Shown here: piece by piece, positions 1 through 64,000 of the stretch | Position numbering within the stretch: the stretch's first letter is position 1 | Layout of the letters: every line of letters starts with the position of its first letter | Assembly: GCA_014584695.1 (NCBI GenBank) | Contig: JACTMI010000032.1 | Coordinates: 105,265 to 169,264, forward strand | Direction: 5' to 3' | Source of the DNA: Acidobacteriota bacterium | Lineage (GTDB): Bacteria; Acidobacteriota; Thermoanaerobaculia; Multivoradales; JAGPDF01 | Length of the DNA stretch: 64,000 nt | Translations under genes and position numbers: made by a program | The notes under the pieces: model-generated | What the model was told of the DNA's origin: nothing | What the model saw: only the letters and a program-made list of their open reading frames with translations | Databases searched by the model: none

Positions 1-2211
1 GCCGCGGCGTTCGGCGCGGCGGCGGCGGAGCTGCCCGACGTCGGCGAGTACCGCTTCCGCAAGGAGGGCCGGCCGCACTTCCACGCGCCCGCCGAAGTGC
101 GCGTGCTGCAGCGGGCGGCGGGCTTCGGCCGGTCGCGGGACGCGGGACGGTCTGGCGACGCCGAGGCTTACAGCGAGCACCGGCGCGCGGTGCGCTGCCG
201 GCCGCCGGCGACGCTGCTCGACCTGCTGGAGCCGCGCCCCGCGCAGTGCGCCCTGCCGCTCGAGCAGGTCGAGCCGGTGGAGGCGATCGCCTGGCGCTTC
301 TTCGCGCCCGGGATGAGCGAGGGGGCGCTCTCGGAGCCCGCCCACCGCGCGGTGGCGCGCGGCCTCAATCTGCTCCAGCGCTGGTGCCGGCGCCGCTTCC
401 ACCGCGCCGGGACGCCGCCGCCTCCGGGCCTGGGGCCGTTCGCCAACTCCGGCGAGGGGGGCTTCGCCAAGGCGCGGATCGGCCGCGCGGACGGCAACCG
501 GTCGGTGCAGTACGCCGGCGGGCGGTTCACCGTCACGCCGGAGACGGCCGCGCGCGCGGAGGAGGCCGAGGTCAAGTTCGCGCAAGGCGCGAAACCGGGC
601 AAGGGCGGGCAGCTGCCGGGGCGCAAAGTGTCGGCGCGGATCGCGAGTCAGCGCGGCTGCCTGCCCGGCTTCGAGCTGGTGTCACCGCCGGTCAACCACA
701 ATCTCTACTCGATCGAGGACGTCAAGCTGATGCTCGAGAGCTGGCGCCACCTGAATCCCGAGGTGCGCTGCGCGCTCAAGTACGTGGCGACGCACGGCAT
801 CGCCCTGGTCTGCCTCGGGGGCGTCAACGCCGGCGCCGAGCGGCTCCACTTGTCGGGCGGCTGCGGCGGCACCGGAGCGGCCAAGCGGGTGGACCAGAAG
901 CACGCCGGCGTCCCGGTCGAGGTGGTCCTGCCCAAGGTGCACGACCTGCTCGCCGAGGCGGCGGTGCGCGAGCGGGTCGAGCTCTCGGTCGACGGTGGCC
1001 TCGAGACCGGCGAGCAGGTGGTGGCTCTGGCGCTGCTCGGCGCCGATCGCTTCGGCTTCGGCACCTCGCTGCTGATCGCCCTCGGCTGCTCGATGATGCG
1101 CCAGTGCCACCTCGCCGGGCCGCAACCGGGCGACCCCTCCGGGCGGCGCCGGCTCGGCTGCACGCCGGGCGTCGCCACCCAGGATCCCCGCCTGGTCGCC
1201 AACTTCCGGGGGCGGGCGCGCTCGATCGCGAACTACCTCCTGCTGGTGGCGGCGGAGGCGCGAGAGCACCTGGCGCGGCTCGGGGCGCGGAGCCTGGGCG
1301 AGGTGGTCGGCCGCCGCGACCTGCTCGCGCGGCGCGCCGGGCTGGCGGGCAAGGCGGCGCGGATCGATCTCTCCCCGCTGCTCGGCGCGCCGCCGCTCCG
1401 GGTGCCGGCGCGCCGGCCCGAAGCGCAGCGCGAGCGGTTCGCGGTGGCGCCGCGCTGGGCGGAGATCGACGCCGCGCGCCGCGCCCTGGCGGGGGAGACG
1501 GTGACGGTCGAGGGCGCGCTCACGAACCGGGATCGCTGCGTCGGCGTCGGCGCCGCCGGGCTGGTGGCGCGAGCTCGGGGCGACGCGGGTCTGGGCGGCG
1601 GGGAGGTCCGATTCCGTCACCGCGGCGCGGCGGGGCACTTCTACGCCGCCTATGCCCTCGACGGCCTGGACTTCCGCCTCGACGGCGTCGCCGCCGACTC
1701 CTGTTTCACCGCCGCGCACGGCGGCCGACTGGTCATCCGGCCGGAGCACGGCGACGGCTCCCTGGCGGTGGTGGGCAACACCTTCGCCTACGGCGCGCGC
1801 GCGGGGCGCGCCTATCTCGCCGGCCGCGCCGGCAACCGCTTCGCGATCTGCTTGCGGTGCGGACCGGGCGGGGCCGGCCCGCGGCTGGTGGTCGAGGGGG
1901 TCGAGGCCAACGCCTTCCAGTACATGACCGGCGGCCTGGCCCTGGTGCTGGGCCCGATCGGTTTCAATCTCGGCGCCGGCATGACCGGCGGCACCGTCTA
2001 CCTGCTCGAGGCCCCGGAGAGCCGGCTCGATCGGCGCTACGTCCGGCGATTGCCGCTCGACCTCGAGGACGGCGGGATCGTGCGCGCGCTGCTTGCGGAG
2101 CACGTCGAGGCGACGGCGAGCCCGGCGGCGGCGCGACTGCTGGCCGCCTTCGAGCCCGCCCGTTTCTGGAAGGTCGTCACCCGCCTGGAGCCGGAACCGG
2201 TCGAGGAGTGA
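1..2211 (+). CDS. gltB: Glutamate synthase large subunit, C-terminal part (FMN-binding and GXGXG domains); 5' end lies outside the window
   Basis: Frame 1 is open from base 1. Motifs PPVNHNLYSIEDV...SGGCGGTGAA and the GXGXG-type C-terminus (GNTFAYGARAG...GPGGAGPRLVVEG) are typical of GltB. Confidence 0.85.
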   Translation, partial: AAAFGAAAAELPDVGEYRFRKEGRPHFHAPAEVRVLQRAAGFGRSRDAGRSGDAEAYSEHRRAVRCRPPATLLDLLEPRPAQCALPLEQVEPVEAIAWRFFAPGMSEGALSEPAHRAVARGLNLLQRWCRRRFHRAGTPPPPGLGPFANSGEGGFAKARIGRADGNRSVQYAGGRFTVTPETAARAEEAEVKFAQGAKPGKGGQLPGRKVSARIASQRGCLPGFELVSPPVNHNLYSIEDVKLMLESWRHLNPEVRCALKYVATHGIALVCLGGVNAGAERLHLSGGCGGTGAAKRVDQKHAGVPVEVVLPKVHDLLAEAAVRERVELSVDGGLETGEQVVALALLGADRFGFGTSLLIALGCSMMRQCHLAGPQPGDPSGRRRLGCTPGVATQDPRLVANFRGRARSIANYLLLVAAEAREHLARLGARSLGEVVGRRDLLARRAGLAGKAARIDLSPLLGAPPLRVPARRPEAQRERFAVAPRWAEIDAARRALAGETVTVEGALTNRDRCVGVGAAGLVARARGDAGLGGGEVRFRHRGAAGHFYAAYALDGLDFRLDGVAADSCFTAAHGGRLVIRPEHGDGSLAVVGNTFAYGARAGRAYLAGRAGNRFAICLRCGPGGAGPRLVVEGVEANAFQYMTGGLALVLGPIGFNLGAGMTGGTVYLLEAPESRLDRRYVRRLPLDLEDGGIVRALLAEHVEATASPAAARLLAAFEPARFWKVVTRLEPEPVEE

Positions 2212-2232
2212 CCGGAAGGGTCCCGCCGCGGC

Positions 2233-2820
2233 TCAGCTGCGGGGCGGGAAGCCCGATTCGGCGCAGGCACGCGCCAAGAGGTCGGCGACGCCGAGCTCGA
2301 CCGCCCAGCCGTCCATGTAGGCCCGATCGATGGTCGGCTTCTGGACCTTGAGCACGCCGAGCACGTCCAGCCACTGGCGCTCCGACAGCTCGCCGCCCTG
2401 GCGGTACCAGCGCAGCTTCTGCAAGACGAGATCCTCGGGCGAAGCGATCTCGAATCCCGCGCCCTCGATGCCCGGCGCGGCGATGCGCCGCCGCCGCGGA
2501 ATCTGCTGGCGCGCGAAGGGATCGGAGCCGAGCAGGTAGACATCCACTTTGAGCGCCCGCTCCAGGTGGATCATGTTGAACGAAGAGCGGCGCGCGACCG
2601 CGTGACGAATCCGCTCCTCGTCGAGGTAGAACTCTCCGCTCAGAGCCTCGACGAATGGAGCCACGTGCGGAGACCGCAGATCGGCGACGACATCCGCGTC
2701 CTGGGTGGTGCGATAGATGCCGAGAGCCGAGCTCGCGATCGACCCGCCGACCAGGTAGGGGACTCTCAACCGCTCGAGCGTGCTGGTGACCCGCAAGAGG
2801 ATCTGGAGATCGGGGAACAC
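2233..2820 (-). CDS. Pol-beta-superfamily nucleotidyltransferase-fold protein (AbiEii-like size)
   Basis: 195-aa ORF with a GGS...G...DADV (GS-X-DxD) nucleotidyltransferase motif near the N-terminus. Confidence 0.5.
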   Translation of the reverse strand: MFPDLQILLRVTSTLERLRVPYLVGGSIASSALGIYRTTQDADVVADLRSPHVAPFVEALSGEFYLDEERIRHAVARRSSFNMIHLERALKVDVYLLGSDPFARQQIPRRRRIAAPGIEGAGFEIASPEDLVLQKLRWYRQGGELSERQWLDVLGVLKVQKPTIDRAYMDGWAVELGVADLLARACAESGFPPRS

Positions 2821-2824
2821 GCGG

Positions 2825-3088
2825 TCACCAGCCTTCGCGTTCAGGGTCCCATCCGAAGGCCTTCACCATCAGCTCGCGTCCTAGATGGAGCGCGGCGAGC
2901 CGTAGCGTCACCTCCCGCTCCGCAGTCGCTGGTCCGTACTGCCGCCGGATCCGGTCGGCGGCCAGCGCGCGGGCCGACTCCGTCAGCTCGTACATTCGCC
3001 GCAGCCGATCCTCGTCGGAGAGCCGCCTCAGCATCGAGACGAGGATCTCCTCGACCTCGGCGGTGGTGTCGATGGACTGGGTGTTCAA
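2825..3088 (-). CDS. Small hypothetical protein, possible partner of the downstream nucleotidyltransferase
   Basis: 87-aa ORF, same strand, 4-nt gap to the nucleotidyltransferase ORF. No recognisable motif. Confidence 0.35.
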   Translation of the reverse strand: MNTQSIDTTAEVEEILVSMLRRLSDEDRLRRMYELTESARALAADRIRRQYGPATAEREVTLRLAALHLGRELMVKAFGWDPEREGW

Positions 3089-3151
3089 GGCAGCCTCGGG
3101 GGCGATCCTACTCTCCAGGCCGCCGTCGCGTGTACCTCCGGCCAGGGCCCC

Positions 3152-4810
<1,659 letters not shown>

Positions 4811-5028
4811 GCGGGCTCTACCCTCCTGGAGAACCTGGAAGTTTATCGCGCCGCTCGAGGGCGCCGGCCGGATCGGGGCCCGCGCGGGGGGCCCGTCCTC
4901 TCCTGCCGCGCCGCGGCGTGCGCCGCGACCGCCCAGGGGCCAGACTCACCGCCACGGAGCGGCGGCGGGGCTGGATGCCCGTCGAGGTTCCAGGCCGGCG
5001 TCGATCGAGTGCTGCGGGGGACCGAGGG

Positions 5029-5580
5029 ATGGAGCGAGGTCGAATCCTGGGGGGCATCCGGCTCGCGGCGCTGCTCACTGTGGTGGCGCTGCCCGCCGCG
5101 ACGGCGCAAGAGGCCACCCGCGAGGATCCACTCGCGGGCTTCGAGGTCTCCGCCAAGGAGATCGGCTGGGCGGGGATCCGGGTCGGGATGTCGTTCGTCC
5201 AGGCCGAGCGCCGGGCCAGCTCGACGCTGCCGTTGGTCCAACGCAAAGGGGCGCGCTGCGGCTCCTGGGCCTCCGCCGCCGAACGGGACGGCCTGACCCT
5301 CGAGCTCGGCTTCTCGGGTTCGAAGCCGGGGGCCAAGATCGAGACGATCTTCGTCCGCTTCGAGGGCTATCAGGTGGCGGCCAACACGGCCGATCTGGTC
5401 GCCGCGCTCCGGCGCCACGCGCCCGCCGCGAAGTACGTTCCCGACCCCGCCCTGCCGGACCAGACCGAAGCCGACGACTTGGCGCCGGTTTACGAGCTGC
5501 GCGGCGAACGCGAGCTCTGGGCGGTCCACATCCGCCCCCGCGACGGCCTGCTGATCGCCCGCCGGGACTGCCTACGGTGA
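5029..5580 (+). CDS. Hypothetical secreted protein
   Basis: In-frame ATG at 5029 followed by signal-peptide-like LAALLTVVALPAATAQE. No family recognised. Confidence 0.4.
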   Translation: MERGRILGGIRLAALLTVVALPAATAQEATREDPLAGFEVSAKEIGWAGIRVGMSFVQAERRASSTLPLVQRKGARCGSWASAAERDGLTLELGFSGSKPGAKIETIFVRFEGYQVAANTADLVAALRRHAPAAKYVPDPALPDQTEADDLAPVYELRGERELWAVHIRPRDGLLIARRDCLR

Positions 5581-5616
5581 CCTGAAAGGGGAGGGCACGC
5601 GGGGTTTCATCTAGAA

Positions 5617-5638
5617 GGGGAGGGCACGCGCCCTCCCC
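5617..5638. terminator. GC-rich hairpin (GGGGAGGGC-acgc-GCCCTCCCC) 37 nt after the stop of the + strand gene; no U-tract
   Basis: Perfect 9-bp inverted repeat with a 4-nt loop, read directly. Confidence 0.3.
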
Positions 5639-5650
5639 TCGGCCAGCGGA

Positions 5651-5801
5651 GTGAATCCGCTGGCCTCACCCCACCGCGGTCGCTCGCCTGGCGGCTCGCT
5701 CCGCTGGCTCCGTCTCACCTCTCCGCGGTCGCTCGCCTGGCGGCTCGCTCCGCTGGCTCCGTCTCACCCCTCCGCGGTCGCTCGCCTGGCGGCTCGCTCT
5801 T
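5651..5801. repeat. 49-bp direct tandem repeat, about 3 copies (CCGCGGTCGCTCGCCTGGCGGCTCGCTCCGCTGGCTCCGTCTCACC...)
   Basis: CCGCGGT recurs at 5674, 5723 and 5772 (period 49), with near-identical units between convergent genes. Confidence 0.7.
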
Positions 5802-5832
5802 TGGACTCTTCCATCGGGGAGAGCACTGGCGG

Positions 5833-8166
5833 TCAGAACCTCAGGCGGTAGCTGGTGGTGAGCTGGCGGCCGGGTTCGGGGCGGAAGAAGGTGGCGTTCG
5901 AGAACTCGGCGTAGAGCTCGTCGGTCAGGTTCTCGAGCTGCAGGGTCAGGGAGTGGCTCTGCCGCCCGCGCTCGAACAGCAGCACGCCGGCGCCCAGGGT
6001 GTGGACCGTGAAGGCCGGCAGGCGCGCGCCGATCGCCGGCGCCGGCTCGCCCTCGTCGAGCACCACGTCGTCGGCGCCGTTGTGCCGCACCCGGTACTCC
6101 GTCCACCACCGTCCGGAGGGGGCCTCGTAGCGCGCGTAGGCGGCGAGCTTGTCGGCGTATTGGTTCTCGACCGGCGCCGCCGAGGTGCCGATCCGCTCGT
6201 CCTGGAGGTGGGTGTAGTTCAGGCCGAGCGACAGGCCGAAGCGCGTCCGGTAGCCCGTTGCCACCTCGAGGCCCTCGTACCGGAGCTTGTCGAGATTGCG
6301 CTGCTGGACGACGAACTGGGCGCCGCTGCGGGAGATCGCGTCGCGGACCTCGGCCGGCAGCGCGGCCACTTCGGCCGGCGACAGGAAGTCCTGGACGATG
6401 CCGTCGCGGATCTCGGTGCGGAACCAGACCGCCTCGAAGAAGACGTTGCTGCGCCGGTACTTGAGCCCGAGGTCGACGTTGCCGCTGTTCTCCGAGGTCA
6501 GGTCCGGGTTGAGGATCTGGTAGCCGGCCCCTTCCGGCGTCGGGCCGTTGAACAGCCGCTCGATGATGTTGGGCGCCCGGAAGGCGGTGCCGTAGGAGAC
6601 CAGGAAGTTGAGGCTCGGCGTCGCCTGGAAGAGCAGGTTGGCGGTGCCGACGACCTCGTCGTCCTCGAAATCGAGGCCGCGCACGTCCCACTCCGGCGTC
6701 GGCCGCGCGCGCGTCTCGACCTTCTGATAGCGGGCGCCGACGGTCGCCTTGACGCGCTCGCCGAGCGGAATCTCGTCCTGCGCGAAGACGCCCCAGGAGG
6801 TGTTCTGCGCGTTCGGCGCGTTGGGCCGCGTGTTCGTCTGGGTGTCGGTGACGCGGAAGGGCGGGAAGGGGAAGCGGATCGTCGTCACCGTGAGCGAGGA
6901 GTCGGTGTTGGTCGAATCGTCCCGGTAGCCCTCGACGCCGTAGGTCAGCAGCTGGCGGGCGGGCAGCGCCTTGATCAGCTCCGCGCGCAGGCCGAAGGTC
7001 TCGAGCCGGCTCCGGTTCAGGGTGTCGGCCTCGACCGAGGAGGGCGGCGCGCCGGGGAAGATCGGACCGATGTCGATGTCGATGTCGTTGGCGAGCTGGC
7101 GGTCGTTGACCTGGCGGTAGGTCTGGATCTCGAGCGAATCGGCGAGCGCTCCGCCGACCGCGCTGGCGGCCCAGCCCAGCGTGGTGCGGTCGAACTCCTG
7201 GTAGGGATAGGTGATGCGGATCCGGAAGGTGTCGCTCTCGTCCAGGAGCGTCGGATCGACGAAACCGAAGCCGGTCTCGTCGGCGCGATAGCGGCGGTGC
7301 CGCAGCGTCAGGGTGTTGCGGTCGTCGAGGTCGTAGGCGGCGACGGCGAACAGGCTGTCGTCGTCGACGCCGGTGTCGTTGACCACCACCTCGTCGTCGA
7401 GGCGGACGTCACCGAAGCGGCCGGCGGCCGCCTCGTAGTCGTCCACCGAGCGGGTCGAGCCGGAGAGCGACGCGCGCAGCTTGCCGACCGCGAAACGGAC
7501 TCCGCCCTGGAAGCGGGTGAGGTCTCCCTGCGTCCCGTAGCGGGCCTCGGCGTCGACGCCCAGGCGGGCGCCGTCGGCGAAGGTCGGGCTCTGGGTGATC
7601 AGGTTGAGCACCCCGCCGACCGCGTCGGAACCGTAGAGGACCGACATCGGGCCGCGCACGACCTCGACCGTGCGCAGGTCGCCGACGTCGACCAGGCCGG
7701 TGATCTCGCCGAAGTCGGTCTGTCGGCGAGCGTTGTTGAGCCGCAGGCCATCCTCCAGGAAGAGGATCCGGAGGCCCCTCTGGCCGCGAATCACCGGCCG
7801 CGTCTGGTTGATGCCGACGCCGTTGACGTCGACGCCCGGCTCGTCGCGCAGCAGGTCGGCGGCGCTGTCGGGGAGCCTGCGCTCGACCACCAGGCGAGGG
7901 ATCACCGTGACCGGAGTCGTGACCTCGAACGCGTCGACTTCGCGGCCGAGCGCGGTGACGGTGGTGGCGGCGTAGAAGGAGGCCGCCGGCGCCTCGGGGG
8001 CCGGCGTGGACGAAGTCGTGGCGGAGTCGCTCTCCGCCCTCGAGTCGGCGGCCGCGGTCGTGGCCTCGGCGGTCGCCGGGGTGGCTTCGGGACGGCTCTC
8101 GGCCGCCACCAGGGCGGGCAGCGCCGCGATCGACAGGGCGAAGGACAGGGTAAAGAAGCGTCGCAT
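5833..8166 (-). CDS. TonB-dependent outer-membrane receptor
   Basis: Signal peptide MRRFFTLSFALSIAALPALVAA, plug and barrel-like sequence, C-terminal aromatic ...SYRLRF. Start set at the internal ATG at 8166. Confidence 0.85.
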   Translation of the reverse strand: MRRFFTLSFALSIAALPALVAAESRPEATPATAEATTAAADSRAESDSATTSSTPAPEAPAASFYAATTVTALGREVDAFEVTTPVTVIPRLVVERRLPDSAADLLRDEPGVDVNGVGINQTRPVIRGQRGLRILFLEDGLRLNNARRQTDFGEITGLVDVGDLRTVEVVRGPMSVLYGSDAVGGVLNLITQSPTFADGARLGVDAEARYGTQGDLTRFQGGVRFAVGKLRASLSGSTRSVDDYEAAAGRFGDVRLDDEVVVNDTGVDDDSLFAVAAYDLDDRNTLTLRHRRYRADETGFGFVDPTLLDESDTFRIRITYPYQEFDRTTLGWAASAVGGALADSLEIQTYRQVNDRQLANDIDIDIGPIFPGAPPSSVEADTLNRSRLETFGLRAELIKALPARQLLTYGVEGYRDDSTNTDSSLTVTTIRFPFPPFRVTDTQTNTRPNAPNAQNTSWGVFAQDEIPLGERVKATVGARYQKVETRARPTPEWDVRGLDFEDDEVVGTANLLFQATPSLNFLVSYGTAFRAPNIIERLFNGPTPEGAGYQILNPDLTSENSGNVDLGLKYRRSNVFFEAVWFRTEIRDGIVQDFLSPAEVAALPAEVRDAISRSGAQFVVQQRNLDKLRYEGLEVATGYRTRFGLSLGLNYTHLQDERIGTSAAPVENQYADKLAAYARYEAPSGRWWTEYRVRHNGADDVVLDEGEPAPAIGARLPAFTVHTLGAGVLLFERGRQSHSLTLQLENLTDELYAEFSNATFFRPEPGRQLTTSYRLRF

Positions 8167-8174
8167 GGTCTCTC

Positions 8175-8214
8175 CCGGATTCGAGCGTCGTGCTGGCGAG
8201 GCGCTCGAATCCGG
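8175..8214 (-). promoter_or_regulatory. Perfect 13-bp stem (CCGGATTCGAGCG/CGCTCGAATCCGG, 14-nt loop) ending 9 nt before the receptor start codon
   Basis: Inverted repeat read directly. Its 3' arm overlaps a GGGAGA Shine-Dalgarno-like sequence. Confidence 0.3.
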
Positions 8215-8248
8215 CGGCACACCCGCCGGCCTTGGAGGCCGTCACCAG

Positions 8249-8779
8249 TCAGGCGGTTGCGGGGAGAGCCGGAGGGGGGCGGGGAGAGAAGTGGCTGGGA
8301 CCGGCGCCGGGCGCCGGTGGCCGCCGCGGTAGGGCGCGCGCCCGGCGCACGCGCCGCGGCGGCAGGAGGCGGAATCGTGTCGCGCACCGGCGGCGGGCGA
8401 TCGAGAGCGACAGCGCGGCCGCCAGGCCGACCGGCAGGACGAGCAGGAGCTCCTGCGCGTGGACTCCGGCGACCACGACCGGCGAGGCGCCGACGTGGAG
8501 CAGCAGGACGAGCAGCCAGAAGACCAGGGCGGGCCGGCCGCGCGAGACCGACAGTCCGAACCGGCGCGCGGCGGCCATCGCCGCCAGCAAGCCGGCGCCC
8601 CCCAGCCAGCGGAGCAGGACCTCGGGCTCGCCGATCGTCGCGTCGAGCAGGCGGCGGCAGAGCAGCCAGCCGTGGAAGAGGGCGAGCGCGGTGACCGCTA
8701 CGCCGAGCGCGAAACGGGCGAGGCGGCCCGCGCGCGCCGGGAGCGCGCGCGGTGCTGTCGAGCGCTGCACCCGGTCCAT
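8249..8779 (-). CDS. Hypothetical integral membrane protein
   Basis: About 4 hydrophobic helices. Start chosen at the internal ATG (MDRVQ). The upstream part of the ORF is low-complexity. Confidence 0.4.
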   Translation of the reverse strand: MDRVQRSTAPRALPARAGRLARFALGVAVTALALFHGWLLCRRLLDATIGEPEVLLRWLGGAGLLAAMAAARRFGLSVSRGRPALVFWLLVLLLHVGASPVVVAGVHAQELLLVLPVGLAAALSLSIARRRCATRFRLLPPRRVRRARALPRRPPAPGAGPSHFSPRPPPALPATA

Positions 8780-8846
8780 GGCGCGGAAAGTATCAGCCTG
8801 GCCGGGAGCGCCCGCCACCCGGCCGGGCAGGTAGACTCCACCAGGA

Positions 8847-9782
8847 ATGCTCCACGTCACCAACGGCGACGCCGCGGTCGAGGGAATCGGGGCCGCTCAG
8901 ATCGGCGGCGATCTCCTCGCCTGGCGGGACGTGCTCCACGAGGGGCCGGTGCCGATGGGCGTCACCGCCGCCGAGCTGCGCACCGTGCGCGCCGGCTTCC
9001 TCGCCCGCTGCGGCTGGGCCGACGAGCGCGAAGTCCTGCGCCAGCTCGCGCGCCGCGACCAGCGGCTGGACAAGGCGATTGCCGCCGGCGAGGAGATCGT
9101 GCTCTGGTTCGAGCACGACCTCTACGATCAGCTCCAGCTCCTGCAGGTCCTGGATCGGCTCGCTTTCCAGCGCGGCGCGGCGCGCGTCTCGGCGGTTTTC
9201 TCCGGCGACTACCTCGCCGCCCAGTCGACCCCCGAGCTGGTCGCGCTGTTCGCCGCGGCGCGCGAGATCGGGCCGCTCGAGATCGAGCTCGGGCGGCGGG
9301 CCTGGGCGGCTTTCCGGTCGGAGGATCCGCGCCGCATCGAGGAGCTCCTCGCCGGCGACCTGTCGGCGCTGCCGTACCTGCGGCCGGCGCTCGCGCGCCA
9401 CCTGGAGCAGTTCCCGTCCACCACCGACGGGCTGTCGCGCAGCGAGCGCCAGGCGCTCGAGGAGCTGGCCGACGGTCCGCTGCCGGCGCTCGAGTTGTTC
9501 CGCGCCGCCCAGCGGCGGGAGCAGGCGCACTTCGTCGGCGACGCCGTCTTCGAGCTCTATCTCGCCGAGCTCGCGCGCGAGCCGAATCCGTTGGTCGAGC
9601 AGGCCGGGGAGGGCTACTGGCTGCTCACCGCGCTCGGCCGCGCAGTGCTCGCGGGCGAGGAGGACCGGGTCGCCGTGCGCGGGCTCGACCGGTGGCTCGG
9701 GGGGGTGCGGCTGCTCGCGCCCCGGCGCGTCTGGCGCTGGAATCCCACCGCCCGCCGACTGAAGCCGCCGCCCGGCGCCTGA
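8847..9782 (+). CDS. DUF1835-family protein
   Basis: N-terminus MLHVTNGDAAV matches the DUF1835 signature start. Confidence 0.55.
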   Translation: MLHVTNGDAAVEGIGAAQIGGDLLAWRDVLHEGPVPMGVTAAELRTVRAGFLARCGWADEREVLRQLARRDQRLDKAIAAGEEIVLWFEHDLYDQLQLLQVLDRLAFQRGAARVSAVFSGDYLAAQSTPELVALFAAAREIGPLEIELGRRAWAAFRSEDPRRIEELLAGDLSALPYLRPALARHLEQFPSTTDGLSRSERQALEELADGPLPALELFRAAQRREQAHFVGDAVFELYLAELAREPNPLVEQAGEGYWLLTALGRAVLAGEEDRVAVRGLDRWLGGVRLLAPRRVWRWNPTARRLKPPPGA

Positions 9783-9789
9783 GCTGGAG

Positions 9790-11565
9790 TCAGTCGCCCA
9801 GCGCGGCGTAGCGCAGCGAGCGGTAGCGCGGGCCGCCGGCGGCGCGCAGGCGCTCGGCGAGCGGCTCGTGGAGCTCGGGCGTCCAGGTGGTCCAGCGCTC
9901 GAAGAAGGCCTGGGCGCGGGCGGGATCTCCCGCCGTCTGCAGCCGCAGCACCTCCGCGAGCAGGGAACGGACCGCCTCGGAGTAGCGCTCGTAGCGGATC
10001 TCCAGCCGTCCCTCCGGGTCGGCGGCGATCAGGCCGCGGTCGAGGAACCAGTTGAACTGCGCCAGCTGCATCGTCTGGTAGGGCTGGTCGCGGCGCGGGC
10101 GCCGGTCCTGGAGCGTCCGCAGGATGCCGCTCGCCTCGACCGCGCGCAGCCGCTCGGCGCTGGCGATGCCGCGGGCGTGGAAGCTCTGCAGCGCGAACAG
10201 CGCGACCAGGTCCGACTTCATCTCCTCGACCGCGTCGGCCCAGCTCTCGAGCGCATCGCCCAGCGCGCCGCCGGCGGCGGTCGCGTCGGGCCCGAGGTAG
10301 TGGCCGATCTCGTGCCAGAGCGTGCGCTCGAGGCCACCCTCCGCGGCGGGCTCCTCGGCGTGGGCCGGCGCCACCGCGGCGCGCCACTTGCGGCGGGCGA
10401 TCTCCTCGAGCTCCGGGTGGCCCAGGATGTTGCCGCGCATCAGGATGATCCGGCCGTAGCGGCGCGCGAAGAGCGGGTCGTTGGGCAGGATGCTGGCGGT
10501 GTTGGTGCCACGGGCCTGGCCGAAGTCGGCGATCACCTGGTAGACGCCCACCGGCAGGTCGGAACGGACACGCTTGCGCGGCTCGTAGGGCAGCGCGTCC
10601 TCGACCTCCTGCAGGCCGCCCAGACCTTGCGCCAGCTCCTCGGTCGCGGCGTCGTCGCGCAGGAGGATGCTCATGCCGAAGAAGGCCTTGACCCCGAACA
10701 GGGCGTCGTCGTAGCTCTCGTAAGCGCCGATCTGGACGTTCAACCGGCCGAAGCGGCCGGTGACCCAGGAGGCGTCGCCGCTCTCGTAGTCGTTCGACAC
10801 CAGGTCGCGCCCCCGATTGCGCAGGTAGCGGGCGAGCTCCGGATCGTCCCCCTCGACCGCCTGCGCGGCGCGGGTGAGGCCGCGGAAGGCCGACTCGAGC
10901 TCGGCCGGCCAGGTCAGCGCGTAGGGGAGCGCGTAGAAGGCATCCGGATTCGGCCGGTCCGCCATGGCCCGGAGCCGCTCCATCAGGCCGGGCTGGAGCG
11001 CGCTCGCGATCGAGGAGCGCCCCGGTCGCAGCAGGTCGGCGCGCAAATTCTCGCGCGTTCCCCGCCGCACCACGGTGCGGGGGTCGAGGAGCCAGGGCCG
11101 CGCCTGCGGCTGGTCGGCGAGGAAGCGCTCCAGCTCGCCGCTCGCGAGGTCGACCGGATAGACGTTCTTGCCCGGCAGCTCGGGCGCGGCGGCGACGAAG
11201 GGCTCGCGGCGGTTGTCGGGCGTGGTCGCGATCGGCCCCTGGAAGATCCGGTAGAGCTCCGCCAGCTCGGGGTCGGCGCCGGGCGTGGCGAGGAGCCGGG
11301 CGCGCCATTCCGTGGCCTCCGGATGACGCTGCAGCTCGTAGAGGCGCTGCACGATCTCACCGACCTTGAGCAACTCGTCGACCGCGCGCCGCTCGCCCGC
11401 GGTGAGCGCGGACAGGTCGGGCGCCAGGCGGACGGTGAGGGTCGAGTCGAGGATCTCGCGGCGGCGCTCGGACGGCCAGTCGCCGTACGCGGCGGTCGCG
11501 AGGGTGAGGGCCACCACAGAGGTCGACGCGAGCTGGAGAAGAGTGTGGGCGCGGCGCTCAGTCAT
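9790..11565 (-). CDS. Putative zinc metallopeptidase with HEXXH motif and signal peptide
   Basis: LWHEIGHYLGP plus a downstream EE. N-terminal hydrophobic leader. Start at ATG 11565, overlapping the upstream gene's stop as ATGA. Confidence 0.55.
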   Translation of the reverse strand: MTERRAHTLLQLASTSVVALTLATAAYGDWPSERRREILDSTLTVRLAPDLSALTAGERRAVDELLKVGEIVQRLYELQRHPEATEWRARLLATPGADPELAELYRIFQGPIATTPDNRREPFVAAAPELPGKNVYPVDLASGELERFLADQPQARPWLLDPRTVVRRGTRENLRADLLRPGRSSIASALQPGLMERLRAMADRPNPDAFYALPYALTWPAELESAFRGLTRAAQAVEGDDPELARYLRNRGRDLVSNDYESGDASWVTGRFGRLNVQIGAYESYDDALFGVKAFFGMSILLRDDAATEELAQGLGGLQEVEDALPYEPRKRVRSDLPVGVYQVIADFGQARGTNTASILPNDPLFARRYGRIILMRGNILGHPELEEIARRKWRAAVAPAHAEEPAAEGGLERTLWHEIGHYLGPDATAAGGALGDALESWADAVEEMKSDLVALFALQSFHARGIASAERLRAVEASGILRTLQDRRPRRDQPYQTMQLAQFNWFLDRGLIAADPEGRLEIRYERYSEAVRSLLAEVLRLQTAGDPARAQAFFERWTTWTPELHEPLAERLRAAGGPRYRSLRYAALGD

Positions 11566-12768
11566 GAACCGGAGGCTAGCAGAGGCTCCGCCGCGGGCAG
11601 GCCGCGCCGGGTGACCAGGTAGGTCGCGAAGCTGCCCAGCCAATGGCCCCCTTCGTAGTGCTCGCCGGTGACCCGCGGCAGCGAAGCGGCGCGGTGGCGT
11701 TCGGCGGCGGCGACCAGCGCGCGCCGGCGCTCATCCTCGGCTGGCAGGCCCGCCGCGATCCCCTCGAGCATCCACGCCCGCGAGAGGTTGAGGCCGTCGA
11801 GATGGGCGAGCTTGGGGTCCGAGGGATCGGTGACGACGCCGGGCTCGAGCCAGTCGGCGCGGCCGTCGCGGGGCAGCTTGGGCAGGAAGCCGTCGAGCCA
11901 CGCGGCCAGCTCGCGCGGCGCGAGCACCCGGCGCAGCGCGTCGGCTTCGGCCAGGCAGGGGGAGAGGAAGTCGTGCCCCGACGGCTCGTAGCCGAGCGGG
12001 CAGGCGCGATCGGCCGCGTAGAAACGCCGCAGGCTCGCGACGATCACCGCTTCGGTAGCGCGGTCACCGGCGACGCGCGCCCAATCGAGCGCCAGGCCGA
12101 GCGCGAAGGCGGTCTGGTCGTGCTCGCCGCCACGGATCGGATGGGTGAGCTTGGGCAGCCAGTCGACCAGGCGTGCCGCCGCGGCCCGCTCGAGCGGGGC
12201 GAGCGCGCGCGCCCACGCCGCGGCCTCCGGATCGTGCCACTCGCGCAGCTCGGCGGCGAGCTGCAACAGCCAGGCGAGGCCGTAAGGGCGCTCGAAGGAG
12301 ACGCGCCCCTTGCCCTCGAAGTAACCGAGCTCGGCCGCGAGCCGCTCGGCGGTCAAGCTGACGCCCAGCGCGGCGCGGGCGCGCGAGGCGAACGGCGCCT
12401 CCGGATGGAGGCGGGCCAAGCGCGCCAGCAGCCAGTGGCCATGCACGGCCGAATGCCAGTCGTAGCAGCCATAGAAGGCCGGGGTGAGCTCCCGCGGTGG
12501 CCGCACGTCGGCGTCGCTCGCGAGCACGTGCGCGATCTTGTTGGGGTACTCCTGGTGGACGCAGGCGAGCGCCAGCGCGGCGAAGCTCTCGACCGCCGCC
12601 GCGGACAGCTCCTGCGCCGCCGCCGGTGGCGGCTCGATGGCCGCGCCATCGCCCGCGGCGTGGGCCGGCGAGGCCCAGCCCGCGGCGAGCCAAGCGGCCA
12701 CGAGCCAGCCGGCCACGAGCCAGCCGGCCGCGAGCAGCGCGCTCCCTCCTCGAATGGCATGGTTCACA
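11562..12768 (-). CDS. DUF2891-family protein
   Basis: YDWHSAVHGHWLL motif. The N-terminus is low-complexity, so the start is approximate (possible GTG). Confidence 0.55.
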
Positions 12769-12887
12769 ATCTCGACCTCCCCGGCGGCCGCGCGCCGTGG
12801 GCGGCGCGGGCGGTTCCGTTGGCGCCCGATCTTACCGGGGCGGCGAGGACGCGGCGGCCGCATCCGAATGCGGCGATCTGGCCGCGC

Positions 12888-13616
12888 TCAGAAGCTCGAG
12901 GTCAGCGCGACTCCCACCCAGGTGCGCGCCGGCTGGCGGGGCAGGACCTTCTGGTCGAGGGTGACGGTCGTGCCGGCGAGCAGCGCCAGGTCGACCGCGC
13001 CACCCCCAGCGCCCAGGGCGCGCTCGAGGCGCAGATCGAGGCCGGCGTCGTGCCAGCCGGCGTGCGGACCGATCGACATGCCGTCGTCGGCCCAGCCGAC
13101 GGAGCCCTCGAGCTCGAGGCTCCAGGCCCGCCGCAGCTCGCGCTCCCAGGTGAGGGCCAGCCGTGCGTAGGTCCCCTCGAGCTCGTCGATGTCGCGGTAG
13201 AGCTCGAGCTCGGGCGAGATCTGGGCGTCGACGCGCAGCCGCAGGAAGATCTCGCGCGTGCCCGGGAAGGGGGTGTTGGGAAAGAGGTACTCGACGGCGC
13301 CCACGGCGAGCTCGACGCGGCCGAGCCGCCGCGTGTAGTCGAGGGTCCAGCAGACCTCGTTCAGCTCCCAGGCGGTGTCGTTGTCGTCGCCCAGGTCGAC
13401 GTTGCCCCAGACCTCGAGCGACAGGCCGTTGGCGTGCGCGACGGTCACGCTCGGCTGGAAGACCGGATCGTCGGTGAGGGTGATGCCGCGCCAGACGTAG
13501 CTCGTGAGCAGCCGCGCCTCGTAGCGCACTTCGACCGCGGTGGCCGTGGCCGCCGGGAGGGCCAGCAGGGCGAGCGCCAGGATCACCGTGCGAGGGGAGC
13601 CGCCGCGCCGCGCCAT
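12888..13616 (-). CDS. Outer-membrane beta-barrel protein
   Basis: Signal peptide MARRGGSPRTVILALALLALPAATA, alternating beta-strand pattern, YVWRGITLTD motif, C-terminal F. Confidence 0.5.
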   Translation of the reverse strand: MARRGGSPRTVILALALLALPAATATAVEVRYEARLLTSYVWRGITLTDDPVFQPSVTVAHANGLSLEVWGNVDLGDDNDTAWELNEVCWTLDYTRRLGRVELAVGAVEYLFPNTPFPGTREIFLRLRVDAQISPELELYRDIDELEGTYARLALTWERELRRAWSLELEGSVGWADDGMSIGPHAGWHDAGLDLRLERALGAGGGAVDLALLAGTTVTLDQKVLPRQPARTWVGVALTSSF

Positions 13617-13718
13617 GCCCTCGGAATGTAGCAGGCCCGGGCGCCGCGCGGCCCGGCCACGCTCCGCGCTATCCTGTTGCGGGGGAATGGCCGCCGCGAA
13701 CCGGCGCGCCGATCGACG

Positions 13719-14825
13719 ATGCGCCCAGTCGCCCTCTCGACTCGACTCATTACGCTGCTCGCCGCACTCGCCGGCGGACCGGCGGGCCTCGCGGCCGCCG
13801 ACGGCTGCCCGTTCGGCGTCAACATCCACGCGCCCGAAAGCGAGCGGCTCGCGCCGCTGCTCGACCGGGTGGTCGAGGCCCACCTGGGTTGGGTGCGCAT
13901 CGATTTCGTCTGGGCCGCGGTCGAGCCGGAGCCGGGGGTCGAGCGCTGGCGCACGTACGACGCGATCGCCGCCGCCGCGCGTGAGCGCGGTCTCGCGGTG
14001 CTGGCGATCCTGGCCTACACCCCGGCCTGGGCGACCGATGGACCCGAGATCGCCGGCGTGCCGCGCGACGTCGCCGACTGGGCCGACTTCTGTCATCGCG
14101 CCGCCAGCCGCTACCGCGGCACCATCGACCATTGGGAGATCTGGAACGAGCCGAACCTCCCGCGGTTCTGGAGCGGCAGCCGCAGCGATTACATCGAGAA
14201 GATCCTGAGGCCGGCGGCGCGGGCGATTCGCGCCGCCAACCCGGACGCCAGGATCGGCGGCCCGGGGCTCGCCCACCACGTCGCCTCCGGCCGCGACTGG
14301 CCCGGCTGGCTGCGCGACGTGCTGGTCGAAGCGGGCGACGAGCTCGATTTCCTCAGCCACCACGCCTACGACCTCGAGGACCCTGCCGGCGTGCTGCGCC
14401 GGCTGACGGCGGTGACGCCGTTCGGCCGCGAGCCGGCGCGCTGGGGGGAGGTGGAGCCGTCGCTACGCGAGGTGCTCGACTGGACCGGTTTCGACCGCCC
14501 GGTCTGGCTCACGGAGACCGGCTGGGTGACGACGCGCCTGGACGAGAGCCGCCAGGCCGAGCTCTACGCCCGTTTCCTCGAGCTCTGGCTCGGCGCCGAG
14601 CCGCCGCTCTGGCCGGAGCGGGTCTTTTTCTACGAGCTCCAGGACGATCCCGACCCGAACGTGCCGAACTTCGGCCTGCTGCGGGTGAGCGGCCGGCGCA
14701 AGCCCGCCTTCTCGGTGCTGCGGGACTACGCCGCGGCCCACGGCGGAGCGGGGGAAGGGGCGGAGCCGCCGCTCGAGCCGGAAGACGAGGAGGAGCGGCC
14801 CCACGGACCGCTCCGGCCCGATTGA
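13719..14825 (+). CDS. Clan GH-A glycoside hydrolase (GH5/GH39-like)
   Basis: Signal peptide. WEIWNEPN (acid/base E) and WLTETGW (nucleophile E) motifs. Confidence 0.6.
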   Translation: MRPVALSTRLITLLAALAGGPAGLAAADGCPFGVNIHAPESERLAPLLDRVVEAHLGWVRIDFVWAAVEPEPGVERWRTYDAIAAAARERGLAVLAILAYTPAWATDGPEIAGVPRDVADWADFCHRAASRYRGTIDHWEIWNEPNLPRFWSGSRSDYIEKILRPAARAIRAANPDARIGGPGLAHHVASGRDWPGWLRDVLVEAGDELDFLSHHAYDLEDPAGVLRRLTAVTPFGREPARWGEVEPSLREVLDWTGFDRPVWLTETGWVTTRLDESRQAELYARFLELWLGAEPPLWPERVFFYELQDDPDPNVPNFGLLRVSGRRKPAFSVLRDYAAAHGGAGEGAEPPLEPEDEEERPHGPLRPD

Positions 14826-15042
14826 CCCGGCGGCCGACCGCGAGCGGCGCGCGGGTACCGCGTCAGGCGCTCCGGGCCGGCGCGCGCACCGTGCAGCGCC
14901 GGCACACCGAGCCGGGCGGTCGCGCCGCTGCGGCGAGGCAACTCGAAGGCCATGCGGCACGTACCAACGAAGCTGAAGCTCTCGCGCCGCCGGAGTGCGG
15001 GTCGGGGGCGGAACGGGCGGTGGCGCCCGGGGGAGGTTGGCG

Positions 15043-15675
15043 ATGCGGATCCTGATCGTCGGCGCGACGGGGGGCACGGGGCGCGAGCTGGTGCGCCAGG
15101 GGCTCGAGCGGGGCCACGAGGTGGCGGCGTTCGTGCGCGAGCCGAAGCGGCTCGGGCGCGAGCACGAGCGGCTCGAGGTGGTGCCAGGCAACGTGCTCGA
15201 CGCCGCCGCGGTGGAGCGCGCGGTCGCCGGCCGCGAAGCGGTCCTCTCGGCGCTCGGCCACAAGCGCTGGCTCTACCCGACGCGGATCCTCTCGGAGGGC
15301 ACGCGCAACGTCGTCCGCGCGATGGAGACGCACGGCGTGCGCCGCTTCGTCTGCGAGACCGCGCTCGGCATCGCCGACGCCTGGTGGCGCCTGGGCCTCT
15401 CGTACACGCTGTTCGTGCGGCCGGTGGTGCTGCCGTTCTATTTCCACGACAAGGTCCGACAGGAACGCATCGTCCGCTCGAGCGACCTCGACTGGATCCT
15501 CGTCCGCCCCGGCGTCCTCAACAACCGCCCAGCCCGCGGCCGCTACCGCCACGGCCCTCAGGTCGGCCACTGGCTCTGGGGCGCCCGCATCTCCCGCGCC
15601 GACGTCGCCACCTTCATGCTCGACCAACTCACCGACGACACCCACCTCCACCAATCCCCCGGCCTCGCCTGGTAG
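15043..15675 (+). CDS. NAD(P)H-binding NmrA/SDR-like oxidoreductase
   Basis: MRILIVGATGGTGRELV Rossmann motif. Confidence 0.7.
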   Translation: MRILIVGATGGTGRELVRQGLERGHEVAAFVREPKRLGREHERLEVVPGNVLDAAAVERAVAGREAVLSALGHKRWLYPTRILSEGTRNVVRAMETHGVRRFVCETALGIADAWWRLGLSYTLFVRPVVLPFYFHDKVRQERIVRSSDLDWILVRPGVLNNRPARGRYRHGPQVGHWLWGARISRADVATFMLDQLTDDTHLHQSPGLAW

Positions 15676-15773
15676 CCATGGAGCTGCCCCGATTCGATGG
15701 ACGGCATGCCTGCGGTGAGCTGCCAAAGCACCTGTTCCACGGAGGATCCTCGCTGCGTTCGTGCTGAATCGGT

Positions 15774-16511
15774 TCAGGGGCCCGAGCCGTTGCTCGAGTC
15801 GCGCCGATCGTCAGGGAGCGGCGGTCCTTCGGAGCTCTCCAAGAGGAGATCTACCTCCACATGCATGCCTTCTCCCAGAGAGATCTGTCGCTCCGCAAAC
15901 CTTTCCCGCTGTAAAGTACTCGCGACAATCCTCCAAGACCCTGGTGCCAGGCCAGGGATCTCGACAACGCCATCGAAGCCGGTCTCCGCTTTCATCGAAA
16001 CGATGCCCCGCCTCGGGGGGGCATCGCCCCCCAGCCGGACGCCGACATTGTCCAGGCCGACGAAGGCCCCTGCGATCGGACGACCAGTCTCGGTGACCTC
16101 TACTCGAACGAGGGTGTCGGGCAGCTCGATAACCTCCGGTCCTCGACAGAAGTTCGGATTCTCGCTCGCGTCGATGGGCGCGAGGACGAAGAGGCTCCAT
16201 CCGAGCCGCTCACTCCTCCGCTCGAGATATGGAGTGAGGGTGGTCAATCGGCTCTCGATCGGAACGGTCGCACGTCCCGAGAAGTCCGTGGTTGCTGCTT
16301 CATCGGCTCTGTGGACCGCGGGGGCTACACCTTCTGCCAGTAGAGAAACGAGAACACCCGCAACAGCTTGGCCGCGATGAACAACACGGATTTCGCAGGA
16401 GCGAGGCATCACCGACTGCTCGTCGCTCGGCCGCGCTGGCCCGGCGAGTGCGCCGATGGCGAGAATCGCTGGAACAGTTGCGAGCGCGAAACGAGCTGCT
16501 CCGCAGGCCAT
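15774..16511 (-). CDS. Hypothetical secreted protein in the lower-GC islet
   Basis: Signal peptide MACGAARFALATVPAILAIGALAG. The region is visibly more AT-rich than its flanks. Confidence 0.4.
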   Translation of the reverse strand: MACGAARFALATVPAILAIGALAGPARPSDEQSVMPRSCEIRVVHRGQAVAGVLVSLLAEGVAPAVHRADEAATTDFSGRATVPIESRLTTLTPYLERRSERLGWSLFVLAPIDASENPNFCRGPEVIELPDTLVRVEVTETGRPIAGAFVGLDNVGVRLGGDAPPRRGIVSMKAETGFDGVVEIPGLAPGSWRIVASTLQRERFAERQISLGEGMHVEVDLLLESSEGPPLPDDRRDSSNGSGP

Positions 16512-16787
16512 GTGCTTACCTCCCACTGCCGCCCCGGCTCATTGTCTTTGCTTGGTCCAGAGATCCCGACTTTCCAGCTCGACCCGGCCAGCAAGATGAT
16601 TGTCCTCCTTGGCGGTGACGGTGACCTTCCTGCGCGATCATCCCACCGTAGCGAAGCGGCTCAGCGATGAGATCCAAAGAGCTCAACCGCAATGACCGTC
16701 AGTTTAACCCTCCGCTGCGTCGGGCGGCCGCACCTCGCGCGTTCGCAGCTGGGCGTTCAATTCGCCAGCTCTTCGAAGGGAGCATCG

Positions 16788-17273
16788 ATGAATAGCAAGC
16801 TGAGGCTGCGAGTCGCGGCGGCCGCTGGATCCATAGTGGCTGTTGCTCCGCTTGCCGTCCTGGCTCGTCACGATCTGATCCATTCGAAGCCGTTTCGGGA
16901 GACGTTCCGGCCGCTCGCCGAATCCCTCTCAGCCCTCGGCCAGTGGATGCCGGTCCTGGTGTTCGGGGCAGCACTTCTCGTGGTGCTCGGCTCCCGCGGT
17001 CGCGCGCTCGTCGTCGCGCCAGTGGCGGCGGTGCTCATTGGTGCGAGTGTGGCGCTCGCCGCCTTTCAAGTTGCTTGCGGTCGCGTGCTCTGGAGTGACT
17101 CCGACTTTCCAGCAGGCCACGACCTCGGAGTGGGCACGGTCGCTGCTGCGTTCACCAGCCTGGTTCGAGAGCAGATGCTATGCGGCCTTCTGCCAGGCGT
17201 AGTGGCGGTCGCCGTGCTTGCGTACATGGTGTGGAAGGAGCATGCGGCGGCGGGCGCTACGCGCAGCCGCTGA
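16788..17273 (+). CDS. Hypothetical membrane protein
   Basis: ATG at 16788 followed by multiple hydrophobic helices. Confidence 0.4.
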   Translation: MNSKLRLRVAAAAGSIVAVAPLAVLARHDLIHSKPFRETFRPLAESLSALGQWMPVLVFGAALLVVLGSRGRALVVAPVAAVLIGASVALAAFQVACGRVLWSDSDFPAGHDLGVGTVAAAFTSLVREQMLCGLLPGVVAVAVLAYMVWKEHAAAGATRSR

Positions 17274-17699
17274 TGCTGAGCGTTGGGAGGCGATGTCGGC
17301 GCTCCCTCAGTGCGAGCTGTGCGCATGCTCTTCGTGAAGGCGATTCTCCTGTTGCTGTTCGTCGGGGGGTTCGTCGGTCGGTGGTACCTCTGCCATGTTC
17401 TTCGAGCACGCGGAGCGGCTCCGAGCCATCTCCAGGCCTCGACTTGCCCCTTGTCAAGCGCGCCGTTCCCGACGCCGTCGACATGTTGCCCTTCCTGCCC
17501 TGGAAGAGCGTGCGACCGGGTGTTGGGCCGATCGCGCGGGCACCTCTCCCACCTCTCCGCGACTTCGACGCGGACTCTTCGTCGCTCGCTGCTGTCGCTC
17601 CTGGCCCTCCCGACGGCCTGGCGATCGGGCTCCGGGGTCGGGCATGCCCCAGGCCGGGAAATCCAAGGTAGGCTCGGACCCCAACCCAAGGAGGACGTC

Positions 17700-18329
17700 A
17701 TGGAGAAGTGTCTCGGAGAGAGCCTCGTTCGCTGGCAACTCGCGGGCCTCGTCGCGCTCGCGCTGGTCGCCGCCCCGGCGGCCGGCCAGGAGGCGCAGGG
17801 AGAGCCGCAGATGAGCGCGGAGCAGCAGAAGATGATGGAGGTCTGGATGGCGGCCATGACCCCCGGCCCCCAGCACCAGCGCCTCGCCGAAGCGGCCGGC
17901 GCGTGGACCTTCGCCGGCAAGTTCTGGATGGATCCAGCGGCGCCGCCGCAAGAGACGGCCGGCACCGCCCAGCGCGAGATGGTGCTCGGCGGCCGCGTCC
18001 TGCACGAGACCGTCTCGAGCGAGATGTGGGGGATGCCGTTCCAGGGCGTCGGCACCACCGGTTACGACAACGTCACCAAGAAGTGGTGGTCGACCTGGAA
18101 CGACAACATGTCGACCGGTCTCATGACCTCGTGGGGGACCTGCGACGAGACCATGAAGAGGTGCGAGTTCGAAGGCTCCTACCCCGACGCCATGTCCGGG
18201 ACGATGAAGAGGACCCGCATGGTCTCGACCGCAGTCAGCGCCGACCAGGAGAAGTTCGAGAGCTTCGAGGCGGGGCCCGACGGCAAGGAAATGAAGACCA
18301 TGGAGCTCGTCTACACCCGCAAGAAATAG
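17700..18329 (+). CDS. DUF1579-family secreted protein
   Basis: AGGAGG 6 nt upstream of the ATG. Signal peptide. WSTWNDNMSTG-type DUF1579 core. Confidence 0.55.
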   Translation: MEKCLGESLVRWQLAGLVALALVAAPAAGQEAQGEPQMSAEQQKMMEVWMAAMTPGPQHQRLAEAAGAWTFAGKFWMDPAAPPQETAGTAQREMVLGGRVLHETVSSEMWGMPFQGVGTTGYDNVTKKWWSTWNDNMSTGLMTSWGTCDETMKRCEFEGSYPDAMSGTMKRTRMVSTAVSADQEKFESFEAGPDGKEMKTMELVYTRKK

Positions 18330-18537
18330 CGCGCCGGCAGACGAGCGCGCCCCCCGGACGTTGAGGGCCGGCAGCATGACTCGCTCGACGAGCCGTGCGT
18401 ACCCCGTTTTGGTCACACCTAGCGAGAACTCCCGCCGCAAACCCGCGGCGGCAGGCTCGAGCGTCACCGCTCCTTTCTGGCTCTCCCTTCCTGGCTGCCC
18501 CTCGCTGGCAACCGGGCCGCCGCTCGGTGGGTCGGGC

Positions 18538-20016
18538 TCAGAGGATCGGGCTCGACTGGGCGTAGATCTCGACCGAGTCGGCGCTGGTCAGGCCACCCCG
18601 ATCGGTGGCGCGGAGGGTGAGGCGGTAGAAGCCGTTGGCGTTGGGATGGAAGTGAAACTCCGGCGCGAGCGTGCCGGAGATCGGCGCGGGGTTGGGCACC
18701 GGTGGGGATGGGACCGGTCCGCCACCGGCGCCGGTGATCGCCACCAGCTCCCAGACGATGTCGAGGTCGGAAAGCGGATCCTCGACGTCGAATGCCGTGC
18801 CGAGGAAGCTCGCGGGCTGGAACGAGAAGTAGCCGGCGACCGGCGAGCCGGTGACGTGCAGGCGATCCGGTTGTCGGATCGCCACGACCGGCGGGGCGTT
18901 GCCGTCGCCCGCCACGACCTGGACGACCCGCTCCGCGAAGGCCGTCTGACCGGTCGAGTCGGCGGCGGTGAGGCGGATCCGCAGGGGATCGGTCGGGGTG
19001 GCGAAGCTGGTCCCGACCTCGTTGCCCGAACCGAGCGCCACGAACGGACCGCCGACCTCGAGCTGTGCCGTCCACTGCAGCGCGCTGCCGGTGAGGAACC
19101 CGGAGTCCGGGTCGAGAGCGTTGCCCGAGAGCAGGACCGGTGCGCCGGCCACCAGCGTCGCGCCCGCCGCCGGCAGGAAGATGAGCGGCGTTCCGGGCGG
19201 GCGATTGATCACCGTCAGGTTGGTGCTGGCCTGCCGCGTGAGCCCGCCGCTGTCGGTCACCGTGAAAGTAATCTCGTGGTTGCCCGGCTGCAGGGAGGAG
19301 ACGAAGAGCGTGCGACCGCCGCCGGCCCGATGCCCCGCCAGCACCCCCTGCCGGTCCGAGCGGAAGACCAGCCGCTCGACGGAAAAGCTCGTGTCCTCGT
19401 CGGTCACCTGGCCGACGATCTGGATCGAGCTGCCCAGCGGAAAGAGCGGGCCGCCGGTCGCCGCCACGCTCACCACCGGCGGGTTGTTGCCGCAGGCGTC
19501 CTTGCGCAGGGTGACCGAGCGGCCGTCGAGGAACGCGGTGAGCGCTACGCCGTTCGGCGACAGCGCGGCGAGCCCGCTGCGCTCGCCGAGACCGGTCGCG
19601 GCGGCGACGAGGCGCGCCCGGCCGAAAGCGGGGAGGAGGCCGAAGAGCGAGCTCGGACGGAGAACCGCGCCGGCCAGCGCCACTTCGCCCCGCTTGCCGT
19701 CGAGCACGAACGAGCCGCCGCCTTGCAGGAGTCCGCCGGAGCGCGTCGTCACATGGTCGAGATGGATCCGGGTGTCGCGCAGCGTGATGCAGGGGTCGGG
19801 CAGGATCGGCACCGACTTGCAGAACTTCTGCGGCTCCGGCTGGCAGAAGGTGCCGAAGAAGCGCGTGTCGATCGGGCCGGTGATGGCGGGCCGCAGCGGT
19901 TCGAGGACGAACGGAAAGTCGACCTCGAAGACGGCGCTGACCGGGGGCTGGGCCGCGCCAGGGACCGCGATCAGGAGCGTGAGGAGCGCGCCGCGCGCCG
20001 CCCCGAGCGCCGTCAC
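18538..20016 (-). CDS. Secreted protein with tandem Ig/PKD-like repeats
   Basis: GTG start overlapping the upstream stop (GTGA). Signal peptide TALGAARGALLTLLIAVPGAAQP. Repeated beta-rich segments (DPDSGFLTGS, VTDSGGLT). Confidence 0.5.
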   Translation of the reverse strand: MTALGAARGALLTLLIAVPGAAQPPVSAVFEVDFPFVLEPLRPAITGPIDTRFFGTFCQPEPQKFCKSVPILPDPCITLRDTRIHLDHVTTRSGGLLQGGGSFVLDGKRGEVALAGAVLRPSSLFGLLPAFGRARLVAAATGLGERSGLAALSPNGVALTAFLDGRSVTLRKDACGNNPPVVSVAATGGPLFPLGSSIQIVGQVTDEDTSFSVERLVFRSDRQGVLAGHRAGGGRTLFVSSLQPGNHEITFTVTDSGGLTRQASTNLTVINRPPGTPLIFLPAAGATLVAGAPVLLSGNALDPDSGFLTGSALQWTAQLEVGGPFVALGSGNEVGTSFATPTDPLRIRLTAADSTGQTAFAERVVQVVAGDGNAPPVVAIRQPDRLHVTGSPVAGYFSFQPASFLGTAFDVEDPLSDLDIVWELVAITGAGGGPVPSPPVPNPAPISGTLAPEFHFHPNANGFYRLTLRATDRGGLTSADSVEIYAQSSPIL

Positions 20017-20519
20017 GGCTCCCCTCCCGGGCCGAAGGGCACGACCATCCCCAGACTGGAGCAGGTGGCAGGTACCCCGCAGCGAGGCGCGCCCAGGACG
20101 CTGGTGAAGAGCGTCGAGCCGTCGGTCGTGACGTCGACGGTCACGGCGTTGCCCGTGGCGGGCTGGCGGAACACCCGCAGCGTCAAGGTCTCGCCGCCCG
20201 CCAGCATGCCGGTGAGGTTGGCCTCCTGATCGACGACGCAGCTCGCCTCGCCTGCCAGCGCCACGAACACCGGTCCGGAGACGAGCGACAGCTCGAGGCA
20301 GCCACCGAGGACGAAGGTACCCGGCTGGCCGGCGTTGTCGAGGATCAGCCGGAACTTGCCGCCGCCCGCCGGGTCCGTGATCTCCGCCTCGAAGCAGCCC
20401 TCGAACTGCGAGTTCTGCTGCGAAACACAGTCGGCGGCGCGCGGGGGGTTGTAGCTGCAGTTGGCGCCGAAGACGACGGCGGCGAGCACGGCCGCGGCGA
20501 AGAGCAGCCGCGGAATCAC
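20013..20519 (-). CDS. Small secreted protein
   Basis: 168 aa, signal peptide IPRLLFAAAVLAAVVFGANC. GTGA overlaps with both neighbours. Confidence 0.45.
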   Translation of the reverse strand: MIPRLLFAAAVLAAVVFGANCSYNPPRAADCVSQQNSQFEGCFEAEITDPAGGGKFRLILDNAGQPGTFVLGGCLELSLVSGPVFVALAGEASCVVDQEANLTGMLAGGETLTLRVFRQPATGNAVTVDVTTDGSTLFTSVLGAPRCGVPATCSSLGMVVPFGPGGEP

Positions 20520-21217
20520 GGGGCGCCTCGACGCAGGAGCACGATCGGCTCACCGAAACCTTCGACGACCAGCGACTTGCCGTCGCCGGAGAGCTCGGCA
20601 CGGAACGAGGTCTGGCTGCCGTCGAGGAAGGTCACGAAGCCCTGGGCCCGACGGGGCGCCGTGACCCGGCCGGTGATGCCGACCGGGTCGCCAGTGAGGA
20701 TGGCGAGGCCGGAGAGCAGGCCGCCGCCGTCGACCAAGGTCACCTCGGCGAGCGGCGCCCGCCCCTTCACGGCGCGGAAGCGACCAGAAAACGGCCCCGA
20801 GGACAGCGTCGTCGCCGGGCCCGCCTCTCGTTGCAGCACCAGGACCGGTTGGCCGAGGCGCTCGACGGCGAGCGTCTCGCCGTCGGCCGAGAGCGTGAGC
20901 GAGACGACTTCCGCCTCCGCGCCGCGCTGCAACGAGCCGACGCCCCGCCAACCCGCGGCGCCCGCCACCACCAGGGGCTCGCCGGCGAGGGTGCCTTCGC
21001 CGCGGAACGACTCCTGTGCTTCGCTGAAGCTCAAGACCACCGCTTCACCCGCCGCCGTGACCCCGGCGAAACGGCCGGCCAGGGTCTGCGGCTGGACCAC
21101 GAGCGACGGCACGCAGGCCGGTGCGGCGAGGCAGGCTCCCGCGAGGAGAGCTCCGAAAAGCCCTCGCGCGCGCCGACGAACCGTCGTGGGCTGAATCAAG
21201 GCGGGAACTCTAAGCAC
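20516..21217 (-). CDS. Putative lipoprotein
   Basis: Lipobox-like LLAGAC, internally repetitive, GTG start. Confidence 0.45.
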   Translation of the reverse strand: MLRVPALIQPTTVRRRARGLFGALLAGACLAAPACVPSLVVQPQTLAGRFAGVTAAGEAVVLSFSEAQESFRGEGTLAGEPLVVAGAAGWRGVGSLQRGAEAEVVSLTLSADGETLAVERLGQPVLVLQREAGPATTLSSGPFSGRFRAVKGRAPLAEVTLVDGGGLLSGLAILTGDPVGITGRVTAPRRAQGFVTFLDGSQTSFRAELSGDGKSLVVEGFGEPIVLLRRGAP

Positions 21218-21303
21218 AGGAAATCGAAGAGTGCAATCGGCTTTTCAATGCCTCCAGATCCCTTCGCGCGGAGAGGGCGCCCGCCGCCGTGGGCTTCTGG
21301 GAG

Positions 21304-22149
21304 TCAGGCTCGCGCGGAGGGGGGCGTCGAGGTCGAACGCAGCCGCCAACCGGCGACGAGGGAAACAGCGATCACCGCGAGGCTTACCCACTGGCTGGGC
21401 GTCGTCGTCAGCTCGCCTGGGCGCCAGCCCGGGGCGTCCGCCCGCAGGGCCTCGGCCAGGATCCGCCAGAGGCCGTAGCCGAGGCCGAAGGCGACCACGA
21501 GCTCCCCGCGGAAGCGGCGCCGCGGAAAGCGCGCCCAGAGCCAGCCGAAGAGAGCGAGCGCCACCGCGGCCTCGAAGAGCTGCACCGGCTCGATCGGCAG
21601 GCTGCGCTCGAACGGGGCGACCAGGCCGGCCTCGACCTGTCCGCGCTGCGGCAGGCTGCCGGGCGGGAACCGGACGGCCCAGGGCATGCCGCTGGGCACG
21701 CCGTAACAGCAGCCGTTGAGAAAGCAGCCGAGGCGCGTGATCGCCAGGCCGAGCGCGCCCAAGGGGGCGACGAAGTCGAGCAGGTCGAGATAGGGCACGC
21801 CGCGGCGGCGTCCCCAGATCCAGAGCACCGGGAAGGCGGCCGCCAGGCCACCGTAATAGACCAGCCCCGCTCCCGGGATGAGGGCCCGCTTCAGGCCGGC
21901 GCCGAGTCCCGCGGCAAAGTAGGTCTCGGGATAGTAGGCGACGTGGAGCAGGTGTGCCCCGACGAGCGCCGCGGCCAGCAGCCAGATGCCGAGATCGAAG
22001 GCGTCGCGGCGCCGGATCCGCAGCGCGCCACCGTGCCGGGCGGAGACCCAGGCGGCGGTCAGCATGCCGAGCGCGAGAAAGGTGCCGTAGGCGCCGAACG
22101 CGAGGTGTGCCCCGAAGGGGAGGGGCAGATCGAAGAGGATCGGCCGCAT
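21304..22149 (-). CDS. lgt: Prolipoprotein diacylglyceryl transferase
   Basis: 7-TM pattern with the Lgt signature region LGCFLNGCCYG. Confidence 0.8.
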   Translation of the reverse strand: MRPILFDLPLPFGAHLAFGAYGTFLALGMLTAAWVSARHGGALRIRRRDAFDLGIWLLAAALVGAHLLHVAYYPETYFAAGLGAGLKRALIPGAGLVYYGGLAAAFPVLWIWGRRRGVPYLDLLDFVAPLGALGLAITRLGCFLNGCCYGVPSGMPWAVRFPPGSLPQRGQVEAGLVAPFERSLPIEPVQLFEAAVALALFGWLWARFPRRRFRGELVVAFGLGYGLWRILAEALRADAPGWRPGELTTTPSQWVSLAVIAVSLVAGWRLRSTSTPPSARA

Positions 22150-22191
22150 CGTCCAGCCGGCGGGATGGCGAGCTCCGTGGAGCGACGCCCG

Positions 22192-22665
22192 CTAGGGGTG
22201 GCGGTAGAAGATCTTGCCGACGATCCTCCAGCCGTCCGCGAACTTGTAAAGGCTCAGGTAATCGGTGAAGACGAGCTTGCCGCCGCGGGTGAGCTCGACC
22301 TTGGCGACCGCCGCGCTGCCGGTGACCTCGACCGTCGGGAAAGCGGCGGAGGTCGCGCGCGGAGGGTTGTTGGGCAGCGGCTCCTTGACGTTCTGCGCCT
22401 CGATCCGCTCGATCCACTGGGCGATCGGCAGCTTCTCGACCTTGCCGTCCGAGAGGATCAACATCTCGAAGTCGGGGTGAAACCCCTTCCGGATCGCCGC
22501 CGGGTCACGGAAGTTGTGGATGCCGTCGACGTAGGCCGCGGTCACCACGTCGACCACCGCCTGCTGTTCGGCCGAGAGCGTCGCGCCCGCCGCCGGCACC
22601 CCGCCCACGAGCGCCACGAAGATCAGACTGCCCGCCATCGACCAACGAAGTCGCGAAGTGCGCAT
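22192..22665 (-). CDS. NTF2-like (SnoaL-like) small secreted protein
   Basis: 157 aa, signal peptide, NTF2-fold-like sequence. Confidence 0.5.
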   Translation of the reverse strand: MRTSRLRWSMAGSLIFVALVGGVPAAGATLSAEQQAVVDVVTAAYVDGIHNFRDPAAIRKGFHPDFEMLILSDGKVEKLPIAQWIERIEAQNVKEPLPNNPPRATSAAFPTVEVTGSAAVAKVELTRGGKLVFTDYLSLYKFADGWRIVGKIFYRHP

Positions 22666-23217
22666 GTCGAACCTCCGGCCCGATCCTAACCGCCCGCGCA
22701 GGTGAAGTGGATCGTCGTGTCGGAGAATCGCTGCTCGCCCGCCTGCTGAATCCGGTCGAATGGGGTCTATTCGGCGAGGATTCGGGCCGAGGCGAGCACC
22801 TCCTCGCGGTCGAGGAAGTCAGAATGGACCGAAGCGACTTCGCTCGCGGTCTCGAGAACCAGCACCATCATCGCCGCTGGGGACTTGCCACGCGTCAACG
22901 CGGCCCGCCCGGTTCCTCGAGCTGGAGAAGGTGCCAGCCGCTTGACAATACATTGATTTGCAATGAGTTGCGAGGCGGCAGGCACCTCTGCACACCCCTT
23001 CGGGTCCGGAAATTCGGCGGGCACCAATCCCACGACCCGATCTTCGGCCGCTCGGTGAGCGTCCGCGCCACGAGCGGCGACTGGATCCAGTTCTGCGCGA
23101 TCGGCCGGCAGGCAACCTGTAGCCGAGCCGAGTACGAATCCTCGACGAGATTCGAACACCCTCGGGACCTGGCTCGAGGAGGTCGCGAAGCAGTGCCAGG
23201 CAGAGCTCCGTTTCGGA

Positions 23218-23439
23218 TCAGGCCTCGAAGAGGGAACGATCCAGCTTCGATTGGCGAATCACGGAGAGCAGGGTCCCGATGCGAAGCTCGCCGTGGAGGG
23301 GCACGACGACCGTCGTCGTCGTGCCCGCCTCCCGGCGCTGGAGGACGACATGGCTGCCGCGCTGGCGGGTTCGAGCGAAACCGTGATGCTCGAGAAGGAC
23401 TGCGACGTCCTCTCCAGAGAGGACTCGGAGCTTAGCCAA
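23218..23439 (-). CDS. hicA: HicA-family toxin (mRNA interferase)
   Basis: LSGEDVAVLLEHHGF...RQRGSHVVL...VVVPLHGELRIGTLLSVIRQ matches HicA. The TTG start overlaps the hicB stop. Confidence 0.65.
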   Translation of the reverse strand: MAKLRVLSGEDVAVLLEHHGFARTRQRGSHVVLQRREAGTTTTVVVPLHGELRIGTLLSVIRQSKLDRSLFEA

Positions 23440-23659
23440 ACCCGACCTCGAGGCGGGTGACGAAGACCTCTCGGTGGAGCCGGCCCTCGATCTCGGAGGC
23501 GTCGGCGGTCTCCAGGAAGAGCTCGATCGCCTCGGCGAGATGGACTCGGGCCTCTTCGACCGAGCTCCCCTGGCTTGCGACGTCGAGCTCCGGGCAGAGC
23601 GCGACGTAGCCGTCGCCCTCGCGCTCGATGATCGCCGTGAAGGGAAGGGTCTTGCGCAT
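23432..23659 (-). CDS. hicB: HicB-family antitoxin
   Basis: MRKTLPFTAIIEREGDGYVALCPELDVASQGSSVEEARVHLAEAIELFLE matches the HicB/UPF0150 fold. Confidence 0.7.
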   Translation of the reverse strand: MRKTLPFTAIIEREGDGYVALCPELDVASQGSSVEEARVHLAEAIELFLETADASEIEGRLHREVFVTRLEVGFG

Positions 23660-24142
23660 GGCGGGCTCCTGCGGCGGAGGTTAGCATCTTCCCCGGTCTC
23701 GATCCGCCACTGGCCGGAGTGCCCGCGGAGGGTGCCGTCCGCCGCCAGGGCGGCTTCGGCGAGCGTGTGCATCGCCAGCCGCCAGGGGATCGGGCCGCGG
23801 CTGATGCCGGCGGCGCCCAGCTTCGCTCGGCGAACGAGCGAGGGACCAGCCGGCCAGACGAAGAGCTTGACCGGGAGCGGCGAGGCGGCTGGCACCTCTT
23901 CGCCCGTGGCTTCAACGCGCACTACCTCGGCGTCGTGTTCATCGGCCTGCTAGCGCTCGCCGGCGCGTTCCTCGCGCGGAAAGCGGCGCCCGAGAGGTCG
24001 TGACCCGATGCCGAGCCCCTCGAGCCTGGACTCCTCCCGCGAGTCGCCGCTCGTGGTCTCCGGGTGCTGCCTGGTCTAGGATGGCCGGAGAAGGGAGCAG
24101 CGCTCGCCCGTGCTCTCTTCAGGTCACGATGGGAGGTCGCCG

Positions 24143-24490
24143 ATGAGCCGAGTGTCTCGAGTCCGATCGCTCGCCCTCGTGTTCGCTGGAGTCCTGATCG
24201 CGTGGAGCGCGCTCGCGCTCTTCGGCCTCGTCGCCGAGAACCCCTTTCGCGTGGCGACGGACGCCGCCGCTACCGCTGGGGGCTGGAGCGCCGACCCGGT
24301 GCGCTTCGACAGAGGCTCGTACCGTTTCCGGTTCGTCGACTCCGTCTCCGCGGCCGAGGTCATCGCCAGCACCGAAGCCGGTGAGGTCGTCGCGCACGTC
24401 GAGCTGATTCACGTTCCACTCGAGGGGTGGTCGGTGCGCCGCTTCGAGGCCTCTCCTCCGCGCCGCGCCGCGGCCTCCCACCACTCCTGA
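24143..24490 (+). CDS. Hypothetical membrane-anchored protein
   Basis: GGGAGG then ATG. N-terminal transmembrane segment. Confidence 0.4.
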   Translation: MSRVSRVRSLALVFAGVLIAWSALALFGLVAENPFRVATDAAATAGGWSADPVRFDRGSYRFRFVDSVSAAEVIASTEAGEVVAHVELIHVPLEGWSVRRFEASPPRRAAASHHS

Positions 24491-24504
24491 CCTGTCGCGA
24501 GGCC

Positions 24505-25104
24505 ATGCCCGTGACGGCCGCCAAGTCTCGCGTGACGATCCACATGGCGGCGAGCCTCGATGGTTTCGTCGCTCGAAAGGACGGCGGCGTCGACTGGCTC
24601 GAGACCACGGACGAGTTCGCGGGCGGCGACACCATGGATCCGGCGTTCGTCGAGGCGTTTCTCGAGACGATCGACTGCTACATCATGGGATCGCGAACCT
24701 ACGAGACCGCGCTTCGTTTCGAGGCCCGGGGGTTGGGGTGGGCCTATGGCGACAAGCCCACCTTCGTCCTGACCAGCCGGGAGCTCAGGCGGGTCCGGGA
24801 TTCCGTCCAGTTCTACTCGGGCGACCTCGAGCAACTCGTGAACGGCCAGCTGAGGCCGCGGTTCCGCTCCATTTGGATCGTCGGCGGCGGTGTCGTTTGC
24901 GGCGCGTGCCTGCGCCTCGGGCTGGTCGACGAATTGCGCTACTCGATCCTGCCGGTCCTGATCGGCGATGGGATCCCGTTCTTCGACGAGCTCGACAGAG
25001 AGATCGCCCTCCATCTCGCGGAGGTCAAGGCCTACAAGAGCGGCATGGTGGAGCTGCGCTACGAGGTGGGAGGTCATCGTGGCGCGTCACGGAACGATGG
25101 CTGA
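24505..25104 (+). CDS. Dihydrofolate-reductase-family protein (RibD C-terminal-like)
   Basis: VTIHMAASLDGF...YIMGSRTY...IWIVGGG motifs. Confidence 0.7.
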   Translation: MPVTAAKSRVTIHMAASLDGFVARKDGGVDWLETTDEFAGGDTMDPAFVEAFLETIDCYIMGSRTYETALRFEARGLGWAYGDKPTFVLTSRELRRVRDSVQFYSGDLEQLVNGQLRPRFRSIWIVGGGVVCGACLRLGLVDELRYSILPVLIGDGIPFFDELDREIALHLAEVKAYKSGMVELRYEVGGHRGASRNDG

Positions 25105-25196
25105 TGCCCTCGTCACCTCTGGCGCAACGAAAGTGGCGACGTCGAAGAACAGCGAAGCGACTTCAGCCGGAGCGTAGGACCGTACGGCGGACACGG

Positions 25197-25760
25197 ATGC
25201 CGACGCCACGGTTCTTCGAAACGGCGAGCGCCTTCCGGGCCTGGCTCGAGGTGAACGCCGCGAGCGAAAGTGAGCTGCTGGTGGGCTTTCACAAGGTCGC
25301 CAGCGGGCGTCCGTGCATGTCGTGGTCGGAGTCGGTCGACGAGGCGCTCTGCTTCGGCTGGATCGACGGCGTGCGCAGACGGGTCGACGACCAAACCTAC
25401 TCCATTCGCTTCACCCCCCGGCAGGCGACCTCGATCTGGAGCGCCGTCAACATCGCCAAGTTCGAGCGGCTGCGAGCGGAGGGCCGGGCGACGCCGGCGG
25501 GGGAGAGCGCCTTCGCGAGTCGGGCCGAGGCCAAGTCCGTGGTCTACTCGTACGAGCAGCATTCGACCGCCGAGCTCTCGCCCGCGGAACTGCGCGCCTT
25601 CGAGCGTGACCAGGCCGCTTGGCGGTTCTTCGAGGCCACGCCGCCCAGCTACAAGAAGGTCGTGCTCCACTGGGTCACCACGGCCAAGCGGCCCGAGACC
25701 CGGGCCGCGCGCCTCGCCAAGCTCGTGGCCGCCTGCGCCGCGGGCCAGCGCCTTCGTTGA
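25197..25760 (+). CDS. YdeI/OmpD-associated family protein
   Basis: Sequence pattern and adjacency to a DUF1801 gene. Confidence 0.55.
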   Translation: MPTPRFFETASAFRAWLEVNAASESELLVGFHKVASGRPCMSWSESVDEALCFGWIDGVRRRVDDQTYSIRFTPRQATSIWSAVNIAKFERLRAEGRATPAGESAFASRAEAKSVVYSYEQHSTAELSPAELRAFERDQAAWRFFEATPPSYKKVVLHWVTTAKRPETRAARLAKLVAACAAGQRLR

Positions 25761-25907
25761 TCGTCCAACGCGGACGCACCCTGCGCGGCCGCGACTCGCG
25801 GCGATCAGGGGCTTGGCCGGCGAGGCTCTCTGCTCTATCGTCCGCCTCGCGGGCCGGGCGCCGGGTCGGAGCTCGCCGGAGCGCGAGCGTCGAACCGCAC
25901 AGATCAC

Positions 25908-26342
25908 GTGATCACGGAGTCTCCAGTGGCCGAGAACAAGACGAAGGCAACCGACGCGAGCGTGGACGGCTACATCGCCTCGAGAGCCAGCGAGCAGCAG
26001 AGCGCCGACTGTCGCGAGCTGATGAGCTTGCTCGGGCGAATCACCCGGCAACCGCCGAAGATGTGGGGGCCCAGCATCGTCGGATACGACAGCTACCGCT
26101 ACACCTACGACAGCGGGCACTCCGGCGAGGCCCCGGTGGTGGGTTTCGCCATCCGGGGTCGAGAGATCGTCGTCTACGTCTCGGTGGAAGGAGAGAGGCA
26201 GCAGGCGCTGCTGGCCAAGCTCGGCAAGCACAAGATGGGGAAGGTCTGCTTGTACTTCAAGCGGCTGTCCGATCTCGACTTCGCGGTGCTCGAGCAGCTC
26301 GTGACCAACTCGGTCGCCGAAGTGAAGCGGCGCCATGGCTAG
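25908..26342 (+). CDS. DUF1801 domain protein
   Basis: YdhG-like sequence. Confidence 0.55.
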   Translation: MITESPVAENKTKATDASVDGYIASRASEQQSADCRELMSLLGRITRQPPKMWGPSIVGYDSYRYTYDSGHSGEAPVVGFAIRGREIVVYVSVEGERQQALLAKLGKHKMGKVCLYFKRLSDLDFAVLEQLVTNSVAEVKRRHG

Positions 26343-26456
26343 AGAGTGCCGCTGGCTCGGCATCGGTCTAGTGGCCGACTCGGACCCGGGGCGTGGCGTC
26401 CACGGCTTGATGGCAGGGCATGCCTTTGGGATCGGAATCCGTCGGAGCGAGAGGTC

Positions 26457-26816
26457 ATGATCTGTCCGGCGTGTGGGGAGGACTTCGAGCCGCAGGTCAC
26501 GTGCTGTCCGTATTGCGGCGCGCCGAGTCCATTCGGCGTGCAGGTCGACGCGGACACCGGTGGTGGAGAGGACCTCGGGCCCTTGGTGCCGCTGGTCGAG
26601 CTCTGGGATCCGGCGATCATCTCGAAGGTCACCGGCGCGCTGGAGGAGCGCGGCATCCCCGTCTTCGTTCAGGGGCAGAGCGCCTTTCGGAGCCTCGGAG
26701 TGTCGGGCCTCCTGCGCGGCGAAGATGCCAGGACCGAAGCGCACCAGATCTACGTTCCCGAGGCGCTCGTTCAGGAGGCCTCCGCGATCCTCGAGCAAGC
26801 GATGGCGGAGTCGTAG
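26457..26816 (+). CDS. Zinc-ribbon plus DUF2007-like small protein
   Basis: CPACG...CCPYCG pair and a DUF2007-like C-terminus (IPVFVQG). Confidence 0.45.
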   Translation: MICPACGEDFEPQVTCCPYCGAPSPFGVQVDADTGGGEDLGPLVPLVELWDPAIISKVTGALEERGIPVFVQGQSAFRSLGVSGLLRGEDARTEAHQIYVPEALVQEASAILEQAMAES

Positions 26817-26883
26817 GTGGTCAGCCTTCCATGCTGACACTCGAGCGGGCGATGGGGCTACGCCGAGTCTCCGCTCGGCTCAT

Positions 26884-27108
26884 TCACTCGTCCCGTCCGG
26901 TCGTATTCTGGGCCATGTTCGAGAGCGCCGGCCAGCGCGCGAAGGCCAGAAAGTAGAGCAGCGCCAGGTTGGCGACCGGCAAGAGAACCCAGGCCGCCAG
27001 CCAGGGCGAATAGCCGGCGCGCCGACAGATGCGAGCGACCGGAATCACCACCAGGATCGCGACGGCGAGAATCACCACGAGCTCTTCGACAGCGATGCGT
27101 CCGGTCAT
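26884..27108 (-). CDS. Small hydrophobic membrane protein
   Basis: 74 aa, two transmembrane helices. Confidence 0.4.
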   Translation of the reverse strand: MTGRIAVEELVVILAVAILVVIPVARICRRAGYSPWLAAWVLLPVANLALLYFLAFARWPALSNMAQNTTGRDE

Positions 27109-27368
27109 TCGTCCTCCTCGGAATCGTGCCGCTGGGGGCCAGTGGGGATTGGAAGATCGAGCCGCCGGACTCGAATCCGGCTCGAGTCTCCAGGAACAGT
27201 CCTCCGCGAGCGAAACACGAACAGTCTCGACGCCTTCTCGTCCGCCTCAGGATAGCGGACACGTCGCCGGCCGGAATGGGCGAGGGTGTCGGAATCCGGG
27301 GCGTCTGAAAAAGACCGGGTAAGGGAAAGGGCGCTTCACCGGTCGGAGTGGGTAGCGCCGTCGGCAGG

Positions 27369-27650
27369 TGGGGGCTTGAGAAGAAGACCAAAGAGGGGAA
27401 AAGACCTGCCAGACAAGGCCTTGGAGCGCACTGTGGCGACCGGTCCAGCGCCCGTACCAGGTGCGCACACTCCCATCTATGGTCTTCTTCTTCCGATTGA
27501 CCCACACCAACCGGCGAAGCCCCAGGGAAAGAAGCCTGACAGTCAGGGCCCCGGCTGCCGTGGTGGCGGCCGGTTCAGCGTGAGGTCCAGGTGCACTCAC
27601 CCCCTTCTATAAGTGGTTCCTTCTTTCCCCAGTGGCCCACACCGACTGGT
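27369..27650. repeat. Two tandem, diverged ~135-bp copies of a structured element, each closed by a ~10-bp stem (GAAGAAGACC...GGTCTTCTTC; GGGAAAGAAG...CTTCTTTCCC); candidate paired sRNAs
   Basis: Colinear blocks shared between 27378-27516 and 27517-27650 (CCAGGTGCGCACACTCCC/CCAGGTGCACTCACCCCC; CCCACACCAACCGGCGAAGCCCC/CCCACACCGACTGGTGAAGTCCC) in an 830-bp gap with no credible ORF. Confidence 0.4.
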
Positions 27651-27939
27651 GAAGTCCCGAAGGACGGAGCTTTCATGCCCACGGGCGTTCCCTGAAGGAG
27701 AGAGGCTCGTCGCGGCGGGTCTCTCGCGGCACTCTGGTGCTCGAGTTCGGGCCGGGCAGGGTGCCGGAGCTTTCGGCTGAGGTGCCTGGGCCGTGCGTCT
27801 CGGCGGTGGGTGCTCGCTGGTGCCGGAACGGACGCGGGGCGCGGGTCGGCCGGACCCGGTAAGATACGTGCTCGTGGAACCCTCGCCCGGAGGTCGCGGG
27901 CGGCTCGATTTCCGTTTTCGTTTCGGCTGGCGGTAGACC

Positions 27940-28662
27940 ATGGGACGCATCTTCGAAACTCGCAAGCACACGATGTTCGCGCGCTGGGACCGGATGTCCA
28001 AGCAGTTCGCGCGCATCGGCAAAGAGATCACGATGGCGGTCAAGTCGGGGGGGCCGAACCCGGAGGCCAACCCGGCGCTGCGGCGCGCGGTCCAGAACGC
28101 GCGCGCCGTGAACATGCCGAAGGACAAAGTCGAGTCGGCGATCAAGAAGGCGTCGGGACAGGACGCCGCGGTCTACGAAGAGGTCCTCTACGAAGGCTAC
28201 GCGCCCCACGGCATCGCGGTCGTGGTCGAGGCCGCCACCGACAACCCGGCCCGCACCGTCGCCAGCCTGCGCACCCACTTCAACAAGGGCGGTGGCAACC
28301 TCGCCACCAACGGCAGCGTCACCTTCCTGTTTCAGCGCATGGGGGCCTTCCGCCTCGACCCCAAAGGGCTCGACCAGGAGGCGCTCGAGCTCGAGCTGAT
28401 CGACTTCGGCCTCGAAGAGATGGGCGAGTCGATCGGCGAAAAGGGCGAGCCGCAGGTGCTGGTCCGGTGCGCGTTCGCGGAGTTCGGCAATCTCCAGAAA
28501 GCGCTCGAGGACCACGGCATCGATCCGGTCTCGGCCGAGTCCGTCTTCGTCCCGTCGAGCCCGATCGAGCTGCCCGAAGCCCAGGCCACCGAAGTCCTGC
28601 GCCTGATCGACCGCCTCGAGCAGGACGACGACGTCCAGCGCGTCTTCCACAATCTGGCCTGA
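27940..28662 (+). CDS. yebC: YebC/PmpR-family transcriptional regulator
   Basis: Full-length family signature: [30 protein letters not shown]... Confidence 0.9.
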
Positions 28663-28770
28663 CGCCGTCCGCCTCGGCCGTCCGCCCGCGCCGGCGCCTC
28701 GACGCGCCACGAAAGGCGCTCGCGTCGCGCCGCCTCGGACTGCCCCCCTGGTTCCCCGCGCGAGGCGCGC

Positions 28771-30012
28771 TCACCTGGCGTCGGTGTCTGTAGGGGGAAG
28801 CGACTCCTCGGGTGGACGGATGCCGCGGAAAGCGCTCCAGAGGGCGAAGTCGTAGGCGATCTTGAGCGTGGCGGCGATGAGCAGCGGCGCGGCGAGGCCG
28901 AAGCGGGTCGTGGCCCAGCCGGCGGCCGCCGGGCCCAGGGCCCAGCCGAGCGTGCGCACGAGGTGCGTGGCGCCGGAAGCGAAGGTGCGCTCCTCCGGGC
29001 GCACCACGGCGAGGACGTAGGACTGCCGGGTCGGCACGTCCATCTCGACTAGGCCTTCGCGCAGCAGGAAGAGCGCCGCCGCGACGCCGAAGCTGGGCGC
29101 GAACGGCACCGTCGCCAGCAGCAGGCTGGACGGCACGTGGGTGAAGACCATCGTCGCCACCAGCCCGATCCGCCGCGCCAGCCAGGCGGCGCCGAGATGC
29201 GAGATCGCATTGGCGACGCGCGCCGCGGCGAAGAGCAGGCCGACCGCCGCCGGACCGGCGCCGAAGCGTTCGAAGAAGAACCAGGCGAGCAGCGCCGAGG
29301 TCAGGAAGCCACCGGCGAAGCTGTCGACCCCGAACAGCGCGCAGATCTTGGCCAGGCGGGCACGGGAGGTGGGGGAGAGGGTCCAGGGCGAGCCGATCGA
29401 AGTCTCCTCGACCCGCTTGGAGAGCGTCGCGGCGAGGCCGACGGTGGGCAGCAGGAGGAGGGCATAGACGAGGAATCCGGCATTGCCCTCGGCGCTCGCC
29501 GGCGCCGCGCTGGCGAGACCGAGCGGCAGCAGGGCCACGAGCAGCGCGCCGAGGGCATGGCCGCCGTCGCCGACGACGTTGTAGACGGCGAGCGCGAGAG
29601 TTCGCCGCTCGGCGGCGACGAGCCTGGGGACGGCCGCCTGCTCGAGCACCAGCGCCGGCCCGCGGTCGCGACCCATGCCATTGAGCAGGCCCAGGAATGC
29701 GACCAGGAGAAGCGCCGCCGCGTCCTCGACCCGCCAGGCGGCGATGCCACCGACGACCGAGAGCAATGCCAGTGCCGCGAGGGCGACACGGCGTCCCAGC
29801 CGATCGGCGCCGAGCGTGACCGCGAAGCTGGCGGCGGTCTGGCCGGCGAGGCCGGCGGCGACGACCAGGCCCGCCGTCTCGGGGTCGAGGCCGCGACGCG
29901 CCAGCTCGAAGCCGAGGTAGACGCCGGCGAAGCCCGCCGCCACCGCGCGCGCCAACGCCGCGGCGTAGATTCGCGTCAGATCGCGATCGAGCAGCTCGGT
30001 GAGCGCGCGCAC
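28771..30012 (-). CDS. MFS transporter
   Basis: 12-TM-like organisation typical of MFS. Confidence 0.75.
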   Translation of the reverse strand: MRALTELLDRDLTRIYAAALARAVAAGFAGVYLGFELARRGLDPETAGLVVAAGLAGQTAASFAVTLGADRLGRRVALAALALLSVVGGIAAWRVEDAAALLLVAFLGLLNGMGRDRGPALVLEQAAVPRLVAAERRTLALAVYNVVGDGGHALGALLVALLPLGLASAAPASAEGNAGFLVYALLLLPTVGLAATLSKRVEETSIGSPWTLSPTSRARLAKICALFGVDSFAGGFLTSALLAWFFFERFGAGPAAVGLLFAAARVANAISHLGAAWLARRIGLVATMVFTHVPSSLLLATVPFAPSFGVAAALFLLREGLVEMDVPTRQSYVLAVVRPEERTFASGATHLVRTLGWALGPAAAGWATTRFGLAAPLLIAATLKIAYDFALWSAFRGIRPPEESLPPTDTDAR

Positions 30013-30075
30013 GTCCGGTGGCCTCGACGGTCGCCGTCGCCCGCGGGCCGGCCCGTCGGCACCGACCCTAGCGCC

Positions 30076-31467
30076 TCAGCGCGCCGCCGCGAAGAGGTAG
30101 TCGGCGGCGAGGTGGGCGAGGGCGCGCACGCCGGTGGGTAGCGCGGCCTCGTCGACGTAGAAGCGCGGGGAGTGGTTCCCGGCGGCGCTCTCGAGCTCGG
30201 CGGGCGGCGTCACCCCGAGCTGGACGAACAGCCCGGGGACGCGCGCGGCGAAGTAGGAGAAGTCCTCCGCCGCGGTGATCTTCTGCACCTGCGCGACTCT
30301 CCCAGCCGAGACGCGCGCGAGGGTGGGCAGCATCCTCTCGACCAACGCCGGATCGTTGACCGTCGCGGGCACCTGCGGGTCGATGCGCACGGTCGCGCGC
30401 GCGCCGTGCGCCGCGGCCACCTGCTCGGCGAGCCAGACGAGATCGGCGTGGATCTCCTCCTGCATCGCCGGATCGTAGGTACGGATCGTGCCCGCGAGCC
30501 GAGCACGATCCGGGATGATGTTGTTGCGCACACCGGCCTCGAACTGTCCGACGGTGACGACCGCCGGCTCGCGCGTCAGATCGATCGACCGCGAGACGAT
30601 CGTCTGCAGGCTGGTTACGATGACGCTCGCGGCGACGATCGGATCGACGCCCAGCCACGGCTGCGAGCCGTGCGCCTGACGTCCCTCGACCACGATCTCG
30701 AAGCGGTCGGCGGCGGCGAGCATCGGCCCGCTGCGGTAGCCGAGATGGCCGCTGGGGTACTTGGCGAAGACGTGCAGCCCGAAGATGGCGTCGACCTTCG
30801 GCTGGTCGAGCACCCCCGCGGCGACCATCGCCTCCGCGCCCGCCGGACGCTCTTCTTCCGGCACTCCCTCTTCGGCGGGCTGGAAGAGCAGGACGACGCG
30901 GCCGGGGAGCTGGTCGCGCAGACCGGTGAGCACCTCCGCGGCGGCGAGCAGCATCGCGGTGTGGGCGTCGTGCCCGCAGGCGTGCATGACCGGCACCGGT
31001 TTCCCCTCGTAGTCCGAGGTCGCGCGGCTCGCGAACGGCAGGTCCACCTCCTCGCGCACCGGCAAGGCGTCCAGGTCGGCGCGCAGCGCGACCGTGGCGC
31101 CCGGCAGCGCGCCTTCGATCACCGCGACCACGCCGTGGCGCGCGATGCCGGTGCGCGGCGCGAGCCCTAGCGCGCGCAACCGCTCGGCGACGAAGCGGGA
31201 GGTCTCGACCTCGCGGTTCGACAGCTCCGGGTGCTGGTGGAGGTGCCGGCGCCACTCGATCATCCGGGTCTCGGCGGCGGCGGCCCGGCGGTCGATCTCC
31301 GCGGCGAGCGGAGAGGGCTCGAGCGCGGTCGCGGGCGCGGCGAGGGGAGCGAGACCGACACCGAGGGTGAGCAGGAGAGCTGCGAGCGGCGGGCGGGGAT
31401 CGATCAAGGGCGACTCCGGGGGCGGTCGGACATCGAGGCGCGGGACGAGGAGCGGTGTTGGCCTCAC
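30076..31467 (-). CDS. M20D-family amidohydrolase with signal peptide
   Basis: HACGHDAH metal-binding motif with M20 architecture. Confidence 0.8.
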   Translation of the reverse strand: MRPTPLLVPRLDVRPPPESPLIDPRPPLAALLLTLGVGLAPLAAPATALEPSPLAAEIDRRAAAAETRMIEWRRHLHQHPELSNREVETSRFVAERLRALGLAPRTGIARHGVVAVIEGALPGATVALRADLDALPVREEVDLPFASRATSDYEGKPVPVMHACGHDAHTAMLLAAAEVLTGLRDQLPGRVVLLFQPAEEGVPEEERPAGAEAMVAAGVLDQPKVDAIFGLHVFAKYPSGHLGYRSGPMLAAADRFEIVVEGRQAHGSQPWLGVDPIVAASVIVTSLQTIVSRSIDLTREPAVVTVGQFEAGVRNNIIPDRARLAGTIRTYDPAMQEEIHADLVWLAEQVAAAHGARATVRIDPQVPATVNDPALVERMLPTLARVSAGRVAQVQKITAAEDFSYFAARVPGLFVQLGVTPPAELESAAGNHSPRFYVDEAALPTGVRALAHLAADYLFAAAR

Positions 31468-31712
31468 GGCTCCTTCGGCGTGACGTTCTTCTCCGGTGGC
31501 TTGCCGGCCGGCGGGGCGGCGCGGGTCGTCACCTTCTCGCGCCAGAGGCCGAACAGCGCCGCGCCGAGCCCGAGCAGGATCTCGTCGATGAACGGGATGA
31601 AGTCGGGGATCAGCAGATCCAGCACGAAGAGCGCCAGGAAGACGGCGAAGGCCTGGGGGAACTTCAGGCGCGAGACGACCCGCTCGACGGCTTCGGAACC
31701 GAGCCCGGACAT
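31464..31712 (-). CDS. Small membrane protein, translationally coupled to the M20 gene
   Basis: 82 aa with a hydrophobic core. ATGA overlap with the downstream start. Confidence 0.45.
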   Translation of the reverse strand: MSGLGSEAVERVVSRLKFPQAFAVFLALFVLDLLIPDFIPFIDEILLGLGAALFGLWREKVTTRAAPPAGKPPEKNVTPKEP

Positions 31713-31721
31713 GGCAGCAGT

Positions 31722-32588
31722 CTAGTCGATGCCGGCCGCCGGGGGTGACGGCAGCAGGCCGCGGCGCGTCAGGAACTCCGCCATGCGGGTCCAGAGCTCG
31801 CCCTTACGGGCGAGCAGGCGGTGGTCGCCGTCCGGCCAGAGCACGAGCTCGACCAGGCCCGGCGCCGCGCTCTCGACGAACGCCACGACGTCGCGGGCGT
31901 CGACGCTCGCGTCCCGGCCCCCCTGGAGAATCAGCGTCGGGGTCGCGAGCTCGCGCGCGACGCGGGTGAAGTCGTGGCGGCGCAGGTCTTCGATCAGCTC
32001 CCAGCCGAGCTCGGCGTCGACCAGCTCGCTGGTGAAACGAATGCGGCCGTCGCGGCGCCAGGTTGCCATCCCGTCGGGACCGGCCCAGCGCTCGAGCGCG
32101 CCCCCCATGCCGACCGCCGGGGCGATCAGCAGACAGGCGACGACGTCGCCCGCGGCGCGGCGCCGATAGGCATGCGCGAGCGCGGTGGCGCCCCCCATCG
32201 AGGAGCCGAGTAGGACGACGCGCGAGTGGCCGCGCCCGGCCAGGAAAGCGTGGACGCGGGCGACGTCCTCGAGGTTGCGCGTGAAGGTGAGCGCGCCGAG
32301 ATCGCCGTCGGAGCCGCCGTGCCCGCGAAAGTCGAAGGAGCAGAACGGAATGCCGCGCGCCAGCGCCCGGCCACGGAAGTGCGTCGCCTTCTCGCCCGAG
32401 TGACTCGAGCCGAAGCCGTGCAGGTAGAGCAGCGCCCAATCGCTGACCACCCCGCCAACCGGCTCGCTCCACCGAACCTCGAGCGCGGGCCCCGACGCCG
32501 ATCCAGCCCTGGACCCAGATCCAGTTCCGGACCCAGTCCCAGCCCCTCCCGCCTCGAGCGGCAGCCGCAGCAGCGTCACAGGCCGCAA
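31722..32588 (-). CDS. Alpha/beta-fold hydrolase
   Basis: GSSMGG nucleophile-elbow motif. Confidence 0.7.
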
Positions 32589-32820
32589 TCTACTAGCGGA
32601 GCCGCACCATCGCAGCGTCCCCCTGCGCAGCCGCGCCCATCGCAGCCCTGACCGCGCCTCCCGAAGGAAGCCGCCCGAGAAGGAGAAAGAAGCGGAGGGC
32701 CAGGAAGCTGGAGAAGCAGGGAAGGCGAAGAAGGGCCAGGGAGAAGAAGCAGAAAAGCAGCAAAGCAGAAAAGCAGAAAACCTCCATAGAATGGGGTCGA
32801 GGCGACCGGGTCGCTCGCTG

Positions 32821-33147
32821 CTAGCCCGCGTCGCCGCTCGGCCGAGTCACCGCCGCCGCATCCTCGAGGACATCCCCTTCAATGGGCAGTTGCTTTTCGA
32901 ACCCGGCCCGCGCCGCCGCTCGGCCGAATCACCGCCGCCGCATCCTCGAGGACATCCCCTTCAATGGGCAGTTGCTTTCCGAACCCAGCTCGCGCCACCG
33001 CTTCGCCGAGCTACCGGCGCCGAGCCTTCCGAGCCATCCCCTTCTATGGGCAGTTGCCTTTCGGGCTCATCCCGCGCCAGCGCCTCGGCGAGTCACCGGC
33101 GCCGGACTTTCCGAGCCATCCCCTTCTATGGGCAGTTGCTTTTTGCA
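32821..33147. repeat. 82-bp direct tandem repeat, 4 copies (...TCACCGCCGCCGCATCCTCGAGGACATCCCCTTCAATGGGCAGTTGCTTT...)
   Basis: ATGGGCAG recurs at 32882, 32964, 33046 and 33128 (period exactly 82). Copies 1-2 are nearly identical, copies 3-4 diverged. Confidence 0.7.
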
Positions 33148-33203
33148 AGCTTGCCTTCACTCTCCGCCCCACAGAAGCTCCGCTCGCGCGGCCGCGAGGG
33201 GAG

Positions 33204-35804
33204 TCAGTGGCGGAGCTGGTCGTGGGGGCGCGGGTCGACTTCGGGGCCGTCGACGACGTCGAGTCCCGGGGCTTCCGCGGTGACGGTGGTCTCGCCACCG
33301 GGGGGGAAGGAGAGTCGCCCCTCGCGGTACCGCGCGCCGCGCAGGGCGAGCGCCAGGACCTCGCCGAGGTCCTCGACCGGATGGGTGGTGAGCCGCTCGC
33401 GCACCTCCGCCGGCAGGTCCTCGAGGTCGGCTTCGTTCTCCTTGGGCAGCACGATCTCCGAGATGCCGGCGCGCACGGCCCCCAGGACCTTCTCCTTGAG
33501 GCCGCCGATCGGCAGCACCCGCCCGGTGAGCGTGATCTCGCCGGTCATCGCGAGGTCGAAGCGCACCGGGCGCCGCGACAGCACCGAGACCACGGCAGTC
33601 GCCATCGTCACCCCGGCCGAAGGGCCGTCCTTGGGAATCGCGCCCGCCGGGACGTGGAGGTGGAGGTCCTGCTCGAACGCCTCCGGCGGGACCCCCAGCG
33701 CTTCGGAGTGGGCGCGCGCGTACGTCCAGGCGGCGCGCGCCGACTCCTTCATCACGTCGCCCAGCTGGCCGGTCAGCACCAGCTCGCCCTTGCCCTTCAT
33801 CACCGAGGCCTCGACGAACAGGATGTCGCCGCCGACCGGGGTGTAGAACATGCCGGTGGCGACGCCGACCTGATCGGCGCGCGCCGCCCGCTCGGGGTGG
33901 ACCCGCGGGCGACCGAGCAGATCGCGGGCGGTCGGCGGGTCGACCTCGATCCGCTCCACCTCCCGCGTGGCGATCTTGCGCGCCACCTTGCGCGCCAGCT
34001 TGCCCAGCTCGCGCTCGAGCTGCCGCACGCCGGCCTCGCGGGTGTAGCCCGAGATCAGCTCCGACAGCGCCGCGTCGGGGAGCTCGAGCTGCCCGGCCGA
34101 CAGGCCGTTCTCCTCGAGCTGGCGCGGGAGCAGGAAGCGACGCGCGATCTGGAGCTTCTCGGCCTCCGTGTAGCCCGAGAACTCGACCGTCTCCATCCGG
34201 TCGAGCAACGGCGCCGGGATGCTCTGGGGGTAGTTCGCGGTGGCCACGAAGAGCACCTCCGAGAGGTCGAACGGTACGCCGAGGTAGTGGTCGACGAAGC
34301 TGTCGTTCTGCGCCGGGTCGAGCACCTCGAGCAGCGCCGCCGCGGGGTCGCCCTGGAACGACACGCCCAGCTTGTCGACCTCGTCGAGCAGGAAGACCGG
34401 GTTGCGGGTGCCGGCCTGCTTCATGCCCTGCAGGATGCGGCCGGGCATGGCGCCGACATAGGTCCGCCGGTGGCCGCGGATGTCGGCCTCGTCGCGCGCG
34501 CCGCCGAGCGAGATGCGCACGTACTCGCGCCCCATCGAGCGGGCGATCGACTTGGCGATCGAGGTCTTGCCGACACCGGGCGGGCCGACGAAGAGGAGAA
34601 TCGGTCCCTTCGCCTGCCGCTTCGAGTCCGCCGCACCGGGCGCGGGTGGCGCGGGGGTCGGGGCGGCGGCGGGCTCCGTCTGGTTCGCCGCCGGCGCGCT
34701 CGCGGGCTCGGCATCGTCCGGCGCCGTCGCTGCCGGCGCCGCCTCCGCGGCCGGGTGGGTCGCCGCCTCCGCCCGGCTGGTGCGCAGCTGGCGGACGGCG
34801 AGGAACTCGAGCACGCGGTCCTTGACCTCCTCGAGGCCGAAGTGGTCCTCGGCCAGGATCCGCGCCGCCTCCTGGATGTCCAGCTTCTCTTCGCTGCGGG
34901 CGTTCCAGGGCAGCTCCGCGACCGTCTCGAGATAGGTGCGGATCACCTGCGACTCCATCGACTCGCGACCGATCCGGCGCAGCCGGCCGAGCTCGCGATC
35001 GACCTCCTTGCGCGCGGCGGCGGGCAGCTCGAGCGCCGCCAGCCGATCGGCCAGCTCGTCGGTCTCCTTGCCTTCGTCGCCCTCGCCGAGCTCCTTTTGG
35101 ATGGCGCGCATCTGCTCGCGCAGGATCGCCTCGCGCTGCCGGTCGCCCAGCTCCTCGCGGACCTTGCTCTTGATCTCCTCCTGGGCGTCGAGCACCGAGA
35201 TCTGCCGCTGGACGTGGAGCAGCACCTGCCGCAGCCGCTCCTCGACCGAGAGGGTCTCGAGCAGCCGCTGCCGCTCGGCGGTCGGCAGCTCGGCGTAAGC
35301 GGCGACGAGATCGGCGAAGCGCGCCGGATCGGTCGCGGTCGCGATCACCTGTTGGACCAGCTCCTCGGGCAGGCCGGCCCGCTTGGCGAGCTCGATCGCG
35401 CGCTCGCGGGCCTCGCGGAAGAGGGCGACGAACGCCGGGTCGCGGCTGTCGATCGGGCCGAGGTCGGCGGCGCCGACGGCGGTGGCGCGCAGGTAGCCGT
35501 CCCGCTCCTCGAGCCGCACGGCGATGCCGCGCCGCTCGCCGTGCAGCACCAGCTGCATGCCCGACAGGCTCCGTTGAACCTGGCCGAGCCGGGCGATGGT
35601 GCCGACCTGGTAGAGGCCCTCGGAGGCGACGTCGTCGACGTTCTGGCGCTGGGTGAGGACGAGCACCAGCGGATCCTGCTGGCGCAGCGCCGACTCGATG
35701 GCGCGCAGCGTGCCGGGGCGCCCCGCGCCGATCGGCATCGCGATACCGGGAAAGAGAACGGCGTCGCGCAAGGGCAACACCGGGAGGTGCAGCTGCTCGG
35801 TCAT
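33204..35804 (-). CDS. lon: ATP-dependent Lon protease
   Basis: 866 aa with Lon N-domain, Walker A (GPPGVGKTS) and C-terminal protease domain (KDGPSAGV). Confidence 0.95.
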
Positions 35805-35913
35805 GGCTTCTCCCGGCGGTCGGCTCCGGCGCCGAGGATCGACGTGGGCCTGCCGCCGCCCGTGAGAACCGGTGCCTCGCGGTGGAAATTCCGCGAACCT
35901 GAGCGCGCGAGGC

Positions 35914-36687
35914 TCAGAACTGCTGCACGAACAGCGCGACGGTCAGGCCGAGCCCGATCAGGACGACCGCCGCGCGTGCCCCCTGCTGCCCGATGAAGCG
36001 GCCGAAGCGCGCTCCCAGGTAGCCGCCCGCCACCGCACCCACCACCATCACCAGAGCCGCGGCGGCGTCGACCTTGCCGCCGGCGACGAAGATCGCCGCC
36101 GCCACGCCGTTGATGCAGATGCCGAAGAAGTTCTTGAGCCCGTTCATGGCGTGGATGTCGCGCAGGCCGAGCGCGCCCAGGATGGTGAGCATCAGGATGC
36201 CGATGCCGGCGCCGAAATAGCCGCCGTAGACGGCCACCCCGAGCTGCGAGGTCCAGGCGGCGCCGGAGCGCCGGGGCAGGGGGGGCGGGCCGGGCCGCTC
36301 CCGCGCGGCGACGCCGCGGCCGGAGCGGTACCACTGCGCCAGGAAGAGCAGGGTGGCGAACAGGACCAGCCAGGGCGCGAGCCGGGCGAACAGCCGATCC
36401 GGCGTCGCCAGCAGCAGGAGCGAGCCGGCGGTGCCGCCCAGCAGGCTCGGCAGCAGGAGCGTGCGCAGCCAGGCGCGGTGGGAGGCCACCTCGGCGCGGT
36501 AGCCCGCCATGCTCGCCGCGGCTCCCGGCAGCAGCGCCACCGTCGAGGTGGCGTTGGCGACGGTCGCGGGGAAGCCGAGGAAGAGCAGGGTCGGGAAGCT
36601 CAGCAGGGTACCGCCGCCGGCCAGGGCGTTCATCGCGCCGGCGCCGGCACCGGAGGCGAGCAGCGCGAGGACGTCGAGCGTGCGCAC
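35914..36687 (-). CDS. TauE/SafE (DUF81) sulfite-exporter-family membrane protein
   Basis: Duplicated 4-TM halves with Gly-rich motifs. Confidence 0.7.
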
Positions 36688-36719
36688 GGGCCGGGCAACG
36701 CTATCATCGCGCCGACGCG

Positions 36720-38393
36720 ATGCCCTTCCTCGTCTTCCGCAACGGAGCCCGCAAAGGGGAGCGATTCTGGTTCGAGCGCGGCGTGCTGCTCGGCCGCGGT
36801 CCGCTGGCCGATCTCGAGCTCAAGGACCCGGCGGTGTCGCGCCGCCACGCGCTGGTCTCGTGGGCGGAGAAGCGCTGCTTCGTCTCCGACCTGCAGAGCG
36901 GCAACGGCACCTACGTCAACGGCCAGCGGGTGCGGGATCCGGTGCCGATCGACGAAGGCGACGAGATCCGGGTCGGCGCCAGCATCCTCGAGTTCCGGCA
37001 GAACGTCGAGCGGGTGCGCGACCTGTCGATGATCTCGCGCATCCTGCTCGAGGACTCGAAGCCCGATCTCGCCAAGGTCACGATCTCGCGCTCGGTCGTG
37101 ATCCCGATGTCGGGCAAGCGGACGACCACCGGCAGGACCTCGCTCGCCGCCGAGCTCAAGGCGCTCCAGCAGCGGCTGGAGTTCGTCAACGAGGTCGGCA
37201 AGGCGATGGCGCGCACGATCGACGAGACGGCGCTGCTCGCCGAGGTGCTGCGCCAGGTGCTCGACATCCTGCCGCAGGCGGACCGCGCCTTCGTGGTCCT
37301 CTACGAGGAGGACACCCAGACCTTCGTGCCGCGCGTGGCCCGCACCCGCTCCGGGACGGCGACCGAGATCCCGGCCAGCCGGACGCTGCTCGAGGAAGTG
37401 GTCCGCAAGCGCCATGCGCTGCTGTCGACCGACATCGGCAAGGAGGGCGCGTTCGAGGCGGCGATGTCGGTGCGGGCGCTCGATCTGCGCTCGGTCGCCT
37501 GCGTGCCGCTGATCGCCGAGGACCGGGTCTACGGCGTGCTCCAGGTCGACAATTCGGAGCGCAGCCGGAAGTTCTCCGAAGCGGACCTGAACATCCTGGT
37601 CGGCGTCGCCGGTCCGATCGCCCTGTCGCTCGCCAATGCCCGCCTCCACCGACAGCTGCTCGACCGCGAGCTGCTCGAGCACGATCTGGCGTTGGCGCGC
37701 CGGATCCAGCTGCGCTTCCTGCCCAAGGAGCTGCCGAAGCTGCCCGGATATCGTTTCGCGGTCGAATATTCGCCCGCGCTGGCGGTCGGCGGCGACCTCT
37801 ACGACCTCGTGCCGCTGCCCGACGGACGGCTCGCCATCGCGCTGGGGGACGTCTCCGGCAAGGGCGTGTCGGGCGCGCTCATGATGGCCCGGCTGACCAG
37901 CGAGTTGCGCGCGGCGGCGGTGCGGCGGGCCTCGGCCGCGGCGGTGCTCGAGGAGCTCAACGAGGTGGTCCACGCCGAGGGCGCCGAGGGGATGTTCGTG
38001 ACCCTCCTCTTCGGCATTCTCGACCCTTCGACCGGCCGGATCGAGCTCGCCAACGCCGGACACCTGCGGCCGGTCCTGCGCCACCCCGACGGCCGCTGCG
38101 GCGAGCTGTCGATCGCGACCGGCGCCGCGCTCGGCTTCAAGCGCCCGCTCGGGGCGGCCGCCTACGCCGTGCAGCTGGGCCCAGGCGACCTGCTGGCGAC
38201 CTTCTCGGATGGCTTGACCGAGGCCGCCAATGGCGCCGGCGAGCGCTTCGAGAGCGCGCGGGTCGTCGCGGCGATGCGGGGCGCGGCGGGCTGCGACGAG
38301 GCGCTCACCGGCATTCTTCAGTCGGTGCGCCAGTTCCTGGGCGACAGCGCGGTCGACGACGACCTGACCCTGCTCTGCGTCGGCCGCAGCTGA
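36720..38393 (+). CDS. FHA-GAF-PP2C (SpoIIE-type) serine phosphatase
   Basis: N-terminal FHA (VSRRHALVSW...GNGTYVNG), central GAF-like region, C-terminal PP2C/SpoIIE (AVGGDLYD...GDVSGKGVSGA). Confidence 0.8.
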   Translation: MPFLVFRNGARKGERFWFERGVLLGRGPLADLELKDPAVSRRHALVSWAEKRCFVSDLQSGNGTYVNGQRVRDPVPIDEGDEIRVGASILEFRQNVERVRDLSMISRILLEDSKPDLAKVTISRSVVIPMSGKRTTTGRTSLAAELKALQQRLEFVNEVGKAMARTIDETALLAEVLRQVLDILPQADRAFVVLYEEDTQTFVPRVARTRSGTATEIPASRTLLEEVVRKRHALLSTDIGKEGAFEAAMSVRALDLRSVACVPLIAEDRVYGVLQVDNSERSRKFSEADLNILVGVAGPIALSLANARLHRQLLDRELLEHDLALARRIQLRFLPKELPKLPGYRFAVEYSPALAVGGDLYDLVPLPDGRLAIALGDVSGKGVSGALMMARLTSELRAAAVRRASAAAVLEELNEVVHAEGAEGMFVTLLFGILDPSTGRIELANAGHLRPVLRHPDGRCGELSIATGAALGFKRPLGAAAYAVQLGPGDLLATFSDGLTEAANGAGERFESARVVAAMRGAAGCDEALTGILQSVRQFLGDSAVDDDLTLLCVGRS

Positions 38394-38409
38394 GCCGACT
38401 GGAGGGCGG

Positions 38410-38922
38410 TCAGCGCTTCGGCCGGCCGGGATCGGGGCGGAACTTGATCAGCGCCGCCGCCAGGGCGGCACGCTCCGAGGAGCTGCCGCCGCCGATCGGC
38501 GCGCGGATCTCCTTGCGCACGCCGTCGCGGCGCGACAGCAGGTCGTCCGCCAGATGGGAGACCTTGGCCGCCTTGACGTTGGTGGCCAGCCACTCGAGCG
38601 CCGGTTCGCGCGCCGGCAGGATCGGGAACAACGCCGCGAACCCCGAGATGTCGAAGACCTCCTTGACGCTCGGGTTGAGGGCGCAGAGGGCGAGCCGGCC
38701 GCCGACGCTGGCCAGGCGCTTGCCGGTCATCAGCAGGACGCGCAGGCCGGCGCTGGTGACGAAGTCGAGCCGTCCACAGTCGACCAGGAGCTCGGTCTTG
38801 CCCCCGGCCAACGCGGCTTCGAGCGCCTTCTCGAGCTGGGGCGCGGAGCGGGTGTCGAGCTGGCCCTGGAGCGCGGCGACCAGCACTCTGCCGGCCTCCT
38901 TGACCTGGACTTCGAAGGGCAT
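38410..38922 (-). CDS. STAS-domain protein (anti-sigma-factor antagonist-like) with C-terminal extension
   Basis: MPFEVQVKEAGRVLVAALQGQLDTRSAPQLE...SAGLRVLL matches the SpoIIAA/RsbV fold. Confidence 0.65.
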   Translation of the reverse strand: MPFEVQVKEAGRVLVAALQGQLDTRSAPQLEKALEAALAGGKTELLVDCGRLDFVTSAGLRVLLMTGKRLASVGGRLALCALNPSVKEVFDISGFAALFPILPAREPALEWLATNVKAAKVSHLADDLLSRRDGVRKEIRAPIGGGSSSERAALAAALIKFRPDPGRPKR

Positions 38923-38930
38923 CGGCGGAC

Positions 38931-39749
38931 CTACTCGGCGTGGAAGACGAAGTCGACCAGCCCGAAACGGAGCCGCGCGCCGCTGGTGAGCGGGCGCTCG
39001 ACCCCGGTCGCCAGCCGATCGCCCTCGACGAAGGTGCCGTTGGCGGTGCCGACCTCCTCGCGCAGCAGGAAGGCGCCGTCGCGGTAGACGATTCGCGCGT
39101 GCCGGCGCGACAAGGAGCGCTGGGGGTCGAGCGCCGTCAGGTCGATCTCGGGCGCCTGCTGGGTGACCGGGTCGAGGCGGCCGATGACCGCGTCGCGGTC
39201 GAACGGCAGCGGCAGCTCCGCGCCGGAGGGGACGTGCACGAGGCGCGGCCGGGCGGCGGTCGCGGCCGCGGGGGCGGCCGCCGCGGGCGGCGCCACCGGC
39301 TGCAGCGTCGCCAGCTCGTGCCGGGGCGCTCCCCCCAGCACCTCCTGCGCCACCCGGTTGGCGGCCAGCGCCTCCTCCTCGTAGCGGCGCAGTCGCTGCC
39401 CGAGCCCGCGCAGCATGCGCACGGCGACTTCCGGGTACTCGCGCAGCATCTGATCGAAGGTCGAGGCGTCGACCGGCAGCAGCCGCGCATCCTTGAGGAC
39501 GCGCGCCGACGCCGAGCGCGGGCGGCTCTCGAGCATCGCCATCTCGCCGAAGAAGTCGCCGGCCTCGAGCGCCATCAGCCGCTTCTCCTCGGGACCGAAC
39601 TGCTTGACCAGCTCGACCTCGCCCTCCTGGATGATGTACATCTCCTCGCCGCGCTCGCCTTCGCGGAAGACGAAGCTGCCGGCCGGGATCGAGATCAGCA
39701 GCTTCGACTGGGTGTCGTCGCCGCCGGCGCCTGGGCGTTCGTTGACCAT
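38931..39749 (-). CDS. Cyclic-nucleotide-binding domain plus FHA domain protein
   Basis: N-terminal cNMP-binding (FGEMAML) and C-terminal FHA (SRRHARIVY...GTANGTFVEG). Confidence 0.75.
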   Translation of the reverse strand: MVNERPGAGGDDTQSKLLISIPAGSFVFREGERGEEMYIIQEGEVELVKQFGPEEKRLMALEAGDFFGEMAMLESRPRSASARVLKDARLLPVDASTFDQMLREYPEVAVRMLRGLGQRLRRYEEEALAANRVAQEVLGGAPRHELATLQPVAPPAAAAPAAATAARPRLVHVPSGAELPLPFDRDAVIGRLDPVTQQAPEIDLTALDPQRSLSRRHARIVYRDGAFLLREEVGTANGTFVEGDRLATGVERPLTSGARLRFGLVDFVFHAE

Positions 39750-39865
39750 CGGGAGTGCGCATTGTAGATTCGACGCGGAAGCGAGTAAAGCCGTCCCGTC
39801 CGCCCTGGCCGATTCGCCGCCGGGCGGGGCGGAGTCCCGCCAGGGCAGGACCCGGACGCCCGATC

Positions 39866-41005
39866 ATGCGCGCACGCACCCTCGACGCCCCCTCCGAAGT
39901 GTCTCCCTCCGGCCCGCTCTGCCCGGTGGCGGAGCGGGTACGAGCCGAATCGGTCCGCCTCTGGGGGGCCGACCGGATGGTGACGATCGTGGGGCAGTCG
40001 CGCGCCATCGAGGAGCCGCTGGAGCGGCTGCTCAAGGTGGCGCGCTTTCACGAGCCGGTCCTGCTGCTGGGCGAGAGCGGTGTCGGCAAGGAGTCGTTCG
40101 CGGCGGCCTTGCACGCGCTCGGCCCCCGCTCCGACAAGCCGTTCGTGTCGGTCAACTGCCCGCAGTATCAGGAGGGCAATCTCACCGTCTCGGAGCTCTT
40201 CGGCCACAAGCGCGGCAGCTTCACCGGCGCCACCAACGATCGCCGGGGCTGCTTCGAGACCGCCGACGGGGGCTCGATCTTCCTCGACGAGGTCGCCGAC
40301 CTGCACATGTCCGCGCAGACCATGCTGCTGCGGGCGCTGGCTAACGGCGAGTTCCAGCCACTCGGCTCGGAGGTGACGCGCAAGGTGAGCGTCCGGGTCG
40401 TCTCGGCGACCAATCGAGACCTGAACAGCCTCGCCGCCGACGAGCGCTTCCGGCGCGACCTGCTGTTCCGGCTCCGCTACTTCCAGGTCGAGATTCCGCC
40501 GCTGCGGTCGCGCGGCGACGACTGGCTGCTGCTGGCGGAGTACTTCCTGGCGCGGCTGGCTCGCCGCTACGGCGTGCGCAAGTGCCTGTCGGGGGACTCG
40601 ATCCGGCTGCTGGAGCGCTACGACTGGCCGGGCAACGTGCGCGAGCTGATCTCGGTGGCGACCGCCGGCTACGCCCTCTCGGACGGCGACCGGATCGAAC
40701 CGCGCGATTTCGTCGATCACCTCGAGCAGGAGAACCGGCCGCGCGGTTCCGAGGTCGACGACCTCTACCGCCGGCTCTGCCGCGAGAGCGGCGATTTCTG
40801 GCAGCTGGTGCAGGAGCCCTTCCTCGACCGCGAGCTGTCGCGGCGCGAGGTGCGGACGCTGGTCGCCCGCGGCCTGCGCGAGTCGCGCGGCAGCTATCGC
40901 CGGCTGCTCGAGGTCTGGAAGATCCCCGCCGAGACCTACCAGAAGTTCATGGACTTCCTGCGCCACCATCGCCTCAAGCCGAGCAACCTGGAAGACGAGA
41001 ACTGA
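39866..41005 (+). CDS. Sigma-54-dependent transcriptional activator with no receiver or sensory domain (PspF-like)
   Basis: GESGVGKE Walker A, ELFGHKRGSFTGA (GAFTGA variant), RELISV. Only ~35 aa precede the AAA+ core. Confidence 0.8.
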   Translation: MRARTLDAPSEVSPSGPLCPVAERVRAESVRLWGADRMVTIVGQSRAIEEPLERLLKVARFHEPVLLLGESGVGKESFAAALHALGPRSDKPFVSVNCPQYQEGNLTVSELFGHKRGSFTGATNDRRGCFETADGGSIFLDEVADLHMSAQTMLLRALANGEFQPLGSEVTRKVSVRVVSATNRDLNSLAADERFRRDLLFRLRYFQVEIPPLRSRGDDWLLLAEYFLARLARRYGVRKCLSGDSIRLLERYDWPGNVRELISVATAGYALSDGDRIEPRDFVDHLEQENRPRGSEVDDLYRRLCRESGDFWQLVQEPFLDRELSRREVRTLVARGLRESRGSYRRLLEVWKIPAETYQKFMDFLRHHRLKPSNLEDEN

Positions 41006-41032
41006 CCCTCCCGGTCGGGTAGAGTCCGGGCC

Positions 41033-42532
41033 GTGACCCGGACCCGCGCGGTGGTCTTCGACCTCTACGGGACCCTGCTCGAGATCGGGCGGCCCGTCTT
41101 CCAGGAGCGACTGCCCCGCATCGAGGGGATCTCCCGTCGCCAGTGGGTGGAGTTCCAGCGCGAGGACCTGCTGGTGCGCCCGTACGTCTCCCGCGAGGCG
41201 TTCGTCGACGCCATCGTCGCGCGGTTCGGCGGCGGCGCCGACGGCCACCGGGCGACGCTGCTCGACTTGCTCGAGGTCGAGCTCGCCTCCGTCCACGCCG
41301 TCGAGGGCGCAGGGTCCCTGCTCGCCTTCCTGCGCCGGCGCGGCCTCAGGCTCGGCCTGATCACCAACTCCGCCTCGCCCTACCGGGAGCCGCTCGAGCG
41401 GCTGGGGCTCGCGGAGCTGTTCGATGCGGTGCTCTTCTCGTGCGACGCCGGCGCGCGCAAGCCCGAGGAGCGGCTCTACCGCGACACGCTGGCGCGCCTC
41501 GGGGAGGCGCTGACTGCCGATCCGGCGGCGGCGCTGATGGTCGGCGACTCGCTCGGCAATGACGTCCGGGCGCCCGGACGCGCCGGCATGCGGGGGCTGC
41601 TGATCGGCGCCAGTGGCACCGCCCGCGCGGTGCCGCGGCTGGCCGACCTCGGCTGGCTGGATCTCGACACCCTCGAGCCCCTGCTGCCCGAGGGCGCCGA
41701 GATGGTGCTCGCCGGCGAGCGCCTGTCGGTCGAGCGGCGCGAGTCGCTCGACGACGCCGACCAGGGGCGCTACAACCTGGTCGCTCGCTTGCGCCTGCGC
41801 ACCGCGCGGGGGCTCGAGAAAGTGGCCTACGTCAAGCGCTTCCTGCTGCCGGAGTCGATCGAGGTCGAGCGCCTGATGGCGCGGCTGCTCGACGAGATCC
41901 ACGTCGGTTCCTGTCCCAACGTTCTGGTGGGTACCGGACTGGAGCCCCTGCTGGTGGTCGCCGAGGCGCCGGGGGTCAAGCTCGAGGCCGCGCGCGGCGA
42001 GCCGGCATACGCCCGCGAGGTGGGCCGCCACGCCGCCGCGGCCTACCTGTTCGCCAACGCCGACCTGCGGCCGCGCAATGCCTTTCTCGACGGCGAGGGG
42101 GCGGGTCTGCGGATGACCATGGTCGACTACGAGCACTGCCTGCTCAACCTGGCGATCGACCTCGAGGGCATCCCCGATCCGCTCGACCGCGACGCGCTCG
42201 AGGCGCTCGGCCGCGTCGAGCTCGAGCGCCGCGTGGCGCGCCGCGTACTCGCCGACGCCCACATGCGGCGCGCCTACCGCGCCTTCTTGGGCCCCCACGC
42301 CAAGGACGCCGGACTCGCCCGCGCCTTCCGCGCCGGCTGGATGGAGGTGCACGGCAAGGCGCGGGTCCTGCGTCAGGTCGTCGTCGACCTGCTCGAAGCC
42401 AGGCTGGCGGCCGATCCCCCGCTGGTCGTCGGCACCCATGCCTATCGCCGCGCATTCCTCCGTCTCGACCTCGAGGACGTCCTCTCCCGGCTGGACGAGG
42501 ACCCCGATCGCGCCTGCGACCGCTGCTTCTGA
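41033..42532 (+). CDS. HAD-superfamily hydrolase fused to a C-terminal domain of unknown function
   Basis: VVFDLYGTLL (DxD motif I) and MVGDSLGNDV (motif IV), then ~300 aa of unrecognised sequence. Confidence 0.6.
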   Translation: MTRTRAVVFDLYGTLLEIGRPVFQERLPRIEGISRRQWVEFQREDLLVRPYVSREAFVDAIVARFGGGADGHRATLLDLLEVELASVHAVEGAGSLLAFLRRRGLRLGLITNSASPYREPLERLGLAELFDAVLFSCDAGARKPEERLYRDTLARLGEALTADPAAALMVGDSLGNDVRAPGRAGMRGLLIGASGTARAVPRLADLGWLDLDTLEPLLPEGAEMVLAGERLSVERRESLDDADQGRYNLVARLRLRTARGLEKVAYVKRFLLPESIEVERLMARLLDEIHVGSCPNVLVGTGLEPLLVVAEAPGVKLEAARGEPAYAREVGRHAAAAYLFANADLRPRNAFLDGEGAGLRMTMVDYEHCLLNLAIDLEGIPDPLDRDALEALGRVELERRVARRVLADAHMRRAYRAFLGPHAKDAGLARAFRAGWMEVHGKARVLRQVVVDLLEARLAADPPLVVGTHAYRRAFLRLDLEDVLSRLDEDPDRACDRCF

Positions 42533-42565
42533 ACCGCGATACTCCTGTCGGTCCTGTCCGCGATG

Positions 42566-42626
42566 GAGCCACGGCTCCAGAAGTTCGGGTCCCGGCTCCG
42601 TCCGGCTCCGTGCAGGATCCGGCTCG
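42566..42626. promoter_or_regulatory. Candidate enhancer: palindrome GGAGCC-N2-GGCTCC plus direct repeats CCGGCTCCG, TCCGGCTCCG and ATCCGGCTCG, 50-110 bp upstream of a sigma-54 promoter
   Basis: Read directly. The same TCCGGCTCCGG motif recurs, inverted, upstream of the second precursor gene (44341-44353). Confidence 0.3.
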
Positions 42627-42674
42627 ATTTCCATAACTGCTTTGAAGTGAGTTGTTTGTCGCGTTCGATGCGGT

Positions 42675-42689
42675 TGGCACCGGGGTTGC
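42675..42689 (+). promoter_or_regulatory. Sigma-54 (-24/-12) promoter TGGCAC-cgggg-TTGC
   Basis: Perfect consensus spacing, 83 nt upstream of the precursor A start codon. Confidence 0.65.
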
Positions 42690-42771
42690 CATAGGAAGAG
42701 GCAGAACGGCGAAACCCGCCGGGGCACCTCCGGATGAACCGGCTGGCGCCACACAACGAGGAGCAACGAAA

Positions 42772-43079
42772 ATGGAGATGTCGCGCGGTGAGATGCAGGA
42801 CCTGCTGAACAAGTTCGCGGCCCAGAACCCGAAGTACCGCGAGGCCCTGCTGTCGGACCCGAAGTCGGTGGTCCAGAAGCAGTTCGCCCTCAGCCTGGAG
42901 GGGGTCACGGTCAAGGCGGTCGAGGAGAGCCCGAACACCTTGTACGTCATCGTTCCGCGCGCGGCGGCGGCCGGTGAGCTCGACGACTCCGACCTCGAGA
43001 AGGTCGCGGGCGGCGGCGACATCAACGTCAAGCTGGGCGGCGAGGTCAGCTGCTCGCAGGGCAGATCAACCTCGGCTGA
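42772..43079 (+). CDS. RiPP precursor peptide A with NHLP-type leader and GG site; 3' end uncertain (-1 frameshift against a conserved TGA at 43077-43079)
   Basis: GAGGAG RBS. Leader ...LLSDPKSVVQKQFALSLEGVTVKAVEESPNTLYVIVPRAAAAGELDDSDLEKVAGGG, then DINVKLGGEVSCSQG. Frame 0 has no stop until 43596, running antisense through the aminopeptidase gene. The end is set at the conserved TGA. Confidence 0.55.
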
Positions 43080-43181
43080 GCCGGGCGCAGACATCAGGGG
43101 CCGCGGCGGGCGACCGAAAGGTCCCCGCCGCGGCTCTTTCCCTTTCGAGCGGCTGGCAGGTCGGCGCAGGTTGCGCCGGGC

Positions 43182-44309
43182 TCAGCCTTCGCCGGCGAGC
43201 AGGCGCTCCGGATTGAGCCCCTCGAGATCGGGCACCACGAAGCGGCCGTCCTTGCGGATCAGGACGTCATCGAACCAGATCTCGCCGCCGCCGTCGGCCG
43301 CTTCCATCCGCAGCACCAGGTCCCAGTGGACCTGCGAACGGTTGCCGTTGTCCGCGGCGGCGTACGCCTGGCCCGGCGTGAAGTGGATCGAGCCGGCGAT
43401 CTTCTCGTCGAACAGGATGTCCTTCATCGGTGCGGTGATGTGGGGGTTGAAGCCGAGCGCGAACTCGCCGACATGGCGCGCGCCGTCGTCGGTGTCGAGC
43501 AGGCGGTCGAGCGCCTCGCCGGCGCTGCTCGAGGCCTCGACGATGCGGCCGCCGCGAAAGACGAAGCGGACGTTCTCGTGCGTCACCCCGCGGTAGAGCG
43601 ACGGCGTGTTGTAACGGATGGTCCCCTCCACGCTATCGCGCACCGGCGCGGTGTAGACCTCGCCGTCCGGCAGGTTGCGCCGACCGTCGCAGGCCACCGC
43701 GCCGATACCCCTGACGCTGAAGGAGAGGTCGGTGCCCGGAGCGGTGATGCGAACGCGGTCGGCCGCCTCGAGGCGCGCCTTGAGCGGCGCCATGGCGCGC
43801 GACATCCGGGCGTAGTCGAGCGTGCAGACCCGGAAGTAGAGCTCTTCGAAGGCCGCGGTCGAGGTGCCGGCCAGCTGGGCCATCGAGGGACCCGGCCAGC
43901 GGGTCACCACCCAGCGCGTGCGCGGGACGCGAAGGTCCAGGTGGACGCGCTTCCAGAGCAGCGCCTCGAACAGCGCCATCCGCTCGCTCGGCACGTCGGC
44001 GAGCTCCGAGACGTTGTCGCCGCCGCGCAGGCCGATGTAGGCGTCCACCTGGCGCATCACGGCTTCCTCGCCGTCGGCGATCAGCGTCCACTGCTCGGTG
44101 GTCCCGGCCCGCAGCAGCTCGCGGGTCACCGGCGCGCTCTTCAGCAGCACCGCCGGCAGCGCCCCGGCGGCCGCCGCCGCGCGCACCAGGGTGGTCACGA
44201 ACGAGGTCGGCACGTCGATCGCCTCGATCAGCAGCTTGTCGCCCGGAACGAGGGCGCAGGAGTAGCGGACGAGCGTTTCGGCGAGCTTCTGGTGGCGGAG
44301 GTCGGTCAT
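43182..44309 (-). CDS. M29-family aminopeptidase (AmpS/PepS-like)
   Basis: 376 aa from the ATG at 44309; M29-like organisation (HVGEFALG...). It is divergent from and sandwiched between the two precursor genes. Confidence 0.65.
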   Translation of the reverse strand: MTDLRHQKLAETLVRYSCALVPGDKLLIEAIDVPTSFVTTLVRAAAAAGALPAVLLKSAPVTRELLRAGTTEQWTLIADGEEAVMRQVDAYIGLRGGDNVSELADVPSERMALFEALLWKRVHLDLRVPRTRWVVTRWPGPSMAQLAGTSTAAFEELYFRVCTLDYARMSRAMAPLKARLEAADRVRITAPGTDLSFSVRGIGAVACDGRRNLPDGEVYTAPVRDSVEGTIRYNTPSLYRGVTHENVRFVFRGGRIVEASSSAGEALDRLLDTDDGARHVGEFALGFNPHITAPMKDILFDEKIAGSIHFTPGQAYAAADNGNRSQVHWDLVLRMEAADGGGEIWFDDVLIRKDGRFVVPDLEGLNPERLLAGEG

Positions 44310-44522
44310 CGGAGGAGGTCCCGGTGGGGTCGTGCGGCGCCCGGAGCCGGAGCGCGCCGCGGGTTCTCGAAGCAACTCTAGCCGCGATTCGAGCGGCTGG
44401 CTCTTCCGGCATGGAGCGCTCGCTCCATCGATTCGAGCGAGGGCTCCGCTCAGCGCGGCGCCGGCAGGACCGCGGAGCGATGCGCGCGTTGAAAGCATTG
44501 AACTTACGCATTCGAGGCCGAT

Positions 44523-44537
44523 TGGCATCGGGGTTGC
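44523..44537 (+). promoter_or_regulatory. Sigma-54 (-24/-12) promoter TGGCAT-cgggg-TTGC
   Basis: Same architecture and spacing as the 42675 promoter, 82 nt upstream of the precursor B start. Confidence 0.6.
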
Positions 44538-44618
44538 GATAGGGAGAATCGTTCGGCGCACGACGCCGAGCCCGGGCGGGATGAACTCGCCGGGCACGAG
44601 ACCAGAGGAGCAACGCCA

Positions 44619-44928
44619 GTGGAGATGTCACGCGGTGAGATGCAGGACCTGCTGAACAAGTTCGCGTCCCAGAACCCGCAGTATCGCGATGCGCTGATCA
44701 AGGACCCGAAGTCGGTGGTGGAGAAGCAGTTCAACATCAGCCTCTCCGGCGTCACCGTCAAGGCCGTGACCGAGGCCCCCGACACGCTGTACGTGATCGT
44801 TCCGCGTGCTGCGGCGGCCGGTGAGCTCGACGACTCCGACCTCGAGAAGGTCGCGGGCGGCGGCGACATCAACGTCAAGCTGGGCGGCGAGGTCAGCTGC
44901 TCGCAGGGCCCAGATCAACCTCGGCTGA
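44619..44928 (+). CDS. RiPP precursor peptide B (paralog of A, GTG/ATG start); 3' end uncertain (+1 frameshift against the same conserved TGA at 44926-44928)
   Basis: Leader about 85% identical to A and an identical core start DINVKLGGEVSCSQG. Frame 0 would read 345 nt into lanM, which is implausible. Confidence 0.55.
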
Positions 44929-45040
44929 GCCGAGGCGGATCCACGAAGCCCGATTCCGGGGGCCCGTGGACGGGCTGCAAGGCCCGCCACGCGGCCCCCG
45001 GTTGTTTCGTGGGCCCCTGCTCGGAGAACCCAAGCTGGCC

Positions 45041-48000
45041 ATGTCGACGATCGCCACTGCGTGCCTGCGTGCCGAGACGCTGTTCGAGCGGCTCGCGCGG
45101 CTGGCCCGCGCTTTCGACGCTCCTCCGGCCTTGGAGGATGCCGCGGTGGCCGCGGCGCTCGAGCCGTGGCGGCGGGCGGTCGCGCGCGGCGACGGCGAGG
45201 CCTTCGCGCGCCGGCTCGCCTGGGACGGCATCGACCCGCGCGTGGCGGCGCTCGCGTTCGTGGAACCGGTAGGAGCGCCCGACGGCCCATGGTGCGTGAA
45301 CATGGAGCGCTGGCTCCATGCCGTGGCGACAAGGGGTCTCGCGAGCTCCGGCAGCGAGCTCGCCGCCGGGCTGCCGTTCGGAGAGTGGGTCGCCAGCTGG
45401 GTCGCAGAAGCGGCCTCCCGCGCCCGGCAGAAGCTGCCGGCGCTCGACGACCTGCTGACGCCGGCGGCGTGGCTGCAGTGGCAGCGGGCCCTCGGCGGGC
45501 GGCTCGCCTGGATCGCCGCGCTGCCGCTCTACGAGCGCTTCGACCTCGAGCGATCGGCGCGGGGCGAAGCGGGTGCGCTAGCCCGATTTCTCGCGGCGCT
45601 CGGCGCCAGCCCGACGGCGTCCGGCCTCGAGCTGCCGGGACTGGTCCGGCAGCTCGCCGGCCGGGCCGAGGACTGGATCGATGCCGGTGTGGAGTGGATC
45701 GGTCGCTTGGCCGCCGATCGCGCCGGCTTCGCACTCGCCTTCGAGGGGGACGCCGATCCCGGTCGGGTCGTGGCGGTGGAGGCCGGGCTCTCCGATCCTC
45801 ACGCCCGTGGCCGCCGTGTCCTGGCGCTCACCTTCGAGTCGGGGCTCGAGGTGATCTACAAGCCCCGGCCGGTCGACCTGGAGTCGGCCTGGTGGCAGCT
45901 CGCGAGCGAGCTCGCCGAGGCCGGTTTCGAGGCCGCCCCGCTGGCGGCGCGGACGCTCGCCCGGCCGGGCTACGGCTGGATGGAAAGGGTGGCCGCCGGC
46001 GGGGTCGACAGCGCGAGCGAGGCCGAGTCCTGGTTCCGCCGCGCGGGCGCGCTGGTCGCGCTGGCATGGGTGCTCGGCGGCCGCGACCTCCACGCCGAGA
46101 ACCTGATCGCCGACCGGCGCGGACCGGTCCTGGTGGACGCGGAGATGCTGCTCGCTCCGGAGCCGGGCGCGCTGCTGCGCAGCGGCCCCGACTCCGTGCT
46201 GGCGACCGGCCTGGTGGCCGATCCCGCGGCCACGGCGGGGCCCGGAGCCTGGGGCTACGCCGGCCTCGACCTGCCGGAGCCGGGCGAGCTGCCCGAAGCC
46301 GACCGGCACTGGGAGAACCTCGGCACCGACCGGCTTCGGCTGGCCTGGCGACGTTTCCCCAGGGCCCTCAAGACCAACGTTCTGAGGTGGCGCGGGCGGC
46401 CCCAGCGTCCCGAGGCCTGGCGGGAGGCCGTGTTGGAGGGCTTCGACCTCGGCATGGCGGCGATTGGCGAGCAGCGGGAGCGGATCGAGCGCTGGTTGGC
46501 GGCGCGCGGCGACACGCCGACGCGCGTTCTGTTCCGTCCGAGCGCCCAGTACGCGACCACGGTCGCCCTGTCGGTCCGTCCCCGCTACGCCAACGACGGG
46601 CTGGCCGGCAGCCTGCTGCGCGAAGCGCTCCTGCAGCCGCTCGTCGGCCTCGCCGAGCGGCCGGCGCTCTGGCCCCTGATCGCCGACGAGCGGGCCGCGC
46701 TCGAAGCGCTCGACCTGCCGGTCTTCCACCTGCCGGCCGGTGCGACGGCGCTCACCAACTCGGCGGGAGAAAGGATCGAGGGCCTGTTCGAGCAGAGCGG
46801 GATCGCGGCCGCTCGCGCGCGGCTCGCCGAGCTCGACGCGGAGAGAATCGAGCGCGAACGCCGCCACCTCGCGGCCGCGCTCGAGCCGCGCCGGCTCGGG
46901 CGCGCGGAGGAGGAGTCCCGGCTCGCGGCCGCGGCGGCCGAGATCGCCGGCGCGCTGGCGATGTCGAAGGCCTTCGCCGCCGTGCCCGCGCCCGGCGCGT
47001 CGCTGCGCGAGCTCGCCCTCTACGGCGGCGCCGCCGGGCGCGCGCTGTTCGCGGCGGGGGCTTGGCGGGCCACCGGCGGAGCGGCCTGGGCATCGATTGC
47101 CGGAGAGATCGCGTCCGGCCTCGTGCGCGCTCTCGCGGCGGTGCCGGCGGAGGCGGAGGGACAGCCATCACGGCCTGGGGGCACCGACGGCTGGGGCTCG
47201 ATTCTCTGGACCTTGGTCACCCTCGCGGAACTGCTCGAGCAGCCGGAGCTGCTCGCGGGCGCGGCGGCGGCCGGCGAGCGTCTCGAAGCCACGCCACGGC
47301 GGCCGGATCTCTGGGGATTCGACCTCGCCGCGGGCGAGGCGGGGGCGTTGCTCGGCTGGCTGGCCCTGGCGCAGGCGAGCGGGGAGGCCGCGGCGCTCGA
47401 GCGCGCGCGCGACAGTGGGCAGCGGCTGCTGTCGAGCCAGCTCCGGTCGGGTCCGGATGCCGGAGGCTGGCCGGCGCCCGGGGGCTCGCCGCCGCTCGCG
47501 GGCTTCGCGCACGGCGCCTCGGGCATCGCCCGTGCCCTCGATGCGCTGGCGGCCGCGACCGGCGAGGGGGAGTATCGCGACGCGGCCGGCGCGGCGCTGC
47601 GCTTCGAGAGCTCGTTGTTCGATCGCCAGCGCGGGGACTGGCCAGCGCGGATCGCCGGCGGCGGTCGCCGGTTCCTGTGCAGCTGGTGCCACGGAGCGCC
47701 GGGGGTGGCGATCGCCCGCGCGCTCCGGCTGGCGGCAGGGGGCGAGGATCGGGCGGCGGCTACGGAGCTCGCGACGGCGCTCGCCACGCTCGCTGGGGCG
47801 CCGCTGCCCGAAGTCGACCACCTCTGCTGCGGCACGGCGGGACGCCTGGCGGCGCAGACGGTCGCCGGGCGGTGGGGCGGCGGCGAGGAAGCGCTGGCGG
47901 CGGGACGGCGGCTGGCGCGCCGGGCCCTGGCGCGCGCTGAAGGCAGCGGCGGCTGGCGGATTCCGGCCGAGCCGCCGGCGGAGCGTCCGGATCTCGGGCT

Positions 48001-48121
48001 GTTCCGAGGCTACCCGGGCCTCGCCTGGAGCCTGATCTCGCTCACCGACGCGGGCGGACCGCTGCCGCTGGTGGCGGCGCTCGAGCTGCCGGCGGAGCGC
48101 CGCCGGAGGAGCCAGCAATGA
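45041..48121 (+). CDS. lanM: Class II lanthipeptide synthetase LanM (dehydratase plus LanC-like cyclase)
   Basis: Kinase-like dehydratase motifs (DLHAENLIA...VLVDAEM). C-terminal LanC zinc-ligand motifs GFAHGASG, SWCHGAPG and CCGTAG. An alternative GTG start at 44966 is possible. Confidence 0.85.
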   Translation: MSTIATACLRAETLFERLARLARAFDAPPALEDAAVAAALEPWRRAVARGDGEAFARRLAWDGIDPRVAALAFVEPVGAPDGPWCVNMERWLHAVATRGLASSGSELAAGLPFGEWVASWVAEAASRARQKLPALDDLLTPAAWLQWQRALGGRLAWIAALPLYERFDLERSARGEAGALARFLAALGASPTASGLELPGLVRQLAGRAEDWIDAGVEWIGRLAADRAGFALAFEGDADPGRVVAVEAGLSDPHARGRRVLALTFESGLEVIYKPRPVDLESAWWQLASELAEAGFEAAPLAARTLARPGYGWMERVAAGGVDSASEAESWFRRAGALVALAWVLGGRDLHAENLIADRRGPVLVDAEMLLAPEPGALLRSGPDSVLATGLVADPAATAGPGAWGYAGLDLPEPGELPEADRHWENLGTDRLRLAWRRFPRALKTNVLRWRGRPQRPEAWREAVLEGFDLGMAAIGEQRERIERWLAARGDTPTRVLFRPSAQYATTVALSVRPRYANDGLAGSLLREALLQPLVGLAERPALWPLIADERAALEALDLPVFHLPAGATALTNSAGERIEGLFEQSGIAAARARLAELDAERIERERRHLAAALEPRRLGRAEEESRLAAAAAEIAGALAMSKAFAAVPAPGASLRELALYGGAAGRALFAAGAWRATGGAAWASIAGEIASGLVRALAAVPAEAEGQPSRPGGTDGWGSILWTLVTLAELLEQPELLAGAAAAGERLEATPRRPDLWGFDLAAGEAGALLGWLALAQASGEAAALERARDSGQRLLSSQLRSGPDAGGWPAPGGSPPLAGFAHGASGIARALDALAAATGEGEYRDAAGAALRFESSLFDRQRGDWPARIAGGGRRFLCSWCHGAPGVAIARALRLAAGGEDRAAATELATALATLAGAPLPEVDHLCCGTAGRLAAQTVAGRWGGGEEALAAGRRLARRALARAEGSGGWRIPAEPPAERPDLGLFRGYPGLAWSLISLTDAGGPLPLVAALELPAERRRRSQQ

Positions 48122-49092
48122 CGACGCCGCAATTCGAGGTCCGCCGGCTCGCATCGCCGGTCGATCCCGCCTTCAGCGCCATGACCTTTCCGCTCTATCG
48201 CCGCCTGCTTTCGCTCGAGCCGACGGTGCGCCACCCCGAGCAGGGCGACCCGCGGCGGATCCAGCCGGTCGCCATCGGCGCCTTCGAGGCGGAGCGGCCG
48301 GTCGGCCTGATCGTGGCCGAGCAGCCCCTCGGGGACAGCGAGCCGGCGGAGCTGCTCTCCCTGTTCGTGGCCGAGGGCGAGCGCGGCCGGGGGGTCGGAG
48401 GCGCCCTGGTCGCCGCGGCCGAGCAGGCCCTCGCGGCCGCGGGGGTCGCGGAGGTGCGCGCGGTGTGGACGGCCGGCAAGCCGGCGATCGAGGCGCTGGA
48501 GCGGATTCTCGCCCGCCACGGCTGGACGCCGCCGGCGGCCCGCACGGTTTCGGCCCGCTTCCGGCCCGAGAAGATGCTCACCCTGCCGCTGTTCTCTCCT
48601 CGTCACCTGGCGTCCCTGGATCCGGGATTCGAGATCTTCCCCTGGGCGGAGCTGCCGGCCGAGGAGCTCGCCGCCCTGCGCGCCTCGAACGAGGCCCGGC
48701 ACTGGATTTCCGACGGTCTCGAGCCCTGGAGCTACCGCGGCGGCGCCGGCTACGACCCGGCGACCAGCGTCGGCGCGCGCCACCAGGGGCGGCTGGTCGG
48801 CTGGGTGCTGACCGAGCGAATCGACGACCGCCTGCTGCGCTGGACCGTGAGCTTCCTGGACAAGCGTCTGTCCCGGCGCGGCCGCATCGTGCCGCTCTAC
48901 AAGTCGTCGCTCGAGCGGGCGGTGGCGGCGGGCTACGAGCTCTGCCTGTTCGTGACCCCCGTCCGGTTCCCCAACATGGTGCGCTTCATCCACAAGTGGA
49001 TCGCCCGCCGGGCGGAGTTCATCGGCGAGACTCGCTCCGCCGGGCGCCGGCTCACCCCGTCGGGCGCCGGCGCGCCCCGCCTTGAATCCTGA
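48118..49092 (+). CDS. GNAT-family N-acetyltransferase, translationally coupled to lanM (ATGA)
   Basis: GERGRGVGGALV acetyl-CoA-binding motif. The start overlaps the lanM stop. Confidence 0.65.
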   Translation: MTTPQFEVRRLASPVDPAFSAMTFPLYRRLLSLEPTVRHPEQGDPRRIQPVAIGAFEAERPVGLIVAEQPLGDSEPAELLSLFVAEGERGRGVGGALVAAAEQALAAAGVAEVRAVWTAGKPAIEALERILARHGWTPPAARTVSARFRPEKMLTLPLFSPRHLASLDPGFEIFPWAELPAEELAALRASNEARHWISDGLEPWSYRGGAGYDPATSVGARHQGRLVGWVLTERIDDRLLRWTVSFLDKRLSRRGRIVPLYKSSLERAVAAGYELCLFVTPVRFPNMVRFIHKWIARRAEFIGETRSAGRRLTPSGAGAPRLES

Positions 49093-49212
49093 GAGCGGGG
49101 TCGCTAGGATCGCCTCGTCCGAGAACCAGAGCGTTCGAGCCATAGCGGCGGGAGGAGAGGTGGACGTGCTACCGCTTGCGTCAGAGACCCGGGTCCCGAC
49201 AAGGAGGGGCAG

Positions 49213-51276
49213 ATGAGAGCCGTGTGCCCGCGTAGGTCCAGTGCATGGGTACGGGCGGCGATGGCCGCCACGTGGATGACGATGGCCGCATCGCTCGCCG
49301 GCGCGCAGGCGCGCGAGCCGATCACCTACGAGCCGCCGACTTTCCAGTACGGCGAGGGCCGGATCTCGCTCCTGGAGTCGGTTCGATTGACGCTGCAGAA
49401 CGACCCCAAGCTCCTGCTCAAGGACGCCGACGCGCGGCTGCGCGAGGGCGTGGCGCAGGAGCTGCGCGGCGCTTTCGACTGGGTGCTCAAGGGCGAGATC
49501 GCCTGGGATCACCGGGAGCAGGAGCTGACCGACACGGCCCGCAAGACCGAGGTCGACAAGCGGCGCAAGGCCGAGGTCAACGAGCGCGACACCTGCAACG
49601 AGCGCGACCGTCAGCGCGAGATCCTGCAGACCCTGCGCGACGAGCTGGCCGGTGTCGACGACGGCGTCACGCTGGCGCCGCCGGACACTTCGCTCGCCAA
49701 GCAGCTCCAGTTCTTCGACATCCTGATCGCCCAGGCCCAGGATCCGGTGCTGCGCGACTCGATCATCGGCCAGAAGGTGAGCTTCCTGCAGACCGAAGTC
49801 GCGGCGCGCGAGGCCGTGGTCGCCAACCTGGAGCGCGGTTGCGTCCAGGCCGGAATCGACCGGGAGCGGCTGGGCCGGGCTCCCGAGTTCGAGTACTTCG
49901 AGCAAGCCAAGCTCGACCTGCGGGCGAGCCGGACCTTCCGCTCCGGCGTCGTGCTGACGCCGTTCTTGACCGGCCAGTACGACAAGACCCAGTTCGATGG
50001 CAAGCGCAACGGTCCCGAGGAGCAGATCTTCATCCTCGAGCGCAACGACGCGGGCCAACTGGTGGACGTGCCGCTCGAGACCAGCCTCGGGCCGGTGACT
50101 CGGACCATCGACTTCGGCGGCAAGGGGGTCAAGGACCTCTACCAGGCCTCGGTCGGCTTCGAGGTCAACGTGCCGATGCTGCGCGGTCGCGGCGCCGACG
50201 CGGTGGCCGCGCGCGAAGAGGCGGCGCTGCGCGACGCCGAGGCCGCGGGCCTGGCGGTCAAGCACACCGCGGCCGAGTCGGTGCTGCGGACCGCGACCGC
50301 GTACTGGACGCTGCTCGCGAGCCAGGAAAGGGTCCGGGTCCTCGCCAACGCGGTCGCGCTCGAGCAGCGCCTGGTCGAGATGACCCAGGCGCTGATCGAC
50401 GGCCAGGAGATGCCGCGCGCCGAGCTGCCCCGCGCCCTCGCGGCCGAGGCGAACGCCCGCTCGCAGCTCGAATCGGCCCGCCGCGAGCTGGTCAAAGCCC
50501 GCCTCGAGCTGGCGCTCGCGATGGGGGTCGGAGTGGAGTCGGAAGCCAACGCTCCCCTCGCCGAGGGCCCCTTCCCGATGGTCCCCAAGCCGGATGAGAT
50601 CTCGGCGCTGTCCGACCGGGGGCTCGCCCTCGCCGCGGTCGACCGGCGCTTCGATCGCCGCTCGGCCCTGGTGTCGAGCGAGGCGCGGCGGATCGAGACG
50701 CGCGGCGCGCTGCTCGACCAGAAGAGCAAGCTGGACCTCGGGATCACGGTGTCGAGCCGGGCGATCGGCGAGGACAGCCTGTCGAACGCCACCGACACCT
50801 GGGCCAATCCGAGCTGGCGGCTGAAGCTCACTACCGAGCACCCCTTCCGCAACAACGAGCGCGCCGGCCGCTATGCCCAGTCGGTGGCCCGGTTCGACCA
50901 GCAGACGATCCAGACCGGCGACCTGGACCGCAACATCAAGCTCAACGTGGTGCTCGCCCGCCGGTCGCTCGAAGAGGCGATCGCCCGCCACGACGCGGCG
51001 GTCGAGGCCGCCGAGCTCTTCCACCAGACGGTCGAGGCGGAGCTCGAGAAGCTCCGGCTCGGCTCCTCGACGCTGGTCGACGCCATCGTCACCGAGCAGC
51101 AGCAGACGCAGGCCAACCTCAGTCTCATCGCGGCCCAGCAGGAGGTCGCCACCCTGCTCGCCCGGCTCCGCTTCGAGACCGGGACGCTGGTCGACGACAC
51201 CGACGCGGGCTTCTACGTCGACGAGCCGCGGCTGATCTCGCTGCCGGTCGAAGCGGCGGCTGGAGGCGCCCTGTGA
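49213..51276 (+). CDS. TolC-family outer-membrane efflux protein 1
   Basis: AGGAGG RBS, signal peptide, two coiled-coil/beta-barrel repeats typical of the outer-membrane efflux family. Confidence 0.7.
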   Translation: MRAVCPRRSSAWVRAAMAATWMTMAASLAGAQAREPITYEPPTFQYGEGRISLLESVRLTLQNDPKLLLKDADARLREGVAQELRGAFDWVLKGEIAWDHREQELTDTARKTEVDKRRKAEVNERDTCNERDRQREILQTLRDELAGVDDGVTLAPPDTSLAKQLQFFDILIAQAQDPVLRDSIIGQKVSFLQTEVAAREAVVANLERGCVQAGIDRERLGRAPEFEYFEQAKLDLRASRTFRSGVVLTPFLTGQYDKTQFDGKRNGPEEQIFILERNDAGQLVDVPLETSLGPVTRTIDFGGKGVKDLYQASVGFEVNVPMLRGRGADAVAAREEAALRDAEAAGLAVKHTAAESVLRTATAYWTLLASQERVRVLANAVALEQRLVEMTQALIDGQEMPRAELPRALAAEANARSQLESARRELVKARLELALAMGVGVESEANAPLAEGPFPMVPKPDEISALSDRGLALAAVDRRFDRRSALVSSEARRIETRGALLDQKSKLDLGITVSSRAIGEDSLSNATDTWANPSWRLKLTTEHPFRNNERAGRYAQSVARFDQQTIQTGDLDRNIKLNVVLARRSLEEAIARHDAAVEAAELFHQTVEAELEKLRLGSSTLVDAIVTEQQQTQANLSLIAAQQEVATLLARLRFETGTLVDDTDAGFYVDEPRLISLPVEAAAGGAL

Positions 51277-53324
51277 GATCCCTTGCCGCCAACTTCCTGG
51301 CGGCGGGGGCGCTGCTCTTCGCGATCGAGCCGGCGCGAGCCCAGGTGCTCTCGGCGGCCGATGCGGTGAGCGAGACGCTCGCCCACGACCCCAGGGTCGC
51401 CCTCGCGCTGGCCCAGGTCGCGGAGCGCCGCGGCCAGTACCAGGAGTTCACCGGGACCTTCGACGGCGCCGTGTTCTTCAACAGCCAGGTCGACTACACG
51501 CGCCAGGGACTCGCCGGCGAGGTGCTCAAGGAGGAGACCAAGCGACGGGTGCAGCTCGAGCTCGTCGACCGCTTCTTCACCAACGCGGCGAACTCGATCA
51601 ACTCGATTCTCGATGGTGGCGATATCGACGAGACCAGCCTGCTGTTCATCGACACGGCGCAGCGCAATCTCAACGGCTGCTCGCCCACTCAGACCAAGGT
51701 GGAGATCGACCTCGGCCTGGACCTCGAGGGCAACGACCAGGGCACGGTCTTCCTCTGCCTGAACGCGGCCGAGAACTTCGGCGCGGTGCAGGCGATCGGC
51801 CTCGACCTGGCGAACCAGGGGACTCTGTCCACGGATTCGCTCCGCACGCTCTACTTCTTCAGCAAGCTGACCGGGCTCACCGGGCCGCTCGAGGACTTCC
51901 GGCGCGAGACCACGGCGCTGCTCAACGATCAGGGGCGGATCGCGCTGCGCATCGTCCGCCAGGTCGCCGACGGCGCGCGCTTCGCGCGCGCCCGGCTGGG
52001 CGACATGCCGGAGGAGCACGAGCTGATCGACTTCCAGAATCAGCTCGGCTACCGCCATCGCCTGCGCAACGGCATCGGCATCACGCCGACGCTCGAGCTG
52101 CGGGCCACCGAGGAGAACTTCGCCGGCAAGCTGCGCATCGTGCAGTTCGGCGATTCCACCAAGGCCAACCTGTTCACCGCCACGGCGCGCATCGCTTTCG
52201 ACATGCCGCTGGCGCGCAACCGCGGCGAGGCCGCGGTGCGGGCGTCGGAGCTGGCGGCGCAGGCGAACCTGCGGGCCGCCGAAGCGCTCGCGGTGCAGAC
52301 CGCTTCGGACCAGGCGCTCGAGACGCTCACCGCTTACTGGGAGCTGGCGGCGGCCGAGGAGCGGGTCGCCGTGCTCGAGCGTTCGCTGGCGCTCAAGACG
52401 GAGATCGACGGCGCGGTGCGCGACCTGATCGAAGGCCAGGAGCTGCCGGGGGTCGAGCGGCTCCGCAGCTCGGCGCGGGTCGCGGAGGCGCGCGGTCAGT
52501 TGGCGGCGGCGCGGCAGCAGGCCGCGACGGCACGGGTCGAGCTGGCGCGCGCGATGGGCGCCCGCGACGATCCGGGGGCGGAGGCCGGCTTGCGGACCGA
52601 GGGTCTCGCCGACTACGCGGCGCTGCCGCTGGTCGGCGGCGATGACGCGCGGCCGCTGGTGGCGGCCGCGATCGCGAGGCGCGCCGACATCGCCGCCAAC
52701 GACCGCTTCGTCGAAGCCAACCAGATTCTCGAGAAGGCGGCCCGGCTCAACCTGAAGCCGGACGTGACGCTGGCGCTGAACATCTCCTACTCCGGGTTCG
52801 AGGAGACGTTCGAAGAGCGCTACTACGACGTCGAGGGATTCTGGAAGGCCGCGTCGGGCAAGGTCGCGGGGCCGAGCTACGGCCTGGCGCTCCGGTTCAC
52901 CATACCGGTCGGCAACCACGAGGCCCGCGGGCGGCTGATGCAGGCGGAGTCGAAGACGGGGACGGCGCGCATCGATCGCGCCGACCTCGAACGGACCATC
53001 GCGCTCAAGGTCAACGAGGCGGCCGCGTCGCTCGACCGCTCGGCGCGCGAGCTCGAGGCGCGGCTCGCCCACCTGACGCACCAGCAGCGGACGGTGGACG
53101 ACAGCCTCGAGCGGCTGCGCGGCGGGGACCTCTCGGTGCTCGACGTGCTGACCAGCGAGGACCAGCTGACCGAAGCGAAGCTGGGCTGGATCGAGGCGGC
53201 GCGGGCCTACGCCGAGCTGCAGACCCGGTTGCGCTACGAGACCAACACGCTGCTCGCCGATTCGCCATTGGACGCGGATCCGCGGTCGCTGTCGCTGCGG
53301 CCGTTCACGGAGCCGGCGCTCTAG
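51273..53324 (+). CDS. TolC-family outer-membrane efflux protein 2
   Basis: Signal peptide and the same bipartite architecture. ATGA-coupled to TolC 1. Confidence 0.7.
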   Translation: MRSLAANFLAAGALLFAIEPARAQVLSAADAVSETLAHDPRVALALAQVAERRGQYQEFTGTFDGAVFFNSQVDYTRQGLAGEVLKEETKRRVQLELVDRFFTNAANSINSILDGGDIDETSLLFIDTAQRNLNGCSPTQTKVEIDLGLDLEGNDQGTVFLCLNAAENFGAVQAIGLDLANQGTLSTDSLRTLYFFSKLTGLTGPLEDFRRETTALLNDQGRIALRIVRQVADGARFARARLGDMPEEHELIDFQNQLGYRHRLRNGIGITPTLELRATEENFAGKLRIVQFGDSTKANLFTATARIAFDMPLARNRGEAAVRASELAAQANLRAAEALAVQTASDQALETLTAYWELAAAEERVAVLERSLALKTEIDGAVRDLIEGQELPGVERLRSSARVAEARGQLAAARQQAATARVELARAMGARDDPGAEAGLRTEGLADYAALPLVGGDDARPLVAAAIARRADIAANDRFVEANQILEKAARLNLKPDVTLALNISYSGFEETFEERYYDVEGFWKAASGKVAGPSYGLALRFTIPVGNHEARGRLMQAESKTGTARIDRADLERTIALKVNEAAASLDRSARELEARLAHLTHQQRTVDDSLERLRGGDLSVLDVLTSEDQLTEAKLGWIEAARAYAELQTRLRYETNTLLADSPLDADPRSLSLRPFTEPAL

Positions 53325-53354
53325 CGCGCCGGCGGCGGGGGAGGAGGCACGGTC

Positions 53355-54512
53355 ATGTTCGGCGGAGGTCCCGAGAAGCTGCTGCGCAAGGCGGCGATCG
53401 AGAAGATGTCGTCGCCGGAGCAGCTCGACATGGCGATGCGGGTGACCTCGCCGATGGGCTGGGTGGCGCTGTCGGCGATCGGGGTGGCCCTGGTCGCCGG
53501 CATCGTCTGGAGCATCGTCGGCCGCATTCCCGAGCAGGTCGACGCGCAGGGGGAGCTGCTGCGCGGGGATCGTGTCGGCGCGGTGACGGCGATCGCCTCG
53601 GGCCGGCTCAAGGACGTGGTCGTCCGCATGGGAGACAACATCGAGGTCGGCGATCTCGTGGCCCGGCTCGCGCTGCCGGACATCGAGGCGCAGATCGAGA
53701 AGGTGAAGGCGGACATCCAGGACCTGGAGGCCCGGCAGCGGGTGCAAAGCGGCGAGACCAGCGCCGTGGTCGCCGGCTACCGGTCCAAGCTCTCCGGGCT
53801 CTACGCGCAGCGCCGCAACATGCAGCAGCTGGTGGAGAAGGGGCTGCGCACGCAGAAGGACCTGCTGCAGATCGACGCCCAGATCGCCGACACGCAGGCC
53901 CAGATCGCCCAGACCCAGGGCGGCAGCGACCAGCGCGACCTCCAGGTCGACGACAAGCGGCGGGAGCTGATCCGGCTCGAGTCCCAGCTGGCCGCGACCT
54001 CGGAGCTGCGCTCCTCGGTACCCGGCAGGGTGGTCCAGATCCAGGTCGCGGCGGGGCAGCCGGTGCAAGCAGGAGATTCGGTCGTGCTGATCGAGGACGA
54101 GAGCCTGCCGCTGCACGCGCTGATCCTGATCCCGGGCGTGCAGGGCAAGCGGGTCGTTCCCGGCATGGAGGTCAAGGTCTCGCCGACCGACGTCAAGTCG
54201 GAAGACCACGGCTTCATGCTCGGCAAGGTGACTTCGGTCTCGGACAACGCCGTGGCGCCGCAGGAGCTCGACCGGATTCTCAACAACCAGGCGAAGACCC
54301 AGAAGTACATGGAGCAGGCCCCTTTCATCGCCTTCGCGGACCTGATTCCGGATCCGGCCCCCGGCAACGTCTCCGGCTTCAAGTGGACCTCCGCTCTCGG
54401 CCCGCCGAAGCGAATCACCAGCGGCACGCCCTGCGTCTTCCAGGTGATCGTCGACGAGCGCCGGCCGATCTCCTACGTCGTCCCGATGGTCAAGAAGACG
54501 CTGGGAATCTGA
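53355..54512 (+). CDS. HlyD-family periplasmic adaptor (NHLP-bacteriocin secretion type)
   Basis: GGAGGAGG RBS, N-terminal transmembrane anchor, long coiled-coil, C-terminal beta-domain. Confidence 0.8.
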   Translation: MFGGGPEKLLRKAAIEKMSSPEQLDMAMRVTSPMGWVALSAIGVALVAGIVWSIVGRIPEQVDAQGELLRGDRVGAVTAIASGRLKDVVVRMGDNIEVGDLVARLALPDIEAQIEKVKADIQDLEARQRVQSGETSAVVAGYRSKLSGLYAQRRNMQQLVEKGLRTQKDLLQIDAQIADTQAQIAQTQGGSDQRDLQVDDKRRELIRLESQLAATSELRSSVPGRVVQIQVAAGQPVQAGDSVVLIEDESLPLHALILIPGVQGKRVVPGMEVKVSPTDVKSEDHGFMLGKVTSVSDNAVAPQELDRILNNQAKTQKYMEQAPFIAFADLIPDPAPGNVSGFKWTSALGPPKRITSGTPCVFQVIVDERRPISYVVPMVKKTLGI

Positions 54513-54525
54513 GCCCGCGCCGCGC

Positions 54526-56736
54526 GTGAGCAACCCCGCCGCCCCGCCCGCCGCCGAGAGCGAGGCCCAGCCCAAGCCGAGCGGTCCGCCCAGCCGGCGG
54601 GTCAAGGTCCCGACCGTCATCCAGATGGAGGGCGTCGAGTGCGGCGCCGCTTCGCTGGCGATGATCCTCGCCTACTTCGGCCGCATCGCGCCGCTGGAGG
54701 AGCTGCGGGTCGAGTGCGGCGTTTCGCGCGACGGCTCCAAGGCTTCCAACCTCCTGAAGGCGGCGCGCAAGTACGGCCTGGAGTCGAAGGGCTTTAAGTA
54801 CGAGATCGAGCAGCTCTTCCCGCTCAAGTTCCCCTGCATCCTGTTCTGGAACGCCAACCACTTCCTGGTGCTCGAGGGCTTCCGGGGTGGCAAGGTCTAT
54901 CTGAACGACCCGGCGCAGGGGCCGCGCGTCATCACCATGGAGGAGTTCGACGCCGGCTTTTCGGGCGTCGTGCTGACTTTCGAGAAGGGGGCGGACTTCC
55001 AGCCCGGCGGCGACAAGCCGAGCATGTACCACGCGCTCCGGCGGCGCCTGGTCGGTTCCGAGGTGGCGCTGCTGTTCGTCCTGCTCTGCGGCCTGTTCCT
55101 GGTCGTGCCCGGACTGGTCATCCCGACGTTCTCGCGCATCTTCGTCGACGAGTATCTCGGCGCCGGCCGTGATTCGATCATCCGCCCGCTGCTGCTGGGC
55201 ATGGGGATCACCGCGCTCCTGAACATGGCGCTGACCGGGCTGCAGCAGCACTCCCTGCTGCGGCTGGAGACCCGTCTGGCGCTCAAGACCTCGGCGCAGT
55301 TCTTCACCCACGTGCTGCGCCTGCCGATCAACTACTTCGCGCAGCGCTTCGCCGGCGAGATCGGCTCGCGCGTGGCGATCAACGACAAGGTGGCGACGAT
55401 GGTCGGCGGCAAGCTCGCCACCACCGTCATCGACTGCATCCTGGTCGTCTTCTACGGCGCGTTGATGTTCCTGTACGACGGCATCCTGACCTCGGTCGTG
55501 ATCGCCCTGGCGTTGGCCAACATCGTGGCGATGAAGCTGGTCCAACGGGTCCGCACCGACGCTTCCCGGAGGCTGCAGGCGGACAAGGGCAAGCTGGTCG
55601 GCACCGCGATGTACGGCTTGAGGATGATCGAGACGCTCAAGGCGACCGGCTCCGAGCCCGAGTTCTTCGCCCGCTGGTCCGGCTACCAGGCCAAGTCGCT
55701 GCGCGCGCAGCAGGAGCTGCAACTCCTCTCCGAGATGATCAATGTGGTGCCGCAGCTGGTGACGACGCTGATCTCGGCGGTGGTCCTGCTGCTGGGCGGC
55801 CTGCGGGTGATGGACGGCGCGCTCACGGTCGGCATGCTGGTGGCCTACCAGACCCTGTCGGGGAACTTCACCAAGCCGCTCTCGAACCTGGTCAACTTCG
55901 GCGGTTCCTTGCAGGAGCTCGAAGCGGACATGAACCGCCTCGACGACGTGCTTCGCTACCCGCAGGACAAGACCTACGAGCGGGAGGACGTCGGCCGCGA
56001 GGACCGCCGGCTCAAGCTGCAGGGCAAGGTCGAGCTGCGCAACGTGACCTTCGGCTACAGCCCGCTCGAGAAGCCGCTGATCGAGGACTTCAACCTGGTC
56101 ATCCAGCCCGGCCAGCGGGTGGCGCTGGTCGGCGCCTCGGGCAGCGGCAAGTCGACGGTGGCCAAGGTCGTCTCCGGCCTCTACGAACCCTGGCGTGGCG
56201 AGGTGCTGTTCGACGACGTGGCCAGGACTCAGCTGCCGCGCCGCCTGCTCACCAACTCCCTGGGCATGGTCGACCAGGACATCTTCATGTTCGACGGCAC
56301 CATCCAGGAGAACGTGACGATGTGGGACGGCACCATCCCGCTCACCGCGGTGTCGACGGCGGCGCGCGACGCCGCCATCGACGAGGTGATCGAGACCCGC
56401 GAGGGGGCGTATGGCGCCAACGTGACCGAAGGCGGCTCGAACTTCAGCGGCGGGCAGCGCCAGCGGCTCGAGATCGCCCGCGCGCTGGTCGGCGGGCCGA
56501 CGGTGCTGATCCTCGACGAGGCGACGAGCGCGCTCGATCCGGCGACCGAGGTGGTGATCGACGACTCGACGCGGCGACGCGGCTGCACCACGATCATCAT
56601 CGCGCACCGCCTGTCGACGATCCGCGACTCCGACGAGATCATCGTCCTCGAGCGCGGCAAGATCGTCCAGCGCGGCACCCACGAAGAGATGAAGGACCAG
56701 GATGGCCCCTATGCCCGGCTCATCGGCGCCCACTAG
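54526..56736 (+). CDS. ABC exporter with N-terminal C39 bacteriocin-processing peptidase domain
   Basis: C39 catalytic Cys in VPTVIQMEGVECGAASLAMILAYFG, 6-TM domain, Walker A GASGSGKST, signature FSGGQRQRL. Confidence 0.85.
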   Translation: MSNPAAPPAAESEAQPKPSGPPSRRVKVPTVIQMEGVECGAASLAMILAYFGRIAPLEELRVECGVSRDGSKASNLLKAARKYGLESKGFKYEIEQLFPLKFPCILFWNANHFLVLEGFRGGKVYLNDPAQGPRVITMEEFDAGFSGVVLTFEKGADFQPGGDKPSMYHALRRRLVGSEVALLFVLLCGLFLVVPGLVIPTFSRIFVDEYLGAGRDSIIRPLLLGMGITALLNMALTGLQQHSLLRLETRLALKTSAQFFTHVLRLPINYFAQRFAGEIGSRVAINDKVATMVGGKLATTVIDCILVVFYGALMFLYDGILTSVVIALALANIVAMKLVQRVRTDASRRLQADKGKLVGTAMYGLRMIETLKATGSEPEFFARWSGYQAKSLRAQQELQLLSEMINVVPQLVTTLISAVVLLLGGLRVMDGALTVGMLVAYQTLSGNFTKPLSNLVNFGGSLQELEADMNRLDDVLRYPQDKTYEREDVGREDRRLKLQGKVELRNVTFGYSPLEKPLIEDFNLVIQPGQRVALVGASGSGKSTVAKVVSGLYEPWRGEVLFDDVARTQLPRRLLTNSLGMVDQDIFMFDGTIQENVTMWDGTIPLTAVSTAARDAAIDEVIETREGAYGANVTEGGSNFSGGQRQRLEIARALVGGPTVLILDEATSALDPATEVVIDDSTRRRGCTTIIIAHRLSTIRDSDEIIVLERGKIVQRGTHEEMKDQDGPYARLIGAH

Positions 56737-59700
56737 CGCGCGCGGCGCGCTCAAGCTGCGCGTCGTCGCGTCGTCGCTCGCCGAGCTGATCGGTCGCGAG
56801 ATCGCCGTCGACCGCGCACCGATGGTGCTGGGCCGGGCCGACGACTGCGACGTGGTGATCGCGGTGCCGAGCGTCTCCCGGCGGCACGCGCAGATCGAGC
56901 GCGTGGGCGAGGATTTCGTCGTCCGCGATGCCGGCAGCGCCAACGGCCTGGTGGTGGCCGGGCAGCGGGTGATGGAGGCGCGCCTGGAGCCGGGCGTCTC
57001 CTTCGCGCTCGGGGACACACACTTCGAGGTCTTCGCCGAGATGCCGCCGGTGCCGCAAGTGCCGGACGTGCCGGCGGCGGCGCTGCCTTTCGCCGTCGAC
57101 CGCACCGCGGCGATCGCTAATCTGTCGGAGATCATCGCCCAGATCGAGCGGCCGCAGCCGCTCGAGGAGCTGGGCGAGCGCATCGTCACCGCCGCCAACA
57201 AGCCGTTCGTGCTCGACGACCCGGAGGTCGCCTGGATCGTCGAGTCGGGCAAGCTCGAGATCTTCACCGTCTCGATCGAGAAGGGCCAGCCGGTCGGTGC
57301 CCGCGACCATTTCCTGACCGTCGAGCCCGGCCAGGCGCTGTTCGGTTTCGACACCGAGCGCTACGGCATGGGGTCGGGCTTCCTGGTGGTCGGCAAGGCC
57401 GGCTCGGTGCTCCGGCGCTTCGATCTGGCACGACTGCTCGACCTGGCCTCGGTGCCCGCGCACGGGCAGCGGATCGGCAAGCTCCTCGACACCTGGATCG
57501 AGGGGCTGTCGCGACGGCTGACGCACGATCTCCCGCGGGTGCCGACGGCCGACCTGATTCTGGAGCGGGGCGCGTCGATGCCCTGGCAGGCCGGACAGAA
57601 GGCCTCGCCGGGGCACGTGGTGCTGTGGGTCGAGCTGCCGGCGGAGCGGTTGCTGTTCGACGGCATGGCGAGCCTCGGTCGCGACCTCGAGGGAGTGCTC
57701 TTTCCGCTCGGACCGACCTGTTGGCTGGAGCTGTTGTCGAGCGAGCACGAGCTCGCGGTGACGCCGCGCGGCGCCGGTGAGTCGGCCGCGGATCCGCGGT
57801 TGTGGGCGGGTCTCGACGTCTTCCACCGCGTGCTCTGCGAGTGCGAGTTCGTCAACAAGAAGCTCGCCTTCGTCGACGAGTTCCAGCGCCTGCAGCGCAA
57901 GGCCGAGCAGGTCGAGCAGGCGCAGGAGAGCGCCTACGCGGCGATCGGCTCGGTGCTCGGCGGTACCGGAGTCTGGATGCGGCCGAGCTCGCTCGGCGTC
58001 GACTCCGGCCCCATCCTCAAGGCCTGCGCGGTGGTCGGCGATGCGCTCGGCATCCAGGTCCGCCCCCATCCCGACGCGCGCGACGAACAGAGCTTCGAGG
58101 ACGCCCTCGGCGGCATCGCCGCCGCGTCACGGTTCAGGACGCGGCGGGTGACGCTGCTCGACGACTGGTGGAATCACGACCAGGGCCCCTTCCTCGGCCA
58201 GCGGGCGGAGACGAAGACTCCGGTGGCGATCGTCCCGACCAGTCCCCGCTCCTACATGCTGGTCGATCCGATCTCGGGCGAACGGGTGCCGATCGACGAG
58301 GAGGTCGCGCGCGGCCTCGAGCCGTTCGCGTGGACGTTCTACCGCTCGTTCCCGCCGGGCGCCCTCAAGGCGCTGGACCTGGTCAAGTTCGGCGCCCGCG
58401 GCCTCAAGGCGGAGTTCCGGACCATCGCGATCATGGGCGCGGCCGTGGGCATGCTGGGCACGCTGACGCCGATGATCTCGGGCAAGGTCTTCGACATCGC
58501 GATCCCGCAGGCGGAGCGGGGGCTGCTCTGGCAGTTCACTCTCGGCCTGGCGCTTTCGGCCTTCTGCTCGGCGGCGTTCAAGATCACGCAGAACATCTCG
58601 TTGATGCGCGTCCAGGGCAAGATGGACTACTCGATCCAGTCGGCGGTCTGGGACCGGCTGATCGACCTGCCGATGGATTTCTTCCGCAAGTACAACTCGG
58701 GCGACCTCGCCGACCGCGCCGCCGGCGTCGACCAGATCCGGTCGATCGTCTCCGGCGCGGGCGTGGCCGCGGTCCTGGGATCGCTGTCGTCGCTGTTCAA
58801 CGCCGCCCAGATGGTGACCTACAGCTTCCAGCTGGCGCTGACGGCGATGGCGCTGACGCTCGTCTACGTCGGGGTCTCCTGGCTGGTCAACTACCTGCAG
58901 TTACGCCACCAGCGCAAGGAGTTCGCGCTGCGCGGCAAGATCAGCGGGCTCGTCCTGCAGCTGATCGGCGGCGTGGCGAAGCTGCGCGTGGCCGGCGCCG
59001 AGGGACACGCCTTCAAGATGTGGGCGACGCGCTTCGCCGAGCAGCGGCGGATCAGCTTCAAGATCGGCGGCATCCAGAACGTCCATCAGATCTTCACCTC
59101 CGGCTACCCGGTGTTGTCGAACATGGCGATCTTCTTCGTCATGTTCACCCTGCGCCAGGGCGCGCTGGAGCGCGGCGAGCAGTTCGACATGACCACCGGC
59201 GACTTCCTGGCCTTCTCGGCGGCGTTCGGCATCTTCACCTCGGCGATGCAAGGGCTGGGCGACGCCTCGCTGTCGATGCTGCGGATCGTGCCGGTGTTCG
59301 AGCGCTTGAAGCCGATTTTGACCACCGAGCCCGAGGTGGACCCCTCGAAGTCCTACCCCGGCCAGCTCAAGGGCGAGATCGAGCTGTCGCACATCTGGTT
59401 CCGCTACTCGGAGGACTCGCCCTGGATCGTCCGCGACCTGTCGCTCAAGATCAAGCCCGGCCAGATGGTGGCCTTCGTCGGCGGTTCGGGCTGCGGCAAG
59501 TCGACGCTGCTCAAGATCATGCTGGGCTTCGAGAAGCCGCAGAAGGGCTCGGCCTACTTCGATGGGCAGGACCTCGCGACGCTCGACTTGCGCATGGTCC
59601 GGCAGCAGCTGGGCGTCGTGCTGCAGGATTCCCGGCTGCTGCCGGCGGACATCTTCCGCAACATCGCCGGCGCCACCTCGCGGACCGTCGACGATGCCTG

Positions 59701-60088
59701 GGCGGCGGCGCAGAAGGCCTCGATCGCGGAGGACATCAAGGCGATGCCGATGGGCATGCACACCGTCGTGTCCGAAGGCGGCGGAGCGTTCTCGGGTGGC
59801 CAGAAGCAGCGTCTGATGATCGCCCGCGCGCTGGTCAACAACCCGAAGATCATCTTCCTCGACGAAGCCACCAGCGCGCTCGACAACCGGGCGCAGGCGA
59901 TCGTGACCGAGAGCATGAATCGGCTGCAGGCGACGCGCATCGTCATCGCTCACCGGCTGTCGACGATCGAGGACGCGGACGTCATCTGCTACCTCGATGC
60001 CGGGCAGATCGTCGAGCAGGGCACCTACGCCGAGTTGATGGCCCTGGACGGCAAGTTCGCGGCCCTGGCGAAACGGCAGCTGGCATGA
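56702..60088 (+). CDS. ABC exporter with N-terminal FHA and cNMP-binding-like domains instead of a peptidase
   Basis: FHA (VLGRADDCDVVIAVPSVSRRHAQIERVGEDFVVRDAGSANGLVV). Beta-barrel-like FVLDDPEVAWIVESGKLEIF...VEPGQALFG. TMD, Walker A GGSGCGKST, signature FSGGQKQRL. Confidence 0.8.
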   Translation: MAPMPGSSAPTSARGALKLRVVASSLAELIGREIAVDRAPMVLGRADDCDVVIAVPSVSRRHAQIERVGEDFVVRDAGSANGLVVAGQRVMEARLEPGVSFALGDTHFEVFAEMPPVPQVPDVPAAALPFAVDRTAAIANLSEIIAQIERPQPLEELGERIVTAANKPFVLDDPEVAWIVESGKLEIFTVSIEKGQPVGARDHFLTVEPGQALFGFDTERYGMGSGFLVVGKAGSVLRRFDLARLLDLASVPAHGQRIGKLLDTWIEGLSRRLTHDLPRVPTADLILERGASMPWQAGQKASPGHVVLWVELPAERLLFDGMASLGRDLEGVLFPLGPTCWLELLSSEHELAVTPRGAGESAADPRLWAGLDVFHRVLCECEFVNKKLAFVDEFQRLQRKAEQVEQAQESAYAAIGSVLGGTGVWMRPSSLGVDSGPILKACAVVGDALGIQVRPHPDARDEQSFEDALGGIAAASRFRTRRVTLLDDWWNHDQGPFLGQRAETKTPVAIVPTSPRSYMLVDPISGERVPIDEEVARGLEPFAWTFYRSFPPGALKALDLVKFGARGLKAEFRTIAIMGAAVGMLGTLTPMISGKVFDIAIPQAERGLLWQFTLGLALSAFCSAAFKITQNISLMRVQGKMDYSIQSAVWDRLIDLPMDFFRKYNSGDLADRAAGVDQIRSIVSGAGVAAVLGSLSSLFNAAQMVTYSFQLALTAMALTLVYVGVSWLVNYLQLRHQRKEFALRGKISGLVLQLIGGVAKLRVAGAEGHAFKMWATRFAEQRRISFKIGGIQNVHQIFTSGYPVLSNMAIFFVMFTLRQGALERGEQFDMTTGDFLAFSAAFGIFTSAMQGLGDASLSMLRIVPVFERLKPILTTEPEVDPSKSYPGQLKGEIELSHIWFRYSEDSPWIVRDLSLKIKPGQMVAFVGGSGCGKSTLLKIMLGFEKPQKGSAYFDGQDLATLDLRMVRQQLGVVLQDSRLLPADIFRNIAGATSRTVDDAWAAAQKASIAEDIKAMPMGMHTVVSEGGGAFSGGQKQRLMIARALVNNPKIIFLDEATSALDNRAQAIVTESMNRLQATRIVIAHRLSTIEDADVICYLDAGQIVEQGTYAELMALDGKFAALAKRQLA

Positions 60089-61272
60089 GTGGGGAGCCTT
60101 CCTCTTCGGTCGATGGGCTCGCCGCCCGGCGCGAGCTTCTGCGCGGCCTGGGCGCCAGCGAGGAGCTGCTCGCCGAGCTGCTCGCCTACACCGAGAACCC
60201 CTACCGCCACCTGGAGCTGCCGGCCGGCACGCCGCCGCTGCCGGCCGAACCCCAGGTCGCGGCCTGGCGGCACGCGGCGGCGGAGGCGGCCGAGTTCGGG
60301 GCGGCGGCGGCGCTGGCGCGGCGCTTCCCGCAGCTCGGCTTCCCGATTCGGGAGGGAATGTCGGAGGATGCGGCCTATCGGGCCGCCACGCGGCGCGGCG
60401 AGTTCGAGCGCCAGCCGGCGCGGCTCCGGCTCGAGCTCGAGCGGCCCGAGCGGCTGGAGCTGTCGATTGCCGAGCTGCCCGCGGGGCCGGTGCCGATCCT
60501 GGTGGCGCCGGCGCGGGCCGATTTCGAGGCGCTGGTGCGCGCTCTGACCTCGCGCAACGAGCCGGTCGAGGTGCCGGCCGCGATGGGCGCCTGCCTGATC
60601 AAGGGCTTGGCGGACTGGGAACGGGTGGCCGAGCACCGGCGCCGGTTCGAGGAGCGGCTCGGCCGCCCCGCCGACGAGCTCGAATGGCAGGCCGAGATGG
60701 CCTCGCTCGCCCAGATCAAGGAGGCGTGGCAGGACCGTCTGATCCTGCTGTCGACCGGCCCTTACAGCGCGGTTCCGGCCGAGGAGGTCGGTCTCGAGCC
60801 GGCCGACTGGAGCGACGCGTCGGTGCGGATCCGCATGGCGCACGAGGGTTTCCACTACCTCACGCTGCGGCTCTGCGGGCGCATCCGGAGCAATCTCCTG
60901 GACGAGCTGATCGCCGATTTCGCCGGCATGTTGGCCGCGTTCGGCGACTACCGGCCGGCGCTCGCACGCCGGTTCCTCGGCGTCGATCGCCTGCCGGCGC
61001 TGCGCGGCGGGGGCCGGATCGAGGTCTATCGCGGGGATCCTGCGCTCTCGGACGCGGCCCTCGCGGTGGTGGCCCGTCTGGCCGCGGCGGCGACCGAGAA
61101 CCTGGCGGCGATCGAGGTCAGCCCGGCCGAGCGCAAGTCGCCGGCGGCGTTGGCCACGCTGCTGTTGGCCCTCGCCAAGCTCGATCTCGAGTGCTTCGCG
61201 AGCCGGGAGTTCCCGCGCCAGTTCGAAGCGGCGCGGGCGGCGGGAACTGGTGGCCAGGAGGCGCGACGATGA
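60085..61272 (+). CDS. Conserved hypothetical protein (395 aa), ATGA-coupled on both sides
   Basis: The ORF is embedded in the operon with start and stop overlaps. No family motif recognised apart from HEGFHY. Confidence 0.5.
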   Translation: MSGEPSSSVDGLAARRELLRGLGASEELLAELLAYTENPYRHLELPAGTPPLPAEPQVAAWRHAAAEAAEFGAAAALARRFPQLGFPIREGMSEDAAYRAATRRGEFERQPARLRLELERPERLELSIAELPAGPVPILVAPARADFEALVRALTSRNEPVEVPAAMGACLIKGLADWERVAEHRRRFEERLGRPADELEWQAEMASLAQIKEAWQDRLILLSTGPYSAVPAEEVGLEPADWSDASVRIRMAHEGFHYLTLRLCGRIRSNLLDELIADFAGMLAAFGDYRPALARRFLGVDRLPALRGGGRIEVYRGDPALSDAALAVVARLAAAATENLAAIEVSPAERKSPAALATLLLALAKLDLECFASREFPRQFEAARAAGTGGQEARR

Positions 61273-61697
61273 CCGAGCTGTTTCGGGGATCCCTCGATCG
61301 TCCCACCCTCGCCGGGCTCGGCCGTTTGCTGGACCGGCTGGCGGAGGCGATGGCGCGGGCCGGTGTCACCACCCGCAGCGCGCAGTCGATCTCGATCGCG
61401 GCCGACGAGCTGGCGAGCAACGTGCTGAATCACCGCGAAGGGCGTGACAAGCCTCACCTCGACCTGGTGCTGCGGCGCCGGGAGGACGGCGCGATCGAGC
61501 TCGAGCTGATCGACGACGGGCCGGAGTTCGATCCGTTCGCGGTCGCCGCGCCGGACGTCACTCTCGGCCTCGAGGAGCGCCCGATCGGCGGGCTCGGCAT
61601 CCACCTCGCCCGCCGCCTCGCTTCCGGCGCGAGCTACCGGCGCGGCGACGACCGCAACCGCGTCGAGCTCCGCTTCGACCCGCCGGCCGCCGGCTGA
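61269..61697 (+). CDS. RsbW/SpoIIAB-like anti-sigma serine kinase (HATPase_c)
   Basis: N-box ADELASNVLNH, G1 DDGPEFD, G2 GGLGIHL, 142 aa. Confidence 0.65.
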   Translation: MTELFRGSLDRPTLAGLGRLLDRLAEAMARAGVTTRSAQSISIAADELASNVLNHREGRDKPHLDLVLRRREDGAIELELIDDGPEFDPFAVAAPDVTLGLEERPIGGLGIHLARRLASGASYRRGDDRNRVELRFDPPAAG

Positions 61698-62795
61698 TCA
61701 GCCGGCGCGAAAGACGAAGCGAACGGTGCCGATCTGGACCCGGTCGCCGTCGCCGAGCTGCCGCTCCTTCACCTTCTCGCCGTTGACGTAGGTGCCGTTC
61801 TCCGAGTTCAGGTCGCGCAGCACGTAGCCACTTTCGGACTGCGCGATCTGGGCGTGGCGACGAGACACCGCCGGCTTGTTGAGCCGGATCTGGTTCTCGG
61901 GCGTGCGTCCGATGAAGGTGAGCGGCTCGAGCGCGAACTCGGTCGCTCCCAGGTCGGTGTCGATCGCGATCAGCTTGCCCTTGACCAGGACGACGGTCTT
62001 GCCGGCGGCCGGGGACGCGCTCGGCGCGGCGGGCGGGGGGACGTCGATCAGGGCCGTCGCTCCGGCCGCGGCGGCCGGCGGCGGCGGTGGCGCCTCGGCC
62101 GCCAGGATCACCGTGCCGTCCGGCTCGCCGGTGGCGTTGGCCGGGGTGGCCGCCGGTGCGGGCGGCGCGACGGCGACCTCGGCGGTGATGCCCAGCGGCT
62201 GGATGACCGGCTGCGGCGCGGTGATGCCGGCATCGACCAGAGGCGGTGGCGGCGGGGTGGCGACCGCGGGCGCGGTGACCGAAGGGGCCGCGACCTCCGG
62301 GACGATCGGAACCGGTGCCGGCGGTAGAGCCGGCGCGGGCGTGGCGAGCTCGGCCTCGGAGTCGAACGCACCGAGGAACTGCTCACGCACCGCCTGCGTC
62401 TCCTCGAGCTGCCGGGTCTGCTCGTCGAGCTTGTCGTCGAGCTCGGAGGCCCGCTTCTTGAACTCACCGTCCTCGAACTCACCGAGGCGATGGCGGAAGT
62501 CGATCTCCTCGCGGTCGAGCTTGGTCGCCTGGTGCTGCGCCTCGATCTTGTCGAGCAGGACCTTGAGCTTGGCGTACTCCTGCCGCGCCTTGTCCTTGAG
62601 CGGGGAGGCCTTGCGCTCTAGGGCGGAGACCCTCGACTCGTAGTCGCGCTTGACCCGGCGGAAGACGACGTCGGTGACCTTGCTCTGGTCTTCGGCCATC
62701 TTGGCCAGCCGGGTCGCGATCGTCTCCCGTTCTCCCTTGATCTCCATCAGCTCGTCGATGACCGAGGTATCGACCTGCTGTAGCTGCTCGAGCAT
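61698..62795 (-). CDS. FHA-domain protein with N-terminal coiled-coil and Pro/Ala-rich linker
   Basis: C-terminal FHA (SRRHAQIAQSESGYVLRDLNSENGTYVNG). Confidence 0.7.
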   Translation of the reverse strand: MLEQLQQVDTSVIDELMEIKGERETIATRLAKMAEDQSKVTDVVFRRVKRDYESRVSALERKASPLKDKARQEYAKLKVLLDKIEAQHQATKLDREEIDFRHRLGEFEDGEFKKRASELDDKLDEQTRQLEETQAVREQFLGAFDSEAELATPAPALPPAPVPIVPEVAAPSVTAPAVATPPPPPLVDAGITAPQPVIQPLGITAEVAVAPPAPAATPANATGEPDGTVILAAEAPPPPPAAAAGATALIDVPPPAAPSASPAAGKTVVLVKGKLIAIDTDLGATEFALEPLTFIGRTPENQIRLNKPAVSRRHAQIAQSESGYVLRDLNSENGTYVNGEKVKERQLGDGDRVQIGTVRFVFRAG

Positions 62796-62846
62796 GGCGC
62801 AAGCTCCTCGAAAGGCCGTGGGGCGGCCATTGTAGCCCGGCTGCGG

Positions 62847-63281
62847 TCAGGGGAGGAAACGCCCGCTCAGCCGGGCCGGCGGCGATGGACAGCGCGGGTA
62901 GCGACCGAACCAGCGCTCGCGCCGCCGGGCGACGAAATCATAGGCCGCGTCGCGCAGCCGGCGCGGCAGCAGGCGAACGACGCGCGCCGCCGCGCGGGCG
63001 CCCCAGCCGACCAGCTCGAGCGCCGCGAGCACGGCCTCGGAGCGCTCGAAAGGAGGGTGGCCCGCCGCATCGCTGGCAGCGGCGACGAAGAGCAGGCTGT
63101 CCGGACGCTCCGCCGCGGCGCAGGCCAGTCCGAGGCGCCGGGCCGTCTCCCCGGCGAGCGGCGCGAAGCGGAGCCGTCCGCGCCGATCGAGCCGGGCCAG
63201 CAGCCGGACGGCGCGGTGGCAGAACGGGCAGTCCCCGTCGAACAAGACGAGGCCGGCGACGCGGGCCGAGAGTGGAGCCAT
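62847..63281 (-). CDS. DCC-family thiol-disulfide oxidoreductase (DUF393)
   Basis: FDGDCPFC motif. Confidence 0.7.
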   Translation of the reverse strand: MAPLSARVAGLVLFDGDCPFCHRAVRLLARLDRRGRLRFAPLAGETARRLGLACAAAERPDSLLFVAAASDAAGHPPFERSEAVLAALELVGWGARAAARVVRLLPRRLRDAAYDFVARRRERWFGRYPRCPSPPARLSGRFLP

Positions 63282-63288
63282 GGGCCAC

Positions 63289-63825
63289 TCATCCGGCCGA
63301 CCTGCGCCCGCCGTGGATCTCTTCTGGAGGGAAGACCATCAGCGTCGAGGTGGCGTGGGCGGCCAGCTTGCCGTCCGCGGTCAGCAGCTGGGCCTGCGAA
63401 AGCGCGGAACGCCGGCCCAGGTGGAGCACCGTGCCCACGGCGGAGAGCCGCGGCGAGCCGGCGGTGATCGAGCGGATGTAGTTGATCTTGAGCTCGAGCG
63501 TCGCGCAGGTGATGCCGAACGGCAGCAGCGAGGTGACCGCGCAGCCGGCCGTGGTGTCGAGCAGCGCGGCGGCGACGCCGCCGTGCAGCACGCCATTGGG
63601 GTTGTCGTGGAACTCCTCGGGCGCGAGGCCGAAAACCACCCGGCCTTCCTCGATCGACTCGATCGTGAACCCGAGCAGCGACGCCACCGGCGGGGGAGGC
63701 AGTTCCCCGGTCTGCATCGCCCGCAACAGCTCGAGGCCGGAGAGGCGCCGCTCGGTCGCGGCGCGAATCGCGATGATCGGGTCCTGCCAGAGGACCCGTC
63801 GCTCCCGCGTGCTCGCCGGTGTCAT
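63289..63825 (-). CDS. PaaI-family hotdog-fold thioesterase
   Basis: NPNGVLHGGVAAALLDTTAG motif. The start may be GTG at 63840 instead. Confidence 0.65.
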   Translation of the reverse strand: MTPASTRERRVLWQDPIIAIRAATERRLSGLELLRAMQTGELPPPPVASLLGFTIESIEEGRVVFGLAPEEFHDNPNGVLHGGVAAALLDTTAGCAVTSLLPFGITCATLELKINYIRSITAGSPRLSAVGTVLHLGRRSALSQAQLLTADGKLAAHATSTLMVFPPEEIHGGRRSAG

Positions 63826-63827
63826 CA

Positions 63828-64000
63828 CTCGCGCGTCCACTCCGGGACGCGGCCTGGCGTCCAGGGTGCGCCCGCGGCCTCGAGCTCGCGCTCCAGGCTG
63901 GCGAGGTCTCCGGTGACCAGAGTGCGCAGGGCCGCGAGCTGGTTCTCGAAGGCGGCGCCGGCGATGCGGTAAGCGTCCTGCTGCGTCTGCGTCGGCGCGG
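63828..64000 (-). CDS. 3' end of an unidentified gene whose stop overlaps the PaaI start
   Basis: Open frame ending ...PEWTRE* with a GTGATG junction. Too short to classify. Confidence 0.3.

Follow-up and report, generated by a model that had tools for sequence, protein, structure and literature searches.

The closest described relatives of the locus reported here are the selidamide pathways, in which a GNAT acyltransferase (the 'N' protein: KspN, PhaN or NpuN) modifies Lys or Orn side chains (PMC8784127, PMC13647313, PMC13060382). The group attached was a C10-C16 fatty acyl when the enzymes were co-expressed in E. coli and, for PhaN, also in P. arcticus (PMC8784127, PMC13647313, PMC13060382). 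Both KspN and PhaN depend on the leader; KspN acts on the most N-terminal Lys or Orn and converts internal positions poorly; the acceptor lies at core position 1-2 in the three characterised pathways (PMC13647313). NpuN, the enzyme of the nostolysamide pathway, acylates the side chain of Lys1 of its core, both in vivo and, with acyl-CoAs, in vitro, where it also takes acetyl-CoA and modifies leaderless nostolysamide C; AF3 models it as a tandem GNAT in which the N-terminal domain alone has the P-loop (PMC13060382). NpuM and NpuN each function without the other (PMC8784127). A 2022 survey placed acidobacterial GNATs in the KspN subclade (subclade b), and in the same survey GNATs were the third most common candidate maturase of NHLP/Nif11 RiPP clusters, with 184 clusters (~8%), while three LanM+GNAT pathways were reconstituted (PMC8784127). 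These figures contradict the first-pass annotation of our locus, in which GNATs were called non-standard in class II lanthipeptide operons.

Our locus lies in a 64,000-nt stretch of acidobacterial DNA (the window). The GNAT ORF (48118..49092, + strand, ATG start) encodes 324 aa, and by its sequence it is probably a new acidobacterial member of an already described family, the selidamide acyltransferases, here a putative tandem-GNAT peptide N-acyltransferase. Its third-position GC content is 0.93, like that of the adjacent genes, and it is therefore coding rather than an ORF arisen by chance from high GC content. Residues 50-129 match Pfam Acetyltransf_1 (E 7.6e-11, 42.8 bits versus a cut-off of 20.7), and the GNAT pyrophosphate loop Q/R-x-x-G-x-G/A is fitted by R89-x-x-G92-x-G94, within and just before the GRGVGGALV motif at residues 90-98. 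In an alignment of 64 family members, R89 is invariant and G92 nearly so, as is an R-R-G-R basic loop in the second half of the protein. A profile search recovered hundreds of full-length relatives across metagenomes. No signal peptide or membrane segment was seen in the sequence, and the AF2 model is globular.

The Pfam search gave no match for residues 150-324. For the C-terminal ~150 aa, the first-pass annotation had asked whether they bind peptide or form another GNAT lobe. The AF2 model (pLDDT 94.5, pTM 0.86) shows two alpha/beta lobes, and its best Foldseek matches in the PDB are all tandem GNATs (2wpx, VipF 6wqb, 5kf1, 7q3a and MshD; E 1e-13 to 1e-9). Given this confident tandem-GNAT model, the C-terminal 150 aa left without a Pfam match are a second GNAT lobe, the latter of the two options. 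The N-lobe (residues ~1-150) carries the P-loop R89-G92-G94 and is the only lobe with a CoA pyrophosphate loop; in the C-lobe (residues ~170-311), the conserved S-R-R-G-R loop at 252-256 departs from the Q/R-x-x-G-x-G/A motif.

In a tblastn search of 72,556 plasmids (7.3 Gb), the top match to the GNAT was npuN on Nostoc punctiforme pNPUN01 (E 6e-21, coverage 91%). Pairwise BLASTP against NpuN (WP_012412981.1) gave 29% identity between residues 19-312 and 15-293 (E 1e-41). The family-invariant residues common to NpuN fall in both lobes: T23 (in an MTFP motif), R89, W136, L201, S217, R221, G228 and W229. For the proposed catalytic Asp182 and His265 of NpuN, numbering gave no unambiguous match in the GNAT alignment. 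Our direct sequence comparison with characterised members covers NpuN; kinship with KspN and PhaN rests on the literature.

The gene upstream of the GNAT encodes a class II lanthionine synthetase, LanM (45041..48121, + strand), with a probable ATG start at 45041 (the mechanical ORF runs from 44966, giving 1051 aa; the protein has 1026 aa in Logan gene calls). It has the DUF4135 (E 1.2e-75) and LANC_like (E 9.9e-33) domains, scores 468 bits against TIGR03897 (cut-off 304), and contains the kinase-like motif DLHAENLIA and the cyclase motifs CSWCHGAPG and HLCCGTAG. It aligns with NpuM over its full length at 27% identity, beginning at residue 10 counted from the 45041 start. The DUF4135 dehydratase, the LanC-like cyclase with WCHG/CCG and the Ser, Thr and Cys of the intact core (see below) together identify a class II (LanM) cluster.

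LanM and the GNAT meet at an ATGA in which the ATG of the GNAT (48118-48120) shares nucleotides with the TGA of the 1026/1051-aa ORF (48119-48121), and a Shine-Dalgarno sequence, GGAGGAG (48105-48111), sits 6 nt 5' of the ATG; the whole junction spans 48105..48121 on the + strand. An ATGA or GTGA 4-nt overlap was also present at eight of the nine LanM-GNAT junctions inspected in relatives (L006, L007, L008, L010, L011, L012, L022 and L028), at GNAT identities as low as 51%; the overlap between the called genes at the ninth (L029, 44% GNAT identity) is 32 nt long. The recurrence of the 4-nt overlap indicates that the arrangement is conserved and not due to chance. In other lineages the two proteins are fused into one polypeptide of ~1,400 aa, found in at least seven cluster representatives with diverse linkers. 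Thus both the gene described by the first-pass annotation, a 324-aa GNAT with GRGVGGALV starting inside the lanM stop codon, and its translational coupling to LanM stand.

Downstream on the same strand are two overlapping TolC/OEP-like outer-membrane efflux genes (49213..53324) for large proteins of 687 and 683 aa, an HlyD-type membrane-fusion protein (53355..54512), an NHLP export ABC transporter with an N-terminal, leader-cleaving C39 peptidase (NHLM_micro_ABC1, 54526..56736; TIGR03796, 1090 bits versus 853), and a second ABC subunit for NHLP export, which carries an additional FHA domain at its N-terminus (NHLM_micro_ABC2, 56702..60088; TIGR03797, 893 bits versus 709). The TolC-like genes are kept 3' of the GNAT in L006, L008, L010-L012 and L022-L029. 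A sigma-54-dependent AAA+ transcriptional activator (39755..41005, + strand) adjoins the cluster and is syntenic in L007, L028 and L029. Between two precursor copies lies an M29 aminopeptidase gene on the - strand (43182..44309); L007 has it but L028 and L029 do not, and it is therefore accessory at best. The cluster as a whole is retained in Acidobacteriota down to 44-51% GNAT identity.

The two NHLP-leader precursor genes are both on the + strand. Copy 2 (44619..44928) has a leader ending in ...EKVAGG followed by the core GDINVKLGGEVSCSQG..., and matches the TIGR03793 leader with E 3.4e-12 and 46 bits, just below the cut-off of 50.9, with a VAGG site. Copy 1 (42772..43079) has the same core. 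The conserved stop codons are TGA 43077-43079 for copy 1 and TGA 44926-44928 for copy 2. In its intact form the precursor has 108 aa and the core is GDINVKLGGEVSCSQGALQTMIQINLG, in which Lys6 is the only Lys and Cys13 the only Cys, and which also has Ser12, Ser14 and Thr20. The cores of close and distant relatives share a 'VK' Lys at position 4-6, one Cys, and a Thr 7-10 residues further on. Across the sampled relatives (44% to 100% GNAT identity) this Lys is kept in cores that otherwise differ in sequence.

As read in the window, both precursor genes are frameshifted, run on for 217 and 314 aa and lose Thr20. Copy 2 has a 17-nt deletion after 44909, at which the frame leaves the conserved ...ALQTMIQINLG* end, and copy 1 lacks 19 nt at the equivalent site. 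Across 14.3 kb, short-read assemblies made independently from this strain match at 100% identity apart from the 17 nt absent in the window, and such assemblies also contain the 19 nt absent from window copy 1; copy 2 is intact in L022, L027 and L024, and copy 1 in L031, L032 and L034. We therefore rejected a long core, programmed frameshifting (at G GGC CCA in copy 2) and pseudogenes as primary explanations of the read-through. If the deletions were real in this strain, the pathway would be without a proper substrate. In scans for further precursors, a protein pattern confirmed none in metagenome contigs, and an exact DNA pattern hit nine loci, with precursors at L014 and L015 only and an unrelated protein with a chance DINVKLGG at the other seven. 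An NpuA-based scan of genome contigs returned only three Nif11-like loci (L001-L003), which are unrelated.

A consensus sigma-54 promoter, TGGCAC-N5-TTGC, is found at 42675..42689 (+ strand), 83 nt 5' of precursor copy 1, and a similar element, TGGCAT-N5-TTGC, at 44523..44537 (+ strand), 82 nt 5' of copy 2 and the LanM-GNAT operon. A scan for consensus terminators gave no match; nevertheless, folding gave strong RNA hairpins 3' of both precursor genes. The one after copy 1 (43096..43146, + strand) is a GC-rich, terminator-like 19-bp hairpin with a CUCUUUCCCUUUC tail (-57 kcal/mol, z = -5.1). The one that separates copy 2 from lanM (44925..45025, + strand) is very stable (-74.6 kcal/mol, z = -5.8, with 0/200 shuffles equally stable) and is followed by GGUUGUUUCG; as a candidate attenuator, it would keep the ratio of precursor to enzyme high.

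The homology to NpuN and the parts common to the two clusters favour a tailoring role on the lanthipeptide, one of the roles considered by the first-pass annotation, as the best reading. We consider it rather probable (about 0.75) that the GNAT works in the cytoplasm as a tandem-GNAT peptide N-acyltransferase of the selidamide type. Gene structure, coupling, homology, fold, cluster architecture and the conserved Lys, Cys and Thr of the cores are results of our analysis; the scheme that we infer by analogy, including its acceptor residue, acyl-chain type, leader dependence, order of steps and catalytic lobe, would run as follows. A sigma-54 promoter would drive the NHLP-leader precursor, and LanM and the GNAT would be translated 3' of the strong hairpin by way of their overlapping stop and start codons. 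LanM would dehydrate Thr20, and possibly Ser12 and Ser14, and close one (methyl)lanthionine ring with Cys13; a ring in which Cys precedes Thr has a precedent in phaeornamide (MeLan ring Cys4-Thr7; PMC8784127). The GNAT would recognise the leader-bearing precursor and transfer an acyl group from a thioester donor, which is acyl-CoA in characterised relatives, to the epsilon-amine of Lys6. The C39-ABC, ABC2, HlyD and TolC-like machinery would then cleave after Gly-Gly and export a lipolanthipeptide. The most likely acceptor is Lys6, modified in the cytoplasm with the leader still attached. This cluster has neither a core Arg nor an arginase gene, which points to lysine rather than ornithine as acceptor. 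The group transferred is probably a fatty acyl of medium or long chain length. Two points weigh against this scheme: identity to NpuN is only 29%, and Lys6 is an internal position, a kind that KspN converts poorly (PMC13647313).

The first-pass annotation had proposed N-acetylation of the core after leader removal. Such a reaction would add +42 Da to the alpha-amine of the core N-terminus, as in paenibacillin and goadsporin, and Gly1 is a possible acceptor for it; most GNATs use acetyl-CoA, and NpuN can act both with this donor and on a leaderless peptide (PMC13060382). We nonetheless regard it as unlikely. Cleavage of the leader falls to the exporter's C39 domain and takes place during secretion. 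A cytoplasmic GNAT, which this one appears to be since it lacks both a signal peptide and a membrane segment, would therefore seldom encounter a core with a free N-terminus. Side-chain acylation is the reaction of the leader-dependent KspN and PhaN and also of NpuN (PMC13647313, PMC8784127), and the 'VK' Lys persists where the rest of the core has changed. The length of the chain is a separate matter: it is unreadable from sequence and NpuN takes acetyl-CoA in vitro, so a +42 Da product could still be formed.

It could also be that the GNAT protects the producer by using acylation to inactivate the peptide, or some toxic intermediate, within the cell, as MccE does for microcin C, given that several GNATs of antibiotic clusters are resistance enzymes and that the cluster is without obvious LanI/LanFEG immunity genes. 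The first-pass annotation had raised self-resistance as well, and we found nothing in its support. The sequence does not match MccE/RimL-type or aminoglycoside acetyltransferases: the sole NCBIfam match was NF002959 at 17.9 bits (cut-off 124), and a PDB sequence search matched just two GNATs, both weakly and both generic (E 0.009 and 0.05). These searches thus do not show the clear homology to aminoglycoside or ribosomal-protein (RimI/J/L) acetyltransferases that the first-pass annotation had named as an argument against tailoring. Acylation leaves the activity of nostolysamide unchanged, and a resistance role for NpuN was judged unlikely by its authors (PMC13060382). The GNAT-LanM fusions of several lineages also fit a maturase better than an immunity factor, and we consider self-protection very improbable.

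That LanM and the GNAT are translationally coupled here and naturally fused elsewhere suggests that they form a physical complex, in which the GNAT might serve mainly as a non-catalytic leader-binding or scaffolding subunit of LanM with vestigial transferase activity; several tandem GNATs do have one non-catalytic lobe (PMC13060382). However, the invariance of R89 and the near-invariance of G92 and of R-R-G-R in the second lobe would be hard to reconcile with lost activity, and the homologues are active enzymes, with NpuM and NpuN each working alone (PMC8784127), which makes a mainly non-catalytic role highly doubtful. That the substrate is a small molecule or another protein and the adjacency to lanM incidental seems equally far-fetched: the wider tandem-GNAT family is not restricted to lanthipeptide contexts, as its fusions to DUF4915, P450, FemAB and methyltransferase domains show, but here the adjacency, the stop/start overlap and the whole cluster are kept in relatives down to 44% GNAT identity, GNAT-LanM fusions exist, and the GNAT's best characterised relative acts as a RiPP maturase.

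It is tempting to speculate that the locus belongs to a distinct acidobacterial branch of lipolanthipeptides, in which an internal Lys (VK, position 4-6) is acylated, GNAT and LanM form a complex, sigma-54, FHA and cyclic-nucleotide control operates, and the product is exported by its own pair of unusually large TolC-like proteins. We hold this only tentatively and think it the less probable outcome; if true, the product might be a regulated signalling or surface-active lipopeptide rather than a classical lantibiotic. The cluster by itself opens no new biological question. It is suited, however, to asking how two maturases share one leader, and selidamide acyltransferases are under development as tools for gene-encoded lipopeptides. 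Being well conserved and minimal (precursor, LanM and GNAT), with a candidate Lys acceptor that would make an arginase unnecessary and with natural LanM-GNAT fusions in related lineages, it is a reasonable candidate for the enzyme toolbox.

Among known systems, the tandem GNATs of solved structure (2wpx from a clavulanic-acid ORF, VipF 6wqb, MshD 1ozp/2c27 and MAB_4324 7q3a) resemble ours in having two GNAT lobes per ~300-aa chain and are the best structural matches (E 7e-13 to 5e-10, TM 0.45-0.57). However, sequence identity to them is only 9-18%, they act on small molecules or host proteins, and none of them stands in a RiPP context. The class III lipolanthine GNATs (microvionin, goadvionin GdvG, lipoavitides) also belong to the GNAT superfamily and also lipidate a lanthipeptide. 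They differ in that their acyl units come from PKS/FAS and are placed on the N-terminal alpha-amine of class III (LanKC) peptides, whereas our cluster has a LanM as synthetase and no PKS/FAS genes next to it, and they lie outside the selidamide clade in the 2022 tree (PMC8784127).

The KspN and PhaN pathways (kamptornamide and phaeornamide; Hubrich et al. 2022, PMC8784127) likewise combine an NHLP precursor, LanM and a GNAT and yield a product with a single MeLan ring, and the Cys-before-Thr ring of phaeornamide matches the one predicted here. These pathways require a peptide arginase to make the ornithine acceptor. The window cluster, with neither arginase nor core Arg, would not need one if Lys is its acceptor. 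The candidate acceptor is at core position 6 here and at 4-6 in relatives, versus 1-2 in the characterised pathways.

The nearest system by direct comparison is npu. The GNAT and NpuN are homologous over their full length and share the tandem-GNAT architecture with the motif loop in the N-terminal lobe only, and the npu cluster (LanM, Nif11 precursor, GNAT, HlyD, C39-ABC1, ABC2) is built from the same parts, arranged almost alike. The differences lie in the leader (NHLP here, Nif11 in npu), the gene order (precursor-LanM-GNAT with a stop/start overlap here, LanM-precursor-GNAT with spacers in npu), the candidate acceptor (Lys6 versus Lys1) and the number of core Cys residues (one versus four in NpuA). 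The hosts differ as well, ours being acidobacterium-like with 72% GC and that of npu Nostoc punctiforme PCC 73102. Sigma-54 control, the two TolC-like genes and the FHA domain of ABC2 are additions of the window cluster relative to npu.

The GNAT encoded at 48118-49092 (+) belongs to the known selidamide acyltransferase family, as a new, uncharacterised member from Acidobacteriota. A family of GNAT maturases is already on record for NHLP/Nif11 clusters (PMC8784127); Hubrich et al. counted 184 clusters containing them, ~8% of candidate clusters, which made them the third most common candidate maturase (PMC8784127). The first-pass annotation had held that GNATs are not standard in class II lanthipeptide operons, and we rejected that view of the gene as an unusual addition. 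Three LanM+GNAT pathways, for kamptornamide, phaeornamide and the nostolysamides, have been reconstituted (PMC8784127). [quoted passage not shown] These products were given the name selidamides, and the KspN subclade includes acidobacterial homologues (PMC8784127). Among all plasmids, the best tblastn match of the window protein is npuN (E 6e-21, 91% coverage), and pairwise the two align over their full length at 29% identity (E 1e-41), sharing family-invariant residues in both GNAT halves. A word-indexed search returned 68 relatives, those with a named source being Acidobacteriota or Thermoanaerobaculia metagenome-assembled genomes, and searching 1.84 billion cluster representatives in full with an HMM gave 705 matches at E <= 1e-30.

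Pfam places a GNAT domain on residues 50-129 of the 324-aa protein (E 7.6e-11) and matches nothing in residues 150-324. The structural check proposed earlier for the C-terminal ~150 residues was run using an AlphaFold2 model built from a 64-sequence family alignment. The model is confident (mean pLDDT 94.5, pTM 0.86) and has two alpha/beta lobes, and its best solved-structure matches are all tandem GNATs (E 7e-13 to 5e-10): 2wpx from the clavulanic-acid pathway, VipF, a glucosamine N-acetyltransferase, MAB_4324 and MshD. Because of these two results we assign the C-terminal half to a second GNAT lobe and not to a separate peptide-binding domain. The canonical pyrophosphate loop occurs in the N-lobe only, where the motif GRGVGGALV noticed at first reading spans residues 90-98 and R89-x-x-G92-x-G94 matches the CoA-pyrophosphate loop; its positional counterpart in the C-lobe is a basic S-R-R-G-R loop that hardly varies across the family. 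NpuN likewise has the canonical loop in its N-lobe only (PMC13060382).

The GNAT gene is conserved and looks functional. DNA of ~72% GC, as in this window, is rich in long chance ORFs; despite this we take the ORF as real because its codon-position GC pattern is that of real genes, with a GC3 of 0.93. As claimed, its ATG overlaps the lanM stop, the last two bases and the next A forming TGA (ATGA at 48118-48121), and a Shine-Dalgarno GGAGGAG lies 6 nt 5' of it. The upstream protein is indeed a LanM, with DUF4135 and LANC_like domains, a TIGR03897 score of 468 bits, and kinase-like and Zn-ligand motifs in its translation; the NpuM alignment and independent gene calls speak for a start at the ATG at 45041. 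A 4-nt ATGA or GTGA overlap is kept at eight of nine relatives' junctions inspected (GNAT identity 100% to 51%); in L029 (44%), the one remaining junction, the gene calls share 32 nt. LanM and GNAT are naturally fused into one polypeptide in at least seven cluster representatives (1,374-1,445 aa; P0069, P0070, P0071, P0074, P0075, P0081 and P0087), which are spread over several 50%-identity clusters and combine DUF4135, LANC_like and tandem GNAT, Pfam-confirmed for P0069, P0070 and P0087. Their 30-45-aa linkers are unrelated, which argues independently that LanM and GNAT act together. We found no mention of such fusions in the cited selidamide literature. Given the conserved overlap and the fusions, the proposed translational coupling is genuine and under selection; such coupling is also very common in operons, and here it lies 3' of a probable attenuator.

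The tandem-GNAT family appears in other settings as well. Cyanobacterial 'TIGR03032 family' proteins (L005:4411-6522, H3, H5, H6, P0090) join DUF4915 to a tandem GNAT whose second lobe matches the window protein's C-lobe (tblastn E 1e-12 to 4e-6); in L005, a Nostoc sp. ATCC 53789 plasmid, the next gene encodes a cadherin-like protein. The most distant match, P0068 (29% identity), belongs to L030 (JGI Ga0599166_0000077, 3344-14237), a cluster without a LanM that holds three paralogous tandem GNATs, an Asp/Arg beta-hydroxylase and C39-ABC exporters. Each of these GNATs has a small precursor-like gene 5' of it, ending in GG/AG and a short core, and the cluster may represent a lanthionine-free acylated RiPP family. 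Fusions to cytochrome P450, FemAB-like and methyltransferase domains (P0141, P0146, P0089, P0102) hint at other peptide-tailoring combinations.

Two precursor genes precede lanM, copy 1 at 42772 and copy 2 directly 5' of lanM. Over its first ~80 residues copy 2 fits TIGR03793, the model for NHLP leaders (E 3.4e-12), and its leader ends in the double-glycine site EKVAGG. Both ORFs are stop-free for hundreds of nucleotides in the window, but compared to relatives a core segment is absent, 19 nt in copy 1 (at 43062-43063) and 17 nt in copy 2 (at 44909-44910), the missing sequence being GCGCTGCAGACGATGAT(CC). These deletions, which remove CTGCAG and GATC sites, shift both frames off the conserved ...ALQTMIQINLG* end and lose Thr20. 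The segment is present in both copies in independent assemblies of this strain, made from the short reads of several sequencing runs; their GNAT is 100% identical, and 14.3 kb match the window except for one 17-nt gap. Either the assembly from which the window comes introduced the deletions as an artefact, or that sample carries a double lesion of its own. Because the independent assemblies carry the segment, the strain's intact precursor has 108 aa, with the core GDINVKLGGEVSCSQGALQTMIQINLG. Cores vary among relatives (e.g. SKVKGDANCNDSDGAMNTVVEINASFSLI and NTVKGDANCSDATASTVVEIQASLF), but the lysine of a 'VK' pair at position 4-6, one Cys and, 7-10 residues after it, a Thr are common to all.

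Each precursor copy has a sigma-54 promoter consensus ~82 nt 5' of it, TGGCAC-N5-TTGC at 42675-42689 (+) and TGGCAT-N5-TTGC at 44523-44537 (+), and a sigma-54 activator gene (39755-41005) and a HAD hydrolase gene lie further 5'; expression of the lanthipeptide probably depends on an enhancer. Very stable RNA hairpins follow both stop codons: that of copy 1 (43096-43146, +; z = -5.1) has a U-rich tail and is terminator-like, and that between copy 2 and lanM (44925-45025, +; z = -5.8) is a candidate attenuator of the kind that lanthipeptide operons typically have. An FHA-GAF-SpoIIE phosphatase (36720-38393) and a cNMP-binding+FHA protein (38931-39749, -) adjoin the cluster, which suggests that production is controlled through partner-switching or phospho-threonine; signalling genes also adjoin it in L009, L028 and L029, and in relatives a STAS-domain gene lies between them. 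An M29 aminopeptidase (43182-44309, -) sits between the precursor copies on the opposite strand, also in L007 and absent from L028 and L029; as pure speculation, it could trim the N-terminal core residues (GDINV) and expose an acyl-lysine.

Fold, homology, cluster architecture and the conserved Lys, Cys and Thr of the cores are the evidence in hand for a mechanism, which we draw by analogy. LanM would close one MeLan ring, Cys13-Thr20; phaeornamide offers a precedent for Cys before Thr (PMC8784127). The GNAT would bind the precursor with its leader still attached, as KspN and PhaN require their cognate leader (PMC13647313), and would acylate Lys6, the most N-terminal lysine, from an acyl-CoA-type donor, as NpuN and KspN use acyl-CoAs in vitro (PMC13060382, PMC13647313). 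The exporter would then remove the leader. By the same analogy the chain is probably fatty acyl; acetyl is possible because NpuN accepts acetyl-CoA (PMC13060382). Acetylation of the core N-terminus after leader removal, as first suggested, fits less well, being at odds with cell topology and the homologues' known activity: the GNAT has no signal peptide or membrane segment, and the C39 peptidase domain sits on the exporter. Self-resistance is unsupported, since RimI/AAC-type family matches fall far below cut-offs and resistance was judged unlikely for NpuN (PMC13060382).

Three points are modestly new: the candidate acceptor lysine is internal, LanM-GNAT fusions occur naturally, and the cluster has a sigma-54/FHA regulatory setting with twin TolC-like genes. 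3' of the GNAT lie two overlapping TolC/OEP-like genes (49213-53324) with unusually long products (687 and 683 aa), then an HlyD-type adaptor, an NHLP-type C39-peptidase ABC exporter (ABC1; TIGR03796, 1090 bits) and its partner ABC2 (56702-60088; TIGR03797, 893 bits), which has an extra N-terminal FHA domain. The twin genes and the FHA domain are kept in relatives, and the cluster is mostly conserved in L028 (51% GNAT identity) and L029, including the sigma-54 activator, NHLP precursors, LanM, GNAT, two OEP-like genes, HlyD, ABC1 and FHA-ABC2. Compared to the npu locus of plasmid pNPUN01, LanM, a Gly-Gly precursor (NpuA in npu), GNAT, HlyD, ABC1 and ABC2 are common to both, whereas the two long TolC/OEP-like genes and the FHA domain on ABC2 are found in the window and not in the Nostoc cluster.

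Follow-up and report, generated by a model that had tools for sequence, protein, structure and literature searches.

The window, as the whole stretch of 64,000 nucleotides of Acidobacteriota DNA analyzed here is called, carries an export operon in which the genes follow each other in the order LanM, GNAT, two TolC-like proteins, HlyD, ABC1 (with an active C39 peptidase) and ABC2. The genes and features considered are the following:

36720-38393 (+), FHA-GAF-SpoIIE (PP2C) phosphatase (PF07228 164 bits, PF00498 69.7 bits, GAF)
38410-38922 (-), STAS anti-sigma-antagonist-type protein, 170 aa (tblastn, translation, TIGR00377 79.8 bits)
38931-39749 (-), two-domain cNMP_binding + FHA protein (PF00027 75.1 bits, PF00498 41.3 bits)
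39755-41005, sigma-54 enhancer-binding protein, between the preceding trio and the precursors
42772-43079 (+), NHLP-leader precursor copy 1, GG cleavage site ending at 43014 (TIGR03793)
44619-44928 (+), NHLP-leader precursor copy 2, directly 5' of LanM (NHLP leader)
44966-48121 (+), LanM class II lanthipeptide synthetase (DUF4135 + LANC_like; TIGR03897 468 bits)
48118-49092 (+), GNAT acetyltransferase (Acetyltransf_1)
49213-51276 and 51273-53324 (+), two TolC-like outer-membrane efflux proteins (PF02321 78.7 and 90.4 bits)
53355-54512 (+), NHLP-system HlyD-type membrane fusion protein (TIGR03794 248.6 bits)
54526-56736 (+), ABC1, C39 peptidase/permease/ATPase (TIGR03796 1090 bits; PF03412 120.9 bits)
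56702-60088 (+), ABC2, NHLP bacteriocin export permease/ATPase subunit, 1128 aa (ORF; TIGR03797)
56792-57031 (+), ABC2 FHA domain, residues 31-110, Pfam core 42-104 (PF00498, PF16697)
57032-57115 (+), ABC2 Pro-rich linker ending in [DE]-R-T135-x-x-I (motif conservation, AF2 model)
57101-57526 (+), ABC2 CNB-fold barrel A with flanking helices, residues 134-275 (AF2, Foldseek, hhalign)
57527-57958 (+), ABC2 CNB-fold barrel B with long C-terminal helix, residues 276-419 (AF2, Foldseek)
58007-58342 (+), ABC2 catalytically inactive C39-like domain, residues 436-547 (AF2, Foldseek)
58430-59248 (+), ABC2 transmembrane domain (ABC_membrane), residues 577-849 (PF00664 70.7 bits)
59369-60085 (+), ABC2 nucleotide-binding domain (PF00005 120.6 bits; motif positions)
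60085-61272 (+), DUF7005 protein, 395 aa, its start overlapping the ABC2 stop in ATGA (PF22541 361 bits)
61269-61697 (+), RsbW-like Ser/Thr kinase/anti-sigma-type protein, 142 aa (PF13581, HATPase_c_2, 64.5 bits)
61698-62795 (-), convergent coiled-coil/Pro-Ala linker/FHA protein, 364-365 aa (PF00498 72.9 bits; OdhI-like FHA)

ABC2 is the half-transporter without a peptidase in a Gram-negative-type machine that exports a class II lanthipeptide with an NHLP leader. Its ORF is present as given in the preliminary description, with an ATG start and 1128 uninterrupted codons, and overlaps that of ABC1 by 35 nt. Its assignment as the peptidase-less partner of an NHLP two-ABC system also holds. TIGR03797 matches residues 437-1127 over the full model length (893 bits vs. 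a curated cutoff of 709), the TIGR03794 and TIGR03796 genes precede it, and, as in NHLP/NHLM systems, the order is HlyD, ABC1 (C39), ABC2, with NHLP-leader precursors nearby. Precursor copy 1, searched as a sequence with a reconstructed C-terminus, reaches 52.4 bits with TIGR03793 (cutoff 50.9). Both precursor copies look frameshifted, and in neither is the conserved stop codon in frame; the reconstructable core that they have in common (GDINVKLGGEVSCSQG...QINLG) contains Ser and no Thr.

The cytoplasmic N-terminus of ABC2 comprises four modules, namely an FHA domain, two CNB-fold barrels and an inactive C39-like domain, followed by the transmembrane and nucleotide-binding domains. The latter has consensus motifs: Walker A GGSGCGKS, signature FSGGQ, Walker B IIFLDE and the H-loop. 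Unlike the TIGR03797 model, which covers only residues 437-1127, ABC2 additionally possesses a common tandem CNB-like module of ~300 aa and the sub-clade-specific FHA domain. The tandem module was found in 2231 cluster representatives, mostly proteins of 960-1000 aa that begin with it; in the long NHLP ABC2 subfamily, it normally forms the N-terminus together with the C39-like domain. The FHA domain, in contrast, is an addition limited to one sub-clade, where a protein has one to three copies of it: among the best 150 of the 2231 representatives, 14 carry 1-3 FHA domains, mostly in one clade. The FHA form occurs in 16 species-level genomes, all from Acidobacteriota, and the closest relatives are Thermoanaerobaculia MAGs.

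A single degenerate cNMP-binding-like barrel had been proposed behind the FHA domain. The fold is right, but there are two barrels, and PF00027 does not detect them: no match was obtained on full ABC2 at E<=1, nor on any of 12 family members at E<=10, and a family profile did not find CNB proteins in the PDB. In the AF2 model of residues 125-440 (pLDDT 84, pTM 0.78), two beta-barrels are visible. All 50 of the top 50 Foldseek matches in the PDB have the CNB fold (PKA-R, PKG, CRP; probability 0.97-1.0, best E 1e-6), and the tandem CNB-A/B matches of PKA-R and PKG align over ~250-330 columns, spanning both barrels. With hhalign, barrel A aligns weakly but in register with canonical CNB domains (P 5e-4), and its phosphate-binding cassette is degenerate (FGFDTERYGMGSGFLVVG), Phe standing in place of the Glu and Gly/Ser in place of the Arg; for barrel B, hhalign gave no sequence-level signal to canonical CNB domains. 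Both barrels have lost the cyclic-nucleotide contact residues.

The barrels do not substitute for a C39 peptidase, as had been suggested, since a dead C39-like domain is retained after them. PF03412 has no match on ABC2, and residues 436-547 adopt the C39 fold in the AF2 model (pLDDT 84.5), with the HlyB C39-like domain 3zua (E 6e-4, TM 0.59), ComA, PCAT1 and LahT as top Foldseek matches. The position of the catalytic His is occupied by K/T in the hhalign alignment with ABC1, and on its sequence the domain is catalytically dead. The C39-like domain of HlyB binds the substrate and is required for secretion. This best structural match, found with ABC2 residues 428-572 (E 6e-4, TM 0.59-0.61), shares with ABC2 the absence of the catalytic Cys; however, detectable sequence similarity is absent, and ABC2, unlike HlyB, is paired with an active-C39 partner. 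The same order of CNB-type module, C39-fold domain, transmembrane domain and nucleotide-binding domain is encountered in HetC of Nostoc PCC 7120. HetC depends for its function on the CNB region (codons 2-278), which is unresponsive to cAMP and in vitro binds ppGpp/GTP (PMC10986499). HetC, however, has a cNMP domain detectable by PF00027 and an active C39 protease (C347/H420), whereas in ABC2 PF00027 misses the barrels, and the catalytic residues are absent from the C39-like domain. HetC also differs from ABC2 in having neither an FHA domain nor a paired second ABC subunit or membrane fusion protein gene nearby (PMC10986499).

FHA domains are readers of phospho-threonine (pThr). The canonical FHA domain proposed at the ABC2 N-terminus was confirmed by PF00498 on residues 42-104 (55.2 bits, GA 20.7, E 9.6e-15); the domain also matches PF16697 (Yop-YscD_cpl, 50 bits). 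All pThr-contacting residues are kept (G44-R45, S59-x-x-H62, N81-G82) and are invariant among relatives. The Pro-rich linker behind it ends in [DE]-R-T135-x-x-I, a motif without variation in all 14 Thermoanaerobaculia loci that were readable; the T-x-x-[IVMF] form is present in 15 of 18 FHA-bearing relatives. By its sequence, T135 is a candidate phospho-acceptor and FHA ligand, with Ile at pT+3. In the AF2 model of residues 125-440, it belongs to the opening, N-terminal turn of the first helix, and its conservation may therefore reflect a structural helix cap. ABC2 relatives without FHA begin at the region of the T135 motif, and a relative with two FHA domains, P0067, has a long linker with repeated DDDAT-x-A-[IV] motifs.

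Two genes downstream of ABC2, the RsbW-like kinase is found as proposed, with ATGA overlaps of 4 nt at both the ABC2/DUF7005 and the DUF7005/RsbW-like junctions. A 152-aa ORF considered as the gene between ABC2 and this kinase was rejected, as the DUF7005 gene, whose product has an invariant HExxH...LLDE motif, sits there. The upstream PP2C phosphatase is likewise present, 18 kb from ABC2. Next to it, the STAS protein shows the phospho-site motif DFVTSAGL with the conserved phospho-acceptor Ser, and the cNMP + FHA protein has an intact phosphate-binding cassette (FGEMAMLESRPRSA). The window has four FHA readers: ABC2 itself, the phosphatase and a pair of adaptor-like proteins. No Hanks-type kinase was identified in the 64-kb window, and its Pfam-scanned ORFs include no sigma factor gene.

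The block of ABC2, DUF7005, RsbW-like kinase and convergent FHA gene is syntenic in 11-12 loci: DUF7005 lies 3' of ABC2 in 12 relatives, and the convergent FHA gene is syntenic in 11. The PP2C/STAS/cNMP + FHA trio, 18 kb upstream here (36720-39749), directly adjoins the exporter in other lineages. Its PP2C orthologs do so in loci L004 and L027, and its cNMP + FHA orthologs in L004 and L025. L004, the closest FHA-less relative, encodes ABC2, a DUF7005::HATPase_c_2 fusion, the FHA-GAF-PP2C phosphatase, STAS and cNMP + FHA; as it keeps the same neighbors, the signaling module needs no FHA on the transporter. L025 encodes a 2xFHA-ABC2, cNMP + FHA and STAS. L027 contains a 2xFHA-ABC2, DUF7005, HATPase, FHA-GAF-PP2C, STAS and the coiled-coil FHA protein, the latter co-operonic with a Hanks kinase (Pkinase). 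Part of this neighborhood enrichment may be background if FHA proteins are generally abundant in such genomes.

The conserved signaling genes nearby suggest, at the sequence level, phosphorylation control of peptide export. An analogue is Rv1747 of Mycobacterium tuberculosis (FHA-FHA-ABC), in which PknF phosphorylates linker threonines that are bound by the protein's own FHA domains, activating the transporter (PMC3138270). Like Rv1747, ABC2 is an ABC exporter with its FHA domain at the N-terminal, cytoplasmic end; relatives of ABC2 have two or three FHA domains connected by Thr-containing linkers, and the cluster of one lineage includes a Hanks kinase. Rv1747-like proteins (e.g., P0019, P0020), on the contrary, have the order FHA, NBD, ABC2_membrane, whereas ABC2 is a half-transporter with the TMD-NBD arrangement of type I secretion/PCAT-like proteins; the substrate is different as well, and no kinase gene adjoins ABC2 in the window. 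Phospho-gated export is plausible by comparison, given the FHA domain, the conserved signaling context and the Rv1747 analogue.

Our best explanation of the whole, held with moderate confidence, is an export machine of the architecture described in which phospho-threonine docking by the FHA domain would switch the ABC1-ABC2 exporter. The FHA domain would dock the exporter onto a phospho-threonine mark. This mark could be the [DE]-R-T135-x-x-I site of the ABC2 linker, recognized in cis or across subunits, or it could belong to a partner, e.g., a complex of the conserved coiled-coil FHA protein. The writer would be a Hanks-type Ser/Thr kinase encoded elsewhere in the same genome, the eraser the FHA-GAF-PP2C phosphatase, and the RsbW-like/STAS/PP2C partner-switching set and DUF7005 would feed the same decision. 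The phosphorylation state would then switch the assembly or ATPase activity of the assumed ABC1-ABC2 heterodimer, as PknF does for Rv1747. The link to Ser/Thr phospho-signaling drawn in the preliminary description is backed by the 4-nt overlaps, the synteny in 11-12 relatives and the trio adjoining the exporter elsewhere, but not the role given to the RsbW-like kinase. This kinase is unlikely to write the FHA ligand, since its expected substrate, STAS, carries Ser while pThr is what FHA domains recognize; a Hanks-type kinase, present in the equivalent L027 cluster, is more likely.

RsbW/RsbV/RsbU-type modules are classic regulators of sigma factors. The partner-switching genes (RsbW-like, STAS, PP2C, cNMP + FHA, sigma-54 activator) could accordingly control transcription of the cluster, with the FHA domain only tying ABC2 to a general Hanks-kinase network or localizing it, without gating. 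This is rather unlikely, although the Ser of the STAS phospho-site, the sigma-54 enhancer-binding protein between the trio and the precursors and the retention of the module beside the FHA-less ABC2 of L004 speak for it. The components do resemble RsbU/RsbV/RsbW modules (HATPase_c_2 kinase, STAS with phospho-acceptor Ser, SpoIIE/PP2C, co-localized in L004 and L027). However, no sigma factor target is evident, none being encoded among the Pfam-scanned ORFs; the kinase is coupled or fused to DUF7005 and the exporter operon, and translational coupling ties the RsbW-like and DUF7005 genes to ABC2 rather than to a sigma factor. Furthermore, the phosphatase has FHA and GAF domains, additional FHA adaptor proteins are present, and the four FHA readers are spread over exporter, phosphatase and adaptors. 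Partner switching can also control secretion directly, as the Bordetella Btr system does with its T3SS.

Somewhat more doubtful is a phospho-independent role, in which the FHA domain would serve protein-protein contacts or oligomerization, like the cytoplasmic FHA-fold domains of T3SS YscD/PrgH, and only cluster or scaffold the export complex. The PF16697 match and the lack of a local pThr writer kinase in the window are consistent with it. FHA-like domains of T3SS, however, typically lack the canonical pThr-contact residues, whereas Arg45, Ser59, His62 and Asn81 are kept in ABC2 and invariant in its relatives; the conserved FHA-bearing PP2C neighbor and the Hanks kinase of L027 also argue for phospho-recognition.

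LanM enzymes phosphorylate Ser/Thr ahead of elimination during dehydration, and LanM and the precursors belong to the ABC2 cluster. The FHA domain might then read phospho-threonine intermediates on the precursor peptide, as a checkpoint retaining or selecting incompletely processed peptide. This is very improbable: the shared precursor core offers Ser but no Thr, no LanM is visible near the FHA-ABC2 of L025, and the conserved kinase, phosphatase and STAS neighbors point to protein signaling. That the fusion arose as an artefact of assembly or gene calling, for instance by the joining of an independent FHA gene to ABC2, is hardly credible despite frameshift-rich related MAGs (P0001, P0002, P0009) and the frameshifted look of both precursors, as the 1128-codon ORF is uninterrupted, the same fusion recurs in 16 species genomes (matched from query residues 2-18 to 430-440), and FHA-ABC2 proteins with 1-3 FHA copies are also found in independent metagenomes. 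In public sources, the FHA-bearing relatives are called "NHLM bacteriocin system ABC transporter ATP-binding protein".

ABC2, the protein under study, belongs to the NHLP ABC2 family and carries a lineage-specific FHA fusion. Its residues 437-1127 match positions 3-686 of the NCBIfam model TIGR03797 (NHLP bacteriocin export ABC permease/ATPase subunit) with 893.4 bits, for a cutoff of 709.4. Pfam places ABC_membrane (PF00664) at residues 577-849, followed by ABC_tran at residues 911-1058, and the Walker A, signature, Walker B and H-loop motifs of the NBD are all consensus. The two genes directly 5', side by side with ABC2 on one strand, encode a HlyD-type protein (TIGR03794, 248.6 bits, cutoff 156) and the C39-bearing partner ABC1 (TIGR03796, 1090 bits, cutoff 853). 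An exact-sequence look-up found the ABC2 protein of the window absent from the records; its FHA-bearing relatives are publicly named either 'NHLM bacteriocin system ABC transporter ATP-binding protein' or 'FHA domain-containing protein'. The G+C content of the window is ~71%, and the genes concerned are the following:

36720-38393: FHA-GAF-SpoIIE (PP2C) phosphatase, PF07228 164 bits
38410-38922, minus strand: STAS protein, TIGR00377 79.8 bits, phospho-acceptor Ser motif DFVTSAGL
38931-39749, minus strand: cNMP_binding+FHA protein, cassette FGEMAMLESRPRSA intact
39755-41005, plus strand: sigma-54 enhancer-binding protein
From 42772, plus strand: NHLP precursor 1
43182-44597, minus strand: M29 peptidase, between both precursor genes
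From 44619, plus strand: NHLP precursor 2
44966-48121, plus strand: LanM
48118-49092, plus strand: GNAT acetyltransferase
56702-60088, plus strand: ABC2, ORF of 1128 aa
60085-61272, plus strand: DUF7005
61269-61697, plus strand: RsbW-like HATPase_c_2 protein, 142 aa, PF13581 64.5 bits
61698-62795, minus strand: coiled-coil FHA protein, converging on the operon end

The plus-strand order is precursor 1, precursor 2, LanM, GNAT, two TolC-like outer-membrane efflux genes (OEP1 and OEP2), HlyD, ABC1, ABC2, DUF7005 and RsbW-like. Start and stop codons overlap at LanM/GNAT, OEP1/OEP2, ABC1/ABC2 (35 nt), ABC2/DUF7005 (ATGA) and DUF7005/RsbW-like (ATGA). The RsbW-like kinase and the PP2C phosphatase named in the preliminary description are both present, the former separated from ABC2 by DUF7005 and the latter 18 kb upstream. 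Two other ORFs downstream of ABC2, of 152 aa (60089-60547) and 337 aa (60684-61697), were rejected, the real genes being DUF7005 and the HATPase_c_2 protein.

The FHA domain that had been read at the N-terminus of ABC2 is clearly recovered by PF00498 at residues 42-104 (55.2 bits, gathering threshold 20.7, E 9.6e-15). The predicted phospho-Thr (pThr) contacts, Gly44-Arg45, Ser59-x-x-His62 and Asn81-Gly82, are all kept and are invariant across the aligned FHA-bearing relatives. Right after the Pro-rich linker lies Thr135, within a [DE]-R-T-x-x-I motif that is invariant in 14/14 readable Thermoanaerobaculia loci; its T-x-x-[IVMF] form is found in 15 of 18 FHA-bearing relatives. This residue is a candidate phospho-site, or it may be a helix cap, as it falls within a predicted helix, at the first turn. 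Extended N-termini with two or three FHA domains and long Pro/Ala-rich linkers occur among the relatives (P0067, P0047, P0123 and P0041, from a set of 2231 proteins sharing the barrel module described below). The linker of the two-FHA protein P0067 contains repeated DDDAT-x-A-[IV] motifs, which resemble FHA ligands, and P0041 has a 246-aa N-terminal extension without a Pfam match.

Between the linker and the transporter core, a single degenerate cNMP-type barrel had been proposed. At the sequence level, the region is nearly silent: PF00027 does not match ABC2 at E<=1 nor any of 12 family members even at E<=10, and a family profile matched no CNB protein among the PDB sequences. An AlphaFold2 model of residues 125-440, built from a 12-sequence alignment (pLDDT 84.2, pTM 0.78), nevertheless predicts a helix, a beta-barrel, helices, a second beta-barrel and a long helix. 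Foldseek returned 192 PDB matches for this model at E<=1e-3, the top 50 of which are all CNB-fold proteins; PKA and PKG regulatory subunits, with their CNB-A/B tandem, align across ~250-330 columns, while CRP-family proteins match single barrels. The TM-scores of these matches are low (0.2-0.4), which is attributed to a different inter-domain geometry, so that the assignment consists of a predicted model with local 3Di matches. By hhalign, barrel A (residues 134-275) aligns weakly, in register, with canonical CNB domains, including that of the cNMP+FHA protein of the window (P 5e-4, probability 32%), and profile-profile comparison gave no signal for barrel B (residues 276-419). The barrels are thus visible in the predicted structure and the weak hhalign alignment only, sequence HMMs being blind to them.

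In the model, the CNB fold is present, with an eight-stranded beta-barrel and flanking helices. The fold proposed earlier is therefore borne out, with two barrels rather than one. In the barrel A alignment, FGEMAMLESRPRSA is aligned to FGFDTERYGMGSGF, with Glu replaced by Phe and Arg by Gly/Ser; neither the Glu, which contacts the ribose, nor the Arg, which contacts the phosphate, is conserved in the family consensus. Both barrels are very unlikely to bind cyclic nucleotides.

The barrels do not take the place of a C39 peptidase, as had been suggested, since they precede a C39-like domain that is retained. PF03412 (Peptidase_C39) does not match ABC2. A second structure model, of residues 428-572 (pLDDT 84.5), finds as its best Foldseek match the HlyB 'C39-like domain' (3zua, E 6e-4, TM 0.59), followed by HlyB/D (7sgr), ComA, PCAT1 and LahT. 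The hhalign alignment with ABC1 C39 domains is in register and not significant (P 0.006); the assignment hence derives from structure prediction. In this alignment, Lys/Thr stands opposite the catalytic His of ABC1, and Cys is absent at the N-terminus of the first helix. ABC2 is accordingly modeled as keeping, N-terminal to its membrane domain, a C39-fold domain that lacks the catalytic residues and is predicted to be inactive. The analysis thus resolves the uncharacterised N-terminal ~300 aa of long NHLP ABC2 proteins into two predicted CNB folds in tandem and a dead C39-like domain, which ties this subfamily structurally to HetC and the C39-like domain of HlyB.

Scanned in full by HMMER with a profile of the barrel module, 1.84 billion representatives yielded 2231 proteins at E<=1e-3, of which 504 reach E<=1e-30; a word-indexed profile search had given 14 matches only. 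Most of these proteins are 960-1000 aa long, with the module at the very N-terminus. Nine of ten representatives having an N-terminal extension contain FHA, in one or two copies each. With a local FHA HMM, 14 of the 150 top representatives, a sample skewed toward relatives of the query, were FHA-bearing, one of them with three FHA domains. In a neighbor-joining tree of the module, the FHA-bearing proteins group in a single clade, apart from one outlier. Pattern scanning, with each species represented by one genome, retrieved 16 loci matching the query from residues ~2-18 through 430-440, a lower bound because the patterns were specific; all 16 are MAGs of Acidobacteriota/Thermoanaerobaculia, with a best identity of 67%. 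A myxobacterial origin of the window, considered at first for its high GC and its many FHA domains, was rejected, since every genome match belongs to these MAGs. In the closest public-MAG relatives (P0001, P0002, P0009 and locus L003), ABC2 is split or garbled by frameshifts, as in locus L001, where it is broken into genes 10001-11683 and 11661-13490. Error-prone long-read assemblies typically show such defects, and gene lengths and domain calls from these records need caution.

The neighborhood is also conserved. The arrangement of GNAT, two OEP genes, HlyD, ABC1, FHA-ABC2, DUF7005, RsbW-like and the convergent FHA gene is kept in 11-12 Thermoanaerobaculia loci, namely those with enough flanking sequence. 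In locus L004, an ABC2 without FHA (42% identical) is followed by a DUF7005::HATPase_c_2 fusion, FHA-GAF-SpoIIE, STAS and cNMP+FHA, the last three being the trio found 18 kb upstream of ABC2 in the window. In L025/26, a two-FHA ABC2 precedes cNMP+FHA and STAS; in L027/28, another precedes DUF7005, HATPase_c_2, FHA-GAF-SpoIIE, STAS, a coiled-coil FHA protein orthologous to that of the window, and a Pkinase of 699 aa. Two more distant FHA-less ABC2 loci (L006 and L007) have none of these signaling genes. The arrangements in L004, L025/26 and L027/28 indicate that the association between the exporter clade and a phospho-signaling set recurs across lineages, one of which, L027/28, offers a plausible pThr writer in its Pkinase.

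The window contains four FHA domains in 26 kb and a partner-switching set: the HATPase_c_2 kinase, a STAS protein with its phospho-acceptor Ser and the PP2C phosphatase. Searches of the window for a Hanks kinase, by motif, with the L027 kinase in tblastn, and with Pfam on the remaining ORFs, found none. The preliminary description, whose observation was largely right and whose interpretation was so in part, had connected the FHA domain with the RsbW-like kinase; this protein is probably not the direct writer, and is unlikely to produce the FHA ligand through STAS, since the STAS site is a Ser (DFVTSAGL; LASAGL in L004). Gene coupling and fusion make DUF7005 or ABC2 candidate outputs of the switch.

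DUF7005 always follows ABC2 and, in L004, is fused to the RsbW-like HATPase_c_2 domain. Its invariant H253-E-x-x-H257 and the L-L-D-E274 after it make up a zincin-like metallopeptidase signature, and its profile found no relative in the PDB; the protein may act as a protease, or as a kinase-coupled sensor. In the coiled-coil protein, the FHA domain is 96% identical to its counterparts in L001/L009 and 91% to that in L023, while the neighboring ABC2, DUF7005 and kinase of these loci are only 60-77% identical to those of the window, which points to an unusually strong constraint on this reader domain. The cNMP+FHA gene is co-operonic with the STAS gene, a pair also located beside NHLP exporters in L004 and L025; its product may feed the module as a genuine cyclic-nucleotide sensor, while the transporter barrels are degenerate. 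The sigma-54 protein has only ~75 residues ahead of its AAA+ domain, which leaves it without an input domain of the receiver, FHA or GAF type. Only 5 bp separate its called start from that of the divergent cNMP+FHA gene, so that either start codon may be mis-called.

Among known systems, ABC2 resembles Rv1747 in its presumed regulation logic and HetC in its predicted N-terminal architecture, and is a member of neither. With Rv1747, it shares an N-terminal FHA domain on an ABC exporter. In Rv1747, Thr residues of the linker are phosphorylated by PknF, bound by the protein's own FHA domains and needed for function (PMC3138270). The Rv1747-like proteins P0019 and P0020 are, however, NBD-first with a PF01061 membrane domain, whereas in ABC2, PF00664 precedes the NBD. 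Nor is there the cognate, operon-encoded Hanks kinase expected of the Rv1747 type: the window contains no Pkinase, unlike the cluster of the two-FHA relative in L027. HetC of Nostoc has the same order as ABC2: cNMP, C39, TMD and NBD. Its N-terminal region is needed in vivo and binds ppGpp/GTP, not cAMP, in vitro (PMC10986499). Literature searches on FHA with lanthipeptide/PCAT exporters, NHLP with cyclic nucleotides and DUF7005 yielded only HetC and Rv1747 as relevant, and no paper was found on FHA fused to the NHLP/PCAT exporter class.

By analogy with Rv1747, the FHA domain would tether ABC2 to a pThr mark, thereby controlling the assembly or activity of the exporter. The observed base of this model is the domain anatomy, the intact pThr-binding residues, the operon coupling and the conserved neighborhood. 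It is possible, though short of probable, that a phospho-signaling checkpoint gates RiPP type I secretion post-translationally. A Hanks kinase would be the writer and the FHA-GAF-PP2C protein the eraser, with FHA readers on the exporter and on adaptor proteins, and an RsbW/STAS switch together with the HExxH protein DUF7005. Binding of FHA to the phospho-Thr linker ([DE]RTxxI) would switch exporter assembly or ATPase activity, and the pseudo-CNB barrels would sense a ligand other than a cyclic nucleotide, e.g., (p)ppGpp, or the NHLP leader.

The partner-switching genes may instead control transcription rather than the transporter; Pfam scans of window ORFs brought up no sigma factor. Alternatively, the FHA domain may be a phospho-independent scaffold. 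Reading of LanM phospho-intermediates by FHA is unlikely, as the reconstructable precursor core contains no Thr. An artefactual fusion is excluded by its recurrence.

Exporters of RiPPs and bacteriocins of the PCAT/NHLP type are usually viewed as constitutive, with control being transcriptional. A recurrent fusion sets FHA, in one to three copies, before tandem pseudo-CNB barrels and a C39-like domain; with the conserved kinase, phosphatase, STAS and FHA genes around it, this points to peptide export in Acidobacteriota being controlled post-translationally, by phosphorylation. If real, such a checkpoint would add a new principle to the regulation of PCAT/NHLP-family exporters; the finding would carry less weight if FHA did no more than link the exporter to a general kinase network. 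The hypothesis can be put to the test, with defined point mutants of FHA, a defined linker residue (Thr135) and named candidates for writer and eraser.

Both precursors carry the GG cleavage motif (...DLEKVAGG|G), and copy 1, with a reconstructed C-terminus, scores 52.4 bits against TIGR03793 (cutoff 50.9). Both look frameshifted past the core start. From the leader C-terminus through '...CTCGGCTGAGCCG', the two copies are identical in DNA, bar one 2-nt indel (CAGGG--CAG vs. CAGGGCCCAG; 43060-43079 and 44907-44928). The conserved TGA is out of frame in both, and the ORFs extend into the M29 gene and LanM. Metagenomic relatives (L029 and L030, 80-84% identity) read ...GGKVECSQGALQTMIQINLG*; relative to them, the window copies show deletions of 19 nt and 17 nt at this very point. 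A single C less or more would let both copies encode GDINVKLGGEVSCSQGQINLG*. The frameshifts could reflect homopolymer sequencing error, decayed precursors or another cause. The GNAT gene, translationally coupled to LanM, is conserved in all related clusters, and together with the M29 aminopeptidase suggests N-terminal trimming and acetylation of the mature lanthipeptide.

Follow-up and report, generated by a model that had tools for sequence, protein, structure and literature searches.

Directly downstream of the genes of an NHLP-type peptide exporter, the stretch of 64,000 nucleotides analysed here (the window) carries one gene for a 395-aa protein and one for an RsbW-like kinase, which raises the question of what such a pair does at a peptide export locus. 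RiPPs with NHLP/Nif11 leaders, including prochlorosins, proteusins, selidamides and many cryptic lanthipeptides, have been heavily mined, and to our knowledge the three-gene exporter alone is accepted as their common machinery.

Exporter genes and coding evidence

The export system was identified by three TIGR models that scored above their cut-offs, together with two ORFs bearing NHLP leaders (starts at 42772 and 44619). All three transport genes (TIGR03794/03796/03797) lie directly upstream of the pair, as follows:

53355-54512, plus strand, NHLP-system HlyD-type adaptor (TIGR03794, 248.6 bits against a cut-off of 156)
54526-56736, plus strand, exporter subunit ABC1 with a C39 peptidase domain (TIGR03796, 1090 bits against a cut-off of 853; Peptidase_C39, E 4e-35)
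56702-60088, plus strand, exporter subunit ABC2 with an N-terminal FHA domain at residues 42-104 (TIGR03797, 893 bits against a cut-off of 709)
60085-61272, plus strand, putative DUF7005 metalloenzyme of 395 aa (PF22541 match)
61269-61697, plus strand, RsbW-like serine kinase (HATPase_c_2) of 142 aa (PF13581, E 1.3e-17)
61698-62795, minus strand, convergent 365-aa protein with a C-terminal FHA domain (E 2.8e-20)
44619-44867, plus strand, NHLP-type leader of the precursor peptide, second copy (MEMSRGEMQDLL...LEKVAGGG)

The second leader copy (the first being that at 42772) also matched NHase_alpha weakly (E 0.0088). The cluster encodes a sigma-54 activator, and sigma-54-type promoters precede the precursors.

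Both ORFs of the pair proved real, with a third-position GC in the proposed frames (0.91 for the 395-aa ORF and 0.90 for the 142-aa ORF) like that of ABC2 (0.94). An ATGA at 60085-60088 joins the stop of ABC2 to the start of the 395-aa ORF, and a second at 61269-61272 joins the stop of the latter to the start of the kinase, which bears out the original prediction of a single translational unit with the exporter genes. That prediction had counted three such overlaps, of which these two were found; the ABC1/ABC2 junction is instead an overlap of 26-35 nt, with a TAG stop of ABC1 at 56734-56736 and an ATG start of ABC2 at 56702 or 56711. The stop of the convergent 365-aa FHA gene abuts that of the kinase (TGATCA).

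The DUF7005 protein and its genomic company

The 395-aa protein was assigned by Pfam to DUF7005 (PF22541; 361 bits against a cut-off of 27, E 8e-108), with residues 18-374 of 395 aligned to profile positions 2-360 of 361. Homologs numbered 586 in a first search and 1109 clusters at 50% identity in a second, and conservation was assessed over a set of 98 sequences with 44-65% identity to the window protein. The protein had been described as devoid of recognisable motifs, which is incorrect, as the family match is full-length and two motifs are invariant in the set:

60841-60855, plus strand, HExxH codons (H253-E254-G-F-H257), invariant in the 98 sequences
60904-60918, plus strand, ExxxD codons (E274-L-I-A-D278), putative third metal ligand helix, invariant

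In the AF2 model (pLDDT 95.3, pTM 0.93), the invariant H253, E254 and H257 sit in helix 239-264 and D273, E274, A277 and D278, likewise invariant across the 98 sequences, in helix 271-286, so that the two motifs occupy consecutive helices after a four-strand sheet. The same alignment contains numerous invariant Arg and Tyr residues. No obvious membrane segment was detected: the top 19-residue Kyte-Doolittle mean was 1.64, and this peak falls in a C-terminal helix, inside a globular structure that was modelled with confidence.

In the search for remote homology and structural likeness, the Pfam match spans the whole protein; Foldseek of the AF2 model against the PDB yielded no resembling structure (best E 1.5). 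The whole-family profile run against PDB sequences returned one spurious match only, and a 65-column active-site sub-profile returned only a non-significant match to a snake-venom metalloproteinase. Pfam (E ≤ 5, 98 members) and NCBIfam (E ≤ 10, 24 members) revealed no second family in the DUF7005 region; beyond DUF7005 itself, kinase domains alone were matched consistently by Pfam across the 98 members. DUF7005 is without an NCBIfam model and is annotated as hypothetical protein, and our literature search found neither a mention of it nor a link between NHLP systems and an HExxH exporter accessory.

At the motif level only, DUF7005 shares with the gluzincins (thermolysin type, clan MA) the HExxH helix and, on the next helix, the putative third-ligand Glu within ExxxD, which lies 17 residues on, compared with 20 in thermolysin. 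The local sequences are alike (AHELTH...INEAISDIFG in thermolysin, AHEGFH...LDELIADFAG in DUF7005), the thermolysin motif having been verified for this comparison of layouts. Unlike the gluzincins, DUF7005 has large, unrelated flanking domains and is cytoplasmic, and neither a zincin fold nor a relation to a peptidase family emerged from sequence searches or Foldseek. Since no relation to any peptidase was found in the PDB, Pfam, NCBIfam or Foldseek, the protease assignment is a motif-level one; metal binding and hydrolytic chemistry are predicted from the sequence. The gluzincin-type HExxH...ExxxD signature makes the 395-aa protein more likely an enzyme than the passive scaffold or immunity protein that had been suggested.

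DUF7005 was found in at least 523 species, which belong to the Acidobacteriota, Cyanobacteria, Actinomycetota, Chloroflexota, Planctomycetota, Verrucomicrobiota, Firmicutes, KSB1 and Kiritimatiellae. NHLP exporter genes lie within 10 kb of it in 59 of 80 sampled loci, a co-occurrence that agrees with the earlier view of an uncharacterised component tied to NHLP loci. It is tightly linked to ABC2 in 26/35 acidobacterial loci; in Cyanobacteria, the exporter lies within 10 kb in 24/34 loci, and the cyanobacterial accessory protein of the export system, with its two cNMP domains, directly follows DUF7005 on its 3' side in 25/34. According to tblastn, NHLP leaders adjoin it in five loci (L014, L016, L019, L035 and L038). 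Where no exporter is near, the company is still of this type: LanM and an NHLP precursor precede DUF7005 in L019, and two Nif11 precursors, JmjC enzymes and a halogenase-like enzyme do so in L084. The N. punctiforme locus contains lanthipeptide precursors and a radical SAM enzyme. DUF7005 thus tracks the NHLP/Nif11 precursor and the leader-recognising exporter, whatever the tailoring enzymes. As these neighbours include no particular core-modifying enzyme, the likeliest substrate would be the leader or the leader-core junction, and precursors with NHLP leaders are the proposed substrate class. Phylogenetic profiling by Haft et al. (2010) found only three transport genes (PMC2887384); DUF7005 would be a fourth, unrecognised and widely conserved companion of the NHLP/Nif11 exporter.

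The kinase and the partner-switch components

The kinase matched PF13581 with 64.5 bits (cut-off 27.4) and has the N box (E47..N51), the G1 box (D82-D83-G84-x-x-F87) and the G2 box (G107-G108-x-G110), as had been read from its 142 residues. A single HATPase_c_2 domain of about 140 aa likewise fits the small RsbW/SpoIIAB-like partner-switching type to which it had been allotted. Its sole NCBIfam match was to the RsbA family (26.7 bits against a cut-off of 210), with none to the RsbW and SpoIIAB models, so by NCBIfam it is not an ortholog of either.

An HATPase_c_2 kinase directly follows DUF7005 in 23/35 acidobacterial loci. Among these 23 loci, each of a different species, the two genes are fused in nine, overlap by 4 nt ((A/G)TGA) in eleven and by 1 nt in one, which argues that their coupling is not due to chance. 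Fusions account for 23 of the 98 family members, with DUF7005 N-terminal to the kinase domain and the catalytic boxes of the latter kept, and such frequent fusion suggests kinase-DUF7005 binding or a regulatory partnership. The AF2 model of a natural fusion, P0039 (pTM 0.73), has a disordered linker and does not dock the two parts with confidence. The 395-aa protein had also been put forward as a kinase target, a suggestion that finds no support, as no Ser/Thr is conserved solely in those DUF7005 proteins that are linked to a kinase, and the comparison of the two groups brought out a single differing position, 294. The kinase is absent from the cyanobacterial members, which points to a lineage-specific partner-switch layer.

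The other components of a partner switch lie some 22 kb upstream:

36720-38393, plus strand, FHA-GAF-SpoIIE (PP2C) phosphatase (SpoIIE, E 7e-48; FHA, E 5e-19; GAF_2, E 4e-16)
38410-38922, minus strand, STAS (anti-sigma antagonist-like) protein, candidate kinase substrate (PF01740, E 9e-18)
38931-39749, minus strand, cNMP-binding and FHA protein (cNMP_binding, E 5.5e-21; FHA, E 2.7e-10)

The STAS gene was found where it had been placed, on the minus strand, adjoining the phosphatase gene and in one operon with the cNMP/FHA gene. Its product keeps a phosphorylatable Ser (T56-S57-A-G-L), and the motif (S/T)SAG(L/I) recurs in 11 of 13 STAS homologs from related loci; those without a phosphorylatable Ser come from loci without an adjacent kinase. 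PP2C and STAS genes adjoin or stand near the DUF7005/kinase genes in eight relatives (L011, L017, L021, L029, L031, L054, L072 and L082), and the cNMP/FHA gene is syntenic in six of them (L021, L029, L031, L054, L072 and L082). PP2C homologs lie near or next to DUF7005, with or without a kinase, in 12 acidobacterial loci. This recurrence of PP2C, STAS and cNMP/FHA genes beside the DUF7005-kinase pair in many relatives supports the distant STAS protein, which, with S57 kept, is a credible cognate partner. All partner-switch parts are present in the cluster, including a STAS protein with Ser as the putative phosphate acceptor and a PP2C phosphatase. Neither finding that would have counted against the earlier view was made: candidate partners of the kinase are encoded in the cluster itself, and the searches yielded no well-characterised homolog of the 395-aa protein unrelated to RiPP systems.

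The set shares with RsbU-RsbV-RsbW and SpoIIE-SpoIIAA-SpoIIAB a small HATPase_c_2 kinase, a STAS protein with Ser and a PP2C phosphatase that carries sensor domains; here it forms one cluster, contiguous in relatives. Unlike the RsbW/SpoIIAB systems, it comprises four FHA-domain proteins (ABC2 included) and a cNMP-binding protein, its kinase has an HExxH protein as coupled or fused partner, and it lacks a sigma factor: no sigma-70-family gene was found in the cluster (36 to 63 kb of the window) or in the inspected syntenic loci. Partner switching with non-sigma outputs is exemplified by SiaABCD (PMC8457831) and by the HenR/STAS module through which Anabaena controls a glycosyltransferase (PMC13555669).

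Proposed role and alternative explanations

On the best reading of its sequence, the 395-aa protein is a predicted cytoplasmic metal-dependent enzyme acting on the leader or the precursor. That DUF7005 is such an HExxH enzyme for NHLP/Nif11 RiPP leaders, placed under a partner switch in Acidobacteria, strikes us as about evenly balanced between right and wrong. DUF7005 would act at the cytoplasmic face of the ABC1/ABC2 exporter, where it would cleave or clear either the leader of about 80 aa or precursor that has not been exported. The kinase, made together with it through ATGA coupling or as part of it in fusions, would bind it as RsbW binds sigma-B and would phosphorylate STAS on S57. Upon a signal, the FHA-GAF-PP2C phosphatase would dephosphorylate STAS-P, and the unphosphorylated STAS would capture the kinase, whereby the activity of DUF7005 would change. 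We infer that the leader is the substrate, that kinase and DUF7005 bind physically, and in which direction the regulation runs. The fuller version is possible but rather doubtful: a partner-switching circuit that sequesters an HExxH metalloenzyme of new fold, in place of a sigma factor, as its output, with this enzyme processing or clearing NHLP/Nif11 leaders at the exporter. Given the C39 leader peptidase of ABC1, it is not obvious why another protease directed at the leader should be needed.

If the circuit were confirmed, it would constitute a signal-gated post-translational checkpoint on RiPP maturation and export, conserved in Cyanobacteria and other phyla in a simpler form without the kinase; DUF7005 with its kinase looks like a regulated step in peptide making or export. 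A companion with a putative catalytic-type metal site, spread over hundreds of species and not found in the literature, is a concrete candidate for one of the steps that lack an explanation, e.g. disposal of the leader, quality control or a second cleavage, and could matter for heterologous production. With the fusion to an RsbW-like kinase, the few non-sigma outputs of partner switches would come to include a protease-like enzyme, and peptide export would be linked to FHA, GAF and cNMP sensing.

Other explanations start from the same observations. HExxH enzymes of RiPP pathways can be Fe/alpha-KG oxidases (PMC12636437), so DUF7005 might be a non-heme Fe(II)/alpha-ketoglutarate oxidase that hydroxylates or oxidatively cleaves the precursor. 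It resembles ChlH, BpmH and PflC/PosC (IPR026337) in being an HExxH protein in RiPP clusters; the characterised ones are oxidases with a zincin-like fold, and PflC and PosC, whose substrate precursor bears an NHLP-like leader, can cut the backbone, by oxidation as well as by hydrolysis (PMC12636437). The invariant Arg and Tyr residues could bind a co-substrate. We nevertheless regard an oxidase as unlikely. No membership in IPR026337, a family for which the library accession is unconfirmed, was found with NCBIfam for the window protein or for 24 relatives (at E ≤ 10 for these 24), nor with PDB sequences or Foldseek, and the consistent Pfam matches were confined to DUF7005 and kinase domains. 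The ExxxD after HExxH is a gluzincin signature. Unlike the alpha-KG enzymes, DUF7005 follows the leader and the exporter, not one core chemistry; this independence (LanM, radical SAM, JmjC/halogenase) fits a core-tailoring oxidase poorly. About as improbable is a sensor function, in which DUF7005 would be the input of the kinase, binding leader, precursor or product, and STAS would then control, e.g., the exporter or the sigma-54 activator. Its N-terminal position in fusions is usual for sensors, the cluster has a sigma-54 activator and promoters of that type, and no confident rigid docking was predicted for the fusion. A pure sensor, however, would not need invariant HExxH and ExxxD, and the kinase-free members from Cyanobacteria, Actinomycetota and Chloroflexota keep this catalytic-type motif.

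Less probable still is a non-catalytic accessory, i.e. an exporter scaffold or chaperone or an immunity protein with HExxH as a structural metal site. The tight linkage to ABC2 and the lack of detectable kinship to any enzyme family would suit it, but the general-base E254, both His residues and E274/D278 are invariant across phyla, DUF7005 also occurs in clusters without a nearby exporter, and a cytoplasmic location would be odd for immunity to an exported peptide. Finally, the kinase could be a classical anti-sigma factor whose sigma factor is encoded at another site, with DUF7005 a mere neighbour. Fused kinase domains match RsbW/SpoIIAB models weakly (E 7e-8 to 3e-4), and a 42%-identical homolog belongs to a generic kinase-STAS-PP2C module without DUF7005. 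Given the repeated fusion and the conserved 4-nt overlap, the lack of a sigma factor gene in the cluster and the inspected syntenic loci, and the NCBIfam results for the window kinase, we consider this highly improbable.

Two further candidates were rejected: LonA (33207-35942, beside the PP2C gene) as a member of the system, since none of the related loci encodes a homolog, and CoiH (a new lanthipeptide oxygenase family), which is without a metal motif. A LonC-like protease is encoded directly 3' of DUF7005 in four loci (L012, L014, L020 and L082), and homologs of the convergent 365-aa FHA protein are present in 20 of the 35 acidobacterial loci.

DUF7005 family, conserved motifs and predicted structure

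The 395-aa protein, which the original prediction had described as lacking recognisable motifs, is in fact a full-length member of the Pfam family DUF7005 (PF22541; E 8e-108). A first search returned 586 homologs, and an exhaustive profile search of 1.84 billion proteins yielded 1109 clusters at 50% identity; DUF7005 is a compact and sharply bounded family. We found no paper mentioning it, no NCBIfam model covers the 395-aa protein, and a cyanobacterial member is annotated by NCBI as a hypothetical protein.

Alignments of 24 and 98 members revealed invariant residues H253, E254, H257, D273, E274, A277 and D278, along with an RNEP motif (157-160) and several arginines, tryptophans and tyrosines. 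The AlphaFold2 model was very confident (pLDDT 95.3, pTM 0.93) and showed four beta strands, followed by a long helix (239-264) with HExxH and a second helix (271-286) with ExxxD, which at the motif level is the gluzincin arrangement. The segment AHEGFH-x16-DELIADFAG parallels AHELTH-x19-NEAISDIFG of thermolysin, whose sequence was checked against the PDB. No membrane segment is obvious in the protein. Foldseek with the model against PDB and BFVD gave nothing below E 1, profile searches of the PDB gave no significant match, and no second Pfam or NCBIfam family was assigned, lax thresholds included. The motif alone links DUF7005 to any known enzyme family, and DUF7005 is an orphan, new-fold HExxH/ExxxD family.

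Exporter genes and the adjoining kinase

The DUF7005 gene follows those of an NHLP exporter, whose HlyD adaptor, ABC1 and ABC2 each scored above the NCBIfam equivalog cut-off. The G+C content of the window is ~71%.

Features of the cluster (window positions, strand, description)
39746-41005, sigma-54 activator gene
41033-42532, +, HAD-hydrolase-like protein, its gene lying between those of the sigma-54 activator and first precursor
42772-43596, +, NHLP precursor ORF, first copy
44619-45272, +, NHLP precursor ORF, second copy
44825-49092, +, LanM (DUF4135 and LANC_like), then GNAT; NHLP precursors upstream
from 49.1 kb, +, two OEP/TolC-like outer-membrane genes, ahead of the exporter genes
53355-54512, +, NHLP-system HlyD adaptor
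54526-56736, +, ABC1, C39-peptidase ABC subunit
56702-60088, +, ABC2, peptidase-less ABC subunit with an extra N-terminal FHA domain
60085-61272, +, DUF7005 protein, 395 aa
61269-61697, +, RsbW-like kinase, 142 aa
61698-62795, -, convergent FHA-domain gene, its stop abutting the kinase stop

The stop of ABC2 overlaps the ATG of the DUF7005 ORF in an ATGA at 60085-60088, and the DUF7005 stop overlaps the kinase ATG in another at 61269-61272. There is no third such overlap as originally claimed: ABC1 has TAG as its stop, and the start of ABC2 lies 26-35 nt before it. Third-position GC is 0.91 in the 395-aa frame and 0.90 in the 142-aa frame, and ABC2 is alike. The stops of the kinase and the convergent FHA gene together form TGATCA (61695-61700), with zero intergenic space and no terminator-like hairpin found between the genes; a close convergent layout also occurs in several relatives, e.g. 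locus L001. Between its FHA and membrane domains, ABC2 contains ~430 aa (residues 126-560; 57077-58381) without a Pfam match, which are kept at 27-77% identity in acidobacterial and cyanobacterial ABC2 proteins.

The protein of 142 aa is an HATPase_c_2 domain (E 1.3e-17), and its N, G1 and G2 boxes are all intact. The closest homologs, ~140 aa long, stand alone and are labelled RsbW or anti-sigma regulatory factor in their sources, and a 42%-identical one was found within a generic PP2C/kinase-STAS module.

Neighbourhoods of DUF7005 in relatives

When one genome per species was scanned, DUF7005 turned up in at least 523 species. The neighbourhoods of the best 80 loci of these (35 from Acidobacteriota, 34 from Cyanobacteria and the rest from seven other lineages) were examined by tblastn with the window's proteins. 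NHLP exporter genes lay within 10 kb of DUF7005 in 59 of these 80 loci. Among the acidobacterial loci, ABC2 was directly upstream on the same strand in 26 of 35, and the kinase directly downstream in 23 of 35, including nine fusions, 11 pairs with a 4-nt (A/G)TGA overlap and one with a 1-nt overlap. The kinase domain was fused C-terminally in 23 of 98 DUF7005 proteins, its catalytic boxes being invariant across the fusions. Because fusions and overlaps recur, DUF7005 and the kinase behave as one evolutionary unit. The AlphaFold2 model of one fusion (pTM 0.73) showed no confident inter-domain packing, and no Ser/Thr site was found that marks out the kinase-linked members.

In Cyanobacteria, the exporter (HlyD-ABC1-ABC2) was within 10 kb in 24 of 34 loci, a two-cNMP-domain protein directly downstream in 25 of 34, and a MinD/ParA-like gene directly upstream in 23 of 34; the identical layout is present at the pNPUN02 locus of N. 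punctiforme. Counted over the 25 cyanobacterial loci carrying it (L048, 8826-9611; L081, 11090-11878, N. punctiforme NPUN_RS35450; and 23 other loci), the MinD/ParA-family ATPase gene directly precedes DUF7005 in all but one. The genes for the ATPase, DUF7005 and the two-cNMP-domain protein form a conserved cyanobacterial set of three, and the window has no homolog of the ATPase.

In loci without a nearby exporter, DUF7005 accompanies precursors: in L019 (Actinomycetota), LanM and an NHLP precursor are directly followed by DUF7005, in L084 (Chloroflexota), it comes after two Nif11 precursors, two JmjC enzymes and a halogenase-like enzyme, and L082 (below) is a further case. Tailoring enzymes vary among loci (LanM, radical SAM, JmjC/halogenase, NRPS-like); what stays constant is the NHLP/Nif11 leader together with its exporter. 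Phylogenetic profiling by Haft et al. yielded only the three transport genes (PMC2887384). As a companion of NHLP/Nif11 RiPP systems, DUF7005 is widespread and unrecognised.

In an acidobacterial subset (L012, L014, L020, L082/L083), a LonC-like protease gene directly follows DUF7005, replacing the kinase. The two genes are coupled in L082 by a 4-nt overlap; a precursor of the NHase_alpha type and a sigma-54 activator are close by, and the kinase gene is a few kb off, grouped with FHA, cNMP, PP2C and STAS genes.

Partner-switch components, proposed role and precursors

The STAS candidate foreseen originally proved real (PF01740, E 9e-18; encoded on the minus strand) and keeps its phosphorylatable serine (T56-S57-A-G-L). 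Its gene forms an operon with that of a cNMP-binding/FHA protein, converging on an FHA-GAF-SpoIIE phosphatase gene. PP2C and STAS genes, usually accompanied by a cNMP/FHA gene, adjoin DUF7005 and the kinase or are close to them in eight relatives (L011, L017, L021, L029, L031, L054, L072 and L082); the 22-kb gap in the window therefore reflects local rearrangement around the biosynthetic genes. Both STAS homologs without a phosphorylatable serine (L039, L049) come from loci without an adjacent kinase. In this lineage, DUF7005 is joined to a partner-switching kinase by fusion or coupling, with STAS and PP2C partners in the same cluster, which contains no sigma factor gene.

From motifs and gene neighbourhood, we propose that DUF7005 would be a cytoplasmic metal-dependent enzyme acting at the exporter on the leader or leader-core junction of NHLP/Nif11 precursors; ABC1 already carries a C39 domain, and DUF7005 would be a second leader-directed enzyme. 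In Acidobacteria, it would be the output of a partner switch, held or modulated by the RsbW-like kinase; the phosphorylation state of STAS would be set by PP2C, which has FHA and GAF inputs, and STAS, when unphosphorylated, would compete for that kinase. Such a switch would resemble partner-switching modules already known to have enzyme outputs, for example a glycosyltransferase (PMC13555669) and a diguanylate cyclase (PMC8457831). DUF7005 could instead be the input of the kinase. Its chemistry could also be that of an Fe/alpha-KG oxidase, since RiPP-associated HExxH proteins proved to be such oxidases, two of them acting on an NHLP-like-leader precursor (PMC12636437); DUF7005 has no detectable relation to these proteins.

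Four FHA domains, which are phospho-Thr readers, occur in the cluster: on PP2C (36720-38393), the cNMP protein (38931-39749), ABC2 and the convergent protein. That on ABC2 was seen only in Acidobacteria-type loci and one unclassified MAG, and partner-switch genes are present in most of these too. The window encodes no Hanks-type Ser/Thr kinase; speculatively, LanM phospho-intermediates are one candidate source of phospho-Thr ligands.

Sigma-54-type -24/-12 elements, TGGCACCGGGGTTGCC and TGGCATCGGGGTTGCG (42675-42690 and 44523-44538, +), each lie ~80 nt upstream of a precursor copy; across the whole window, such matches do not exceed chance in number, and it is the placement that stands out. 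Homologous sigma-54 activators adjoin precursors or DUF7005 in L014, L035 and L082. In the HAD-hydrolase-like protein, the C-terminal 300 aa (41633-42529, +) have no Pfam match, and no homolog of the protein was found in the relatives' loci examined. The two precursor ORFs are identical up to ...VAGGGDINVKLGGEVSCSQG and divergent beyond, staying open for ~190 (first copy) and ~130 (second copy) more codons, which overlap the M29 peptidase gene on the minus strand and the LanM 5' region. These extensions may be unusually long cores, or the core may be short and followed by high-GC read-through, a frameshift or stop having been missed. The LanM/GNAT/NHLP set resembles the selidamide/nostolysamide lipidated lanthipeptide clusters (NpuA/NpuM/NpuN, PMC13060382), and GNAT homologs occur in L011, L035, L037, L047 and L053.
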